DNA of 64,000 nucleotides from Tubulanus polymorphus (Eukaryota > Animalia > Nemertea), in assembly GCF_964204645.1 (NCBI RefSeq), contig NC_134030.1, positions 17,380,110-17,444,109 of the forward strand, written 5' to 3'. The translations under genes and the position numbers were made by a program. The notes under the pieces were generated by a model, which searched no databases, was not told the origin of the DNA, and worked only from the letters and a program-made list of their open reading frames with translations. Of this stretch, positions 1 to 64,000 are shown piece by piece (positions within the stretch are counted from its first letter, which is position 1; every line of letters starts with the position of its first letter).

Positions 1-142
1 TACAGTTATCATAGAATTCTAACAGCTGTTTCAAACTATAAACTGAAAAAGAAACTAATCCTGCAAGCATAATAATTGATTTAATATTCTGTTGATTTTT
101 ATAAATAAGGTGTAATATTTCTAATACCTTACTCTCACTCAT
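1..142 (-). CDS. Small hydrophobic ORF, open off the window edge (MSESKVLEILHLIYKNQQNIKSIIMLAGLVSFSVYSLKQLLEFYDNC...)
   Basis: Manual translation from ATG at 142; no stop before position 1; one hydrophobic segment; same strand as the adjacent small ORFs. Confidence 0.35.
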   Translation of the reverse strand, partial: MSESKVLEILHLIYKNQQNIKSIIMLAGLVSFSVYSLKQLLEFYDNC

Positions 143-189
143 TTTTATAGTTAAAATATATGAAATAAATTAGATTAAAAGATTCTGTC

Positions 190-408
190 TTATTCCTCCA
201 AATCATTTAAAAAATTAACTTTTTTATCGTAATTTTTTCTGTGATTGTTTCCATTTAATTTCTTTAATTTCTGGCTCAATTGTATATTTTCATTCATCAA
301 ATTTTTACTAAGATTCTCATAGTAAAAGAAAAGCGCAGCCAATATTAAACCTCCAGCAACTAAATAATGTTTTAAATCACTTTTCCTAGTTGGAATGAAA
401 CCATCCAT
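190..408 (-). CDS. 72-aa hypothetical single-TM protein with a coiled-coil-like tail, virus-like
   Basis: ORF track; YLVAGGLILAALFFYY hydrophobic helix followed by a K/N/E-rich tail. Confidence 0.4.
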   Translation of the reverse strand: MDGFIPTRKSDLKHYLVAGGLILAALFFYYENLSKNLMNENIQLSQKLKKLNGNNHRKNYDKKVNFLNDLEE

Positions 409-578
409 TTATTAAAAGAAAAAAACTAAAAGATTAATAAGTAATTTGATTTATATTTAAAAAATATTAAACTTTTATATGTTTCAAATCAAATAACAAT
501 TTAACTTACCTAACAGTTATTCATAAACTAATTTCTCAATGCCTTAACTACTATACAATTGAAACATACAGCTTAATC

Positions 579-1218
579 TTATTTCAATACATATTTATTA
601 TTCTTTTCATATTCGATATGTTTAACTGTTTGATAATATTTTGATTCATGTGATCTTAAATATTTACCTCCATAATCACAATACACTTTTTCATTAGGAT
701 TGAATTTGCTAAATTCATCATCTAAATAACATTGAACTGCAATATCTTTATAAGAATTATTATTAACTGATTCACATTGAATTCCAATATTTGATGAATT
801 TTCATTATAGATAATTTGTTTATTATCAAAGTTGAAATAATATAATTGTCTTTTTTTCAATTCTTAAGTTAATCAAATCATTATAATCTTTTGAAAGTAT
901 TATATCACTTTTTCTTTCATTGAAAGGAATTTTAAGAATATTTATTATGTTTTCATCTAAAGTTCCTTTAAAATTTAAAACTGTATTAAATATTTTAGGA
1001 TTTCTGATTCCATTATCAAAAGTATCTACTACTTCAGTAATTAAATATGTTTCATTTGATAATATTTGATTAATTACAGTAATATTATCAATTTTATAAT
1101 GTCTTGCGGACACTAAATTTGTTGCTGAAATATAATTTCTAATGTTAAACTGTGAAAATAATGTATCGGTTTCTTTTATTTCGATTTTGAATTTAGGTAC
1201 TTCTTCTTCTGTCTTCAT
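579..1218 (-). pseudogene. Hypothetical AT-rich ORF, probably one gene split by a frameshift in an A-run near 850
   Basis: Overlapping ORFs 826-1218 and 579-860 switch frame at gaaaaaaaga (minus strand). Confidence 0.4.
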
Positions 1219-1240
1219 TTTTATAACCTAACTTTCACTA

Positions 1241-1415
1241 AAACTCATTCAAATATAAATATTCACTTTTTTAAATATAAATTATTTCACTCACACTTTA
1301 CTCACACTTTTTATGTTTAAAAATAAGAATTTAACTCATATAAATATAAATATTCACTGTTTTCAATATGAATTATTTCACTCACACTTTACTCACACTT
1401 TTTGTGTTTAAAATT
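1241..1415. repeat. Two ~90-bp direct repeats upstream of the AT-rich ORF cluster
   Basis: aactcat..aaatataaatattcact..aattatttcactcacactttactcacactttt occurs at ~1241 and ~1333. Confidence 0.85.
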
Positions 1416-1508
1416 GATTTTTTTATTGCTACAATCTATATTTGATCTTATTTTTCTAGATTATTATGCTAACATTTTACTCTCACTTTTAAAACATGAA
1501 TATTTTAA

Positions 1509-1660
1509 GAGTAATTGGGAATATGAGGGGTCATATCAAATGTTGAAGGGGCGAGTGAGTAAAAAATAAAAACAAATTCGAGCGTGCGAGAATTTATTTT
1601 TATTTTTTACGAGCTCGACCCTTCGACCTTTAGTATGAACCCCCATATTCCCAATTACTC
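1509..1660. repeat. 152-bp imperfect palindrome (long hairpin)
   Basis: gagtaattgggaatatg...catattcccaattactc; arms align along their whole length around the centre gagcgtgcga. Confidence 0.95.
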
Positions 1661-1689
1661 ATACTTGACATGGCGAGAATAATGATTAA

Positions 1690-1900
1690 TATAATTAATA
1701 TAATGTATTTCATTTTACCTTGATAAGATCACTATTAATTCGAGACTTTCAGAATGTCGTTAAACACAATTCTTATCCTAGTTCCAAATGTATCTTTGCC
1801 TTCACGGTTGTTGGTAACCGTCATCAATTAAAGACCAAAATCAATCAATATCTGCTCTTTCAAGACTCTGGATCTCTTTTGTAGAGAGAATTGACATTCT
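1690..1900 (-). mobile_element. Diverged fragment of a family-A-type LTR
   Basis: Resembles solo LTR 59340-59560 (ttaccttgataag...aaacacaat..atcctag...caagact..). Confidence 0.6.
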
Positions 1901-1904
1901 TGAG

Positions 1905-2285
1905 ATTCTGATTCCCTTACTGATGGTCATCCCATTTTGGCAAGGAGATGTGTTGGAAGCCAATCTCTACCAGCAATGCTGTGAGGGGTTACAGTGTTCT
2001 AGACCGGATCTTCGATCCTGGTTCTTGACTTCTCATAATGTTCCCGTCCATAACTTGAACGACTTCTTGAGTTATCTATTCGTATTTATTCTCTCTTAAC
2101 CAGATGTGTACATTCTTTCTCCCCCGAGCTCCCTTCTTTCTTGAGTTATCTATTCGTATTTATTCTCTCTTAACCAGATGTGTAAAATCTTTCTCCCCCG
2201 AGCTCCCGTCTTTCTTAAACCTTTATCTCTTCTGGCAAGCCTCCTTAAGCCTCAAAGCTTTCTAACCCCCCCCCCCTAAGCTTTA
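1905..2285 (-). pseudogene. Copy of the unidentified ORF segment also at 5865-6175, with an internal ~73-bp tandem duplication
   Basis: Near-identical to 5865-6175 (gattcccttact..atggtcatcccattttggcaaggagatg); 2065-2210 is duplicated. Confidence 0.8.
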
Positions 2286-5200
2286 AACGTATATATGTTC
2301 GATTAGCCCCCTGTGAGCCTCGCCCCGTATTCTGGGACCGAAACTGACCCCTACCCGATTTTTGGGACGGTGATTATTACGCTGAAATGTTTCCCAGTTT
2401 GGTGAGACGTGCGACCTTTGTTGGTCATAACGCCAAGTTGGACAATTCCTGGCGTAATGACAGGGGGCGTGACATTGATAGCACACCACATGCTCATCTT
2501 GTGACCCTTGTGATGGACGATTTTCACTCACTATGATTAGTTCCTCTATCGTCCATGATCTGGCGGAACATGTCCCGTAACTCAGTCATGACATCTCCTA
2601 TCGCCTTATTTGGTTCGGTCCCAATTTGCGATACCTTGGGAGAAGACGGAGCCTTTCGCTGTGCAATATGTTCAGCCATTCCCGCTGCTTCCCATGCATC
2701 CCTTAACGTCGTAGGACGCTACCACAACAGGTAGACTGAAATGTCAGGCCGAGAGTTATTGAACAATAGCATCTTTTACTGATGGTCTGAAAATTTCAAA
2801 CTTGAGGCCACACGATCAATCTCCTCCGCAAACCTATCGACCGGTTGGGTTTCCCCCTCTTGCATTGTCGTCAAGGCTGACTCCTTGACGAAGGCCCACG
2901 AGGTGGGGCTGAATTGTGTACAAAATGCATGGACAATATGGTCCCTGGGAGTGACAATTTTAGCACCGGTCGAATCAGTTCCCTGAACAATGCGGAGGTC
3001 ATTAAATAGAACTAGGGCTGGTCCAGCTAAAAACCAGTATAACTGTTTCTTTTTGGCGGTTTCGTCCCAGCCTCTCAGATCGGCCAAACGATTGAACCTC
3101 TGAACCAATCAGAGACGCACTGACTGTCCCGTCCCGTTAATTTAGGGAGCATGGAGAAGTTCTTTAACGCGGTGGCCGTATCCACCTGTTCGCGTAGGCC
3201 CGAGAGGGCCTCCAAAACCGTGTTATTACTAATTGGGGCGGGGGTGACCCTGTGGGTCCCCGTCGGTAGGGGTTTGCCCCTGCAAACCACCCACATAGTC
3301 CGTTGTATGTTGTCCAGGGTCTAGTTGCCATCTTTGAACCAGAGTAAATCAAATTATTATTGACCCCTCCTATGATACTATTTTAAATATTAAACCTGAT
3401 CCTGAAGATCAGCCCAACGAAGCAGGTTTTCCCAAGTACGGGCAACCTCCTCCACCGTAAATTCTTCGCTTAATAATGACGAAAGAATCTCGTCAATCGC
3501 CTCAAAATTCCACGCGGTGCAAGGGCTAAAGGCAGACTGACTTTCCAAAAATTGGCCTCCCCGCTGGGCGACAGATCCAATGGTTGGTCAACCGCAGATG
3601 CACCTAAGGACAGGTCTAGTGGAAAAATTTTGGAGAGGTGTGCCTAAAGGTCCGCCCAACACCTGGCCCGCTACGGGCGTATCTACTACTAACAGTCTGT
3701 TTTCAAAAGATCGATCTACAGACAGGTCTACTGGTTGCTCCATGTCGGATTGACCAACCAGGCCGCACCGAACAACAGCACGAAAAACTTGAGCCGCTGG
3801 AACTGGTTGATCCAGCCGATGACGGCGGCCGTGTGGAAGGTTCACCAGTCCGTTTCGAGCTCTACCGGTTCGAATCCGTACTCGAAGGACTTAGGGGCGG
3901 AGAAGGGGTCACTGAAAGTAAACAAGTACAATTTATCCGGTCCTCAAAAACCGTTAACGTAGGGCCCGCAGAATACAAACAGCTATCCGAAAAGTCTGAA
4001 GACTGAGAAGTTGGAGTCCCAGCACTGGTCCCAGGAGGAGTTTGCGCAACAGCTGTTATGGACGGTGCTGTAGGTGCCACATTCACAGTAGCGAGGCACC
4101 TTTTCCGAGGTAGTGTACTCCAATAACCAGTGCTACGACGTTTGTTTGTGCACCTAACCGTAATCGGCCCCAACATCAATGTACTAACTCACAGATAATA
4201 AGTAAAACAAAACAACAATTTAAAATCTAAAATTAAAATAAATAAATAAATAAATAAATAATAAATTTAAATTAAAGTAAAATTATACAATATGAATATA
4301 ATATCTTATAACGATCTAATAAATCTAATAATCTAATAATGATCTAATAATCTAATAAATAAACCCCAGTTTATTCAAAATAGCTGTATATTCGCGACTT
4401 GTCAGCCAACAAAACGTTGTGATAAGGTTCGAATCCTATAGTGTCTGTCCAAAGCTCCGTTGGTGGTTCCCTCGGTGCTGGGTGGGTTCGAATCCCACAG
4501 TGGCTCCCTTAAATGAGCTGGTACCTCCCAAGTAGACTTGGGAACTGGGGCAAGCGTATGTGTCTTGTAAACCGTTGCCCCACAGTGACCACACTTCAAC
4601 CCAACGGACATGAACCAACCACAATAAAAAAAAACAAACAAATAATAAATGAATAAATATCTAACCAAATAACACTCAGGCAATCGTGATGATATTAATT
4701 GACTGGTATCTATAATACCCCACTTAGTCTATACTGGACAAAGAAAGTAGCCGTCTGCGTCTTTATCACCAAAGAACAACTCGGCTGGATTCGCAAAATC
4801 GTGAAAGAAATGCGCCCAAAATGGGTGAAATGCCTAAGGGTTCGAATCCCTTAAAGTGATGGAAGCTGGCACCTTGTGCTGTGTAGCAGTTAGGTTAGAA
4901 TCCAACAAAGGCTCATCAGGGACGGCCAAAGTCGGCAGTGGTCTCGAATCCGATAACGGCTCCCGATGTTCTTCCGGAATCTCGAATGGTCGTGCACTTC
5001 GTGCGTTCGAATCCCGCAATGTCTCAACAGAGACGACCGGAGTTGGCAGTGGGTTCGACTCCCACAACATCTACCACGATTATAGAGACTTTGTTCTTAA
5101 TTAACATCCAAAATACTCTAATTAAATATATTTTCAAAACTTTGTTTTCATCACAAATTACGGTACAAGCTCATTGTTTCTTTTCGACTTATCATTATTA

Positions 5201-5452
5201 CTTTTGAGTCGGAAATACGTTGTGATCAATTATCATTCTTAAAATCATTCTATAACTGTTATACTAATTTTATTACAATACGGGATAAAGCAAAACAACA
5301 ATGTCTCCCCATACTTCAGTTTTTCTTTTTATAGAAAGTACAACCTGCTTACTACATTGTTTGTTGTCTGACACCCATTCATAACCACCGACCATACAGG
5401 AAATCAACATTACAAACATTTTTTAGCTACTACGAAATCTTGCTGCGGCTCA
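2285..5452 (-). mobile_element. Family A LTR element, truncated/degenerate copy 1 (deleted 5' LTR, accessory ORFs, gag)
   Basis: LTR start TGAGCCGCAGCAAGATTTCGTAG at 5452; homologs of ORF1-3 (3380-5070) and a frameshifted gag with CYQCHAPCHYARNC (2290-3331). Confidence 0.9.
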
Positions 5453-5715
5453 GTACTTAACCCTCAGGCATCTCACCTTGCAGGCTGATTGTACTGTACC
5501 CTCAGTCATCTCCCTTTACAGACATATTGTACTATATCATCGGTCATCTCTCTTTACAGACTGATTGTACTTAACCCTAAGACATCTCACCTTGCAGACT
5601 GATTGTACTGTACCCTCGGTCATCTCTCCTTACAGGCTGATTGTATTGAACCCTGAGTGGTCTCCCATTGCATACTGATTGTACTGTGGCCCCACTTATC
5701 TCTCCTTACAGACAG
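5453..5715. repeat. ~38-bp minisatellite, ~7 units
   Basis: Unit cagactgattgtactgtaccctcggtcatctctcctta. Confidence 0.9.
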
Positions 5716-5749
5716 ATGTGCTAGACACATTATAATCAACTAAACTATG

Positions 5750-8020
5750 TATCTACGTAGCATCTGTATTAATTTACGTTGGTGACTGGGGTCGAAGTAC
5801 GTTGAGCAAACCATCTGATATCGGTTAAAATCGCAGTTGCGAGTTGAAGAAAATGGGGAGGAGGTTCTGATTCCCTTACTCATGGTCATCCCATTTTGGC
5901 AAGGAGATGTTGTGGAAGCCAATCTCTACCAGCGATGGTGTGAGGGGTTACAGTGTTCTAGGCCGGATCTTCAATCCAGGTTCTTGACTTCTCATTATGT
6001 TCCCGTCTATAACTTGAACCACCTCTTAAGTTATCTATTCGTATTTATTCTATCTTAACCAGATGTGTACAATCTTTCCCCCCGAGCTCCCTTCTTTCTC
6101 AAACCTTTCTCTCTTCTCTCAAGCCTCCTTAAACCTCTAAGCTTTCTTAACCCCCCCCCCCCCCTAAGCTTTAAACGCTCCTTTTTTTCTCTTACACACA
6201 TGGCTAGGAATTCATGGATTGTGACGTATTCATGCGTCACAACATTTCCCCAATCAATGTATGGGGTGTTGACGTATCTACACACGTCACAATAACCTAA
6301 ACATATCTTTTGCCTCATCGGAGCTCACGGCCGCACCATATTAGGTTTTCCTACGTAGACACATACGTCACTTCCAGACTTGTTTATCTATATTACTTCT
6401 ATCTATGTTTATGTATGAGGTATGCATCCACGCAGGTTTCCTGGTAACTACACTACTGGCCATGAACTTCAGCATCCGTACATAGCTTGTTAGTATAGTT
6501 TAACCGCTGATAACTGAAACCTCCTAAATATGTTCCCTAAAAGCTTGTTGATATAATTCATGAAAGCCCAATAATATATGCCCTGAAAGTCTCCATAATA
6601 CTTAATACATTTGTTAATTCTATCACGATCGAACAATTTTGATCCACGAAATGCATATGCACGACCAATCTTTACCAAACAAAAACGACAAGCGAGTATC
6701 GCTTTTGGTGACTTGCAAGTGCAGCCACCTGTGAGAATTTGTTGAAGAAAAGGCAACTAAGGCATGATTCAACGGTCATTTCGTGCATGAACATGCACTG
6801 ACCCCCTCCCTGCAACCACTCACTGCATCTGCCATCAGTCGTTCTACTAGGATGATATTTCGTATTGTCATATCCGTAGCCAAATGCCAGCATGCTCGCA
6901 ATGCCAGCATGACCCTCAAATAGACTTAAGTTCTTTGGAATTAGCCACGGACACAGAGGTTAGGCTACTGATTCGATTGTCAGTGGCATTAATAAACGAA
7001 GAAAGTGACCCCGGTATGTGTAGTGAGTTATTTGATCTGCATTCAGCATGACAATTTATTGTCTCTAGCAGACAACTGGGAATTGTCCCTCCAGCTGTCC
7101 TCATAATAACTTTATTCGATCTAGAATGTCAGAAACGTCATTAGCCCCCATTTGAGGGGTACGATACCCGATAAATCTATCAAAATCCGATGACTCATTG
7201 TCATCAAAGTAATACGAATCGTAATTTCCTCAATTTCCTAATAGCTGTCGACTGGATACTGGTGTCCCGCATGATACCTCGATAAAATGACGTATCCAAT
7301 ATATCACCCATATCGCCCTCAAAGTAATCAAAAATCGTTGTCTCTGTTCGTTTCCCTGTCAAAATGTTCGATTACACCCTTGGTAGCCTTGGACCGAAAC
7401 TGACCCTTCCAGAATTTTGGGGACGGCGATTATCGCTGAAATGCGTCCCGGTTCGGTGTGACGCGTGACATTTGTTAGCCATAACGCCAAGTTTTACAAT
7501 TCCTGGCGTAATGAACAGGGGAGTGGAATTGACAGCACACCACCCGAACATCCTGCGATCTTTGCGATGGACTTGTGATGGACGGCTTTCACTATAATAA
7601 GAGCTTATCATTCTGCTGAATATGGGTAGCTTTTGTGTGTTCAACATGTTGCGCAAAATGTCCTGTAGCTGACCCATAACATCTCCCAACGCCTTATTTG
7701 TTCTGGTCCCCTTTTTGCAATACCTTAGGAGACGACAGAGCCTTTCGTTTTTGGTGTGCTCTGCAATTCTGACTGCCTCCGATGCATCCCTAATAGTCGT
7801 AGGAAGCTGCGATAAAAGGTAGACTGAATTGTCAGGACGAGAATTAGTACCATTTTTTTCTGGTTGTCCGAGAAGTTTCAACTCGAGGCCACACGATCAA
7901 TTTCTTCCACCAATCTATCGACCGGTTGTCTCTCATCGTCGCATTGATATCAAAGCTGACTCCTTAACCAAAGCCCTTGAGGTGGGGCTAAATTGTGTAC
8001 AAAACGCATGGACGATATGT
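5750..8020 (-). mobile_element. Older diverged relative of family A (gag 3' half, slippery site, acidic ORF, unknown domain)
   Basis: gag homology (NSRPDNSVYLLSQLPTTIRDASEAVRIAEH); GGGAAAC near 7350; acidic ORF homolog (YFDDNES..FDRFIGYRTP..GANDVSDILDR..EDSWRDNSQLS). Confidence 0.8.
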
Positions 8021-8430
8021 ACTCTCGGTCTTCTCTCTTTACAGACTGATTGCATTTTACTCTCAGCTCGCCTTGCAGACTGATTGTACTGTACCCTCGG
8101 TCATCTCTCTTTACACACTGATTGTAACGTACCCCTAGGTGCCTCCCATTACATACTGATTGTACTATACCTTCAATCATCTATCCTTACACACTGATTG
8201 AACTGAACTCTCAGTCACCTCCCCTAGCAGACTAATTGCGCTGTGCCCTCAGTCATCTCCCCCTACAGACTGAGTGAACTTTACCTAATTCGGTCATCTC
8301 CCTTATCAGAAACACTGTACTCTCAGTCATCCCACCTTGTAGACTGATTTTACTGATACCTCAGTTATCTCTCCTCGGTGACTGACTGTACCCCAAGTCA
8401 TTTTCCCTCACGACTGACCGCTCTGTATCC
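8018..8430. repeat. Second array of the same ~38-bp minisatellite, ~10 units
   Basis: Same consensus as 5453-5715. Confidence 0.9.
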
Positions 8431-9239
8431 ACACCGCCTTTCATTATAGCGGATAAATATGACGAAGCTTGTATGTACGGAATACAGTAGGCCTATACAG
8501 AATATAGTATTTCAAACAATGCAAGTGGCTAGAAGTTCAATACGCACGATCTCAATGCCTCGCCGAAACAACAAGCAAGATCCCTTCCAGTCGATTCAAA
8601 GGCACGATAAAGCATTTCTCTCCGATTTTGGTATTCTTTTTGAAATTATTATATATAGGAATCAGCAAATCTCTTATTCGTCTCATGGTTTTCTTTGACG
8701 GCCACTTTAGCTTTATCCAGCCTTTCATTTGGGGTGTTCATAAAAGAATTAAGTAATTTGTCATCCTGTACTACCTGATCAGCCAAGGCGACACACCTGA
8801 TTCAACTTTCAGGACATATTGCCTAAGTGCATCCACATTGTCTTCCGTAGCCATACCAAAAGTGATATGTTAAATTTCCTACAAAATTGAGTAACGCTCT
8901 CTTTTCACGACCAGCTGCTCTAAACAGGAAGGACAGATTTAACTGTATTCATATTAACGTTGATCCGGGTTCGTGTTTCCATTAATCTGGGCTTTAATTC
9001 TTTCAATTATTTTATTCAGCATAATCAATTCGCTAATTCCTTACCTTTCAATTTTGAATTTAGATCCCTTCCTTGGTTCGAAATCCAACACACATGGTAA
9101 CATTGAATATCCATGTTTCGCATAATAATAGATAATGCTATGTATAATGTGAATAATAGTAATGATATAAAATGCTTGAGGGCTGTCAATTCTCTTAATG
9201 ATTTACACATTTTAACAGCCCTCTCCAGGTGCGGCGTGT

Positions 9240-10336
9240 TGTGGTAGTGTAATACCTACCGGTGTGTTCTCAGGCCGGATCTTCTGCCCCGGGTCCTAAC
9301 TTGAATGATTTCTAAAAGTCTATCTATCCGTATTATTTTTTAAGCTGGATGTATACATTCTATCTCTAGAGCCCCCGCAAAGACTCGCTCCCCCTTTTTA
9401 TATCGTTACTGGATAGAAACTTGTGCATGCCCTTTACCAGACTTGGCTTGGTTTTCACGGATTGTGATGCATTCATACGTCACAACATATCACCGCCTCA
9501 GATATGGAGTGTTCACGTTTCTACATATATCAAAATATCCTAGAAATACCTTTTGCATTCGCCGTAGCCCATGGCCGCATCATCTGACCTTTTAAAATCC
9601 CCCGGGATCCCACAATCTGGGTTAACGAGTTATCTTTGTGGCATTTTGAACATCAGCATTTATTTCGGATATGTTATCGAATCCTACATGTTTTTCAATT
9701 TTCTGAGTTTCAATTTCATACTGTTCCCGTCTACACATTTCTTCTTCATCTCTATTTGATTTAAACTTTGAATATCTTTCCTTCAGAGTAGGAGCTTAAA
9801 CTAGAAACATTTTCATCATTTATCTCTCCGTCATTTATAACGGTAGATCCAATCTGACGATCACAATCATCACAAATTCTATTATCGAATTCATTATTCG
9901 TATCATTCATATTATCATACTCAACGTTACATCTTCTCTATTTAAATTCAATAGGCTATATGATTCAATTCGTTCAGATTTACTATTTGCATCTGACAGA
10001 CCTTTTCCGATAAATAACTTTCTGCTTTTATTTACGCTTTAATTTCACTAAGTGCGGATACCCCCATGGATTCACCAGTATACAATAAACTATTCATATC
10101 TCGTCTGGGATCTTCGCCAGCTGACGGTACTTTCATAAAACATTTAATGTACATATTTCACCCCTCGTTCCTGTCCATCAAAATGTCTTATCGTTAACAT
10201 AAGGCTCAAAATGATTCTGCTCATAGTCTGAAGGAAATTCTCCTTCTCTAAATCCGTTATAGCATCGTAAATTATCATTTCTATCATCATGATCAGATTC
10301 ACTCGAATGTCCGTTTGTAAATGCCGATGTGGCCAT
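9240..10336 (-). pseudogene. Degenerate acidic ORF ending in the same unidentified domain as 5865-6350
   Basis: MATSAFTNGHSSESDHDD... then LWDPGDF..KRYFLGYFDICRNVNTPY..VVTYECITIRE..DPGQKIRP, matching LGYCDVCRYVNTPY..VVTHEYVTIHE..EPGLKIRP. Confidence 0.6.
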
Positions 10337-12003
10337 AGGAACTTACTGTTTATGTCGGCGTTCTATTTCCTCGTAGTGATATGTTGGAAAACTAGCTCGA
10401 GTCCAAGAATGTTTTAAAATCAGTCCAAAAGAGTAGTCCAAAAATTATGATGTGAATGGATTAATTATATAATTGATGTCCGTGCTGGGTGAGCGATGAA
10501 GGTAGAATGTACTAGGTGTAGTCGAAGGAATTAGAAACCACCGCTCAGCAGCGAACTATTTTTGTACTGAGTTGCCTTAATCGGCTGGCTGACCGATAGT
10601 TTCTACGAAATGAGGGAGATGAAATGAGCTTGTATGAGAGGGGTGAAATTAGGGTAATTTTATAAACTATATATCAGTAGTATAAGTGATTGAGCTTGCT
10701 GTCTGAGAGGCGGCGGGTCACGTGAATTATTTTGATAGACTGTACTGGCCCGGAAACGATCAAACCGATTATCAAACCGATTATCAGATGGTTGTCTCAC
10801 TTGCGAATATTTTCCTTGCGGTGACGAGTATGCCGGGCCATATCAAAGTTTTGCTATGGACTCCGACATTGCCGTGCGATATGGCCACGACGGCCACGAT
10901 TATGGCATATTCCGCATCTAGATGTTGAATGCCATACCGTTCGACCTAACTCGCAATATTGTCGACCATCCGATAATCTAATCGGTCGAATTTTGTTTTG
11001 ACTAGTTCAACCCTTTGTAGTTGCAATAATTCAGTTGACTTTTCATTCATACTTTTACCTCCAGTTCTTAGGCTATCTGGTACGAGTAGACTAAATTCAA
11101 TGACTTAAATTGATGCCTGTGCTGGAGCTATCTTTCCTAACTCCTGTGCTGGTATCAGTGATCGCATGGTCAAAATTAATGGGGCATTTCCCAATTACGA
11201 ACACCTTTGTGGAGGGTAATAAACCACGAAGAAATGTTTGCAACAGGTCATCACCCGAGTTCTCATATTTACCTTGTTCTTGTTTATCCTCGGGTCCTGG
11301 CGTTTAAACTATAAACTGGCCCTTGAATCAGGGAAACTAATCTATCTGACTCTAACACCTGCTTCCATATTTGATCAACAACTTATGCAACAGCTATACA
11401 AAAAAATCAACTAAAAAATTTGATATGTAACAGATGTAACAATTTTCATTATAAGATCACAGGTTCAAATCTTACCCCCTAAAGTGACATCCTGTCTCTT
11501 TAATTACTCTTAAGTCTATATCCACTAAATTAAACAAAATCTAACTTAACTATAGCTTAACATTGAACTTTTAAGAACTAAACTTTTTCTATAAATTTTC
11601 TGAAGAAATTACTAAACTTAACTCTTGTAATATAAATTAATTGGAATGATTCTTTGTAATTTTACCAAGATTTGTATATGAATTATATCTAAATCTATTT
11701 CTATATGTGCAGCATATACTTAAAACAATTTTCACTTAAACTCAATTATCTAAATACAATGTAGTCACACAAATCTAAGGTTCAACTTTCAACGCAACAC
11801 GCGAACCGCAAACGAATTATTAAGACTAGATAATCTCAAAATTGACTTTTAACACAAATTACTCTTCGGTGAGTAATCAAACATATTTATGCGACAATAT
11901 ATGTTTGCTGATTTCTAATTCCAACCAACGAATGAATTACGCATCAAATTCGGTTTTTCCTTTCGAATGATTGTTTCACTGTTGATACAACGCATAACTA
12001 ATA

Positions 12004-15000
12004 TTATTTTGAATTAAATTCCAGAGGACTGATGTTGCCTATGGAACGCTTATAAACCTTTTTCGAGGTTTCAACATCAACAACACGAATTAATCCATCT
12101 TTTCCTGGATAGACCGATTTGATTTCTCCCAATTTCCACTGCCGCCTTGGAAGATCCTTATCGATAACTAACACAATATCTTCGTTCGCAATGTTCTGAT
12201 TTGGAGACAACCATTTCTTTCTCGCGCTCAACTGGGGTAGAATCTCTTGGATCCACCTACCCCAAAACTGACGAACGACTTCCTGACTATGTCGCCACTG
12301 TTACGCAAATTGAACGGAATGCAGTCTACACTACTCGGCGCAGTATCTCCGCTGTCTCGTCCCACGATAAAATGATTTGGTGTCAACATAGGTTCATTTA
12401 TATCTTGACCAACCAACGGTCTCGAGTTCATTAGTCCTTCAACTAACGTAACGACTGTACGAAACTGCTCATCGTTTAATTCGCTACCTCCGATTATTGC
12501 TTTTATCGAACGCTTTGTGGCTTTAATCATTGTTTCAAATACACCACCGAAATATGGACTAACAGGTGGATTCCAAATCCAGTTTACTCCGTTATTCGCT
12601 AAGTTATTCGATATCTTATCTTGATCAAGACTATAAAGACAATCGACGAGCTCCTTCAACTCTGATTCTCCTGAAACGAAACTTCCACCGTTATCTGATA
12701 AGCATCTTTTAGGCCACCCACGCCTTGCCGCAAATCTTGAGAATGCGCAAAGGAACGAATCTGTATCCAGGCTATCAGTAGCTTCGAGATGTACCGCTCT
12801 GACTTGCAGATCGACCATCAAAAGGAGGTATCTTTTCGCCCTAGTACGACCTCTGCCCATCTTAACTGAAAACGGACCCGCGAAATCCAGACCGATTTCT
12901 GAAAACACATTCCATGATGGGTTTACTCGAATACTAGGCAGAGGAGCCATCTGTTGACTGAGACGCTTCTTTCGTAACCATCTAAGACAATACGCACAGC
13001 TGTTTAGGATTTTCTTAACCGCAGTCGACCCTTGTAAAATCAGAGATTTTCTACGAAGAGTGTTAAGAATATGTACTGGTCCAACACTATGTGCAGTATC
13101 ATCATGTGCCTGTACTATCAAAAGTCTTGTAATGTCACTCGACTTTGACAGAATTATCGGAAATTTTGTTTCTTCCGGTAATAATTCGCATCTTTCGACT
13201 CTCGTTCGCGATCGAAGAACTCCATTTTCGTCCAGGTATGGGTTCAACCCTGCGATTTTACTACTGAGTAATACATGTTTCTTCTTTTCTAATGCTACTA
13301 TTTCTTCACTGAAAGCTTCTCTTTGACCTACTTTCACTAACTCTACCTCCGCTGCTTTCAGTTCATCAGGAGACAATACACGATCATTATTTCTGCTCGA
13401 CTTACACGTTTTACAGTTCAATACAAATCGCTTAACCCACGCATAAATTCGAACCAGCGAAAACTTTCCTGTCCAGGATATACCACCGTTTTGTACGGGT
13501 AACCGTCTAGACCATCGACTAGGTTTCAAACTCCACACAAATTCATCGAGTGGAATATTCGTCATCGAATCATCATTTTCTTTGCGATTTTCTGTATTTT
13601 CGACATTTAAATCCAACGCACGAATCATAAACCCAGTAGGTTTTTCTGTGTCTGGATTTTCGACTGTTTCATGAGTAATATAATCCCTCCAATCTTTACG
13701 AATTTCATCCATTGCTTTGGATGATATTTTGATCTCTGTTTCTGGCCACGAGTCTGAGTTATCACATAGAAATTGTGGTCCGTGCCACCATAACTCTTCA
13801 TCTTTCAACCGAACTATACTGCAGCCTCTTGACGCGACATCTGCCGGATTACAGCTTGTTGGTACGTATCTCCACTGAGACGGAGAGGTAACTTCATGAA
13901 TTTTACCAACACGATTTGAAACAAAAGTCTTGTAGCTTCGACTTTCTCCTCCTAACCAGAACAAAACATCATAAGAGTCGCTCCAGAAAGTAGCTTCTTC
14001 TATTGGTAATTTCATACTTTACTTACTCGTCTTGTCAACTGCATACCAATTTCCGCAGCCATTAACTCTAGCTTAGGAATTGAAATACTCTTTGTTGGAG
14101 CCAACTTCGATTTTGCAGTAACTAGCGTGACAGTAACTGAACCATCTTCATATGTAGTTAACTGATACACTGCTGTGGAGTAAGCTCTAATCGAAGCATC
14201 ACCGAATGTATGTAAAGTCACCGATTTTACATCTTTTCGAGTCTTCAAACATCTTGGTATGTGGAGACATGAGATCAATGACAAATCTTCACACCACAAT
14301 TTCCATTTCTGACGTAATTGTGACGTAAGAATCTCATCCCATTCGAGTCCTTTCAGCCAAATTTCTTGCAGAATGATTTTCGCTTCAAGGACTTTAGGTG
14401 CTATAAGTCCCATTGGGTCAAATATCCGAGCGATATAACTGAGAACTTCACGTTTCGTTATACTGTCGTGGTATTCTGGTACGTTAACTTGATATTCAAA
14501 TGTGTCTGATTCTGCTTTCCAGTAGACACCCAGAACTTTGGTTTTTGGCAATACATTGTCTTGAATCTTCAATCTATCGGATTCCGGAATTTCTTCTAAG
14601 ACAGTTCTGTCATTTGACATCCATTTTCTATAATGAAATCCTCCATCTGTAGCCAAAGCCGTTAACTGTTGTCTGGTGGCTATGGCAACATCTGGGTCAT
14701 CCATTGAACAAATGGTGTCATCCATGTATGTTTTCGAATCAACTGCATCAGCTGCAAGGGGAAAACTTCTTTCTTCATTTTCGCATGAGTCTGCCATACA
14801 TACTGAGCACAGCAAGGAGAGTATGTTCCACCGAATACATGCCTTTTAAATTCATAGACTTCAATTTCACCGGATATCTGATTTTTCCAGAGATATCTAT
14901 GATACTTTCGATCTTCTGGCTTCATTTCTATTTGCAATACATCTGTGAAAGATCTGCACCCATAGCTTTGAGTCCACTTCTGAATGGACCTTTGAATTCG

Positions 15001-17322
15001 ATATAATCTTTGGTCAGGTATTCTGCGATTGTTTCCTCATACGATTTTTTGATGTCCGGATTGGAATCAATTTTCTTCATTAATAATTTAAGTCTGTTCA
15101 ACGCTACTGACTGATTATTTTCCAGATAGGGACTTTCATCCTTCCAAGGAACGCCAATTTCATAACGCTTGCCGTCGAACTTCAACGATTGCTCAAGCTT
15201 TTTCTGAGCTATTTCTTCGTCAACAGATAATTTGGATCTTGATTCATCGAGACCCGATTTTTCTTTCTCCCAAAACGCTTTTAGGGTAGAATCTAACGAA
15301 ATTTCTTCTTCATTCGGATTTTCACGATTAGCCAAAATCGTTTGACAGATTACATGAGTCTGTTTCTTCACGTTATGTGACTGATTTACATTGTCACCGA
15401 TACACGTCCAACCGAACGGACAAAGACGAGCGATTGGATCCGACGGATTTGGACCGCATATTTCTTTCAAACAGTACAGTAGATGTCTACAATCTTTTCC
15501 AAGTATTCCCTCAACTGTAGAATTAACACTAACATCTGGAAAGGGTATACCTTGTAGATGTGTCCACCGATTACGTATCTTCGACCATGCAATCGACACC
15601 ATACTGTCACAAACGTTATCCACTACGTAAAATCGCTGCGTGGCTAAGATTCTATCTGAACCGTTGTAATGTCTTATGTTTACATCACAAACTTTCGATT
15701 TCGTTGAAATTTCCGAACCATCGAATACTTTAACCGTCAAAGTTTCATTGTTATATTTCAAATTACGCATATGCGATACAGCGTGAGTACTGAGGTAACT
15801 AATGTCACTGCAATCATCTAGAAGAACTATTATCTGACGTTTATCATGACCATCACCAATATAGATAGGAAGAGTTCTCATTCCAACGTTCACTGAACTA
15901 TCTATAGCATATATCTGCTTCGCCATAAACGAACCATTCTTTTTTACGTCAGTTTCTAATGACGACTGGCTAGTTTCTTGATCTGTAGTTTCATCATCTT
16001 TATTTTCCCGATCATAAATTTCTGATTTCTTAAACTTCGGTCGATGCAACATCGAACTGTGTGTTAGAGTACAGCCAGATACTCCACACTGTCGTCTACT
16101 ATTACAATCCGAACCACGGTGATACGGACGTAAACATCGAAAACATAAACCAAGCCTTTTTGCAGTAGTCCAACGTTCATTTTTCATCTTTCGGAAACGG
16201 TCGCATTTTACTTCAGTGTGTTCCATTCCACACACGCTACATTTTACTGAATTACCCACGAAGGTACCACTACGTTTATTCGGTAATTTTCTATCAACAG
16301 TCTTCGAATCATTCGATACTCCATGAAGACCCTTAACTGCTTCACGAGCTTTCACCTTTCGCGCAACGACTTCTGAAAAACCATTCACTTAAGGAAGCAA
16401 GACCTTCGTCACATGATCTCGAGCTTAACCAGTCATAGTACTGTACAAGCAATATCTCAGGAATCTTTCGAGATACGATGCTATACCAAGCACCATCGCC
16501 GAGATCATCACCTTTTCCTCCAGCTTTCAATTTTGCTACTGCAACGACGAGATTATCCGACAATTTTTCTAATTTGTCGATATCATAAACTGACGGCTTT
16601 TCTGACTTTTCCAATTCATCTAAATATCCCTGTAGTTTCCTTCGTTCACCACCAAAAATCTGAACGAGTAACTTTTTTGCCGCTTCGTATTCCTCTAAGC
16701 TATAACCGAAACCCTTTATGGTATCAATAGCTTTTCCTTTCAACGAGTTCATCAACCGTAGCATTTTATTAGCTGCTGGTTCATCTGTACTGTCAACTAC
16801 GTTCACGAAGGCCATCCAGTAACTGTCGAATGTCAACTTATTTCCATCAAATACAGGAACTTTTATGCGTTCAAGTTTGGAAACAGCTGCCGTAACCGAC
16901 GATTCATCTTCTTCAAGGCTAATTCTCTTTCTTGGAGTGGACGTTTTCTTTTTACTCGTGTCATTAGATTCATTGACCGAACGATTCAATAACAGAGAGC
17001 GAGCCTTTTCTATTTCATATTCTGTTGAATTAAAAACCTCTTCTGCTTCAGCTTGAATATTCTGAACGCCTTTACTGTTATTTTCTGTTAAGTGGAGTTG
17101 TTCTAACTCATCTAGTACTGACAGGACTAAATCTCTTTTCTCATGAATATTGTCTATTATTTCTAATACGTGACTACCATCAGTATCTTCTTTACTTTCT
17201 AAGACCTTTGCTGTCAATTTTGTTAGGAGTCTACTCAAAGTGCTTTTTTCTATTTTCTTAAGCTTTTTCAGCTCACCTAAACCACGTTTTGAAGTATTTC
17301 CGGTTGCATCAACATCAGCCAT
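12004..17322 (-). pseudogene. BEL/Pao gag-pol polyprotein (DUF1759-type gag, three Cys/His knuckles, protease, partly deleted RT, Pao RNaseH, integrase), broken by several frameshifts
   Basis: CFRCL..H..C and C.V.GC...H..MLH; LLDDCS; YMDD; IFDPMG, TFGDAS, AKSKLAP, SIPKLELMAA; WSDS, NPADVASRG; GLDFAGP, SDNG, GGVFE. Confidence 0.95.
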
Positions 17323-17433
17323 GATTGCGAAATATTGTCAGCAGTTACTGAAGTCTAATTATCTGATGTTAATACTTGCTCTTTCTGATGTTCTATTTCT
17401 ATTTCATGAGCCAGCTTTACAGTTTTCTTGTGT

Positions 17434-17451
17434 TCCCGGGTTTCGGCACCA
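17434..17451 (-). promoter_or_regulatory. Primer binding site, tRNA-Phe (BEL element)
   Basis: TGGTGCCGAAACCCGGGA = complement of the 3' 18 nt of eukaryotic tRNA-Phe(GAA). Confidence 0.95.
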
Positions 17452-20400
17452 TTTTATGTTCTTGTTTATCCTCGGGTCCTGGCGTTTCTTGCCCCCTTCA
17501 GTTCCCCAACTTATTTACTCTCTCTATCTACCAAGTTTCATCCACATGATCTCTCCCAAATTTGGTCTGATTTTTACAGAATATGCAACCTCCACCAACA
17601 ACTCCGAATAGAAAATACATTCCCAACCAACAACACTATATACCATGTTTCTGAATCCATCCCCTAGGCTAAACTACATGTATTACATTTCATTAGCCCT
17701 TAAACCAACTCTACGCATCAATCATAATAGTCATATATTACCGGACGGAAATAAAGAAAAATAAAATTCATCTTCATTTTACTTCCATTTAAAATTCGGA
17801 GGCGGTTCCTGTAAACCTCGTTATTAAAAAGGCGTAATATCAATCATATGTCTACATAACGAATACATAAATTAAATGGATCAAGACACAACTATATATT
17901 CAACATTTCAGAGAGAGAAGAGTGATTTATCCCAGTCTTTCACATATCTTTATATCATTTTATATAGATAACAATAACTTATAAATCACTTTATTTCCAA
18001 CTTTCATTACCACATTGTTAAAGCGGTTTCCATCGCCGCTAATGCCTTATAACGTTTACACAATATAGCCGATACTATCACGGCTATAATTTCTAATGGA
18101 ATAAGTATATTACTCCCGATTTTTAAATAGCTATGTGTCCCCTTAATGCCCTACTCCAGTGAGACAGCAATGAGCATTTTCCAATTATAGTCATTCCTCA
18201 ATCTAGCAATTGGACATTGTTGCGAGGGCGCAGAGTGGCGACTAGTCTCTGAGACATCTGGGTGATCCATCTGTGCCGGGCAAAGGACATTGTACTCGTC
18301 TATGCACGAACGTTATGCATAGACGGACTTTATCAAGGCTTCCTTCGCTGTTAAGTTATTCGGCGTTTTCTTCGCCGAAAGTAGTTGAATCAAGTAGTAG
18401 TGTCGTTTGCGTCAACCCGTAGTACATTGATGTAGTATCAGAGTGGTAGTAGAGCAGTACCAGAAGTTGGAGATAGGCATCAAAGCGATTTTATCAGCGT
18501 AATTCTGGTAGTGACATCTGAAGCAGTCCTATAGTACACCTGATGTAGTAGCTGATGACAACAAGGCAGTACAGTTGTACACGTGAGCGGCGGCGATCTT
18601 AACCAATCAACGAGCAGCTTGGTGTCTTCTTGCGGCAAAATGTTTTTGTTTTGTATTTTTGTCATAGCGGGCACTTGACGTCTGTGGTTTTCTTCAGAGA
18701 CTGGGATGTGACTTCCAACGGTGTAGTTAGCAGTACCTGCAACCAGGCCTTTTTGAAGATAAGTGTAATGGCTATATCTCATCGTCTAATATCGACAATA
18801 TGAAGTACCTCTTTGCTTTCTCATGACATTACACGCAAGGGTCGACACCAATTCTAAGTTATACGTATATGTTAAAACATGCAGATTCATTAGATTAGAT
18901 ATTTTAAAATATAAACCTAAGTTGTTGCACCTGAAAAAAACTTTTGATAAATGGTGTAGAGAAACAAAAATTAATTTCTGTTTACTACCGCACGCACTCT
19001 TTGCCGTCTGTTGTTATGAATGCTATGAGCCTAGTGCAGACTTGGGTAATCAACAGCTGAAGGCATCAACTAATAGTGTGTTGAGTCAGGGCGAACTCTA
19101 TCAGCGAAATGCTGAAAGGTGAGAAACTATGCAAGCTCAAAGATTGTATTGATTTCAGTATGTAAAATGTCCAAAAGTAAAGTTCTTTGCTTCTTCTGTG
19201 CGCCAACTTTATCTGGTGATCAGTATTAGATCATTATTTTATTTATGTGAGAAAAATTGGCTCTTTTTGAAATTTCATACTCTCTATACGAGTTATATAT
19301 TAATAATACTGTTAGAATAAATATGCCGTGGTATACATATATAAATATGCATACCTATATAAATCCATACAATGTACGTAAACACATACACAGTATAAAG
19401 TTGCAACTCTCATATATTTGTTAAAAAATTATATCTTTGTTGATCATACTCAGTTTTCTAAATTCTAAGTACTAAATAATAGATCTACATACTAAATATT
19501 CGCAATGGAAATTACTAGGGTGATGTTTCGACGGGCAACGAAATCATTTTCCCATCCGGGTATGCCAAATAAAGATAAGTCTCAAAACTTAAGCCAATAA
19601 TTTTCTGAATACGGAAGTATTGGATCCAAGAAATCCGTGGATCCAGTCCGACTTTACCATTATAAGGATGCCGTATGGAACTTTATTAATATAGTAGGGC
19701 AGTCGGGAAAATCGCGGATTTAAATATTTAGGACATCATCCAAAGAGGAAAGGGACAAAACTACCGTGCACCCTCCGCGTTGAAATCTATAACAATTAAT
19801 CAAATACCTCGAGATAAACAGACCAGTCTGGGCGAGGATGTAAAAAAACAATGGTTAGTAGCAAAATGTGAGAATTTGCGTGGATACGCTCCAAGACAAA
19901 GTAAGTATGGGCGGAACCATCTGCCAAGACATTTTCTGAGGTGGGTGGAACAAAGGTCAGAGACCTATTGACAGTAATCCTAAATCCGGTAGCCACAGGA
20001 TAGCGTTCGTGGCTATAGGGGGAATTAATGCCGCTAGTCCCCTGCGGTTACCGCGATACAGTAAAATGCGATCACGAGAGCTACTAGACTAGACGCTAGT
20101 GAAATACAACTAATTAAGTCGGATTGGGACACGCCCATTAGACTTGAGGATTCACGCCACGGAGACGCAAGAGCATCCGCCTTCGTGGCAAAAAGCTCGA
20201 CCTTCCTGTGCCCCTCCGCTGACACCTTACGGAAGCTGGCGGTGAACTTCTGCTCAGTGTCAGCTACTTTGTCCCATTTGTCTGTTTTGATGGTTATTGT
20301 TGTGGATCTGTATTCTCCACCAATGTTGTGGTGCTGGTTTGCGTTCTTCACTCGTGTTGTTGTTGTTTAATTCCTCCGAGTATGAGGGTTCATCCGATTC

Positions 20401-21074
20401 GAGATATTCCTCTCACTCGAGAATAATAATAACACTTCTCGTGGATCTAAGTTTCTTTCTTTATTCTGCCAATACAATTCTTATTCCTTCCTACCCTACA
20501 GCTCGTATCTTAAGCTTCTCCACCACTCTCGCTCTCAACCCCCTTACTGTGCTGACCCTCCCTTTTTATACCATTTCATGTTACTCACGACGTATACTTC
20601 TACATAGCTCGGTATTGATCCGCAGCTGAATTGTACTTTCAAAAAGATCAAACGATTTGTATACGTAGGTTTCTTGGCATGGTCCTGGGAGAACACACGC
20701 ATTGTTCCTTATGTACGATAATACATTATCCGCCTTAATGGTTGTTTGTCTGAAACATTTATACTTGTATCAGACGAACATTCTAAATCACTTTGAAGGT
20801 AATCACGGCGCTGTAGTCATGAGAAGAATTCGTGGAAATGAGCAATTATGAAATCAACTTATGAAACACTCGCTGACCCTTAGTCTGATAATTCGATAAT
20901 AAGGAGTAATATTAAAGAGTAATATTAAAAAGTAATATTAAAGAGTTTTATTATTTTAATTAATAAGAGTTTGTGTGTTTAAATTTGTATGTACTAATAA
21001 TGATAAAGAATATAAATAAGAAAGATGATATTTCGGCTTACATTGTATATTACTATTTAGACAAAATTAAATAC

Positions 21075-22353
21075 TGATCCGCGGCAAGATTCCGTAGTAA
21101 CTAAAAAATGTTTGTAATGTTGGTTTTTGTTTGCGTTGGTGGTTTCTTTGTGGGTATCAGACAACAAACGATGTAGTCTAAAATTGTGCAAGTTGTTGTT
21201 TGATGCTTCGATCTATCAGTGCTGACAATAAATCAGCCTGGTGCAAAAATAATTCTTTCTCGGTTCTTGTGCTGCGATATCTGGCAAACATTCAGAATCA
21301 TTTTTAAACTTAAGAATAGACGGAACCGTAATTGGTTGGGTCGGAACAATGAGGTGCTTTGATAATGTGGTTTGTGCAGGGATCTCGCTGTTACTTCTTG
21401 ATACTCCCGACTACTTTCTATAAAAGGAAGAACCGGAAGTATAGGAAGACATTGTTGTTTTGCTTTATCCTGTATTATAATAGAATTAGTTAAATTATAA
21501 ATGAAAATTGGTATTATAAGTATAGAATGATTTTAGATTTGATAATTAATTACATTGTATTTCTGAATCAAAAGTTTACTATTGTTAATTGGAAAAAGAA
21601 ACGATGAGTTTGTTCCATAATCTAGGTGAAAACTAAGTTTTGAAAATATATCTAAATTAAGTATCCTGGATGTTAATTAAGGACAAGACCTTTATAATCG
21701 CTTAAGTTTTATGGAAGTTTAATTGTGGCAAATATCAATACTAGCTCTCTAAAGTTTCTGTTGGTGTACATGTCTGTTGGTAACTCGTAGAGAATAGCTG
21801 CTCTCTCAACAATGATAAGCAAGGAGTGAGTAAATCAAAGCGCGTCATGACAGGAGGGTTGAAAAGAAAAGTTACTTTGGCAAATCAGTTTCTCAAATAA
21901 TTTTAGATTAGCGAATCATTAAGGCTAATTCTACATGTCCAAAACCGTCATGACAGCTAGGTTGCTGCTCCTTGCCAAAAGTCGAACGGGAGAGTCGGCA
22001 TTCTAGGAATGCCGATCTTTTCTATAAAAGAGGCCCGCAGTCTTGAGAAAGCAGACCTACTAGGGACGCTCGTTAAGATACTTGAGATTTGGGTTGAAAT
22101 ACCAGAATTAAGACGGGTTACCAACAGTAGTGTACAATAGGAATTTAGAGTTAGGAATTGGACTGTGTGCTATCTGGAGATATTACTATTATCAAGGTAA
22201 ATAAAATCTATTTTATTTTTATTATATTCAATCAGAATTTCGGCATTTTAGTTTGATTATTTGGGTTTGTGCACGGACACGTTCTCTCGCCAGGGACCGA
22301 TCTTTACGTTTTTATATTCAACGATTAAGGAGAGGATTGTGACCGGTGTATCA
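21075..22353 (+). repeat. 5' LTR of family A copy 2
   Basis: Direct repeat of 28973-30251. Confidence 0.97.
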
Positions 22354-22354
22354 T

Positions 22355-22372
22355 TGGTGCCGAAACCCGGGA
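22355..22372 (+). promoter_or_regulatory. Primer binding site, tRNA-Phe
   Basis: TGGTGCCGAAACCCGGGA, 1 nt after the LTR end. Confidence 0.95.
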
Positions 22373-22430
22373 AATCAATAATCTTCGGTTTACGATAAAC
22401 TTTTTACATTAATTGTTTAGTTTTGTTCAA

Positions 22431-22958
22431 ATGGTACATATTTCCGTATGCTCCCACTGTGGTGCGAGGAACGCATTCTCTAAGAAGCGCCGCACTACAA
22501 CCAACTCAACATACGAAAAGAAATTGTGGGGGTCGAACCCACCTAATACCAAACCGTTTGAAATTCCGGTCGAGTTTCGGGAACCATTGTGGGATTTGAA
22601 CCCACTGCCCCCTCCGGTCGACCCTGTTGAGACACTGCGGGATTCGAACCCCAGAGGTGCACAGCCATTTGAGATCCCGGAAGAGTATCGGGAGCCGTTG
22701 TGGGATTCGAACCCACTGCTGACTTTGGCCGTATCTGCTGAGCCTTTACGGGATTCTAACCCGACCGCCACACAGCGCGAAGCTTCGATCACCTCGAGGG
22801 ATTCGAACCCTCTCGAACGCCGGCAAAGGGTAAAGCCAGTGAAAGTGCCCGAGAAATTCGACCCATTTTGGGCACATTTCTTTCGCGATTTTGCAAACCC
22901 GGCCGAGTTGTTCTTTGGTGATAAAGACGCTGACGGCTATTTCCTTTGTCCAGCATAG
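22431..22958 (+). CDS. Accessory ORF1: CxxC + six (W/R)DSNP repeats + conserved aromatic C-terminus
   Basis: Open frame from ATG 22431; C-terminus FWAHFF.DFANPAELFFGDKDADGYFLCP is also present in copy 1 (~4735-4825). Confidence 0.6.
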   Translation: MVHISVCSHCGARNAFSKKRRTTTNSTYEKKLWGSNPPNTKPFEIPVEFREPLWDLNPLPPPVDPVETLRDSNPRGAQPFEIPEEYREPLWDSNPLLTLAVSAEPLRDSNPTATQREASITSRDSNPLERRQRVKPVKVPEKFDPFWAHFFRDFANPAELFFGDKDADGYFLCPA

Positions 22959-23052
22959 ACTAAGGGGGTCTTATAGTACCAGTCAATTGTTAACTTTATG
23001 ATTGCCTGATTGTTATTTGTGGAAAATATTTTGTGTTGTTTGTGATTGATAC

Positions 23053-23493
23053 ATGTCAGCTGGGTTGAGGTGTGGTTACTGTGGGGCAACGGTTTACAAG
23101 ACGCACACGCTTGCCCCAGTCCCCAAGTCTAGTTGGGAGGTACCAGCTCATTTAAGGGAGCCACTGTGGGATTCGAACCCACTCAGCACCAAGGGTACCA
23201 CTAACAACAGAGCTGCTGAACAGCCACTGTGGGATTCGAACCCACTTAGCATCAAGGGTATTACCAACGACAGAGCTGTTGAACAGCCACTGTGGGATTC
23301 AAACCCACTCAGCACAAAGGGTACCAATAACGACGGAGCGGTCGGACAGACTCTGAGGGATTCGAACCCTCCACCCAGCGGGCTTAATATTTATACGTCT
23401 ACCTGGGATCAGGGGGATTTCAGTTTATGTGCTATCCCTGACCACAACGTATTGTTGGCTGATAAGTCGCGAATATACAGCTACTTTGATTAA
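23053..23493 (+). CDS. Accessory ORF2: CxxC + four (W/R)DSNP repeats (63-bp period), paralog of ORF1
   Basis: ORF track; N-terminus conserved in copy 1 (MSVGLKCGHCGATVYKTHTLAPVPKSTWEVPAHLREPLWDSNP). Confidence 0.65.
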   Translation: MSAGLRCGYCGATVYKTHTLAPVPKSSWEVPAHLREPLWDSNPLSTKGTTNNRAAEQPLWDSNPLSIKGITNDRAVEQPLWDSNPLSTKGTNNDGAVGQTLRDSNPPPSGLNIYTSTWDQGDFSLCAIPDHNVLLADKSRIYSYFD

Positions 23494-23585
23494 ATTGGGG
23501 TTATTTATTTAAATTATAATAAGCAATTAAACTCGAATTGTATAATTTTCTTTTTGGTGATTATTATTTGTAAGTTAGTACGTTA

Positions 23586-24407
23586 ATGTCGGGGTCAATT
23601 ACGGTGAGGTGCACAAACAAACGTCGTAGCACTGGTTATTGGAGTACACTACCCCGAAAAAGGTGTCTCACTACTGTGAGTATAGCACCCGCAACACCTA
23701 CCATCACAACTGCTTCCCCTGGGACCAGTGCTGGGACTCCAACTTCTCAGTCTTCAGACTTTGACTTTTTGGATAGTTGTTTGTATTGTGAGGGCCCAAC
23801 GTTAGCGGTTTTTCAGGACCAGGTAAATTGTACTTGCTCGTTTTCAGTGACCCCTTCTCCGCCCCTAAGTCCTTCGGGTACGGATTCGATCCGAGATAGC
23901 TCGATACGGACTGGTGAACCTTTCACACGGCCGCCGTCATCAGCTGGATCAACCGGTTCCAGCGACTCAAGCTTTTCGTGCTGTTGTTCGGTGCCGCCTG
24001 GTTCACCTATAGGGTTTGATCAGTTCGACTTAGAGCAACCGGCAGACCTGTCTGCAACTCGATCTTTAAACAGACCATTAGCAATTGTTACGCCTGTAGC
24101 GGGCCAACTGTTGGGCGGACATTTGGGCGCACCTGTCCAAAGTTTTCCACTAGACCTGTCCTTAGGTGCGTCTGCGGTTGACCAACCGTTGGATCTGTCG
24201 CCCAGCGGGGGTTTAGGCCGATTTTCGGAAAGTCAGTCTGCCCTTGGCCCTTGCACCTCGTGGACTTTTGAGGAGATTGATGACATTCTTTCGTCATTTT
24301 TAAGGGAAGAGTTTACGGTGGAGGAGGTTGCCCGTACTTGGGAAAACCTACTTTGTTGGGCTGATCGCCAGGATCAGGTTTGGAATTTAAAAGTAGCATC
24401 ATCGTAG
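23586..24407 (+). CDS. Accessory ORF3: S/P/T-rich protein with three PxDLS motifs and an acidic C-terminal helix
   Basis: 273-aa ORF; PADLS, PLDLS, PLDLS; homolog in copy 1 (3380-4179). Confidence 0.7.
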   Translation: MSGSITVRCTNKRRSTGYWSTLPRKRCLTTVSIAPATPTITTASPGTSAGTPTSQSSDFDFLDSCLYCEGPTLAVFQDQVNCTCSFSVTPSPPLSPSGTDSIRDSSIRTGEPFTRPPSSAGSTGSSDSSFSCCCSVPPGSPIGFDQFDLEQPADLSATRSLNRPLAIVTPVAGQLLGGHLGAPVQSFPLDLSLGASAVDQPLDLSPSGGLGRFSESQSALGPCTSWTFEEIDDILSSFLREEFTVEEVARTWENLLCWADRQDQVWNLKVASS

Positions 24408-24441
24408 GGATAATAATAATTTGATTACTCTGGTTTAGAAA

Positions 24442-25539
24442 ATGGCAACTAGAAGCGGGACAACATACGGGTCGGACGATGCGGGTGGCTTGCAGGGGCA
24501 AACCTCTACAGGAGGGAACCCACAGGGTCACCCCCCAATTAGCAATGACACGGTTTTAGAGGCCCTCTCGGGCTTACGCGAACAGGTGGACACGGCCACC
24601 GCGTTTATGAACTTCTCCATGCTCCCGAAATTTACAGGACGAGACAGTCAGTGCGTCTCTGATTGGTTCAGAGGGTTCAATCGTTTGGCCGATCTGAGAG
24701 GCTGGGACAAAAATGCCAAAAAGAAACAGTTAGATTGGTTTTTGGCTGGCCCAGCCCTAGTTCTATTCAATGACCTCCGCATTGATCAGGCGACCGATTC
24801 GACCGGCACAAAAATTACCACTCCCTGGGAAAATATTGTCCGTGCGTTTTGCGCGCAATTTAGCCCTACCTCGTGGGCTTTGGACAAGGAGTCGGCTTTG
24901 ACGACGATGCGACAGGGGGAGACACAACCGGTCGATAGGTTTGCGGAAGAGATTGATCGTGTGGCCTCGAGTTTGAAATTTTCGGACCACCAGAAAAATA
25001 TGTTACTAATTAACAACTCACGCCCTGACATCTCTGTCTACCTGTTGTCACAGCGTCCGACGACATTTAGGGATGCATGGGAGGCAGCCAGAATGGCGGA
25101 GCATATCGAACAACGTAAAGCTCTGTCGTCTCCCAAGGTATCGCAAATTGGGACCGAACCAAATAAAGCGATGGGTGACGTTATGGCTGAATTACGGGAC
25201 ATGTTCCGCCAAATTATGGACATCCAGAAGTCTACCCGTACTCAGCGGAATGATAGAGCCACATTTTATAGCGAAAGCCGCCCGTCACAAAGGTCACAAG
25301 ATGGCCAGGTGGTGTGCTTTCAATGTCACGCCCCTGGTCATTACGCCAGGAATTGCCCGACGTGGCGTTACGACCAACAAAGGTCACCAAACCGGGACGC
25401 ATTTCAGCGTGATAATCGCCGTCCCCAAAATGCTAGTAGGGGTCACTTTCGGTCACAGAATCTTGGGCGTGATTCCCAGCGGGTTAATCGAACATTTGGC
25501 CATGGAAACGACCGGAGACCTCATCCTATGGACCGATAA
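24442..25539 (+). CDS. gag: Gag (Gypsy-type capsid + CCHC zinc knuckle)
   Basis: LPKFTG..SDWFRGF..A...GW....KK..L...L.G.A; MRQGETQPVDRF; CFQCHAPGHYARNC. Confidence 0.93.
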   Translation: MATRSGTTYGSDDAGGLQGQTSTGGNPQGHPPISNDTVLEALSGLREQVDTATAFMNFSMLPKFTGRDSQCVSDWFRGFNRLADLRGWDKNAKKKQLDWFLAGPALVLFNDLRIDQATDSTGTKITTPWENIVRAFCAQFSPTSWALDKESALTTMRQGETQPVDRFAEEIDRVASSLKFSDHQKNMLLINNSRPDISVYLLSQRPTTFRDAWEAARMAEHIEQRKALSSPKVSQIGTEPNKAMGDVMAELRDMFRQIMDIQKSTRTQRNDRATFYSESRPSQRSQDGQVVCFQCHAPGHYARNCPTWRYDQQRSPNRDAFQRDNRRPQNASRGHFRSQNLGRDSQRVNRTFGHGNDRRPHPMDR

Positions 25540-25549
25540 GGGTGGGGTC
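25503..25549 (+). promoter_or_regulatory. Predicted -1 ribosomal frameshift cassette
   Basis: T GGA AAC (GGGAAAC in the other copies), 7-nt spacer, 11-bp stem 25517-25549. Confidence 0.7.
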
Positions 25550-25672
25550 ACGCAATGAATGGTCAACTGAGCCCTCGCCGGACTCGTTAATAAGGAGTGA
25601 TTATTGGTGGGATGACACATATTCGGGTTATCATAGTTATGATGATGACAGTCCGGTAATTGATGATTATAT

Positions 25673-25716
<44 letters not shown>

Positions 25717-26759
25717 ATTATTATTTAGAGGACGATAGGGATGATATATTTGACATGTCATTTGATCAGGGCGACATGCTAGCTGACTCATTTTCTCTTT
25801 ATTTTGAACCTGAGGGGAACTGTAATGCAGATTACTTAGATGACACTGAACCTTTACATTTAGATAAGTTTATTGATTATCACACTCCTTCATGGGGTGC
25901 CGATGACGTTTATGACATTCAAGATCGTAACTTTGGGGATAGCTGGAGGGACAATTCTCAGTTGTCGTTAGATGGAAATTTTTATATGGATCAGGGATCC
26001 AATTTTGAGGACATCTGGAAGGACAATTCCCAGTTGTCGGCTACTTACGGGCATATAAATAGACACAGGAGGGTTACGTTTAGCGATCCGGTTAAATTGC
26101 AGGAGGTACGTGCTGATATGGCGTGCTCAGGTGACAATATTTGTATTGATAGGTCACACCCTAGAGGGGTTAATGGTCCGACGGATTCGGCAGAAGATGA
26201 CCTTTTTAGAGATAGGAAGTCTCATTTAGATTGTCACGAAGGCGCTTTTGATCAGTATAGGTACCCAGCAACCTCCGAATCAGCAATACAATGTGATCTT
26301 GTGTCATCAGATTCAAGTAGTAGTAATAATTCACGATCGGAATGTCTTAATGATCAGAGTAATATGGAAACTATTTTGTCAAAGATATCTAGTCAGGAGT
26401 CAATGTCGGAGAATTTGTGTCACTCGTTTGAAAGAGGACAGAACTTTCCTGTCACCTCAAATGCCAGCAGTTTTCACCATCCAGTTAGGGATGGCATGTC
26501 CCATGAACAGGACAGAGGTCAAGTTGTCCTCACGTCTAAACCGAATATGCAAATCAACGAAAAGGTTGGGATAGGAGATTCGAACTCCGATTGTCAACCA
26601 ACTGTTCACTGTCAGGAACAATTTCCACCTGTTACGATGACTTTAGGTAACACGTCAACCAACGACATAGGGTCCTTTTCCAGTCAGAACAACACTATTG
26701 GACAGGAGGCTTATTCCCCGTCAAATCATGGCAACTGCCGCCAACCGAGTGACTGGTAG
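25542..26759 (+). CDS. Acidic, low-complexity ORF with a poly-Asp (GAT)n tract, in the -1 frame of gag
   Basis: 405-aa ORF; homologs at 43699-44820 and ~7080-7330. Confidence 0.7.
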
Positions 26760-27519
26760 TCATTCAGGGACACCGTTAAACATTTTGATTGATACGGGTG
26801 CCGATATTTCTGTAGTGTCAAACAATTACTTCATCAATCATCCTCAGATATCGAATGGCCCTTTGCAGGAGGGACAATTTCAGTCCGCCCGTGGGGTAGA
26901 TGGTACTAAGTTTTATTTAAAAGGTGTTATTTCCGTAGATTTTGTATTAGGAAATTTGGACGTGTCACATTCTATGTACGTGGTGGATGGAGTCACCTCG
27001 GACTTCATTCTCGGAGTTGATTTCCTGGAACGAAACCAGGCAGTTATCGATTATGCTAAAAAGGCTCTCTTGTTGCCAGGCGCCGACATAATTTACTTTA
27101 GTAATGATGTCATCTTGGGGAAATCTTCGTCGGTTAAAGTCACGCGTATGACTGTTATTCCCCCTTCATGCGATGTCACCGTAGACCGTAAGTGGTTAAT
27201 TGACAAGTCTCAGTCATCGATTGCAGCCTTTGAGCCTGTACATGATTTGAGAATGCGTGATCGCATGAGCGCAAGGTCAGTTGTTAGCGTCATGCCATCA
27301 AGGCATCGGTTTCGAGTCACGAACCCTACGTCACGACACGTCACCCTCTTTGAAGATACGTGTCGTAGTGATTCGTGGACAGATGGGTGGTCACTTGACC
27401 GATCACTCAAAACAGAGGCGAAGTCAGGACAGCTTCCTCGGCCACCGGAGGTGTCTATCACACATGTGGAAGACCCTCAGACGTCAGACAAAATTTGTAA
27501 GTATAATCGAATTATTTAG
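26698..27519 (+). CDS. Retropepsin aspartic protease plus linker; no downstream RT
   Basis: LIDTGADISV and DFILGVDFL motifs. Confidence 0.9.
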   Translation: MDRRLIPRQIMATAANRVTGSHSGTPLNILIDTGADISVVSNNYFINHPQISNGPLQEGQFQSARGVDGTKFYLKGVISVDFVLGNLDVSHSMYVVDGVTSDFILGVDFLERNQAVIDYAKKALLLPGADIIYFSNDVILGKSSSVKVTRMTVIPPSCDVTVDRKWLIDKSQSSIAAFEPVHDLRMRDRMSARSVVSVMPSRHRFRVTNPTSRHVTLFEDTCRSDSWTDGWSLDRSLKTEAKSGQLPRPPEVSITHVEDPQTSDKICKYNRII

Positions 27520-28972
27520 AGTTTGGATCAAGATGCATACGTCCTATTGAAAATTATGAATTGTATACGGTAAGCGTCTCTTCAGTAAGTTATCGAAATA
27601 TAATTACTTAAGTGTTGTAAAACTGAAGTATATATAACGCATTGTTGCCAATGAGTTAACTCCTGATCTGGGTTTAATCTAATACAGGAGATAAAGACAA
27701 CTATAAATAAAAGTGAATAATAGCTTGATTGTCGTGATATTGGTTTTTTTTTGCTGAAATATCACTAGTCTCTAGGGTTTATTATCTGTAGTCTGAATGG
27801 ATGTCATTAATTGTCAGTTAGAAAAGAAAGAGTTATGATATGTTTGAATAATCTCTGTATTATTATGATATTAATTGTAGGATACCCGTATCGGATGTGT
27901 TGGAATGAGACCGCCGAAGATACGATAGCACTTAGATGGAAGAATGCCTTCTTCTGTCAACCGCAATAGATGTTGATGGGTACCCCCCTGATAGTGACCA
28001 TATGGAGATGGGGACTTGTTGGGAGGTATCCTGAAACTCTATTCGATGCAACTGATAGTTGAAAAACCAGCAACTGGTATGCTCTGGCCGAGATGGGTGA
28101 TATTAATTCACCGATTCGTCAATTAACGAGGAAAAAGGAACAACTATATACAGCCTACAACAACGATCTAGGGCGTTGCCGTTTCAACGGGATGGAATTA
28201 TGCTCGATGATTAGTCATGCGATTCTGGCCATTGTTAGTGGTGTTTGTCACTCTCGAAGACCTGTTATATACTCACAAACTTAAGTGATGAAGGGTGGAC
28301 AAAGACACCTGGCCAATGCGATACGAAATATGAAGAAAAGTGATAATTTCCGTAGACATTTTAGCGGAGTAAAGCCGAGTGTGTTCAAGATGGCTCCCGT
28401 GTAGTTACATTAACATTCGATGGAATGTTGTTCGCTCAAGCCGTAAGATGCGAATACATTACTGTTCCGTTTCTATATTAACTGTGGAGAAAAGACTCCG
28501 ATATAGTAACCGTAGTACTATAGCGTCTATGAATAGCGAGCATTTGCCGTACTATCAACGTAGCAGTACGCGCTGCGAGGAACTGCGGTGGATGACGTCA
28601 TTCGTCCGTCCATGACGTACTTTGTTGTGTCTGGTAGCTGTTGCGTCACTTCGCGGTAAATTCTAAACTCAAACTGTGAACTGTTTTGTGCTTAACTTTC
28701 GACTGTTTAGTGTGCGGGGACAGCGGTCTCGAATGAACTTTTTTCCGATTGGGTATCCAGAACTTTAAATGCGGTTTTATGATAAACTATATCCTGAACT
28801 TTAATACGCGTTTGTTGTGTTGAACTTTTAAACAGTTACTCGTTGCATGAATTGTTTTTTTTTGTAATTGATGTTCTTTTTCAGGATCTGTCTAGGGAAG
28901 TTTCAGCGCGATTTTCATGAGTCAGTCTAAATTCAAAATTTCGGGACGAAATTTAAGCTGGATGGGGAGTGA

Positions 28973-30251
28973 TGATCCGCAGCAAGATTCCGTAGTAACT
29001 AAAAAATGTTTGTAATGTTGGTTTTTGTTTGCGTTGGTGGTTTCTTTATGGGTATCAGACAACAAACGATGTAGTCTAAAATTGTGCAAGTTGTTGTTTG
29101 ATGCTTTGATCTATCAGCGCTGACAATAAATCAGCCTGGTGCAAAAATAATTCTTTCTCGGTTCTTGTGCTGCGATATCTGGCAAACATTCAGAATCATT
29201 TTTAAACTTAAGAATAGACGGAACCGTAATTGGTTGGGTCGGAACAATGAGGTGCTTTGATAATGTGGTTTGTGCAGGGATCTCGCTGTTACTTCTTGAT
29301 ACTCCCGACTACTTTCTATAAAAGGAAGAACCGGAGGTATAGGAAGACATTGTTGTTTTGCTTTATCCTGTATTATAATAGAATTAGTTAAATTATAAAT
29401 GAAAATTGGTATAATAAGTATAGAATGATTTTAGATTTGATAATTAATTACATTGTATTTCTGAATCAAAAGTTTACTATTGTTAATTGGAAAAAGAAAC
29501 GATGAGTTTGTTCCATAATCTAGGTGAAAACTAAGTTTTGAAAATATATCTAAATTAAGTATCCTGGATGTTAATTAAGGACAAGACCTTCATAATCGCT
29601 TAAGTTTTATGGAAGTTTAATTGTGGCAAATATCAATACTAGCTCTCTAAAGTTTCTGTTGGTGTACATGTCTGTTGGTAACTCGTAGAGAATAGCTGCT
29701 CTCTCAACAATGATAAGCAAGGAGTGAGTAAATCGAAGCGCGTCATGACAGGAGGGTTGAAAAGAAAAGTTACTTTGGCAAATCAGTTTCTCAAATAATT
29801 TTAGATTAGCGAATCATTAAGGCTAATTCTACATGTCCAAAACCGTCATGACAGCTAGGTTGCTGCTCCTTGCCAAAAGTCGAACGGGAGAGTCGGCATT
29901 CTAGGAATGCCGATCTTTTCTATAAAAGAGGCCCGCAGTCTTGAGAAAGCAGACCTACTAGGGACGCTCGTTAAGATACTTGAGATTTGGGTTGAAATAC
30001 CAGAATTAAGACGGGTTACCAACAGTAGTGTACAATAGGAATTTAGAGTTAGGAATTGGACTGTGTGCTATCTGGAGATATTACTATTATCAAGGTAAAT
30101 AAAATCTATTTTATTATTATTATATTCAATCAGAATTTCGGCATTTTAGTTTGATTATTTGGGTTTGTGCACGGACACGTTCTCTCGCCAGGGACCGATC
30201 TTTACGTTTTTATATTCAACGATTAAGGAGAGGATTGTGACCGGTGTATCA
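28973..30251 (+). repeat. 3' LTR of family A copy 2
   Basis: Direct repeat of the 5' LTR, followed by TSD ATAC. Confidence 0.97.
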
Positions 30252-30328
30252 ATACCATTCATTGTGGGAATTGTAATCATTGGATAAGTTAAAATAAATG
30301 AGTTCGAGGGTTGGAAAAATAGTATATA

Positions 30329-30884
30329 TGTAATCTCTTCGGTGCGGTTGAGAAGGGGAGCAGACCGGCAGGTATCATGACGTCGAGGGTCGGGTTAAAG
30401 TTAGCAGCGAATGAAAAGTCTAGGAATCAGGACCCCGGCTCTGCGTCGTGGTGCTGCGTTGGTTGCTCGTTCCCTTTTACGGCTGGCCGCAAGCAGGGTT
30501 CTGGATTTTTCTTGGGTGTGGACGCAGCCGTATAAAAGGGGCCGCACCTCGAGAGAGAGCGGACTCTTTTAGAAAGCATTTTCAGGGGAAGCATTAGAAG
30601 ACTATAGAACAGATAACTTTCGGCTATCCGGTTGAATTGCATCTTCTTGTGTGCGGGATTTGTAACAAAATTCTAATTAAAAGGTAGGGAATTTTATAAA
30701 TTGTTGAGACTATAGTTCAGCTAAAATTGTAGAATTAAAGTTGAGTATTATCATATTCAAATCCGGAGTTCCTTTTATTCCTTGGTTTTCGGGTTTCTGT
30801 GTTCGTGGTCGACTTTCTCGCCAGGGACCGGAGTTTGTAATAGAGGAAAAAGACAATAGAGATAGGGACCGCGGAACAGTATCA
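30329..30884 (+). mobile_element. Probable solo LTR of another family
   Basis: TGTAA...GTATCA; TATAAAAGGGG box; CTCGCCAGGGACCG U5 motif shared with family A; no TSD seen. Confidence 0.55.
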
Positions 30885-31370
30885 TAGCCTATCACGTATT
30901 CTCTCGTCACACCATTCCACCGAGCTATGTAAAGGATTTATACGTATGTTATACGTCACCAGTTTATTACTTGTTTACTACTTAAACATACTAGAGTTCA
31001 AAGCTGCCGCTGTAACCAGCATCCCTACGCAGATGCCCACGTCACTTTCACATATCTTCTATTCAGTGTCTTATGTGCGACGTAAGTGTTCACGTAGGTT
31101 GTTTATTAACTTCAGCCACTGCCCTGAACTCTGGCTTCCCTCCCCGTTATGCAAACTAATTGTGAACTTATTTATCACTCCAATACTATCCCCCTATCCA
31201 GACGATTGGTCCCCAATCGCTAAAAATTCTTAAGACCCTATTGTATTTTCCCCAAAAAAGTTTTCAAAAGTGCATAGGCTTTAGAACATCATTCATAAGC
31301 AACATCTCTTACTACTTAAATTCAGCCGCAAGGTAATGAAAATTACGAAACCTTCAGAATATCAAGACTA

Positions 31371-34184
31371 AATATAGCTGCTAAGCAGCGATGACGGGTT
31401 TTCTGCAGAGCCATTCAGAATGATGGGAATTGTAGTAAATTGAAATGCCGATACATAGAATGAAATGCATTGACAGATTCGAACCTAATATGCAACCACT
31501 GTGTAAAAGGTCAAATATGATTCAGCTTTGAAACCGAACATACGCGGGCGTACAATCAACAAATATGAATTTATTTGACCAGGCATTTTTTTGGCATTCA
31601 AACATCATGATACTGTTTTATCACCATGCTTAACTAAGGGTCCAGGGACACCATGCCCACTTGGGAAGTGGTTTCAAATGCTCAACAATCTAACAATTTC
31701 GATATTCAACGCCCCCTGGTGACCATATACAAAAACAAATGACCTTGAAACTCACCACAATCATAGAACATGTCATATGCAACGATTTTGTAATTGATTG
31801 TGATAACAAAATATTCTCGTTACCAATTTAGTATGGTAATACTAAGTTATTCTACAATTCAACGCCCCCTGGTGCCCATATTCAAAACCCAATGACCTTG
31901 AAACTCGCCACAATCATAGAACATGCCATGAACTACAACTTTGCAATTGATGATGTTAACAAAATATGCCTAGGCACCAATATAATAAGGAAATAAGTTA
32001 TTCTACTATTCAATGCCCCCCCCCTGGTGACCATATAGAATAACTAATGTCGTTTGAACAGACCACAATCATAGGCGATGTCATGAGCTACAACTTTGCA
32101 ATTGATTGTGGTAACAAAATATGCATTGGTACAAATATAATATAGAAATACTAAGATATTATATTATTCAACGCCCCTTGGTGGCCATATAAAAACACTA
32201 ATGACCTTGAAACTCACCACAATCATAGAAAACCTTATAATCTACAACTTTCTAATTCATTGCGGTACCAAATATGCTAAGGTATCAATATAATGTCGAA
32301 AAACTTTTTCCCACCGAATGAGTACCGATAACACCAAGATGGCCGCCAATTGCGTCATAATTGGCTGATCAAATATACCTACCTCAGGTATAAACCATCC
32401 CTTTCCAAAGAATACCCATCAGCAATTGCAATGACAAATGGCAAATCAGTAGGAAGCTAGAGGACTCAGAATTCGGACCTAAATTGACAATTTTGGGCAC
32501 TAAAAAGGTCATAGGACGGCCATCTGTAGTCCGATCGACCCACTTTTGTTATTCTTATGGGCCCTGGGGAGATTCAAATATATAGGAAAGATCAAGGTAA
32601 TTGATCAAAGCGTCTTCAAAATTTCCCTCAAAAAGTTCAAAAACGTATAAAAAGTGCTGATTTTGGCAAACAACAATGGCTGCCAGTCGGCCATCTTGAT
32701 TCTGACAGGGCCAGTTTTTGGACTGAAGATGTGTCTAAGGTAGATACATGTGTAACCCAAATATCAAGACTTTACATAGAAGCGTCTTCAAAACTTCCCA
32801 AAATAACTGGATTCCGTCTACGGACGGACGTACGACGGACGAAAATTGAACGCAATAGCTCGTTGGGACTAAAGTCCCATGTGGGCTAAAAATGGATCTG
32901 TCCTATTATGAACTCATCTTTAGCACCTGCTGAGTCGATAGATTGAGTGAATTTACAGATAAAAACGTATTATGATTTGGAATAGATTTAAGAAGATAAT
33001 CTATTTATTGAAATATTTGAATAAATACATATATTGTAGTGTAGATTCAATCAATAAATTATGAATGGATTTGGTCTGGGTTTCCGCCTGATGTTGATTT
33101 TGGCCTTTATGGAATTACAAATTCTAAAGTGATAAACAATTTATACCTGCAACATGTGTGTAAATCAAACCTATCCCACTAGTTGCGTGTGTTTCCTAAT
33201 AAACGGGAGAGTTACTCTTGATCTGAGTTATTAGAAAAATAATGTTCATATATTTATAGAAATTTATTGCCTTTTTGAAAATTCTATAATAATATTTGTT
33301 CTGTCCTAATTTTTATGACCGTATGAACCAATGATATGCTATGTAAATATGATGTAATAAAATAAATTTGAATTTGAATTAAATTTGAATATGAGAATCA
33401 AGCATAACTTGTGTCTTTTCAACTTGTCTTACTTGTCTCTTGTTAACAGTTCCAGAGTTTCGATTACAATCAAATCCAAATTGGCTAAAAAGTATATAAG
33501 ACTAAATGAAATGAACTGTTAGTCACCGCAAAGGTTATGGCTGTTCGAATATCACGGATACCGGATACCGGACACCTAAATACCGGATACCGGATATTCG
33601 AGATTGCGGAGTATATAGCGCATCGGGTCTAAGGAGTCATTTTTTCAAAAGTAAAACGCCCCCCTGGTGGGTGAACGGGGTCTCCAATCAAAGATCCTTA
33701 GACTTACCTTGAGGTACCTGTGTTCCGTACAACTCACAAAAGTTTCAAGTAAATCCGTCAGGGAATATTGTAATGCTAGCAGAATATAGTCATCCAGGCT
33801 CTCGCGTATAGATAGCTGCATTCATTAGCTCTATCTAGGGAAGTTACTGCAAGGATGCTATTGCTTGTATGCGGCATAAACAAGGCTATAAAAATTCCTC
33901 AGTTGCGTTCACTCGAGACTGGCCACATTCAGTGCGCCTCATATATAGTAGCATAGATAAAAAATACTAAAAAACTACAGATCTAGTACACAGCTCTATC
34001 ACTGCTTATGGGACACTGGCACAAACACACGTACTGACGCGCTGTGGGAATGACACATAGGCAATACACATATGTAGATGCATATCGGGCTTAAATTTCG
34101 ATGTTTAGAGGCTCACAGTGAGTAAACAGTGAAAGTAAGTTGCAGTTGTTTATATCCTTTCAGTAAGATCCAGTGTGAAAAAGA

Positions 34185-34236
<52 letters not shown>

Positions 34237-34281
34237 CAGCAGGAATACAATAGGGTTTCTGCGAAGGCAGCAGAAACCCTA
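31371..34281 (+). mobile_element. HINE/Helentron-like non-autonomous element hosting nested insertions
   Basis: 5' hairpin GCTGCTAAGCAGC; 3' (AAT)n followed by palindrome TAGGGTTTCTGC..GCAGAAACCCTA; a second copy starts at ~34330. Linking the two ends is inferred. Confidence 0.5.
31632..32890 (+). mobile_element. HINE-like element copy 1 with four ~154-bp tandem units
   Basis: AACTAAGGGTCC start, tandem core, (GACG)n, hairpin GGGACTAAAGTCCC, end GGGCTAAAAA; inserted in an A-run with no TSD. Confidence 0.85.
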
Positions 34282-34329
34282 ATTATTATTATTATCATTA
34301 TTATTACTATTATTATTATTATTATTATT

Positions 34330-34905
34330 AATATAGCTGCAAAGCAGCGATAACGGGTTTTCTGCAAATCCGCACCATGCCATTCAGGTTGATAGGAATT
34401 ATTGGAAATTTAAATGCCGATACATGAAATATAATGTATTGACAGATTCGAACCTAATATACAACCACTGTGTAAACGTCCAATGTGATTCAGCTTTGAA
34501 ACCGAACTTACGTGGACGTAAAGTCTATAAATATGAATGGATTAGACCTAGCATTTATTTTCTATCACCACGCTTAAAAATGGATCTGTTCTATTAAGAA
34601 ACTCAACTTAAGAATCTGCTGAGTCAATAGGTGTTGAATACATTTACGGATATAAGAACGTATTAGGATTTAGAATAGATTTCAAGGAATTAATCTTTTT
34701 ATTGGAATATTTGAATAAATATATATATTGTATTGTAGATTCAATCGATAGATTATGAATTGCTTTGGTCTGGGTATCGGGCCAATGTTGATTTTGGCTT
34801 TTATGGATTACTGATTCTATACTGATAAACAATTTAAACCTTGCAACACGTGCGTAAATATCAAACCTATTCCACTAGTTAAGAAACTGTTAGTCACTGC
34901 AAACT
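34330..34905 (+). repeat. Second copy of the 31371 repeat 5' part; empty site for the 31632 insertion
   Basis: Colinear with 31371-31631 + 32891-33185. Confidence 0.85.
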
Positions 34906-35186
34906 ATTCCAGTGTTATGTCGATCGTGTTAATCGCTTTGCTTCAGTTGAAAGAATCAGACCGTATATGGTATGTGTTGAGTTATGTTCTCAATTTACTC
35001 ATCTTAGTGTGAGAGATTGTTTATTGTTTATATACCGGGTGGATGCTGCATGTAACCAAGACACACATCTGTTTGTAATTATTCTTGCATCTCTTTGTAT
35101 TGTGGTTAAATAAAGATTAGTACGAGTCAGATAGTCAACGAAAGAAGACGTGTTATAGTTTCGCTGCTCAAGGATTTTCCCCCATC

Positions 35187-38100
35187 ATGGAAGGACAAAA
35201 CTCAACAGGTTATGGGCCCAGGGCACCAGCTGGACGCTATGGTCGACTTTATTACGATGGGGATGAAAGAAAATACGAACAATGGGAGGCAAAGTTTTTG
35301 GCTTAAATGAAAATACAAAAACTTAAAGCGGTAATTACCCAAGAAGCGGAAATTGATGATACGGACCTGGATTTAGTCGACAAAAATGAACAGGCGTACG
35401 CAGAACTCATACAGCTACTTGACGACAGGAGTCTGAGCCTGGTAATGCGTGAAGCTGCAGATGACAGTCGAAAAGCATTAGCGATTCTGCGACGTCATTA
35501 CCAAAATGAGGGAAAACCGAGGATCATTTCTCTTTATACGGAACTGACCTCACTAGTCATGAAGCCAAGTGAAAGTGTGACGGACTATATAATCCGCGCA
35601 GAAACGGCAGCAACAGCTTTAAAAACTGCCAAGGAGAACATAAGCGATAGCTTATTAATCGCGACGGTCCTAAAAGGTTTGGCGGATAGTTATAAACCTT
35701 TTGTGGCGATAATCACGCAGAAAGACGATGCCCAAACGTTCTTGGACTTTAAAAACGCCCTCAGAAGATTTGAGGAGACCGAAAAAGCGAGGAAAGATAC
35801 GGCAGAATCATCAGATGATCATGTGATGAAAAACAGTTTCCCCGCCAAAAATGTCAAGGACAGTCAAAATAGCGGGAATAGTAGTGGCCCTAAGTGTTTC
35901 AGATGTGGAAAGATTGGGCATTACAAAAAGGACTGCTACGCAAAATATTGTTCTACATGTAAGTCCAATACCCATAGTGATGAAAATTGTCGCGCACAAA
36001 ACCGCGGGAAAAACAACGGTCGAAAAGATAGATTTCATCGAGCGAAAGATGACGCCCGATCATCAGATGACGACGGTAACGAACATTCATTCTCATTTCT
36101 ATATAAAGCTGGGTGTGATCATAGAAAAATTCCTGATGTGAAATCTCAAAATATGCACATCCCGGTGAATGAAGATGCCCTGAAATCGTGTTCGAGCCGA
36201 AAGAAGAATTCAGATGATATGTTGGTGGATTGTGGAGCTACGTCTCATATACTTACGGACTTTGGATTATTCACGAAATTTAATGAAACATTTGTGCCGG
36301 AAAAACACACAATTGAACTGGCTAATGGAGAGCGCTCAACAAATGTGGCCGAAAAATGTGGAGATGCAGTAATTAATTTGAAAAACTCTGACGGAATAAA
36401 CGTGAAATTCGAACTCAAAGATGCTCTGTATGTCCCGAGTTATTCGCAGGACATTCTATCCGTTCGCGCTGTGACAAAAGAAGGAGCAACAGTCACATTC
36501 CGTCCCGAGAATGCAAATCTCAAGTTCAAAGGTAACATTTTTAACATTCATATGTCAGATAGATTGTATTATCTTAGTAGTGTGGATCAAAATGATTGTG
36601 ATTATGTTAGCATCACTCGTGACCTTCAAAGTTGGCACGAGGTCTTAGGTCATTGTAATTATGAAGATGTAATTTCATTAGAGCATGTAGTCGATGGTAT
36701 GAAAATCAAAGGTGTCACAAAAATCCCCGATGGTTGTATTGTGTGTACTATGGGAAAGCAAACGTGTGGTCGGAGTAGAGAGGCAAGGGCTAAATCCAAA
36801 GCTCCCCTAGATTTAGTGCATACTGATTTGGCAGGGCCAATTGAACCGGTATCCACTGAGGGATTCAAGTATGCGATTTCCTTTACTGACGACTATTCAG
36901 GGGCTGTGTCTGTATATTTCCTAAAAGCAAAAAGTAACACGACTGAGGCTACGGAAAAATTCCTGGCTGACATGGCACCCTTTGGTAAGGTAAAAAGGTT
37001 GAGATCAGACAGAGGGTCAGAATTTCTGTCTAATTCATTCAAGTCACTTATGAGTAGAAATCGCATAAGACACGATACCAGCGCCCCCTATAGTCCTCAT
37101 CAAAATGGTGTTAGTGAAAGGCATTGGAGAACACTATTCTCTATGGGTAGATGCCTGTTATTTCAGTCTGAGCTGCCAAAAGAAATGTGGCCGTATGCAG
37201 TTATGGCGGCAGGTTATATTAGATACAGGTGCTACAATAACCGGTTGAAAAAGACACCATTTCAAGCAGTCACAGGTAGAAAACCTAATGTGTCAAATAT
37301 GCAATCTTTTGGGTGCAGGTGTTTTGCCTACCAACAAAAGAAAACCAAGTTAGACTCAAGATGTGTTGAAGGTATTTTTGTAGGATATGATAAAAACAGC
37401 CCATCATATCCGGTGTATTTTCCTGAGACAAACAAAGTTCTGAGGTACAGGGTTGCGAAGTTTCACACCAAGAAGTTTGTAGAACAACAAACACAAACAG
37501 GTGCACATGATGATGATGTTTCTTTATGTGAGTTTCCAATAATCAAATCTGACACAAATAGCAGCTCAAATGGTTCCAAAGTTCAACCACAATTAACAAC
37601 TGTCAGTAACCAAGGGACCAGTAACTCACATGATGAAACTGATGAGTCGAGATACCCCAGGCGTAAGAGAAAGCCTCCTGCTTATCTCAATGACTATATA
37701 AGTGATTCAGATTTAGAAAGTTCATGTAACGATGACCATATGTTATTTGTATCGGACTCAAATGTAGATTATTTGTGTAAGACTAAAGTTCACCCTGTGA
37801 ACTATAGTGAGGCAATAGCATCCCCTGAGGCACAGCAGTGGCACGAGGCAATGAAGGAAGAGATTAAATCCTTAAAAGAGAATGACACATACTCTTTATG
37901 TAAATTGCCAGAGGGTAAACATGCTGTGGGGGGTAGATGGGTTTACACAGTCAAAACAAAACCTGATGGATCAGAGCTGTATAAGGCAAGATATGTAGCC
38001 AAGGGCTATAGTCAAATTGAAGGGGTTGATTACAAGGAGACTTTTTCTCCTACTGCTAAACTCACATCTGTTAGAATCCTTATACAATTAGCAGCTCAAA

Positions 38101-39328
38101 ACAATTTGAAACTTGAACAAATGGATGTTAAAACAGCATACTTGAACGCCCCTATCGACTGTGAGTTGTACATGGAACAGCCAGAGGGCTTCAGTGTAAA
38201 ATCAAAAAGTGGTGATAAGTTGTATTGTAAGCTCAACAAATCTATGTATGGTCTAAAACAAAGCGGCAGAAATTGGAATAACTTGCTCCATGACCATTTG
38301 ATAGACCATGGGTTTGACCAAGGTTTAGTTGACCAATGCCTGTATATAAAATATGTAAATAATGAAATGGTGATTATGTTAGTATGGGTCGATGACGTCC
38401 TAATTGGTGCAAGTAGAGATGATTTAATGTTTAAAACTAAACAAATGCTGAGCGACAGATTTAAAATGAAAGACCTGGGGAATATCTCCTGGTTCTTAGG
38501 CATTGAATTCGAACAGGGTGACGGTGAAATAACAATGAGTCAGAAAATGTACATAAACAAAATCCTTGAAAATTCCAAATGTCTGATTGCAAACCAAGAA
38601 AGACCCCATGTGAACAAAAACTGTCATTTAATGAAAATGCGGAGCGATACGATGCTAAGAAATATAGGGAGTGCATTGGTAGTTTGATTTATGCAATGAC
38701 TTGTACTAGACCAGATATTAGCTATGTAGTAACCAAACTATCACAATATTTATCAAACCCAACAGTTGAACACTGGACGGCAGCAAAGCATGTGCTCCGA
38801 TATTTGAAAGGTACTAGTCATTACAAATTAGTGTATAGAAAGGATGAAAATGGGTTAAAACTCTCAGGTTATAGCGATGCAGACTGGGCATCATCTGCTG
38901 ATGATAGGAAGAGTGTTACGGGTTATTGTTTCAGTTTATCTGACCAGAGTGCATTGATATCCTGGAAATGTAGGAAACAGCCTACGGTAGCTTTGTCTTC
39001 GTGCGAATCAGAATATATGGCTTTAGCGGCGGCCACTAAAGAAGCTCTGTACTTATCCCAATTTCTAATTGAAATTGACCCCAACGGTAGCTACGCCCCA
39101 GTCACATTGTACGAGGACAACCAAGGCACTATCGCACTGGCCAAAAACCCCGTCAATCATCAGCGCTCTAAACATATCGACATACGATATCATTTTATTC
39201 TTACAGAGCAAAACAATGGCAAAATTGAAAGCATGTATTGTCCTACGGAACGAATGATAGCTGATGTTCTGACAAAGCCAGCAACAGATTTTAAGTTGAG
39301 AGAGTTTCATCCAAATATTTTTGGTTAG
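35187..39328 (+). pseudogene. Copia gag-PR-IN-RT-RH polyprotein with one nonsense codon (35304-06) and one frameshift (~38570)
   Basis: CFRCGKIGH..C; VDCGATSH; WHEVLGH, HTDLAGP, RSDRGSEF, QNGVSER; KARYVAKGY, MDVKTAYL, YGLKQSGR, WVDD; YSDADWA, EDNQG, KHIDIRYH. Confidence 0.97.
35208..35221 (+). promoter_or_regulatory. Copia-type PBS for the 5'-half fragment of tRNAi-Met
   Basis: GGTTATGGGCCCAG directly after the LTR, as in Drosophila copia. Confidence 0.9.
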
Positions 39329-40364
39329 AAAAACTGCTTTGTTAAAAGTGTACCATATTAAACGGCATGTAAACATTGATGCTACACCCACAATGCTTAT
39401 AAACACGAAAGCACGTGTTTACTGTGTATAGGGATTTTGTAAATGTTGTCAATTATAGTATGCATGGTAATAGCGAACATTTTAAAGAGTAGAATATTGA
39501 CCATTTATGAAAGATGATTTAACCAATTACAGATGATTAGTTTTTGATATTTATCTGACGCAAAAGTTAGATTGCCAAATAATGAATATGTTATGAAATA
39601 TGAGTAATATGTATTTTAATAATCTATCAATTGAGAATCATGTGGGGGTGTTGAGTTATGTTCTCAATTTACTCATCTTAGTGTGAGAGATTGTTTATTG
39701 TTTATATACCGGGTGGATGCTGCATGTAACCAAGACACACATCTGTTTGTAATTATTCTTGTATCTCTTTGTATTGTGGTTAAATAAAGATTAGTACGAG
39801 TCAGATAGTCAACGAAAGAAGACGTGTTATAGTTTCTCTGCTCAAGGATTTTCCCCCATCATGGAAGGACAAAACCCAACAGTATGATGCAACATCGGTC
39901 GAAGAGAGTTGGTGTTGACTGACTGCCCTTGACCATTTATCTTCATGTGTTTGACATCAGCATATACCCATGAACTGCAAAATTTTCATAGAACATGAAA
40001 ACGTATATACATGTATACAGTATTCAAACTTTCACCGATGTTGGATATTTGATAAACATTGGCTTATTTCAATATTTTAAAGCAGGAAATAATAAGCCCA
40101 AATCAATAGGCCGTATTTCCATTGGTATAATGCGTTCAGCTGTACCGTACACTCATCTGTCGAAATTGGAGAAATCGGTATACCAAACCTACGTACAGCA
40201 AAATGTACAGGCCTACATAATGATTTCTTGTTTTCCTGTATACAAGCCGTGATCACACTAACGTTTTGGATCTAGGTTTGACTATAAATGTCAGGTCAGC
40301 AGACAAGGCCTGAGCAAAATTTAATCACATGGCTCAAATAGCCTTTCTGTGTGCGAATACTTTA

Positions 40365-40797
40365 AGGTAGGGGGACACACGAGCGTATTTCTTCACCCGG
40401 TCGCGACGATTAAATTTGCCAGTGAATTTGCCGCCGAATTTATACGCCCGATACAGCCCGAGTGGGCACAAGTAGCGATGAAACCGAAATTTGGTCAGCG
40501 ACCGGTACTTAGTGGAAGAGAGTTAACAACTTACATGATATCAACTATGCATCCTATTGGTTGATAAAAATGGATCGCGCGGCGGAATTCGCTGAGTACG
40601 AGCAGATGAGGGAGGGAATTTGCGGGCGATCCGATCGCCGGTGTAAATAATCGGTCGAAAATATTAAACATGTATGATACGGGCGATCGAGTCGGCGGAC
40701 GAAATCGTCGTCGCCGTGAATGGCCACACGAGCGATTTTTTTGGGCGATTTATAAATTCGCCGCGATCGGGTCAAAAACATACGCGTGCCCCTACCT
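40365..40797. mobile_element. PIF/Harbinger-type MITE
   Basis: Imperfect TIRs AGGTAGGGG(G)CAC.../...GTGCCCCTACCT; TSD TTA on both sides. Confidence 0.8.
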
Positions 40798-40862
40798 TTA
40801 TACTACATTGTTTTAATAATATCGAGGGAAAAGTAAATATACTGAATTAGATTTTAGGCTAG

Positions 40863-43800
40863 TGATCCGCAGCAAGATTTCGTAGTAGCTAAAAAATGTT
40901 TGTAATGTTGATTTCCTATATGCGTTGGTGGTTATTAATGGTTTCAGACAGCAAACGGAGTAAGATGTAGTAAGCAGGTTGTTGTTTGATGCTTTGATCT
41001 ATCAGCGCTGACCATAAATCCGCCTGGTGTAAAAATAATTTTTTCTCGGCTCTTCTGCTGCGATATCTGGCCAATATTCAGGAATCTTTTTATAAACTTA
41101 AGTATAGACGGAACCGTATTTGGTTGGGTCGGAACAATGGGTTGCATTAATAATGTGGCTGGTGGAAGGATCACGCTGTTACTTCATGATACTCCCGAGA
41201 ACTTTCTATAAAAAGAAAAACGGAAGTATGGGGAGACATTGTTGTTTTGCTTTATCCCGTATTGTAATAAAATTAGTATAACAGTTGTAGAATGATTTTA
41301 AGAATAGTAATTGATCACAATGTATTTCCGAATCAAAAGTAATCATGATAAGTTAAAAAGAAACGATGAGTTTGTACCGACGAATACTAAAGTTTCGAAA
41401 ATATATTTAATTTGAGTATTCTAGATGTTGATTAAGAACAAAGTCTCTATAATCGCTGAATTTTTAGGAAAATTAATTTGTGTTAAATGTTTATACTAGC
41501 TTTCTAAATTTTCTCTTGTTGTATACGTGAGTTGGTAATTCGCAAAGAGTAGCTGTTCTCTCAACGTTGATAAGCAAGGAGTGAGTAAATCATTCCGCGT
41601 CATGACAGGAGGGTTGGAAGGAAAAAGTTAGTTTAGCAAATCAGTTTCCCAAATAATTTTAGATCAGCGAATCAGTAAGGCTAAATTCTACATGACCAAA
41701 ACAGTCATGACAGTTAGGTTGCTGCTCCTTGCCAAAAGTCGAGTGGGAGAGTCGGTATTTTAAGAGTGCCGGTTCTTTCTATAAAAGGGACCCGCAGTTT
41801 TGGGAGAACAGACACTCAAAAGACACTCGAAAGTCACTCAATTTAGTTCGATTGGGAGGGGATAATTTGGACCTTGTTTAGAGAGTTTTGTTACTAACAA
41901 GAGTGTAGGCTAGGGATCATTTTAAGAGCTAGGATCTGGATTGTGTTAACTGGAGGATTCAGATTAATTACTAAGGTAAATAAATTCGTTTTACTACCGA
42001 TATATTCATTCAAATTTCCGGTATTTTAGTTCTTACTTGCACGGACACGTTCTCTCGCCAGGGACCGATCATCGCTTTTATTAATATACGACTAAGGAGA
42101 GGATTGTGACCGGTGTGTCACTGGTGCTGAAACCCCGTGTATTGGTTAACATTGGTGCCGAAACCCCGTCTGTTGGTTAACGTTGATGCCGAAATCCGGT
42201 CTGTTAATTATTATTAGTGCCGAATCTCGTACTTTTAATCTGTTGTGCTGTAACCTTTTATAGTGCTTATTCGTTATTGAGATGTGGGATTCGAACCCAC
42301 CAAACACACAATGATCTGAAATACTGGCAGGGTTTGTGAACCGTCGTGGGATTCAAACCCACCCCTGCATGCCCATGTGTAATACCGGAGGAGTGTCGGG
42401 GACCTCTGTGGGATTCTAACCCACACGCCATGCAGGTCGACACCGATGGGGCTGCAGTTCAGCCATTGAGGGGTTCGAACCCTCCTCCACCTTGTCTATT
42501 GCCAAAACCGTCCAGCCATGATGGGGGATCGAACCTACATCTCTTTTTTGGGTCAGAAATTTTTAACAATGTTATTTTAGATAAGTATTCGTTTAAAGAT
42601 ATACAATGTCGACAGGAGGTGGACGACGTACGGCGCGGGTGGCTCACGGGAACGACCAGCTGTAAGCTACGTCACTGTTCTGTAGACCCTCTCTGGCCTT
42701 CGCGAACAGGTGGACACAGCCATGGCGTTCATGAATTTCTCTATGCTCCCTAAATTTAGGGGACGAGACGACCAGTGCGTCTCTGATTGGTTCAAAGGAT
42801 TTGACCGTTTGGCCGATCTAAGGGGTTGGGACGATGACGCTAAAAAGAAACAGCTATATTGGTTTTTAGCTGGCCCAGCCTTAGTTCTATTTAATGACCT
42901 CCGCATTGATCAGGGAACCGCTGCGACCGGCGCTAAAATTGTCACTCCTTGGGACCATATTGTCCATGCATTTTGTACACAATTCAGCCCCACCTTGTGG
43001 GCCTTGGTCAAGGAGTCAGCCTTGACGACAATGCAACAGGGGGAAACGCAACCGGACGATAGTTTGCGGAGGAGATTGATCGTCTGGCCTCAAGTTTGAA
43101 ATTTTCAGACCATCAAAAAAGATGTTATTAATTAATAAGTCCCGCCCTGATATTTCTGTCTATTTGCTGTCACAGCGTCCTACGACCTTTAGGGATGCAT
43201 GGGAAGCAGCCAGAATGGCTGAACATATTGAACAACTAAATGCTCTGTCATCTCCCAAGGTATCGCAAATTGGGACCGAACCAAATAAGGCGATAGGAGA
43301 TGTCATGACTGAGCTACGGGACATGTTTCGCCAGATCATGGACATACAAAAATCATCCCGTACTCGGCGAAATGATACAGGGACCTCCTATAGTGAGAAC
43401 CGTCCATCACAAAGGTCACAAGATGGGCAGGTGGTGTGCTATCAATGTCACGCCCCCGGTCATTACGTCAGGAATGTCCATCTTACGACCAACAAAGGTC
43501 ACGGGTCTCGCCAAACCGGGATGCATTTCAGCTTGATAACCACCGTCCCCAAAATTCTGGTAGGGGTCAGTTTCGGTCATAGAATCTTGGGCGTGGTTCC
43601 CAAGGGGTTAATCGAACATTTGGTCAGGGAAACGACCGGAGACCTCATCCTATGGACCGACAAGGATGGGGTCGCGAAATGGATAGTCAACAAAGCCGTT
43701 GCCCGATGGGGCGATAAGGAGTGATTTTTGGTGGGACGACTCATATTCGGGGTATCATAGATTTGACAATGACAGTTCAGTAATTGACGATTATATTTTT

Positions 43801-46800
43801 GATGATGTTGATGATTATTTTGAGGACGATAGGGATGATATATTGTCATTTGATCAAGGCGACATGCTAGCTGACTCATTATCTCTTTATTTTGAACCTG
43901 AGGGGAACTGTAATGCAGATTACTTATATGACAATGAATCTTTACATTTAGATAAGTTTATTGGTTATCACCCTCCTTCATGGGGTGCCGATGACGTTTA
44001 TGACATTCAAGATCGTAACTTCGACAATTCCCAGTTGTCGTTAGGTGAAAATTTTCATATGGATCGGGGATCCAATTTTGAGGACATCTGGAATTCCCAG
44101 TTGTCGGCTACTTACGAGCATATAAAAAGACATAGGAGGGTTACGTTAAGCGATCCGGTTGAATTGCAGGAGGTACGTGCTGATATGGCGTGCTCCGGTG
44201 ACAATATTAGTGTTGATAGGTCACACCCTAGAGGGGTTACTGGTCCGACGGATTCGGCAGAAGATGACCTTGTTAGAGATAGGAAGTCTCATTTAGATTG
44301 TCACGAAGGCGCTTTTGATCAGTATAGGAACCCAGCAATCTCCGAATCAGCAATACAATGTGATCTTGTGTCATCAGATTCAAGTATTAGTAATAATTCA
44401 CGATCGGAATGTCTTAATGATCAGAGTAATATGAAAACTATTTTGTCAAAGATATCTAGTCAGGAGTCAATGTCGGAGAATTTGTGTCACTCGTTTGAAA
44501 GACGACAGAACTTTCCTGTCACCTCAAATACCAGCGGTTTTCATCAACCAGTTGGTGATGAAATGTCCAACGAACAGGACAGAGGTCAGGTTGTCCCCAC
44601 GTCTAAACCGATTATGCCAATCAAATGTTGGGATAGGAGATTCGAACTCTGAGTCCCAACCAAGTGTTCACTGTCAGGAACAACTTCCACATGTTACGAC
44701 GACTTTAGGTAACACGTCAGCCAACGACATAGGGTCCTTTTCCAGTCGGAACAACACTATTGGACAGGAGGCTTATTCCCCGTCAATCATGGGGGACTGC
44801 CGCCAACCGAGTGACTGGTAGTCATTTAGGGACACCGTTAAACATTTTGATTGATACGGGTACCTGAAATTCTGTACTGCCTAACAATTACTTTATCAAT
44901 CATTCTTTGATATCGAATGGCCCTTTGCAGGAGGGAATTTCAGTCCGCCCGTGGGGTAGACGGTACTAAATTTGATTTAAAAGGTGTTATTTCCGTAGAT
45001 TTTGTATTAGGAAATTTGGACGTGTCACATTCTATGTACGTGGTGGATGGAGTGCTAAAAAGGCTCTCTTGTTGCCAGGCGCTGACATAATTTACTTTAG
45101 TAATGATGTCATCTTGGGAAAATCTTCATCGGTTAAAGTCACGCGTATGACGGTTATTCCACCTACATGCGATGTCACCGTAGACCGTAAGTGGTTAAAT
45201 GACAAGTCTCAGTCATCGATTGCGGTCTTTGAGCCTGTTAATTATTTTAGGATGCGTGATCTCATGAGCGCAAGGTCACTTGTTAGCGTCATGCCATCAA
45301 GGCATCGGCTTCGGGTCACGAACCCAACGTCAAGACACGTCACCCTCTTTGAAGATACGTGTCGTAGTGATTCGTGGACATATGGGTGGTCACTTGACCG
45401 ATCACTCAAAACAGAGACGAAGTCAGGTCAGCTTCCTCGGCCAGTGGCGGTGTCTGTCACACATATGGAAGACCCTCAGACGTCAGACGAAATTTGTAAG
45501 TATAATCGAGTTATTTAGAGTTTGGATCAAGATGCATACGTCCTATTGAAAATTATGAATTGTATACGGTAAGCGTCTCCTCAGTATGTTATCAAAACAT
45601 AATTACATTAGTATTATGAAACTGTAGTATATAAAACGCATTATTGCCAATGAGTTAACTCATGATCTGGGTTTGATTTAATACAGGAGATAAAGAAAAC
45701 CATAAATAAAAATGAATAATAGCTTGATTGTCTTGATATTGGTCTTTTGCTGACATATCAATTGTCATCAGGGTTTATTATCTGTAGTCTGAATGGATGT
45801 CATTGATTGTCAGTTAGAAAAGAAAGATTTATGAAATTGTTATATAATCTCTGTGTTTTTATTTGATTATAAGGTACCCGTATCGGATGTGTGAAGATGA
45901 AACCGTCGAGATATGACAGCACTAGGATGGAAGAATGCCTTCTTCTGTCAACTGCAATAGATGTTGACGGGTACCCCCCTGATAGTGACCATATGGAGAT
46001 GGGGACTTGTTGGGAGGTATCCTGAAACTCTATTCGACGCAACTGATAGTATGATAAACCAGCAACTGGTATGCTCTGGCCGAGATGGATGATACTAATT
46101 CGCCGATTTGTCAAATAACAAGGAAACGGAGCGAATATACGACCTACAACAGCGTACTTTGGACGTTGGTTTTAACGGGATGGATTCATGTTCGATGTTA
46201 ATCATACAATTATGGCCCTGGTTAGCGGAGCTTGTCACTCTCGAAGACTTGTTATATACTCACAAACTTAAGTGATGAAGGGTGGACAAAGACACCTGGC
46301 CAATGAGATACGAAATGAACAGAAAAACGAGAAATCCCGTAGACATTTTAGCGGGGTAAAGTCGAGTGTGTTCAAGATGGCTACCATGTATTCACATTTA
46401 CGTTCAATGGAATGCTGTTCGCGCAAGCAGTATGATGCAAATACACTTCTGTTCCGTTTCTATATTAACTGTCGAGAAAAGACTCCGATATAGTAACCAT
46501 AGTATTATAACGTCTATGAATAGCGAGCAAGTATCAGCTGAACATGGATGCGTTTTGCCGTACTAACGACGTAGCAGTACGCACTGCGAGGAACTGCGGT
46601 GGATGACGTCATTCGTCCGTCCATGACGTACTTTGTTGTGGCTGGTAGCTATTGCGTCACTTCGCGGTGAATTTCAAACTCAAACTATGAACTGTTATGT
46701 GCTTGACTTTTTCATTGTTAAGTGTGCGGAGACAGCGGTCTCAATGTACTTTTTTCCGATTGGGTATCCTGAACTCTGATACGCGTTGTTGTGATGAACT

Positions 46801-48165
46801 TTAAACAGTTACTCGTATAGCATGAATTGTGTCTTTTATTGATGTTCTTTTTCAGGATCTGTCTAGGGAGGTTTCAGCGTGATTTTCATGAGTAGTCTAA
46901 ATGAAATTTAAGCTGGATGGGGAGTGATGATCCACAGCAAGATTTCGTAGTAGCTAAAAAATGTTTGTAATGTTGATTTCCTGTATGCGTTGGTGGTTAT
47001 TAATGGTTTCAGACAGCAAACGTAGTAAGATGTAGTAAGCAGGTTGTTATTTGATGCTTTGGTCTATCAGCGCTGACCATAAATCAGCCTGGTGTAAAAA
47101 TAATTTTTTCTCGGTTCTTCTGCTGCGATATCTGGCAAACATTCAGAAATCTTTTTATAAACTTACGGAACCGTATTTGGTTGGGTCGGAACAATGGGTT
47201 GCATTAATAATGTGGCTGGTGGAAGGATCACGCTGTTACTTCATGATAATCCCGAGTACTTTCTTTAAAAAGAAAAACGGAAGTATGGGGAGACATTGTT
47301 GTTTTGCTTTATCCCGTATTATAATAAAATTAGTATAACAGTTGTAGAATGATTTTAAGAATAGTAATTGATCATGATGTATTTCCGAAACAAAAGTAAT
47401 CATGATAGGTTAAAAAGAAACGATGAGTTTGTACCGACGAATACTAAAGTTTCGAAAATATATTTAATTTGAGTATTCTGGATGTTAATTAAGAACAAAG
47501 TCTCTATAATCGCTAAATTTGTAGGAGTTTATTTGTGTTAAATGCTTATACTAGCTCTCTAAAGTTTCTCTTGTTGTATACGTCTGTTGGTAATTCGCAA
47601 AGAGTAGCTGTTCTCTCAACGATGATAAGCAAGGAGTGAGTAAATCATTCCGCGTCATGATAGGAAGGTTGGAAGGAAAAAGTTAGTTTAGCAAATCAGT
47701 TTCCCAAATAATTTTAGATCAGCGAATCAGTAAGGCTAAATTCTACATGACTAAAACAATCATGACAGTTAGGTTGCTGCTCCTTGCCAAAAGTCGAGAG
47801 GGAGAGTCGGTATTTTAAGAAGGGACCCGCAGTTTTGGGAGAGCAGACACTCAAAAGACACTCGAAAGTCACTCAATAGAGTTCGATTGGGAGGTGATAT
47901 TCTGGTATTCTGGACCTTGTTTAGAGAGTTTTGTTACCAACAGGAGTGTAGGCTAGGGATCATTTTAAGAGCTAGGATCTGGATTGTGTTAACTGGAGAG
48001 TTCAGATTAATTACTAAGGTAAATAAATTCGTTTTATTATCGATATATTCATTCAAGTTTTCGGTATTTTAGTTTCTACTTGGGTTTGTGCACGGACACG
48101 TTCTCTCGCCCGATCATCGCTTTCATTAATATATAACTAAGGAGAGGATTGTGACCGGTGTATCG
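40863..48165 (+). mobile_element. Family A copy 3, older and internally deleted
   Basis: LTRs 40863-42120 and 46928-48165; TSD CTAG (40859-62, 48166-69); frameshifted gag 42710-43660, acidic ORF 43699-44820, broken PR 44820-45518; ORF3 absent. Confidence 0.95.
42122..42232 (+). repeat. Four tandem degenerate tRNA-Phe PBS copies, 31-bp period
   Basis: TGGTGCTGAAACCCC 42122, TGGTGCCGAAACCCC 42153, TGATGCCGAAATCCGG 42184, TAGTGCCGAATCTCG 42215. Confidence 0.9.
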
Positions 48166-50372
48166 CTAGTCCTGATCCAATCCTTTCCATGTTATAATGA
48201 CACCATTATAGTTACATCAGTGTAGGGCCAACGAGAGCGAAAAAGTTGTGTTTGTAGTACATGGTAGCTCACTCAATACGTAAATGCTGTTGTTACCCCT
48301 ACATGAATGTACAGTAATTTTCACAAATTTGCCTTTATAAGTATGTTGACGCATGCGCAATGCAGTAGAATTCTGACTTGTAATATTGGAATTCGAAAAC
48401 AAATGAAAAAAAAATCCGACGGTCGTCCAGTGATTTACCCACTGAGCCACATTTATCAACTGCAGGGTTGATAAATCAATTTACAAATATCCTCACCTAA
48501 CCCTACCCTAGTTAGTTACCTAATTGTTGGTGGTAAGCTTTTTATAATCGGATGGGCTTATACCAACGTTAGGGATGACAAGGGCCAAAACACAGTTGAA
48601 AAAAGTAACACTTCAAAAATAGACTTTCTGTGAAGAAACAGAAAACCCTATTGATACTACAACCTCATTATCGTACATCAATTTACAACATCTGGATAGT
48701 ATTCATAAGTTACAATTTCTGACCATTACACCTATTATCCCATCTTGCATAATTTCTACCTAAACTAAGCAACACACCCCTCTCATTATTATTTCATATC
48801 ATTCATCGACGAGACTAACATGGATCCGATAGAATTTTACGGTAAGCAAAGCACCTTTTCTAAACACCTATAAAGTAACGCATTGCTAACTTTTTGCCAA
48901 GAGAATGTAATTCAGCTACCAATATTGTATAAACTCTATCTATCAGCAATACATAGCAATTATCAGGCATGCGCGTTTTGATCTTACCCCGTCATCGCAA
49001 GATAATCCATGCAATCAACAATCAAAAATTAAATATTTTCTGCTTAAGACATCGATTATTAAGTACCATTGCATCATTGACGATATCTCTAAATATGATT
49101 GTTGAGTACTTAAGTGTAATCGGACTAATTCCGAGGCATTGTACGAAAACTTACTGATACCTTGATTACAAATACTTATAATATAACATTAGAAACTCAT
49201 AAATGTCAGCAACATATGTATTTATCGAATCTATATTTTTATTATTATTATTTTTTTTCACATCAGCATCACTAGTATTACACATGTTGTATGGATTTAT
49301 ACAAGCGCGGCCCGGTAAGACCTCTTAATACATAATATGTACCTGCTTTTGAACAAGAAAAATTGTAACACTGCATTTCTGACATAACGTTAGTAACGCA
49401 GGTGATCGACAACAATTACTAATCCGGGCTGCCAACAGCGCCATATGCGCCGCAAACGCAGGTAATAGTCCACATTAATGATCTATTTAATTTGTGAACT
49501 CTCAGCAACTTGTTTTCATGGCGATAACTACATGTGATGAACATAACTCCACATCATTTTGTCTAAATTTTCGTTTATCTCCGTAGGAACCTTCACCCCC
49601 TGCCAACTGAACCCCTCATGTGGGCGGCCTACGGCGCGGCGGCGGCGAAGTGGCACGGGGAGCAGGCCGACAAGTGGCGGTGAACCGACTTCGCGTGCAC
49701 CCCTATACCCGTAACCCCAACCTGGCAACACATCCATCACCCTCTGGTCTGCCATTACAACCTTCACCTCTTGACCAGATGTCCCCCGACTCAAGCACCG
49801 CCTCCACACCTTTCGACCAAATCCCGATCCACGCACCCCATGTTGTTGGCCAGTTTCTTCCCTCCCCTGTCGCCAACGAATTCCAGCACCAGCGAGTCTG
49901 GTAAGAATTTATATTCAGATATACATATATTTTTATTCATGCAGTAAAAGAAACACGCCATTCAGCCCGAGAAATTACAATATGAACCATATGGGTGCAT
50001 AAAGAAACCTAATTTTCATTATTTCAGGACGAGAAGAATGAAGCCTCCCGAAACCGAGTTCAGTTAATATCAAAACCCTAGAATTGCCCTTTTGTATCAA
50101 TATGTAGTTAATACAACGAATAGTTAGATATAAAATCACAGACTTTCCTTTTTGTGTCATGTTCGAAATGAGTACTTTTGAAACACAGGGGCCGGTTTCA
50201 GAAAGCATAATTAACTTTATTTATAATTAGGACCTAAATCATGATTAAATTTCTTTAATCGTGATTACTTAATTACGATTAAAATTCGGTTTCACGAAAG
50301 GGTTTAATTACAAAATCAACCAATTACATAATTAGGCAACTTGATTATGCAATTAGTCATACTATATTCAAA

Positions 50373-51842
50373 ATGGCCGAAAATACTAAGGATCGTGATT
50401 TGCTCCCTAAAAAAGAAAAGCCAATTTAAACTCAACTGAAAAGAGTATGCTCGTGGAAGTGGTGAGGGAGAAATATGATATCCTATTCGGTCAATTGAGT
50501 AGTAATTTGACAGCAAAAAGAAAAAAATGAATGTTGGATAAATATCCAAAAGAAAATAAGTTCAATCGGAATTGAGTCAAAAACTGTAAGTGAACTGAAA
50601 ACTGTGGAACAATCTTCAGATGAAGGCCAAGAGAGCCAGAATTGACCAGAAACGACATACTTCCGTTACTAGAGGCGGACAACCACCATCTAATCTGGAT
50701 GAAACGAGCCAAATGATCGTCGATTTCATGCACGAAAAGCCAAATTTCAGTGATATAAGCGGTGGACTGGAAACTGGTGTATGTATAGACCTACTGAATG
50801 ATGCTCAGAATGATGATGCGTGTAAGTACGAAAATCTTTATTTGATTTTGAATGAATAATCTGATTCTTTATTGAAGGGATTCGTGGTTTAAGAAACCGT
50901 CGTCATGTATGATTTTGTCGTCTGGCAGCTTCTCCATGAGCTTTCAAGACGAATGAATCCATTTAGATAGCCTATAACCTAAATAGGGATGCAAGGCCAG
51001 TGTGGTCCACTGGCACTTGAAGGGGTGCCAAGTTGTCACTTGGTCTTAAACGATTTTGAACTGGGAAATTTCGCAAACTCACCTCGATCAGAAGTTTTAT
51101 GAACTATATCCGTACCGTAAGCGTTTGCCCGTCAAAGTTTTTTGAGTGTATTAATTAAACCCGTGTGTAATCACAATTAATTCTAACATTTAACTCATAG
51201 AGTTTTAAGCACTGCTCAATCTACCCTCCACGGTACCTTACTGTATTGTTACTAAAAATCTAGTAGCATGACTGTAAATGGGTTGAATTAGTCAATCAGT
51301 TTGTTACAACTTCAAATCACAGTGCAAAGTAGTTCTATGAAATGCTTATCATATGAATACAAATAATTGATTCAGTCATTTGAAATCGTATCCCCGGGAA
51401 TATAAAAAGGATTGGATTGAGAATGTAGTTTTATTGTTCCACTGAGATATATAAAAAATACAAATCCTTAGTCAAATATTCTTAATATCGACTATTTCTA
51501 TTTTCAGATTCAAGTCTCAATGAGGAACATTCGTTCAATGACGTGGCTGACATAATCAGTTGGCCTCCACCCAATGCTCCATCAGTCCCATCCTCATCAA
51601 CGGCTTCATCTTCATTGCGATCATCACCCAAAAGATCTGCAGGAGACGTAACGCGGGAGCAGTGTAGAAACCTTATAGAGGACAGGAAACCAATCAAGCT
51701 GTAATGTGAGCGGCTACAACTACAAGTTGAAAGTTTGAAGCTAGAAAAGCAAAATCGCATACTAGAGAATGCTAAACTTCAACTGGAAATAATCGCACTG
51801 CAGAAGTCAACAGGAGCAACGATAGAAGTTTCAGAAGAATAA
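50373..51842 (+). pseudogene. Harbinger Myb/SANT-like DNA-binding protein (exons ~50373-50777 and 51508-51842)
   Basis: RKAN..EK..LVEVV..KYDILFG....AKRKNECW..I......K.WNNL..KAK......TRGG; coiled-coil C-terminus; frameshifts present. Confidence 0.85.
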
Positions 51843-51978
51843 ACAGCCTCTTACGTTATCAATCTTTAATGAAAAAATTGTTGATATCAGAAAAGTGTAA
51901 TCATTTGTTTAAATGTGTCACATTATTAAAAAATGATTAGCTGTTTATACAAAATATATCATGTTGATTAGTGTGGTG

Positions 51979-53158
51979 TTAGAAATGCGTCTGTACAAAA
52001 TGATCTCTGAAAGCCCTTCCGGTATCTGGTCCATTGTAGATTTGGCCTACATCACCGGCGTCATCGGGATCTTCTCGTTCAGTGGCTACAACTAGTTCAT
52101 TCAACATGATTGCTATATTGTTGAGTATTGCACATGCAACAAACATCTTACACGCCTTAGCTGGTTCCTCTCCATGGAGGAGGTGAAATTGCCTTTTTGT
52201 TACCCCAAATACGCGTTCTATTGTGGATCGTGTGCGTTTGTGAGCTATATTGTATCTTGAAAAAGAAACCGAAAAAATGATAAATTAGATCGAAATACCG
52301 TTCTTTGTTTAAGAAACATATTGTCTACCGGTTTTCACATTGCTTACCTTTCTTGTTGTGCTCCAGCTGGGTTGAGGAAAGGTGTCAAGAGGTATGGTCG
52401 GCAGGCATAGCCACTATCACCTTAAAGTATACCATCTACCTCAATTCCTCTATGGTTTTCTTCGAGGTACCTAATACAAAAATCATTGTTGGTATATTTA
52501 TGCGATTCAATTAACACCGACTCCCTGCCTATATATACTTACTGTCCAATTTGCGAAGTTCACAATATGTGAGAATCATGGGTAGATCCTGGCCAGGCGG
52601 CAACAACATTTATAAACCTGCCTACAATTAGAATGGGCTTATTTAGATTTTCAAGGTTAGACTGATTCACTTAAAAATATTTTCTTATGAGGCCTATATA
52701 ATATGGTTAAATGAAAGGTTGATTTGAAAAAATAACATCGTACAATCGGAACAAATATGCAGCATAACTCACCTGCGCTGTCATTGATAGCTTGTACATT
52801 GATTGACGGGTAGCGTTTTCTGTTTATATAAACAGGTTCATCAATGGCAGGACGTTGAATTCGAGTATGGGTCCCGTCAACAGCCCTAATGACACCATGA
52901 AACCCAGCAATTTCATGGAATTTCTCTTTGTTTACTGCTATTTCTTCAGCGGAAGAAGGCCCTCGTATTAATGCATTTCTCCGCTGGCAGAGGGCATCTG
53001 TCACACCAGTTATTGAACGGAAAACTGTGGCTTTGGACACGCCAAAGGATTCCCCGATCTCTTTCATGAAAGCTCCAGTGGCATAATACCTAAGGGCTAT
53101 CAGTAGTTGAACTTTTGAATCGATCGCGTGTGATCGCCTTGTTTGCCTTTCCAAATCG
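51979..53158 (-). pseudogene. HARBI1-like DDE transposase, 4 visible exons (53158-52773, 52621-52543, 52470-52348, 52255-51979)
   Basis: LRYYATG, AVDGTH, YINRK..SINVQ, WPGSTHDS, GDSGY, LLTPF, YN.AH..TR..IERVFG; GT-AG introns. Confidence 0.93.
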
Positions 53159-54439
53159 TTTTTAGCCCACTTGTGACTTTAGTCCCAGCGGGCTATTGCG
53201 TTCACTTTTCGTCCGTCGTCCGTTCGTTCGTCCGTTAGTCCGTCCGTAGACGGAATCCAGTTATTTTGGGAAGTTTTGAAGACGCTTCAAGATAATGTCT
53301 TGATATTTGGGTTACACATGTATCTACCCTAGACACATCTTCATCCCAAAAACTGGCCCTGTCAGATTCAAGATGGCCGACTGGCAGCCATTGTTGTTCG
53401 CCAAAATCAGCACTTTTTACACATTTTTGAACTTTTTGAGGGAAATTTTGAAGACGCTTTGATCAATTACCTTGATCTTTCGGATATATGTGAATTCCCC
53501 CAGGGCCCATCAGCATAACAAAAATTGGGTCGGTCGGACTCAAGATGGCCGTCCTATGACCTTTTTAGTGCCCAAAAATGTTAATTTTGGCCCAAATTCT
53601 GAGTCCTGTAGCTTCCTACTGGTTTATCATTTCTCATTGCAATTTGTGATGGGTATTCTTTGGAAAGGGATGTTTTATACCTGAGACAGGTATTTTTCAT
53701 CAGCCAATTATGACGCAATTGGCGGCCATCTTGGTGTCAGCAGTACTCATTCGTAAGTGGGAAAAATTGTTTCCACATTATATTGATACCTAAGCGTATT
53801 TTGTTAACACAATCAATAGAAAGTTGTAGCTCATAACGTGTTCTATGATTGTGGTGAGTTTCAAGGTTATTGGTTTTTGTATATGGCCACCAGGGGGCGT
53901 TGAATAATGCAATTTCTTAGTATTTCTATATTATAATCGTATCCATGCATATTTTGTAACCACAATCAATTGCAAAGTTGTAGCTCATGACATCATCTAT
54001 GATTGTTGTGAGTTTTAAGGACATTAGTTATTCTATATGGTCACCAGGGGGCGTTGAATAGTAGAATAACTTAGTATTTCCTTATTATATTGGTACCTAG
54101 GCATATTTTGTTACCATGATCAATTACAAAGTTATAGTTCGTGACATTTTCTATGATTGTGGTGAGTTTCAAGGTCATTGGGTTTTGAAAATGGGCACCA
54201 GGGGAATTGAATAGTAGAATAACTTAGTATTTTCATATTAAAGTGGTAACGAGGCATATTTTGTTATCACAATCAATTACAAAATCGTAGCTGCTGACAT
54301 GTTCTATGATTGTGGTGAGTTTCAAGGTCATTGGATTCTGTATATGGTCACCAGGGGGCGTTGAATATTGAAATTGTTAGATTGTTGAGCATTTGGAACC
54401 ACTTCCCAAGTGGGCATGGTGTCCCTGGACCCCTAGTTT
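53159..54439 (-). mobile_element. HINE-like element copy 2 (four ~154-bp units)
   Basis: Reverse complement of 31632-32890. Confidence 0.9.
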
Positions 54440-55265
54440 ACTGTACTAGCCTATTAGCCTATTACTCCGGTCTAAGATTCCCTGGGTGGACAGGTTGCCA
54501 ATATAGCCAATATCTAGAAAATCGGATGTTTAGTAATGATAGAGCGAACCTGCCAGCGAAAAACAACGCATCTGATGTGATTGGCTTAATACATGGACTG
54601 GTGGCTGCTCAGCGGCAAACTGTCCACTAAAGAAATCTTGGCAAGTGTAATAATAGACTAATGAAGGGTCTGCGGCCAGGCTTTTTTAGGCGTGAGCTTC
54701 AGCAGGAGGCAATAAAACCCGGGCAAGCGAGGATGTTCTAAGATAATTCAAATTTAAATGAAAAATACCTGTATTGCTCCATAATGACTTAAACCTTGTT
54801 GAACCATAAAAAATGAAATATATATGAAAAATATTAGTAAACACTAGACATGTGATTAATGACATTGAATCAAACATGAATTTACAGAGCAAAACAGCTC
54901 TAACTCTAATTATCTAGGATACAGTTTGAGCCAAGAATCAAGTATTTGGAAGTAATTTGACATGATAATTGAATTTCTGATACCCTATTTAGAATTACAA
55001 AGTATTTCCTGTCATCCTATCATTTGCGCAGTATCACAAATTAAGCCTGTGTGTTCTTCGACGGATTCAATATGGTGTCTCTATGGGCAACAGTCCCCGC
55101 CAAAAAGATGATGTTTTGTTTCACGTAGCGAAAAATACAATTCCATGCCTCAAAGACATTTTCGTACCAAGGATCGTGCGCCAAATTGTCAGTAGATGAC
55201 ACCAGGTATATCTAAATTATATCATTCACTGGTTAGCCAGAAATACAATTCTTTATGCGTTATCA

Positions 55266-56285
55266 TTTTAGCTGTCTCGCCCGTAGATTTTGAAGGAGTT
55301 TAAGCCGTCCGTTCGTTCGTCCATCGGTAGATAGAATCCAGTTATTTTGGGAAGTTTTAAAGACGCTTCAATGTAATGTCCTGATATTTGGGTTACACAT
55401 GTATCTACCCTACACACATCTTCAGCCCAAAACTGGCCCTGTCAGTATCATGATGGCCGACTGGCAGCCATTGTTGTTCACCAAAATCAGCACTTTTACA
55501 CATTTTGAAGTTTTTGAGGGAAATTTTGAAGATGCTTTGATCAATTACCTTAAACTTTCATATATATTTGATTCCCCCGAGGGCCCATCAGCATAAGCGA
55601 TCGGACTCAAGATGGCCGTCCTATGACCTTTTTTTGTACCAATAAATGACAATTTTGGCCGAATTCTGAGTCTTGTAGCTTCCTAATGGTTTGCTATTTT
55701 TCATTGCAATTAATGGTGGCTGTTCGTTGGAAATGGATCTTTAATACCTGAGATAGGTATTTTTGATCAACCAATTATCACGCAATTGGTGACCATCTTG
55801 GTGTCAGTAATCAGTACTCATTCTTAGGTAGAAAAAAGTTTTTCCACATTATATTGATACCTAAGCGTATTTTGTCACCACAACCAATTGAAAAGTTGTA
55901 GCTCATACAATTTCGTATGATTGTGGCGAGGTTCAAGGTCGTTGGTTTTTGTACATGGCCACTAGGGGGCATTGTATAGTAGAATAACTTAGTATTTCCT
56001 TATTATATTGTAACCTAGGCATATTTTGTTACCATGATCAATTGCACAGTATCTCATGACATGTTCTATGATTGTGGTGAGTTTCAAGGTCATTGGGTTT
56101 TGCATATGGTCACCAGGGGGCGTCGAATAGTAGAATAACTGCAGTATCTCCATATTATATTGGTATCTAGGCATATTCCGTTTTTGTTGTCACAATCAAT
56201 AACATAATTGTAGCTGCTGACATGTTCTATTGTTGTGGTGAGTAACAAGGTAATTTGTTTTTGTATCTGGTCACCAGGGGGCGTT
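55266..56285 (-). mobile_element. HINE-like element copy 3, variant end and truncated
   Basis: Homologous to 53240-54365. Confidence 0.85.
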
Positions 56286-56447
56286 TATATCTTCGCATGA
56301 CTTCATGGCGCAGATTTGTCTCTATCACAGCTTTATCACTACGCGTAACTAAACACAGTCTTTTTGGCTGGGATTGTCACCCATACTCTCCATATGATTG
56401 TGCGACAAAACAATGTTCAGCCAATGTTCTACGATTGTACATCCTCA

Positions 56448-56536
56448 GGCAGGGATTCCAACCTTATGGCATCAAGACTCGCCATGGTACGAAACCCTGC
56501 CACACTAGACCGAATACGCAGCCACATGCGCAGCTT
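56448..56536 (-). repeat. tRNA-derived SINE head, copy a
   Basis: B-box-like AGGTTGGAATCCCTGCC on the minus strand; homologous to 56649-56740. Confidence 0.55.
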
Positions 56537-56648
56537 AGAAGATGGCATTATTAGCCATGAAGTTACGAATCCATTCATAGTACTTCCGTGAAATCTACCT
56601 CAGCGATTATCTAATGAGCAGATTGGTGCCGCTAGTTTTCGTGCGGCA

Positions 56649-56740
56649 AAGCTGCGCTTGTACCTGTGCATCCAGTCTACAGTGGCAGGGGTTCATGTTG
56701 TGGCTGAGTGTAGCGATGCCATCAGGTTCGCATCCCTGCC
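56649..56740 (+). repeat. tRNA-derived SINE head, copy b
   Basis: B-box-like AGGTTCGCATCCCTGCC; inverted homolog of 56448-56536. Confidence 0.55.
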
Positions 56741-56953
56741 GAGGGTGGATGATGGTAGTAAGAATGCAGTTACAGCTAAGAAAACCCGTCATTGCTGCTT
56801 TGCTGCTATATTTCTTTTTTTCCCTTTTCCACACTTTTTTCGTCGAAAGTACATAGGCCTTATTACCTTACTGCTGTTTCCGATACAATCCGTATAATAT
56901 CATTTAGCTCACATCGATCTACAAATACTCCGTCGGTATTTTGATGATTCGAC

Positions 56954-57460
56954 GTTCAAGTTCAAGTTCAAATTTATTTCACAGAAAGCATGACAGGTTA
57001 TGTACACAGGTTGAGAGAAAACAAACAATAAAATCTACAATTTTTTTTTAACAAAGCACAATTATAAAAAGAGAGAGAGAACAGTAGCTTTCAGTGTGGG
57101 CCAAACAAAGCCTTTAGGCCGCTGTCGCAAGCACCCAGGGAAAAAAACGAAAGGGAAATGAAGAAATAAAGGGGAAGGAAATGAAAGTTGATGATTTTTG
57201 ATAATTTCAGGAGAGTTTATAAGTGAGCAATTATAACAATTAGGGTTATTACATTGATGGATATCACTGTAGGCGGAGGTGAGATATGGTCTGAGTTGAC
57301 GTTTTAAATTTTGTTTGCTTGTTTGTAGGATGTCATTGGAAAAAGGTAGTTTTTGCCAGATGTTTGAAAGAATGTTTTGAGGTGAATTTTGATGCGGGGT
57401 TGGCGGTGTTTGTTTTGAAAATAAAGAATATGCGTGGTCTAAATATATGCTTTTTCTGAT
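56954..57460 (-). mobile_element. 3' fragment of a CR1/L2-group LINE
   Basis: ORF2-end-like IWQKLP...Y....C...NCYNC; tail AATAAATTTGAAC(TTGAAC)n. Confidence 0.65.
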
Positions 57461-58018
57461 GTTGACTAAAGGAGATAAGTTTTCCGCGGTGAAGCACTGT
57501 CGCGTTATAAAAGCACTGTCGGGCCGTAAACATCGAAAATTGGGCCCCATTTAATGAGGCGACATTTTTTTTCTGAGTCGTCATCCCGAAATCAACCGGA
57601 GGCTGCTCGTCATTTCGATTATCAATTCGAGTATAAATAAACAAAACAAACTTATTACCGCAAGACTTCACTTTCAGCCGCGGTCTTCAAACAGTTATTT
57701 TAACAATTACCCATTTTCATCATCGGTACACTTAACTGATCCACAGGATATTAACTACTCTTGATAGTAAAAGCACTGTCCAGCTGTAAAGATTGATGAA
57801 TCAACGTGTGTCTTTACATCGTCGTTCCGCGGATCCGCTGCGAGTTTCTCCTCACCGTGAGAATCAGATAAAGTACAAATAAATTTATTACCCCCATCGA
57901 TTTTGCCGGGGCGGCAAACAGTTAGTTTAACAATATTATATTTCCTTTTACCAAATGTACCGGACATTTACTACGATAATTCATTAAAGTACCGGCGAGT
58001 TGTAGGCCTTAACTAAAC

Positions 58019-58967
58019 GGGTCTGTCTAAAGAACATACCTCAAACGCCCTTTGGTTTTTTCGTTCCGATTCTGATTTTAGTGTTTTAGATGCAACCTGA
58101 ATGATTCATTTCAGGACCTCACCCAGTCCCGAGCTTGGCGCTCCATATACTCGCGTGTGTCCGATAGCAATATACCGCTGACACTCAGGCAATCAGCGCA
58201 TTCGTTATCGACAAAACAATGGAACATATTTATTATAAATATTTATTTTAAAAAAGCATCACCATCATTTAGGGTATGCTGCACATGTTAGGCTCTATTG
58301 ATGGAAGTGCTTTTCTCTGCTGTGATGTATCTTAACCACTTATAAGCTTCATTAACCACTTCAAATAAAGATACATTCCAAAACATGTACAAGGTATGGA
58401 ATGATCAACCGTCTAAATCTGTTTGGGAATAAAATAAGTGACTGAAATTTAATGAAATTAGTTCACATTGCTGGTTTTTTACAGTAAAATTTCAATTTGA
58501 AATTTTAAGACTTTCAAAGTAGATAATCTATTATTACAATTATATCCCTCTCCCACACCTGACGATGATCTCTAGGGTGAGATCGAAACGTCGTGTATTT
58601 GATATATTAGATTGAATAAATTCTAGATTTTAAAATTCATTTAATTGCTACACAGGTGGGTTTTTATCTTACCCCTCTCCTCTGTTGCAGAATTGAAATT
58701 TTATCGAAACTTATGGAATGATATTATGATATAGCAGTGGTTTAAATGGAGGGGATGGTAGTGCTTCCCAGTAAGTTGATAGTTTGGCCAAGGCCCGCTA
58801 TCCATATATCCTGGCTTAAAATAATTTAGTTGTCAATTGTACATTTTGGGGTTCGAACCAACTTTAAGGTTATCTTCAATATCAGCTAAAACCCAGACTG
58901 GATTCTTAATCTCACCCGAAACGAAAAAACCAAATGTCAGTTAGAGGTATACTCTTTAGACGGACCC
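58019..58967. mobile_element. Mutator-like MITE
   Basis: ~50-bp TIRs GGGTC(T/C)GTCTAAAGA..ATACCTC; 9-bp flanks TAACTAAAC / AAACTAAAC (8/9 match). Confidence 0.8.
58555..58596 (+). ncRNA. Minimal type I hammerhead ribozyme (Penelope-like)
   Basis: ACAC-CTGACGA-T-GATCTC-tagggt-GAGATC-GAAAC-GTC-GTGT: catalytic boxes with stems I and II. Confidence 0.8.
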
Positions 58968-59212
58968 AAACTAAACTAAACACGCCGAACCGATGCAGAC
59001 GGAGAAATGCTGTTGCGGTGACGAGGTATCAAAATAAATGAATTTATTACTACCAGTAATTCGGCCGCGGGATTCAACCATTTATCAATATTCTTATTTT
59101 TCTTACTTACAGTACATAACGATCCTACCAAATCCTCAGGATATTGATAACATACCTGTATTTAACACATTCTTATCCCTGAGCTGGGACTCACGCTATT
59201 CGTAGAAAGTGT

Positions 59213-60267
59213 TGGTACGCCGGTCACAATCCTCCCCTTAGTCGTTGATTGATAAAAGCGATGATCGGTCCCTGGCGAGAGAATGTGTCCGTGCACAAAC
59301 CCAAGTAAAAACTAGAATGCCGGAAATTTGAATGAATATAATAATAGTAAAACGAATTTTATTTACCTTGATAAGTAATCTAAGCTTTCCAGTTAAAACA
59401 CAATCCATCCTAGCTCTTCAAATGATTTCTAGCCTACACTCCTGTTGATAACTGTCTTCCCGAACAAAACTCTCTAAACGAGGTCTTGAATATAACCTCC
59501 GAATCGATCTCTCTTCTCTCAAGACTCCGCACCCCTTTTATAGAAAGAATCGGCATTCTTGAAATACCGACTCTCCCACTCGACTTTTGACAAGGTGAAA
59601 CAACCTAACTGTCATGACTGTTTTGGTCATGTAGAATTTAGCCTTAATGATTCGCTGATCTAAAATTATTTTCAAAACTGATTTGCCGATCTAACTTTTT
59701 CCTACCAACCCTCCAGTCATGACGCGGAATGATTTACTCACTCCTTGCTTATTAACGTTGAGAGAACAGCTATTCTTTGCGAATAATCAACAGACGTATA
59801 CAACAAGAGAAACTGTAGGGAGCTAGTATTAACATTTAACACAAATTAAGTTTCCCAAAACTTTAGCGATTATTAACATTTTGTTCTTAAATAACATCCA
59901 GATTACTCAAATCAGATATATTTTCAAAACTTTGTTTTCATCACAAGGTACGGTACGGTACAGTGAGATCCCTTCACGAGCAACATTATTGATACACTTC
60001 ATTGTTCCGACCCAACCAAATATGGTTACGTCTTTTCTTAAGTTTTATAAAAAGATTCTGAATGTTTGCCAGATATCGCAGCAGAAGAACCGAGAAAGAA
60101 TTACTTTTACACCAGGCTGATTTATGGTCAGCGCCGATAGATTAAAACATCAAACAACAACCTGCTTACTACATCGTTTGTTGTCTGACACCCATTAACC
60201 ACCAACGCATACAGGAAATCAACATTACAAACATTTTTTAGCTACTACGAAATCTTGCTGCGGATCA
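59213..60267 (-). mobile_element. Family A solo LTR, internally deleted
   Basis: Reverse complement of the LTR from TGATCCGCAGCAAG to ...GACCGGCGTACCA; flanks do not form a TSD. Confidence 0.92.
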
Positions 60268-61229
60268 GGCTTTTCGATGCCACGGGTAATAGGAGATCGT
60301 GTCTAGGCCGATTTAAGTGTTAATTGAATTGTTCGCGACCTCTAGGCCTACACTGTTTCAAACAAGCTGTGAATATTTACGGACACATGGGTTGAACTTA
60401 TGCTATAAAAAATCCGGCAACGAATAAGATTTGTTTTTAGAGACCTACCCCTGTTAAATAAGTTTTAGGAATACGATGTTTAGGAGGGTTGAATAGCAAA
60501 AGGCCTAAGCGCCTTCTGTCAGGCCTACGCGCATACGTAGGCCTACATATGAAGATTTTGTTTTCTAAGCTCTGTTAACAATCGTCTGAGCAGGCAGCTT
60601 TATAACCAGAGTTTTTTCATCATTAATGAAATTGGTATTTTATTAATTGCTGATGACTTAAGTTCCTACGGAGCCCAAGATGAAAAGATCCTTCCTTCTT
60701 TTAAACATCTTTTCGTTCGAACAATTGCTTTTGTCAGATCAAGATGGTTTTTTTTTTCGTTCGAACCAATAACATTTTCTTCGAGTGAACCAATTCGAAA
60801 AAATCGTAAGTTGTTTTTGTATGAACAAAGGTTTTTTGTTTGAACAATTGTTCGATCGAACAGAATTGTTTTCATTCAAACATTCGCTCGAACGAAATTA
60901 TTTTCGCTCATCAAATTTTTTTAAATAAGAACGAAGAAAAGTATACATTCGAAAAAAGCGTATTGTTCAGTCAAACAGAATTGTTTTCATTCAAACAAGA
61001 TTTTCTTCGCAACGTTAAGTGTTTCGTTGATGGAAGCATTTTTCGTTCCTAAGAGCAAAATTTTGGTGGAACTAAATAGTCTTTTCGTTATAATGAGTAA
61101 TCTTTATTCAAACAAAATAATCTTCTCATTCAACACAAAGGTAATATCTGAAGCTGGGTTTCTTGACCATTAACAGAATACAGCTTGTTTAGGTCATTTT
61201 GGAAATATACTTTGTCCGGTACATTTTGG

Positions 61230-61465
61230 ATTACTCTGTATATCATCTATCAAGACAGTGAAGAGAAAACGACTTAGGATACTACCTTGCGTGACTCCAC
61301 TAGTTTGACCGATTTATTCCTAGATGTGACAGTTCCGTTGAATTCGGCCACCTGTTTTCGTTTGAGAAATCTGCTGAGCCATTTAAGCGACATCATTGAT
61401 ACCGTTCCCGAATAGCTTGTTTAGTAACCGCCATTGTTTAACCTTATCCAACGGTTTTCAAAACT
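61230..61465 (-). pseudogene. Non-LTR (CR1/L2-like) reverse transcriptase fragment
   Basis: DKV...LLNKLFGNGI...KWLSRFL...SGVTQGSILSRFLFTVLIDDI. Confidence 0.8.
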
Positions 61466-61590
61466 TTTTCAGTGTTGCCTTCATACAACCGGGCATTTTA
61501 TAGGTTCATCATATTCACTTCAGCTACAGTCACCCCATCTGACAAAAACATATAAAAAGCAGTATAGATGCATTTTAAAGTTTTCATTTA

Positions 61591-61812
61591 AGGCTAAACA
61601 AAAATGATACCATGTTTCTCCGCAGTGGCCGGGTCATTTTTGTAAAATATGATAAAATTTATAAACAGTTCATTTCTATAGCGGCCGGGTCTGTTATGGT
61701 TAAATTGATCACGATTTAAAAAAAAGTAATGTATAGGGTAGATAGGCGGCCGGCCGGGTCAACATTTAAGTTCAGCAGAGCGGAGAAACAAGGTATCAAT
61801 TTTTTTTGACCT
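61591..61812. mobile_element. Small MITE
   Basis: TIRs AGG..AAA.AAAA(T)TGATACC.TGTTTCTCCGC; internal GGCCGGGTC repeats. Confidence 0.7.
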
Positions 61813-63720
61813 AAAAAATTATTTTACCCTCCAATGTTATTTTGTATTATTCATGCCCATCTCATTGTACGTTTTTGCTCATGGGTAAATTTCAAAAATT
61901 GACAGAAAGATTTTGGCGTTAGTCATGTACAGTACTCTCAGAGCGTAAATTGGGCGGTCTCCGTGTTTTAATCATTATATAAAAAAATGTCTTGAAAATA
62001 TTCTTGTCTTTATTTTCGAATATTTGGTAATTTTCTACATTTTGGGCAAAAACACGCAACATCTCCCGTAGTTTTTCGCCAGTATTCTTTATCATTCCAA
62101 TATTTTCCGCATGAAATTGCTTGAAGGACCCCACGGGGAAAATGATTTTAAAAAGGGAAATTGTGTAAATTTGATAAAATTGATGGGAGAACAAAGAAAA
62201 CAAATTTTCTATTAATGTCGTTGGTCCAGTCAAAAATGGCATAAAGGAAAATATCGTTCATTATTCTTGATGTGAGACACGATTTTACTAAGGCAAACAC
62301 ATTTTATAGATCTTTCATATTGTTTATTTTGGTAATCCTGTCGTAGGGCCTACAGCACCCAAAATGTGACTGCTAGGCGAAAGTCAGATTTCTTCCTCGA
62401 TCGCTCCTACTAAGGGAAATGTTTGCCAACCTTTGTATTCAAAGTCCACTTGAATTGATTTTATCCTTATTCGGTCAAACAATCGTTGTTCCAAATCTCG
62501 TCGTTAAGCACGCGACTACTGAAATTAAAAACACACAAAATGCCAAGCAAAAGCCTTGATGCAACGCTCCGAGTCCGTGTTGCAACAACGTTATAAAATA
62601 CCACAATACTAATTAAAATAGTCCAAAAAGTCTAATTGTGGTATTTCATTCTTAATTGCCAAACAAAACGTTGACGCGATTGAGAATAATTTAAGGCATT
62701 CAAACCAATTCCCAAAAAATATAAACACAGACTGTTAAAAACGTTATTTAATAATTGGTATTAGTTAAATAGATTTAAATGATTAAGATACACACGCATC
62801 ACTTAGACGCACCCCTCCCCTCATAACAAACAAACTGACACCCACGCACGTACAATCAACACACCACATACGCACACAGTAAAATACCAGACACAAATAT
62901 AATATAGTCCATACTTATATATACAAACATCGATTTATACGATACAAGGTTTAACAAGATCATGACTCATTATGTAAAATCTTCCAGCATACTGGACATG
63001 TGAATTCTGCGTCGGTTTTTGTCTTTGTGCTACAATATTTTTGATGCACCCACTCCTCGCAACAAATTACATCTTATCCACGTGAAGTTTTTAACACGTG
63101 ATGGTGCTATTGGTGGCTCGCGTTATTGCATATTTTGCACACAGCATCTTCTTCGTCTTCTACCTCCTCATCATTATCATCATCGCCTTCAACATCATCT
63201 TTTTTATCGTCGTCATCATCGTCGTCTTACTATAAGTGAACCATCATAGGTGGTTATCATACCATCAGTTTTCCAATACTTTTCTTCGACCTAGCAAATT
63301 CAAAATACATATATTAGGCATTTCAAACAAGAAAAATGCATCACTTCAATTTTTTTTAACTTTTTCGATGACATGGTAATGTTTTTTTCATTGTTTGAGC
63401 GTCTATTCAGTCAAAAACTTCCATAAACAGTTTCTTCACCTCGCTTAATTTAAAACCGCATCGCTGTGTGAGATGACACATTTCATTTTCCTATATGCAC
63501 CTTTTATTTGCCTATAATGGAACCAATCTTAGAACCATAATTCTCTTTACGGTTACCCTAATATCTCATAGAACAAATAATTCAAGGCCTGGGCTCCGAG
63601 ACTGTAAATTATAGTAGTCTGCATCAAACATGAGAGTAATATGACACAAAAGTTATTTAGTTGGGAATGAACTAGAAATTATTCTGATAGTGTTTTGCTA
63701 TTTTTGGGAGTAGAGGATTT

Positions 63721-64000
63721 AACAAGAGGCCCCCGCGCCTTATACCTTCATGACGCAATAGAAGAAGAATGATTAAGTATTCAAAGTTTTACAGAAAGAT
63801 TTACATTGTAACGATGGACCAAGTTTTAAAATAGTTAAGATGGTATAGGCTATTTGGCGATAATGTTCATTTTGCGTTAATATATCCTTACATGAAAAGA
63901 CAAACCCGTTTTAGCTGCGCCAAAGACCACACTATATGAAAAAATGCATTATGAATTGGTGTAGGTATCGTGCTGAAAAGAAATCCAAGATGGATAGCAA
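63721..64000 (+). mobile_element. Probable start of another HINE-like element
   Basis: AACAAGAGGCCC start after a T-run; AAATCCAAGATGG internal motif. Confidence 0.35.

Follow-up and report, generated by a model that had tools for sequence, protein, structure and literature searches.

How an LTR element that lacks RT, RNase H, and integrase comes to be inserted recently and in many copies, and what the three ORFs upstream of its gag might contribute, are the questions raised by a 64,000-nucleotide stretch of Tubulanus polymorphus DNA (the window; positions below count from its first nucleotide). The focal element contains the following features.

21071..21074: left copy of the TSD, ATAC (right copy at 30252-30255)
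21075..22353, forward strand: 5' LTR, 1,279 bp
22355..22372, forward strand: PBS, tRNA-Phe-like
22431..22958, forward strand: ORF1, 175 aa, with an N-terminal CxxC, [WR]DSNP repeats, and a conserved C-terminus
23053..23493, forward strand: ORF2, 146 aa, with CxxC and REPLWDSNP repeats
23586..24407, forward strand: ORF3, 273 aa, Ser/Pro/Thr-rich
24442..25539, forward strand: gag, 365 aa, with Retrotrans_gag and zf-CCHC matches
25488..26759, forward strand: acidic frame (D+E 20%), open for 423 codons in frame -1 relative to gag
25503..25549, forward strand: predicted -1 frameshift signal, a slippery heptamer in phase with gag, followed 7 nt later by a stem
26728..27519, forward strand: protease (retropepsin, DTG intact) and beta-rich post-protease domain
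27520..28959, forward strand: 3' noncoding region
28960..28969, forward strand: PPT, just 5' of the 3' LTR at 28973
28973..30251, forward strand: 3' LTR

The element measures 9,177 bp from LTR to LTR. Its LTRs end in TGAT..ATCA and agree at 1,270 of 1,279 positions with zero gaps (0.7% apart), and it has, like autonomous Ty3/Gypsy elements, LTRs with TG..CA ends, a TSD, a PBS, and a PPT. The PBS is of a tRNA-Phe-like type. The 5' LTR includes a TATA-like site at 22023 and a splice-donor-like motif overlapping AATAAA (about 22195-22205) that is kept in 5/5 LTRs examined. The genes all lie on the forward strand in the order ORF1-ORF2-ORF3-gag-acidic frame-protease. Both this order and the near-identical LTRs with TSD, PBS, and PPT had been put forward in the original prediction and were recovered here. 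The insertion is recent and belongs to a multi-copy LTR retrotransposon family.

The PR-RT-RH-IN order of autonomous Ty3/Gypsy elements is absent: a tblastn search of the window with a full Gypsy pol (P0001, E value of at most 1) matched the focal protease only, in agreement with the earlier claim that RT, RNase H, and integrase are missing. In the 3' noncoding region there is neither a codon signal nor a remnant of RT, RNase H, or integrase. No sense ORF of more than 93 codons starts beyond the protease region and the env gene of complex retroviruses is absent, so that the earlier label "complex retrovirus" was an overstatement. The last ORF matches aspartyl protease families in a domain search and is predicted to fold as a retropepsin; its frame stops within the linker, ahead of the RT start in relatives. 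In a tree of unnamed proteins it clusters with the full pols P0007 and P0090 (FastTree support 0.924), which, together with the Gypsy-type Gag, supports the Gypsy ancestry proposed earlier. The element is Gypsy-derived and is not an autonomous member of Ty3/Gypsy. A word-index homologue search with the protease gave a single weak match; the method is insensitive and this is not evidence of novelty. The single-sequence fold of the protease ORF had a pLDDT of 29.

The window contains other members of the family.

2295..5452, reverse strand: copy A, decayed and partial, with part of ORF1, ORF2, ORF3, and gag
7071..8019, reverse strand: copy B, a diverged fragment with the gag C-terminus and the start of the acidic frame
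40863..48165, forward strand: copy 3, older, decayed, and Pol-less, with TSD CTAG
59213..60267, reverse strand: a lone LTR of the family, with no matching TSD seen

Copy 3, whose LTRs are 4.6% apart (K2P), has the same gag-acidic-protease-3' region layout as the focal copy. Its PBS-to-gag interval is only about 500 bp long, is unlike the focal leader in sequence, and contains three to four tandem PBS-like repeats and five hairpin units. The original description of this copy thus stood as regards its different TSD, diverged LTRs, and Pol-less layout, but not as regards the leader, which differs and lacks ORF1-3.

Selection was assessed with a mutation-matched synonymous-change test in place of raw Nei-Gojobori dN/dS, and the tests compare decayed copies, which gives them little power. 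By this test gag is under strong purifying selection (88 of 140 changes synonymous versus 41.6 expected), supporting the claim that the element has a capsid gene of its own; the protease gave P=0.083, and the acidic frame gave P=0.28 against copy 3 (not significant) and P=0.028 against copy B (weak). Raw dN/dS values of 0.67 for the acidic frame and 0.62 for ORF3 were discarded, since noncoding nulls gave 0.50-0.93. Searches with gag found only zinc-knuckle matches among PDB sequences, no match among viral contigs, and nothing among 2,647 candidates in the word index, an insensitive method whose result is not evidence of novelty. At silent sites gag differs by about 45-60% from copies with a mere 10% or so of difference in the spacer, which is a sign of recombination among subfamilies.

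A -1 frame open over 423 codons would arise by composition with a chance of 7e-13. The focal copy has a degenerate slippery heptamer, the reads and copies 3 and B have a canonical one, the stem is kept in two copies, and the acidic frame is probably reached from gag by a -1 frameshift. In both the focal copy and copy 3 the acidic ORF and the protease occupy two separate frames, the acidic frame of the focal copy being broken near 26720-26730. The closest relative, P0002 (53% identical), has this junction in one frame, and 234/270 reads differ in length there; the two parts are likely joined in one frame in most family copies, and the focal copy is damaged at two recoding points. The full-length pols P0007 and P0090 have acidic N-extensions (182 and 285 aa), and the acidic ORF is the spacer that precedes the protease in a shortened pol frame. 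Because same-clade full-length pols also have such a spacer, the earlier idea of an acidic Pol substitute is unsupported.

The leader ORFs differ in how far they behave as genes. In ORF1, 25 of 50 changes are synonymous versus 15.2 expected (P=0.0022), indicating purifying selection; wrong frames and six noncoding nulls were not significant, and the last 30 codons contain seven synonymous changes and one nonsynonymous change. ORF1 had no usable match in the ESM Atlas. At least one of these ORFs, ORF1, is supported as a real extra gene. ORF2 is borderline (P=0.056) and is likely a paralogue of ORF1, judging by a similarity (E value of 2e-13) owed largely to the repeats. In both copy A and the focal copy, ORF2 has a polyA-type hexamer at its end, and 5/6 leader rearrangements tested preserve the ORF1/ORF2 frame. 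ORF3 has 30 synonymous changes versus 27.8 expected (P=0.34), without a dN/dS signal, and no homologue among 1,607 word-index candidates, again an insensitive search that provides no evidence of novelty. The proposal of several accessory genes therefore held for ORF1, was borderline for ORF2, and found no signal in ORF3. None of the three contains a hydrophobic helix (maximum 19-residue hydropathy of 0.25, 0.43, and 1.14).

Whole-genome read depth at a likeness of at least 88% is even across the span between gag and the 3' region, the protease included (means of 300, 260, 197, and 226), and is 50 over the ORF1-3 leader, about one fifth. The leader is a subfamily cassette, and it is dispensable because it has only this fraction of the depth and because copy 3 transposed in its absence. 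The spacer and protease are shared with a sister lineage that is about 81% identical and has about one third of the depth; its contig leaves the focal alignment at 27482, no RT was seen in the part covered, and we regard this lineage as a candidate helper.

The accessory ORFs may be real and yet have been inherited from an autonomous parent lineage, with nothing about them special to a satellite way of life, a reading that we consider a serious contender falling somewhat short of probable. It draws on the spacer and protease shared with the sister lineage, on the mismatch between gag and spacer divergence, and on the autonomous MDG1-group elements, which are described in 10.1101/2025.03.14.642691 as having two translated short ORFs upstream of gag. 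No link between the ORF1-3 leader and an RT-bearing copy was seen in the data examined, however, and ORF1-3 are located in a young Pol-less insertion. This inheritance is compatible with the core of the explanation preferred below and differs from it only in the origin of the accessory genes.

ORF3 contains three PxDLS motifs (at 24039, 24147, and 24186) that are kept in copy A; 0/20,000 shuffles reached this count, and 6/7 PxDLS motifs across the six frames of the window belong to an ORF3, either the focal one or that of copy A. A single chance PxDLS in ORF3 is expected about 0.02 times, and one such motif with a short DNA duplication could be the source of all three. The motifs predict that ORF3 binds CtBP, a cofactor of gene silencing in the host, and any host-modulating role would rest on this motif. 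According to PMC11209466, adenovirus E1A, EBV EBNA3C, and MDV Meq bind CtBP through a PLDLS motif. ORF3 resembles these proteins in carrying a CtBP-type PxDLS; they are DNA-virus proteins with shown CtBP binding, whereas for ORF3 binding is predicted from the motif.

A further feature of the leader lies on the opposite strand.

22526..23373, reverse strand: ten 17-nt hairpins, identical or close to the tRNA T-arm (B box), within ORF1 and ORF2

The window has 27 B-box matches versus 1.0 expected, of which 22 are in leaders. The T-arm alone matches, and no whole tRNA was found in the hairpins. An ARAGORN tRNA-Arg at 42338-42438 was rejected as an artefact of two hairpins, since no Rfam match to a tRNA came near the cutoff, and an A-box test was nominally positive (0.0095) but confounded by the adjoining hairpin arms. 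The 43 metagenome loci with the tandem hairpin pattern are unrelated to the element by tblastn (0/43), and the pattern was absent from the viral contigs searched.

These hairpins suggest that the leader could be mainly a cis-acting array, either of antisense B boxes that bind TFIIIC and serve as a Pol III promoter or an insulator, or of RNA hairpins. In that case ORF2 and ORF3 would be by-products of GC-rich repeats, and the element would be of the usual gag/protease-only type with no more than one additional gene. Of the leader features, only the hairpin motif is common to copy 3 and the focal copy; in copy 3 the spacings are 62, 62, and 60, without an open ORF. Stem position 4 is paired in 18/23 units (T-A 13, A-T 4, C-G 1; permutation p 0.00025), covariation that rests on two or three events as the units are duplication related. 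The 17-mer overlaps opposite-strand ARAGORN tRNA-Leu/Ser/Thr genes at 27/43 of the metagenome loci, and the missing selection signal in ORF3 also fits such an array. Weighing against it, selection on ORF1 persists when the hairpins are removed (dN/dS 0.20, p 2.6e-5), and the leader ORFs form islands of 51-53% GC between U-rich spacers of 21-32% GC. The most variable loop position (5/23 units) is an invariant base of the B box yet a silent Ser position, such that loop changes often break the B box while preserving Ser, and the match extends to a T-arm only. We consider a mainly cis-acting leader improbable.

Reads and contigs continue past the end of the protease and reach the 3' region (X3 record 15, 27110-28056; X1 record 8), and the flanks that 336 reads enter beyond the LTR end are mixed (agreement 0.42). 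The family is multi-copy and Pol-less, and two TSDs (ATAC and CTAG) together with the even internal depth support the original proposal that the Pol-less structure transposed as such. That the Pol-less copies are dead derivatives of independent deletions or segmental duplication rather than retrotransposition is very improbable and largely refuted: every window copy is damaged, and a lineage continuing in other sequence accounts for about one third of the depth that bears the protease, but the two full copies differ in TSD and LTR age while sharing the protease ORF end and 3' region, across which reads and contigs run.

The explanation that we prefer, and consider probable, is that a Gypsy-derived multi-copy element keeps gag and a short pol, likely makes its own Gag particles, and likely borrows its RT and integrase from a sister lineage that has pol. 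It builds on the observed structure, independent insertions, many copies, and selection on gag and ORF1. Pol II transcription would start in the 5' LTR, Gag would be made, and a fraction of ribosomes would shift -1 into the spacer-protease frame. The element's own protease could mature the particles, and coassembly with helper Gag-Pol would be followed by tRNA priming at the PBS and insertion by the helper integrase, generating the 4-bp TSD. Among the weakest steps, the swappable leader of this subfamily would encode accessory proteins, with ORF1 and ORF2 as CxxC-headed repeat proteins, and ORF3 may bind CtBP through its three PxDLS motifs, likely blunting CtBP-dependent repression of LTR promoters. 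As weak are the steps in which the antisense T-arm hairpins most likely act as RNA signals, for extra tRNA pairing or for dimerization or packaging, and would aid competition for primer and helper enzymes. The complete picture, an animal satellite retrotransposon with its own particles, RT and integrase from a sister Gypsy, and an exchangeable counter-silencing leader (an E1A-like CtBP binder and two paralogous repeat proteins) whose repeats double as T-arm hairpins for tRNA capture or packaging, is tentative and rather unlikely to hold in full.

Domain-based annotation misses RT-less elements, yet this family is present in many copies and has inserted recently. Should ORF3 bind CtBP, a retrotransposon would be encoding a mimic of a motif used by E1A, EBNA3C, and Meq. 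The dual-coded T-arm array offers a testable model of a nonautonomous element competing for primer tRNA or packaging. If these leads fail, what is left is the animal equivalent of the gag/protease-only elements of plants, which is of modest interest. Such elements have been described before, as have short ORFs upstream of gag, though separately; the new features are the three PxDLS motifs in ORF3 and the antisense T-arm hairpin arrays in leaders. Literature searches, in which most matches were judged by title and abstract start, returned no paper with the focal layout, no PxDLS protein from a retrotransposon, and no T-arm array in an LTR leader; Repbase, Dfam, and GyDB lay outside the search, and the family may be catalogued there.

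Among known systems, the plant TR-GAG / GAG-PROT elements, including the wheat RLG_Quinta/RLG_Cereba pair, likewise have LTRs, PBS, PPT, gag, and protease, lack RT, RNase H, and integrase, are multi-copy, and have a presumed helper, as described in 10.64898/2026.03.01.708851; here too, gag and protease without RT, RNase H, or integrase are conserved across copies. The same paper gives an original TR-GAG size limit of <4 kb, which the focal 9,177 bp exceeds, and lists 28 families of sugar beet that have only GAG/PROT, some of them larger than that. Unlike TR-GAG-type elements, the focal element is in an animal, is 9.2 kb long, and has a short pol with predicted frameshift access, a 400-codon spacer, and three ORFs before gag. 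Short ORFs upstream of gag are shared with the Drosophila MDG1/412 group, to which 10.1101/2025.03.14.642691 ascribes a complete pol and sORFs 60-130 aa long, with sORF2 a transmembrane protein; neither an intact pol nor a transmembrane sORF2/FAST-like protein is present here, and ORF1-3 (146-273 aa, without a hydrophobic helix) are set apart from MDG1 sORF1/2 by their length and hydropathy. The metazoan-type Gypsy pols P0007 and P0090 share the protease clade, the post-protease domain, and a long acidic N-terminal extension but continue into RT, RNase H, and integrase, as the focal frame does not; the acidic spacer of P0090, the only one compared, has a similar composition without detected sequence similarity. 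Helenus / TRIMp3 elements are likewise nonautonomous LTR elements with tRNA-derived sequence and, in animals, a 4-bp TSD, Helenus being tiny and noncoding and having its A and B boxes within the LTR (PMC10886601), whereas the focal element has a coding interior and T-arms only, tandem and antisense, in the internal leader and ORFs. In the bdelloid rotifer TelKA2n and ORF3-bearing LTR elements, an animal nonautonomous family that has lost most of pol and kept an extra ORF, that ORF is env-like in TelKA2n and part of gag is missing, according to PMC5408684; the focal gag is whole, and its extra ORFs lie upstream.

The focal element is a real, recently active Pol-less derivative of Gypsy. Its two LTRs, 1,279 bp long and matching at 1,270 positions, carry the termini TGAT..ATCA; the TSD ATAC borders the element on both sides, a PPT lies upstream of the 3' LTR, and the PBS is one that we take to be tRNA-Phe-like.

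21075 to 30251, + strand: focal element, LTR pair with TSD
22355, + strand: PBS, directly after the 5' LTR
25488 to 26756, + strand: acidic frame from stop to stop, 423 open codons, in the -1 frame of gag and overlapping the end of gag

The LTRs, TSD, PBS, and PPT had been predicted originally, and the six ORFs on the + strand follow the predicted order (ORF1-ORF2-ORF3-gag-acidic frame-protease). Pfam searches returned Retrotrans_gag and zf-CCHC for Gag and five aspartyl-protease families for the last ORF; no significant Pfam match was found for ORF1, ORF2, ORF3, or the acidic ORF. The focal protease was the sole match in the window to P0001, a full Gypsy pol (tblastn, E <= 1), so that, as had been claimed, no remnant of RT, RNase H, or integrase is detectable by this search.

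The window also contains BEL/Pao and Copia elements (Pfam). BEL/Pao elements are metazoan, which makes an animal host likely. The BEL/Pao element (12228 to 17451, - strand) includes DUF1759, Peptidase_A17, and integrase, and the first 18 bases of its PBS are identical to the focal PBS. The near-complete Copia element (35307 to 39328, + strand) is split into two ORFs and has a direct repeat on either side, near 34974 and near 39648. A repeat family at 31632 to 32892, 53159 to 54438, and 55306 to 56285, found in both orientations, contains internal tandem arrays of 153 to 154 bp, and a fragment at 52657 to 53067 (- strand) has a weak match to the DDE_Tnp_4 transposase. The LTR of a sister family (20616 to 21070 and 30256 to 30884), around which no TSD was found, seems to enclose the focal element and has the same terminal bases and a common U5 motif. 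The 3' internal end of the focal family is joined to this LTR type in 18 reads, so that this LTR may belong to a related lineage.

A second full copy (copy 3, 40863 to 48165) has the TSD CTAG, as opposed to ATAC, and an LTR divergence of 4.6%, compared with 0.7% in the focal copy. The claim that both copies have the same layout holds for the protease end and the 3' region, which are shared, but not for the leader (the PBS-to-gag region), which in copy 3 is a different sequence of 500 bp without ORF1-3. In X5, a run of raw whole-genome reads with the same species label (about 12% read, at least 88% likeness), the mean depth was 300 for the gag C terminus, 260 for the acidic region, 197 for the protease, and 226 for the 3' region, these being means of selected bins that omit low bins at a skipped repeat and at 27624 to 27924 and two flanking transition bins. 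Together with 336 X5 reads that leave the LTR end into mixed flanks and contigs that span the protease end and the 3' region (record 15 of run X3), these depths show that the Pol-less form is multicopy and is the majority form. Runs X1 to X4 come from one study, may include the window's own source, and hence are not independent of the window. Copy 3 also carries 3.3 tandem copies of a 31-bp repeat, each starting with a PBS-like sequence (42122 to 42224), and 38-bp tandem arrays at 5453 to 5717 and 8018 to 8285 directly adjoin the decayed copy A and the fragmentary copy B.

A second lineage at 80% likeness is represented by record 14 of X3, with 85 differences over 26725 to 27165 (about 81%) and a depth of 38 versus 80 for the main form; a like contig in X1 has a depth of 261. 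Contigs in X1 and X3 depart from the alignment at 27482, twelve codons upstream of the focal stop, and continue in other sequence for at least 255 and 57 letters, respectively. This is presumably the point where an autonomous version would run on toward RT, which makes the lineage a candidate helper. If autonomous, it accounts for about one-third of the protease-bearing depth, so that the refuting case named originally, a full pol in most copies, does not hold.

The acidic ORF, originally considered a substitute for Pol, is instead part of pol, an ordinary, if long, spacer. Composition alone would give its 423 open codons with a probability of 7e-13. A slippery heptamer in gag phase lies within the gag/acidic overlap; its canonical form occurs in copy 3, in copy B, and in all 318 covering reads, and the focal copy has a degenerate form. 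In both full copies, a stem starts 7 nt 3' of the heptamer, with a fold z-score of 0.09 in the focal copy and -2.38 in copy 3. The acidic and protease frames of the focal copy are broken near 26720 to 26730, a junction whose length differs from the focal copy in 234 of 270 reads and in the contigs from each of the three assembled runs; in P0002 (53% identical), the nearest relative, the matching residues lie in one continuous frame. Among 150 relatives, 37 extend into RT and 19 have at least 80 residues ahead of the protease. The focal protease was grouped with the full-length pols P0007 and P0090 (FastTree support, 0.924), whose acidic N-terminal extensions are 182 and 285 residues long. In relatives that carry RT, this region begins 39 to 148 residues past the post-protease domain, and the focal frame stops about 50 residues past it. 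The simplest reading is gag, a predicted -1 frameshift, and a spacer-protease-post-protease domain unit cut in the pre-RT linker. The DTG of the protease is intact, and the retropepsin model is confident (pLDDT 79.6); the spacer shows weak selection (P = 0.28 versus copy 3 and 0.028 versus copy B).

Both full copies contain an LxCxE-like motif in their acidic frame (26226 and 44293, + strand), presumably an Rb-binding motif, which was spotted post hoc and has a chance probability of about 0.04. The post-protease domain (about 27120 to 27380) is common to 87 of the 150 relatives and was modeled as all-beta. Low ranks of the viral Foldseek list included three dUTPases besides a badnavirus polyprotein (E values of 6.5e-4 to 1.6e-3), a hint, from a model not confined to the domain, of a dUTPase-like fold.

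Depth over ORF1-3 was about 50, one-fifth of the rest, at a likeness of at least 88% that leaves diverged leaders uncounted; given the other leader of copy 3, the ORF1-3 cassette is exchangeable and dispensable for movement. Coding was assessed between the focal copy and copy A against a null controlled for base change and for CpG context, in which gag gave a P value of 2e-12 and none of six noncoding nulls and four wrong frames was significant. Neutral evolution of the accessory ORFs, raised with the original prediction, is contradicted for ORF1 (25 of 50 changes synonymous versus 15.2 expected; P = 0.0022); ORF2 was borderline (8 of 14 versus 4.8; P = 0.056), and ORF3 gave no signal (30 of 91 versus 27.8; P = 0.34). 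The ORF1 signal persists with the hairpins described below removed. An antisense open frame shares third positions with ORF1, but both a start codon and a stop conserved in copy A are found in the sense frame alone. The frame was kept at five of six joints of known inserted length inside ORF1 and ORF2 (from 12 of 46 rearrangement rows), for which the probability is about 0.02 if joints, which are not fully independent, were independent at one in three. ORF1 and ORF2, which each have a CxxC at the N terminus and repeats of a REPLWDSNP-like unit, are probably paralogues.

ORF3 contains the motifs PADLS, PLDLS, and PLDLS, and none of 20,000 shuffles yielded three PxDLS motifs (mean, 0.024). Across its six frames, the window has seven PxDLS motifs, six of which lie within ORF3 in the focal copy and in copy A. 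E1A, EBNA3C, and Meq use PXDLS to bind CtBP (PMC11209466), and CtBP has been reported to suppress canonical transposon transcription in Drosophila (PMC7061269). There is a chance that one motif was multiplied by local duplication; silent sites distinguish each of the three motifs from the others. This possible copying, the lack of a dN/dS signal, and the lack of a homologue in an insensitive word-index search of 1,607 candidates count against ORF3 as a CtBP-binding gene, and the odds that this motif-based candidate is a real CtBP-binding protein are roughly even.

The DNA under the WDSNP repeats forms a hairpin with 5 bp in the stem and 7 nt in the loop, which on the antisense strand corresponds to a tRNA T-arm (B box). 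At one mismatch, this motif has 27 matches in the window versus 1.0 expected; 22 lie in the three leaders, 21 of them antisense. In 27 of 43 metagenome loci, the tandem 17-mer overlaps tRNA-Leu, -Ser, or -Thr genes located on the other strand; at the hairpins, no whole tRNA was found, the match being confined to the T-arm. Stem position 4 is paired in 18 of 23 units, as T-A, A-T, and C-G variants, in units duplicated from few ancestors, and the most variable loop base is silent in a Ser codon but disrupts the B box; constraint thus seems present at both the protein and structure levels. Three metagenome contigs unrelated to the element contain four to seven tandem T-arm motifs and no ARAGORN tRNA. 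The array is sited between the PBS and gag, the location of packaging signals in retroviruses. In Ty3 and Ty1, pairing beyond the simple PBS involves the T-arm of the primer tRNA (PMC5371799). By analogy with these cases, an RNA role (tRNA capture or dimerization via the palindromic loop) is tentatively favored over a TFIIIC insulator. A role of ORF1-3 as sORF2/FAST-like fusogens is ruled out, since none contains a transmembrane helix.

Nonautonomous families with only GAG and PROT are reported to be common in plants, with 28 in sugar beet (10.64898/2026.03.01.708851), and translated short ORFs upstream of gag have been described in the Drosophila MDG1 group (10.1101/2025.03.14.642691), a nonautonomous LTR family with an extra ORF in rotifers (PMC5408684), and tRNA-derived sequence in the nonautonomous LTR elements called Helenus (PMC10886601). 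The combination of features seen here was not found among the papers searched. Its interest lies in the exchangeable leader, with a well-supported ORF1, a likely paralogue in ORF2, a candidate CtBP binder in ORF3, and a dual-coded T-arm array. The focal element resembles a TR-GAG with an MDG1-like leader but misses one defining feature of each.

Follow-up and report, generated by a model that had tools for sequence, protein, structure and literature searches.

A leader reading frame with three PxDLS motifs in an LTR retrotransposon of Tubulanus polymorphus, a candidate CtBP decoy

Can a retrotransposon of an animal counter its own silencing by imitating the short peptide motif with which host factors recruit the co-repressor CtBP? 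The question was raised by a reading frame (ORF3; 23586–24407, plus strand) in the nemertean Tubulanus polymorphus, located in the window, i.e. the whole 64,000-nucleotide stretch of DNA that was analysed. Its uninterrupted frame translates into 273 amino acids (aa) with three P-x-D-L-S motifs. Animal transposons are usually viewed as passive targets of silencing, and the rapid turnover of CtBP-recruiting host motifs between species is usually read as conflict. To our knowledge, element-encoded counter-defence is hardly documented in animals, and we know of no animal transposable element for which co-repressor motif mimicry has been described. We consider it possible, at somewhat less than an even chance, that ORF3 is a true accessory gene, restricted to its lineage, and encodes a multivalent CtBP decoy that relieves LTR repression.

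ORF3 is located in an LTR retrotransposon on the plus strand. The 5′ LTR (21075–22353; 1279 bp, TG...CA) shared 99.3% identity (9 differences by self-BLAST) with the 3′ LTR (28973–30251), which is followed by a 4-bp target-site duplication (ATAC). The near-identity of the LTRs and the intact duplication indicate a young element. Past 22009 the 5′ LTR is free of ATGs; it has a TATA-like box at 22023 and an AATAAA at 22200. The primer-binding site (22355–22372) lies one base past the LTR end, begins with TGG and is complementary to the 3′ end of a tRNA, presumably tRNA-Phe, which it resembles. Pfam searches identified a 365-aa gag (24442–25539) with a Retrotrans_gag domain (PF03732) and a zf-CCHC zinc knuckle, and a retroviral-type (RVP-type) aspartyl protease ORF (26698–27519). 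Between them lies ORF5 (25542–26759; 405 aa), which has a poly-Asp run and no known Pfam domain. The 3′ internal region (27520–28972) has no long ORF and carries a purine-rich tract just before the 3′ LTR. No reverse transcriptase, RNase H or integrase domain was matched in this region, and the third copy of the family in the window (copy 3; 40863–48175) is built alike. Since these three functions are missing from both copies, the family appears to be non-autonomous and cannot be assigned to a clade; by its sequence, the element is best described as a non-autonomous, Ty3/gypsy-like LTR retrotransposon with gag and protease only. A BEL/Pao peptidase near the element points to a metazoan host. 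The best matches of a neighbouring Copia polyprotein had only about 54% identity (mollusc, octocoral, fish and host-contaminated samples).

Within the element, ORF3 is the third ORF of a 2.1-kb leader, upstream of gag and not downstream of pol. The two preceding frames had no Pfam match and consist of repeats. ORF1 (22413–22958, plus strand; first ATG at 22431, 175 aa) is made of tandem repeats of 111 nt with antisense, tRNA T-arm-like hairpins, and ORF2 (23053–23493, plus strand; 146 aa) of 63-nt tandem repeats of the T-arm-like unit of ORF1. An AT-rich spacer (23494–23585) separates ORF2 from ORF3. A tRNA gene called by ARAGORN at 42338–42438 had no Rfam match and is likelier two such T-arm-like units misread. 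The leader is strongly depleted in start codons, with 7 ATGs compared to 28.0 ± 4.1 expected (0 of 1000 shuffles). The depletion continues through the stretch from ORF3 to gag (2 ATGs versus 8.9 expected; 2 of 1000 shuffles). All seven upstream ATGs, including that of ORF3, have a pyrimidine at −3 and thus a weak context, whereas A at −3 and G at +4 make the context of the gag ATG optimal. This arrangement suggests leaky scanning. With five AUGs and two long ORFs ahead of its own start, ORF3 may be translated inefficiently. ORF3 as an N-terminal extension of gag was ruled out, as the two are in different frames, the ORF3 stop is followed by three further in-frame stops within 4 codons, and the gag frame itself has a stop 6 nt before the gag ATG.

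The predicted ORF3 product has a mass of 29 kDa and is acidic overall (pI 4.5). It appears to be an orphan. No family was found in Pfam at E ≤ 0.01, no relatives were retrieved by a word-indexed search of 5.8 billion proteins or a full HMMER scan of 1.84 billion representative proteins, and metagenome and prokaryote-genome loci gave no match. An exact-sequence look-up was empty, and PDB sequences yielded one chance match only (E = 0.78). Database searches found no relatives of the gag of the element either. The N-terminus holds a basic block (aa 5–28; 23598–23669) with a bipartite NLS-like pattern from aa 12, KRR-9 residues-RKR, identified by pattern match only. It is followed by a conserved Cys-x2-Cys-x13-Cys-x-Cys cluster (aa 65–84) and a long Ser/Thr/Pro-rich middle that is predicted to be disordered. 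In a single-sequence AlphaFold2 model (mean pLDDT 40), aa 141–223 had no secondary structure and a pLDDT of 25–35 per 10-residue block, while an acidic amphipathic helical hairpin was predicted near the C-terminus (aa 228–261; 24267–24368; pLDDT 62–68). No transmembrane or hydrophobic segment was found (Kyte-Doolittle maximum 1.14), which excluded a transmembrane, Env-like or fusogen role. Pfam searches recognized no DNA-binding or integrase-binding domain.

The core of PxDLS-class CtBP ligands is Pro-x-Asp-Leu-Ser, with x usually hydrophobic (PMC5536941), and such a motif is expected in an accessible, intrinsically disordered region. In solved complexes of CtBP with peptides, it sits in the N-terminal cleft. 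In ORF3 this core occurs as PADLS at aa 152 (motif 1; 24039–24053) and as exact PLDLS at aa 188 (motif 2; 24147–24161) and aa 201 (motif 3; 24186–24200). All three fall within 54 residues of the part predicted to be disordered. PLDLS is the exact optimal CtBP ligand; motif 1 is non-canonical, with Ala at the x position. The cluster is far beyond chance. From the composition of ORF3, 0.022 motifs were expected and three were observed, a number reached in 1 of 200,000 shuffles. All six frames of the window, about 128,000 codons in translation, contained only seven P-x-D-L-S matches, six of which were in the two ORF3 copies. The stretches coding for the two PLDLS motifs differed at 5 of 15 nt, all silent, and their flanks matched at chance level. 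On these grounds we rejected the idea that the motifs arose from a DNA-level repeat; the pattern points to retention at the peptide level. A plant EAR-motif reading was also discarded, since Leu-x-Leu-x-Leu fits motif 2 only and the host is an animal. The sequence-only reading that had first called attention to the locus was accurate in its description and, in silico, partly supported in its interpretation: the retrotransposon origin, the basic N-terminus, the disorder predicted around the motifs and the positions of the three motifs all held, as did the claim that a diverged copy keeps them, including one synonymous change in motif 3 (G>A at the Pro codon, position 24188). A further resemblance it had proposed, to the RRT motif of CtBP ligands, was not borne out. 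Of the seven fixed positions in RRTGXPPXL (PMC5536941), ORF3 aa 107–115 match only four, Arg-Thr-Gly-x-Pro, and lack the initial Arg, the second Pro and the Leu.

The diverged copy (copy 1; 3340–4205, minus strand) is a pseudogene within a 5′-truncated, decayed element (about 2295–5341), with indels of −14, +1 and −4 nt and in-frame stops. On the minus strand it retains PVDLS at 3720–3734 and PLDLS at 3608–3622 and 3569–3583, so that all three motifs are kept in the DNA, but motif 1 is in another frame than motifs 2 and 3. ORF3 is absent from copy 3 and from a fourth gag fragment. As this sister lineage and the fragment do without it, ORF3 is dispensable for propagation.

All conservation tests rested on two copies of ORF3, one of them dead, and therefore had little power. 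Conservation was patchy. Amino acid identity between the copies was 74% overall, and three blocks were perfectly conserved: the basic block (24/24 residues; 4 nucleotide changes, all silent), the block around motifs 2 and 3 (aa 187–208, 24144–24209; 22/22 residues; 2 changes, both silent) and the core of the C-terminal helix (16 residues, aa 241–256). Motif 1 lies in a more variable stretch. The eight nucleotide differences within these blocks were without exception silent third-position changes. In run-length tests on the two copies, the blocks had p values of 0.03, 0.0013 and 0.006, respectively; the 22-aa run was among the two longest perfect runs, and its p value is that for a second-longest run of this length. 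The check that the sequence-only reading had suggested, whether the motifs are better conserved than their flanks, gave a divided answer for these two copies. All 12 key motif residues were kept (p = 0.04), which was in its favour; neither the full 15 motif residues (p = 0.10) nor a comparison with random windows at the nucleotide level, where the motifs were no better conserved (p = 0.17), bore it out. The dN/dS of ORF3 was 0.59 in frame (CI 0.39–0.96), compared to 0.94 and 0.88 out of frame. Constraint on gag was far stronger (dN/dS of 0.19 versus copy 1 and 0.18 versus copy 3). For the same pair of copies, the pS of ORF3 (0.156) was less than half that of gag (0.36), and at 88% nucleotide identity ORF3 was the best-conserved segment of the leader, with 69% in the ORF1 and ORF2 zones.

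These results could also be explained without CtBP. It is somewhat unlikely, in our estimate, that ORF3 encodes a real, translated accessory protein whose P-x-D-L-S repeats are structural or serve another partner, of host or element origin, for instance by means of their shared Gln-Pro-x-Asp-Leu-Ser surroundings or of the Leu-x-Leu-x-Leu in motif 2. Such a protein is equally compatible with the signs of coding and modular constraint, matches to SLiMs frequently prove false, motif 1 departs from the canonical form, and the real function could reside in the Cys cluster and the C-terminal hairpin. However, the optimal ligand occurs twice in a disordered block of 22 perfectly conserved residues, and we know of no other partner class for PLDLS. 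More radically, ORF3 might have no function as a protein, being part of a long structured leader RNA or a captured fragment of a host gene, for instance the CtBP-interaction region of a repressor, in which case frame and motifs would be relics and the conservation would stem from constraint on the leader RNA or recent shared ancestry of the segment. The low pS relative to gag is as expected under nucleotide constraint or in a recent recombination tract, the confidence interval of dN/dS reaches close to 1, copy 3 manages without ORF3, the start-codon context is weak, and ORF1 and ORF2 of the same leader are open merely through their repeat make-up. Several observations argue against this: a 273-codon frame starting from one of only seven ATGs is unlikely to arise by chance, changes in the three conserved blocks are silent only, the twin PLDLS motifs are encoded by different codons, the ATG depletion extends across ORF3, as scanning by ribosomes would predict, and no donor gene was found among the 1.84 billion representative proteins. 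We regard the absence of a protein function as quite unlikely.

If ORF3 does bind CtBP, it could instead recruit it, either limiting its own element at the DNA or RNP or tethering the pre-integration complex to CtBP-marked chromatin and so selecting sites of integration. The motif evidence applies equally to recruitment, the conserved Cys cluster might, together with the C-terminal hairpin, offer a second interaction surface and so make the protein a bridge, and chromatin tethering by element-encoded proteins is established for other LTR elements. Still, the protein has no recognizable domain for binding DNA or integrase (Pfam), the family is without an integrase of its own, and selection would hardly favour self-repression in an element that is non-autonomous. 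We consider recruitment improbable.

The decoy reading, to which we return, is plausible and consistent with data on CtBP at LTR promoters in Drosophila. In the Drosophila germline, CtBP suppresses canonical transcription from the terminal-repeat promoters of transposons, and its knock-down derepresses them (PMC7061269); fast-evolving motifs of the PxDLS type recruit it there (PMC12992792). As a metazoan, the host should possess CtBP. Transcription of the element would probably start about 30 nt past the TATA-like box, giving an RNA with a 2.4-kb leader almost free of AUGs. Some ribosomes would initiate at the weak AUG of ORF3 and the remainder would scan on to the optimal AUG of gag. The ORF3 protein might then enter the nucleus by way of its basic, NLS-like N-terminus, where its three motifs could multivalently fill the clefts in which dimeric or tetrameric host CtBP binds PxDLS, in competition with host factors that recruit CtBP to LTR promoters. 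The element and related ones would thus be relieved of transcriptional repression, through E1A-style motif mimicry by a retrotransposon. From translation and nuclear import through CtBP binding to the direction of the effect, we infer these steps from the features described above. That every step holds, making ORF3 a retrotransposon-encoded anti-silencing factor, a disordered nuclear PxDLS mimic that titrates CtBP off LTR promoters, is rather unlikely in our judgement. If so, endogenous retroelements would join viruses in using short-motif mimicry, and ORF3 would be a candidate for the kind of antagonist that could drive the fast changes in CtBP recruitment observed in the piRNA pathway of Drosophila. 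Even without CtBP binding, the locus documents an unusual leader of about 2 kb that is AUG-depleted, has multiple ORFs and consists partly of antisense tRNA-like repeats.

Among known systems, the closest are viral. CtBP was discovered as a partner of adenovirus E1A (PMC7061269, PMC5536941), which has its PLDLS in the C-terminal part. Like E1A, EBNA3A/3C of EBV and Meq of Marek's disease virus, ORF3 would be a parasite-encoded, largely disordered nuclear protein with a PLDLS-type motif. E1A-type proteins and ORF3 would have in common a nuclear-import signal, predicted by pattern in ORF3, beside an exact PLDLS, and presumably competition for the CtBP cleft. They differ in the number of motifs, one or two in the viral proteins and three in ORF3, and have no sequence homology. 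E1A is moreover an early gene of a DNA virus, whereas ORF3 is a leader ORF of a retrotransposon, lacks LxCxE and is only predicted to bind CtBP. The label 'E1A-like' given to ORF3 by the sequence-only reading thus has to be taken as an analogy, since ORF3 had neither a Pfam match nor a homologue among the 1.84 billion representatives, in addition to lacking LxCxE.

ZEB and Snail family repressors are host CtBP recruiters with multiple PxDLS motifs. Clusters of PxDLS-type SLiMs in disordered regions, as in ORF3, are also found in KLF3/8/12 (PMC5536941) and in Bootlegger of D. simulans and Deadlock of D. erecta (PMC12992792). Gain and loss of PxDLS motifs over short evolutionary times rewires CtBP recruitment at transposon-related loci (PMC12992792). 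These recruiters are, however, host genes with DNA- or chromatin-binding domains, whereas ORF3 is borne by an element and has no recognizable domain of this kind.

In its position, ORF3 resembles sORF1 and sORF2 of the MDG1 group (412, Stalker2), sense accessory ORFs between the 5′ LTR and gag of insect LTR retrotransposons that are expressed from the element's own transcript (10.1101/2025.03.14.642691). Compared by description, ORF3 does not otherwise belong with them: the sORFs encode about 110 and 70 aa, with sORF2 resembling a membrane fusogen, in contrast to the 273-aa, acidic ORF3 without a hydrophobic segment. Element-encoded counter-defence is documented in plants, where the accessory protein VANC of Arabidopsis VANDAL transposons counters host silencing of its own family (PMC5735166). 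VANC belongs to a DNA transposon, acts by binding specific DNA sequences and through loss of DNA methylation rather than by mimicking co-repressor motifs, and has no homology to ORF3; the likeness between the two lies in the role proposed here for ORF3.

Self-comparison of the window revealed plus-strand direct repeats of 1279 bp at 21075–22353 and 28973–30251, which were 99.3% identical (nine differences). They form the 5' and 3' LTRs of an element (copy 2) with TG...CA ends, a 4-bp ATAC duplication on both sides, a primer-binding site that begins one base past the 5' LTR and could pair with the 3' end of a tRNA, and, directly ahead of the 3' LTR, a purine-rich tract. The internal part, also on the plus strand, comprised a 2.1-kb leader (22354–24441) with three ORFs (ORF1, 22413–22958; ORF2, 23053–23493; ORF3, 23586–24407), gag with a Retrotrans_gag domain and a CCHC knuckle (24442–25539), an Asp-rich ORF without known domain (ORF5, 25542–26759), a retroviral-type protease (26698–27519) and a 1.45-kb 3' internal region without long ORFs. 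No RT, RNase H or integrase signals were found in this last region. Copy 2 is a non-autonomous LTR retrotransposon of Ty3/gypsy-like type that inserted recently. A perfect (TGA)x13 array at 25676–25715 gives ORF5 a stretch of 13 Asp; the dN/dS of this ORF was 0.61 against copy 3.

Three further copies or fragments of the family were present. Copy 3 (40863–48175) had the same RT-less layout with a leader of only 435 bp and no ORF3; the family is therefore able to propagate without ORF3. Copy 1 (minus strand, approximately 2295–5341) was truncated and decayed, and a fourth gag fragment (7340–8019) also lacked ORF3. Since both full-length copies encoded gag and protease but no RT, RNase H or integrase, and shared the 3' internal region, the family must be mobilized in trans. 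No autonomous partner matching it was found within the 64-kb window, and yet copy 2 is very young by its LTR identity. A solo or fragmentary family LTR lay at 59209–60268 (minus strand; 78–87% identity to the other LTRs).

A BEL/Pao-type element (12228–17322, minus strand) encoded a DUF1759 gag, a Peptidase_A17 and an integrase in separate overlapping ORFs; such elements are not known outside Metazoa. A Copia-type element (34974–39882) had 235-bp LTRs of 98.7% identity and an intact 1126-aa gag-pol (35307–38687), whose nearest database relatives were only ~54% identical; the nearest named ones, at ~50%, came from a mollusc, an octocoral and a fish. Both elements point to an animal as host, and there was no sign of a human contig. 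Tandem arrays of a ~153-bp repeat occurred at 31700–32900, 53160–54440 and 55300–56290 in both orientations (77–89% identity), one of them adjoining a PIF/Harbinger-like transposase fragment (52657–53154, minus strand).

The sequence-only reading had assigned three CtBP-type motifs to ORF3, and all were located in its uninterrupted frame at precisely the positions given: PADLS at 24039–24053 (motif 1), PLDLS at 24147–24161 (motif 2) and PLDLS at 24186–24200 (motif 3). PLDLS is the adenoviral E1A protein's own version of P-x-D-L-S. Given the composition of ORF3, 0.022 matches were expected, and three were reached in one of 200,000 shuffles. Across all six frames of the window there were seven matches, of which the two ORF3 copies accounted for six. 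The cluster is not due to chance, even allowing generously for all motif classes and ORFs open to inspection. A recent DNA duplication was ruled out as its source, because the 24-nt flanks matched at chance level, apart from a modest likeness of motif 1 to motif 3, and because the DNA encoding the two identical PLDLS peptides showed silent differences, at 5 of its 15 positions, and no others. A Pro-Pro-Leu-Ser-Pro sequence at 23859–23873 (aa 92–96), kept in copy 1, conforms to PxLxP, a loose pattern of MYND-domain ligands that is found in E1A as well; the pattern is very degenerate and the region Pro-rich, so this match is probably fortuitous. An RRT-like CtBP motif, noted earlier as a weak resemblance, matched only four of the seven fixed positions of RRTGXPPXL (PMC5536941) and was dropped.

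ORF3 opens at one of just seven ATGs in the leader and continues for 273 codons without interruption. A codon-usage score trained on the other retroelement genes of the window was positive in the ORF3 frame only, which mostly reflects absent stops. Dinucleotide-preserving shuffles of the leader plus strand contained 28.0 ± 4.1 ATGs, and none of 1000 had as few as seven. From ORF3 to gag, where the leader is not repetitive, there were two versus 8.9 expected (2 of 1000 shuffles), and the copy 1 leader (3340–5067, minus strand) was likewise depleted (5 versus 24.8). The depletion was strand-specific, and absent from gag, ORF5 and protease, the 3' region and the short leader of copy 3. All seven leader ATGs had a pyrimidine at −3, whereas the gag ATG had the optimal context, with A at −3 and G at +4. 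The 5' LTR has its last ATG at 22009, right before a TATA-like box (22023), and an AATAAA at 22200; the transcript would start near 22050. Together, the ATG depletion, the weak upstream contexts and the LTR layout led us to infer that the leader is adapted to leaky scanning over its three ORFs: weak starts, including that of ORF3, would take some ribosomes while the remainder scan on to the gag ATG. There is precedent in insect elements of the MDG1 group, where expression has been demonstrated for sense ORFs lying between the 5' LTR and gag (10.1101/2025.03.14.642691). An ORF3-gag fusion was excluded by the differing frames and the stops on either side of the junction.

ORF1 and ORF2 are assembled from 111- and 63-nt tandem repeats (22557–22762, 23159–23369) bearing a 17-nt hairpin whose reverse complement is a tRNA T-arm. 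This hairpin occurred eight times in copy 2, twice in copy 3 (42286–42438), twice in copy 1 (4484–4850) and nowhere else in the window. ARAGORN called two units in copy 3 a 101-nt 'tRNA-Arg(CCG)', where Rfam found no tRNA. Purely speculatively, the repeats might act as extra primer-like sites or as a sponge for tRNA fragments.

Conservation of ORF3 was assessed on two copies, one of them dead: in copy 1, ORF3 is a pseudogene (3340–4205) with in-frame indels (+9, −6, +3), frameshifting indels (−14, +1, −4) and premature stops. Copy 1 had been said to keep all three motifs. This held for the residues, as all 12 defining ones (P, D, L and S of each motif) were identical and the sole change among the 15 was Ala/Val at x of motif 1, but not for the reading frame, since the frameshifts put motif 1 out of frame with motifs 2 and 3. 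Random triples of 5-residue windows equalled the motifs in 4% (key positions), 10% (15 residues) and 17% (nucleotides) of cases, a comparison proposed with the sequence-only reading, which leans towards that reading but has the little power that two copies give. Amino acid identity was 74% overall and strongly clustered. Three perfectly conserved runs stood out: 24 residues at the basic N-terminus (aa 5–28), 22 residues holding both PLDLS motifs (aa 187–208) and 16 residues forming the C-terminal helix (aa 241–256), with p = 0.03, 0.0013 and 0.006, respectively, for the longest, second and third run to reach such lengths when the changes are placed at random. All eight nucleotide differences within them were silent third-position changes. 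Motif 1 lay in a variable stretch (8 differences in 42 nt).

The dN/dS of ORF3 against copy 1 was 0.59 (bootstrap 0.39–0.96), while its two alternative frames gave 0.94 and 0.88; gag of the same pair, at 0.19, is under far stronger constraint. Within the leader, nucleotide identity was highest in ORF3 (88%, versus 69–70% in the ORF1 and ORF2 zones), and BLAST-detectable leader similarity ended 25 nt upstream of its ATG. Synonymous divergence (23586–25539 versus 2293–4180) was 0.156 in ORF3 and 0.36 in gag. Such a difference means either constraint, acting on the leader at the nucleotide level or on ORF3 at the RNA level, or a younger common origin of this segment, or a later recombination by which ORF3 moved between lineages; two copies cannot tell constraint from recency.

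The predicted product is a 29-kDa protein (pI 4.5) without hydrophobic segment. Its N-terminus was basic, as proposed earlier, with a net charge of +6.5 over the first 30 residues and a bipartite NLS-type pattern. A Ser/Thr/Pro/Gly-rich region (aa 31–145), which includes a Cys-x2-Cys-x13-Cys-x-Cys cluster as well as a Cys triplet, precedes the motif zone (aa 146–215) and a predicted acidic amphipathic helical hairpin (aa 228–261). A single-sequence AlphaFold2 model was of low confidence (mean pLDDT 40; hairpin 62–68), with the lowest values (25–35) at aa 141–223, consistent with the suggested disorder of the motif zone. ORF3 matched no Pfam family, no PDB sequence and nothing in metagenome and prokaryote-genome scans; no homologues emerged from a word-indexed search of 5.8 billion proteins or from scanning 1.84 billion representatives in full with HMMER.

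CtBP works as a dimer or tetramer, so that binding through two or three motifs spread over 54 disordered residues would show avidity. PxDLS, with x usually hydrophobic, is the consensus of most partners binding the CtBP N-terminal cleft (PMC5536941). With a putative import signal, these motifs and no recognizable DNA-binding domain, the simplest reading of ORF3 is a soluble competitor, which would compete host PxDLS proteins off CtBP and so weaken CtBP-dependent repression to the benefit of the retrotransposon. In Drosophila ovaries, CtBP knock-down led to overexpression of 13 transposon families and activation of terminal-repeat promoters (PMC7061269), and the PxDLS-type motifs that bring CtBP to transposon-rich loci are gained or lost between sibling species (PMC12992792). 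Taken as a single claim, that ORF3 is translated, nuclear and a ligand of CtBP working mainly as a decoy is the reading we tentatively favour, at somewhat below an even chance. A CtBP recruiter or tether encoded by ORF3 seems improbable.

The open 273-codon frame, its dN/dS, the clustered identity with silent-only changes in the conserved blocks and the higher nucleotide identity than elsewhere in the leader argue for ORF3 being a gene. The weaker constraint than in gag, the low synonymous divergence, the pseudogene in copy 1 and the absence of ORF3 from copy 3 argue against it. A real protein with a partner other than CtBP is unlikely, though credible; a non-functional leader segment or captured passenger is somewhat less likely still.

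No report of an element-encoded CtBP ligand came up in full-text searches that paired CtBP or PLDLS with retrotransposons or transposable elements. The closest systems in function are the viral CtBP-motif mimics E1A, EBNA3A/3C and Meq and the multi-motif host repressors; in position, the MDG1 sORFs; and in concept, the plant VANC anti-silencing proteins (PMC5735166). ORF3 belongs to none of these groups by homology; judged from sequence, it would be a case of short-motif mimicry of a co-repressor ligand.
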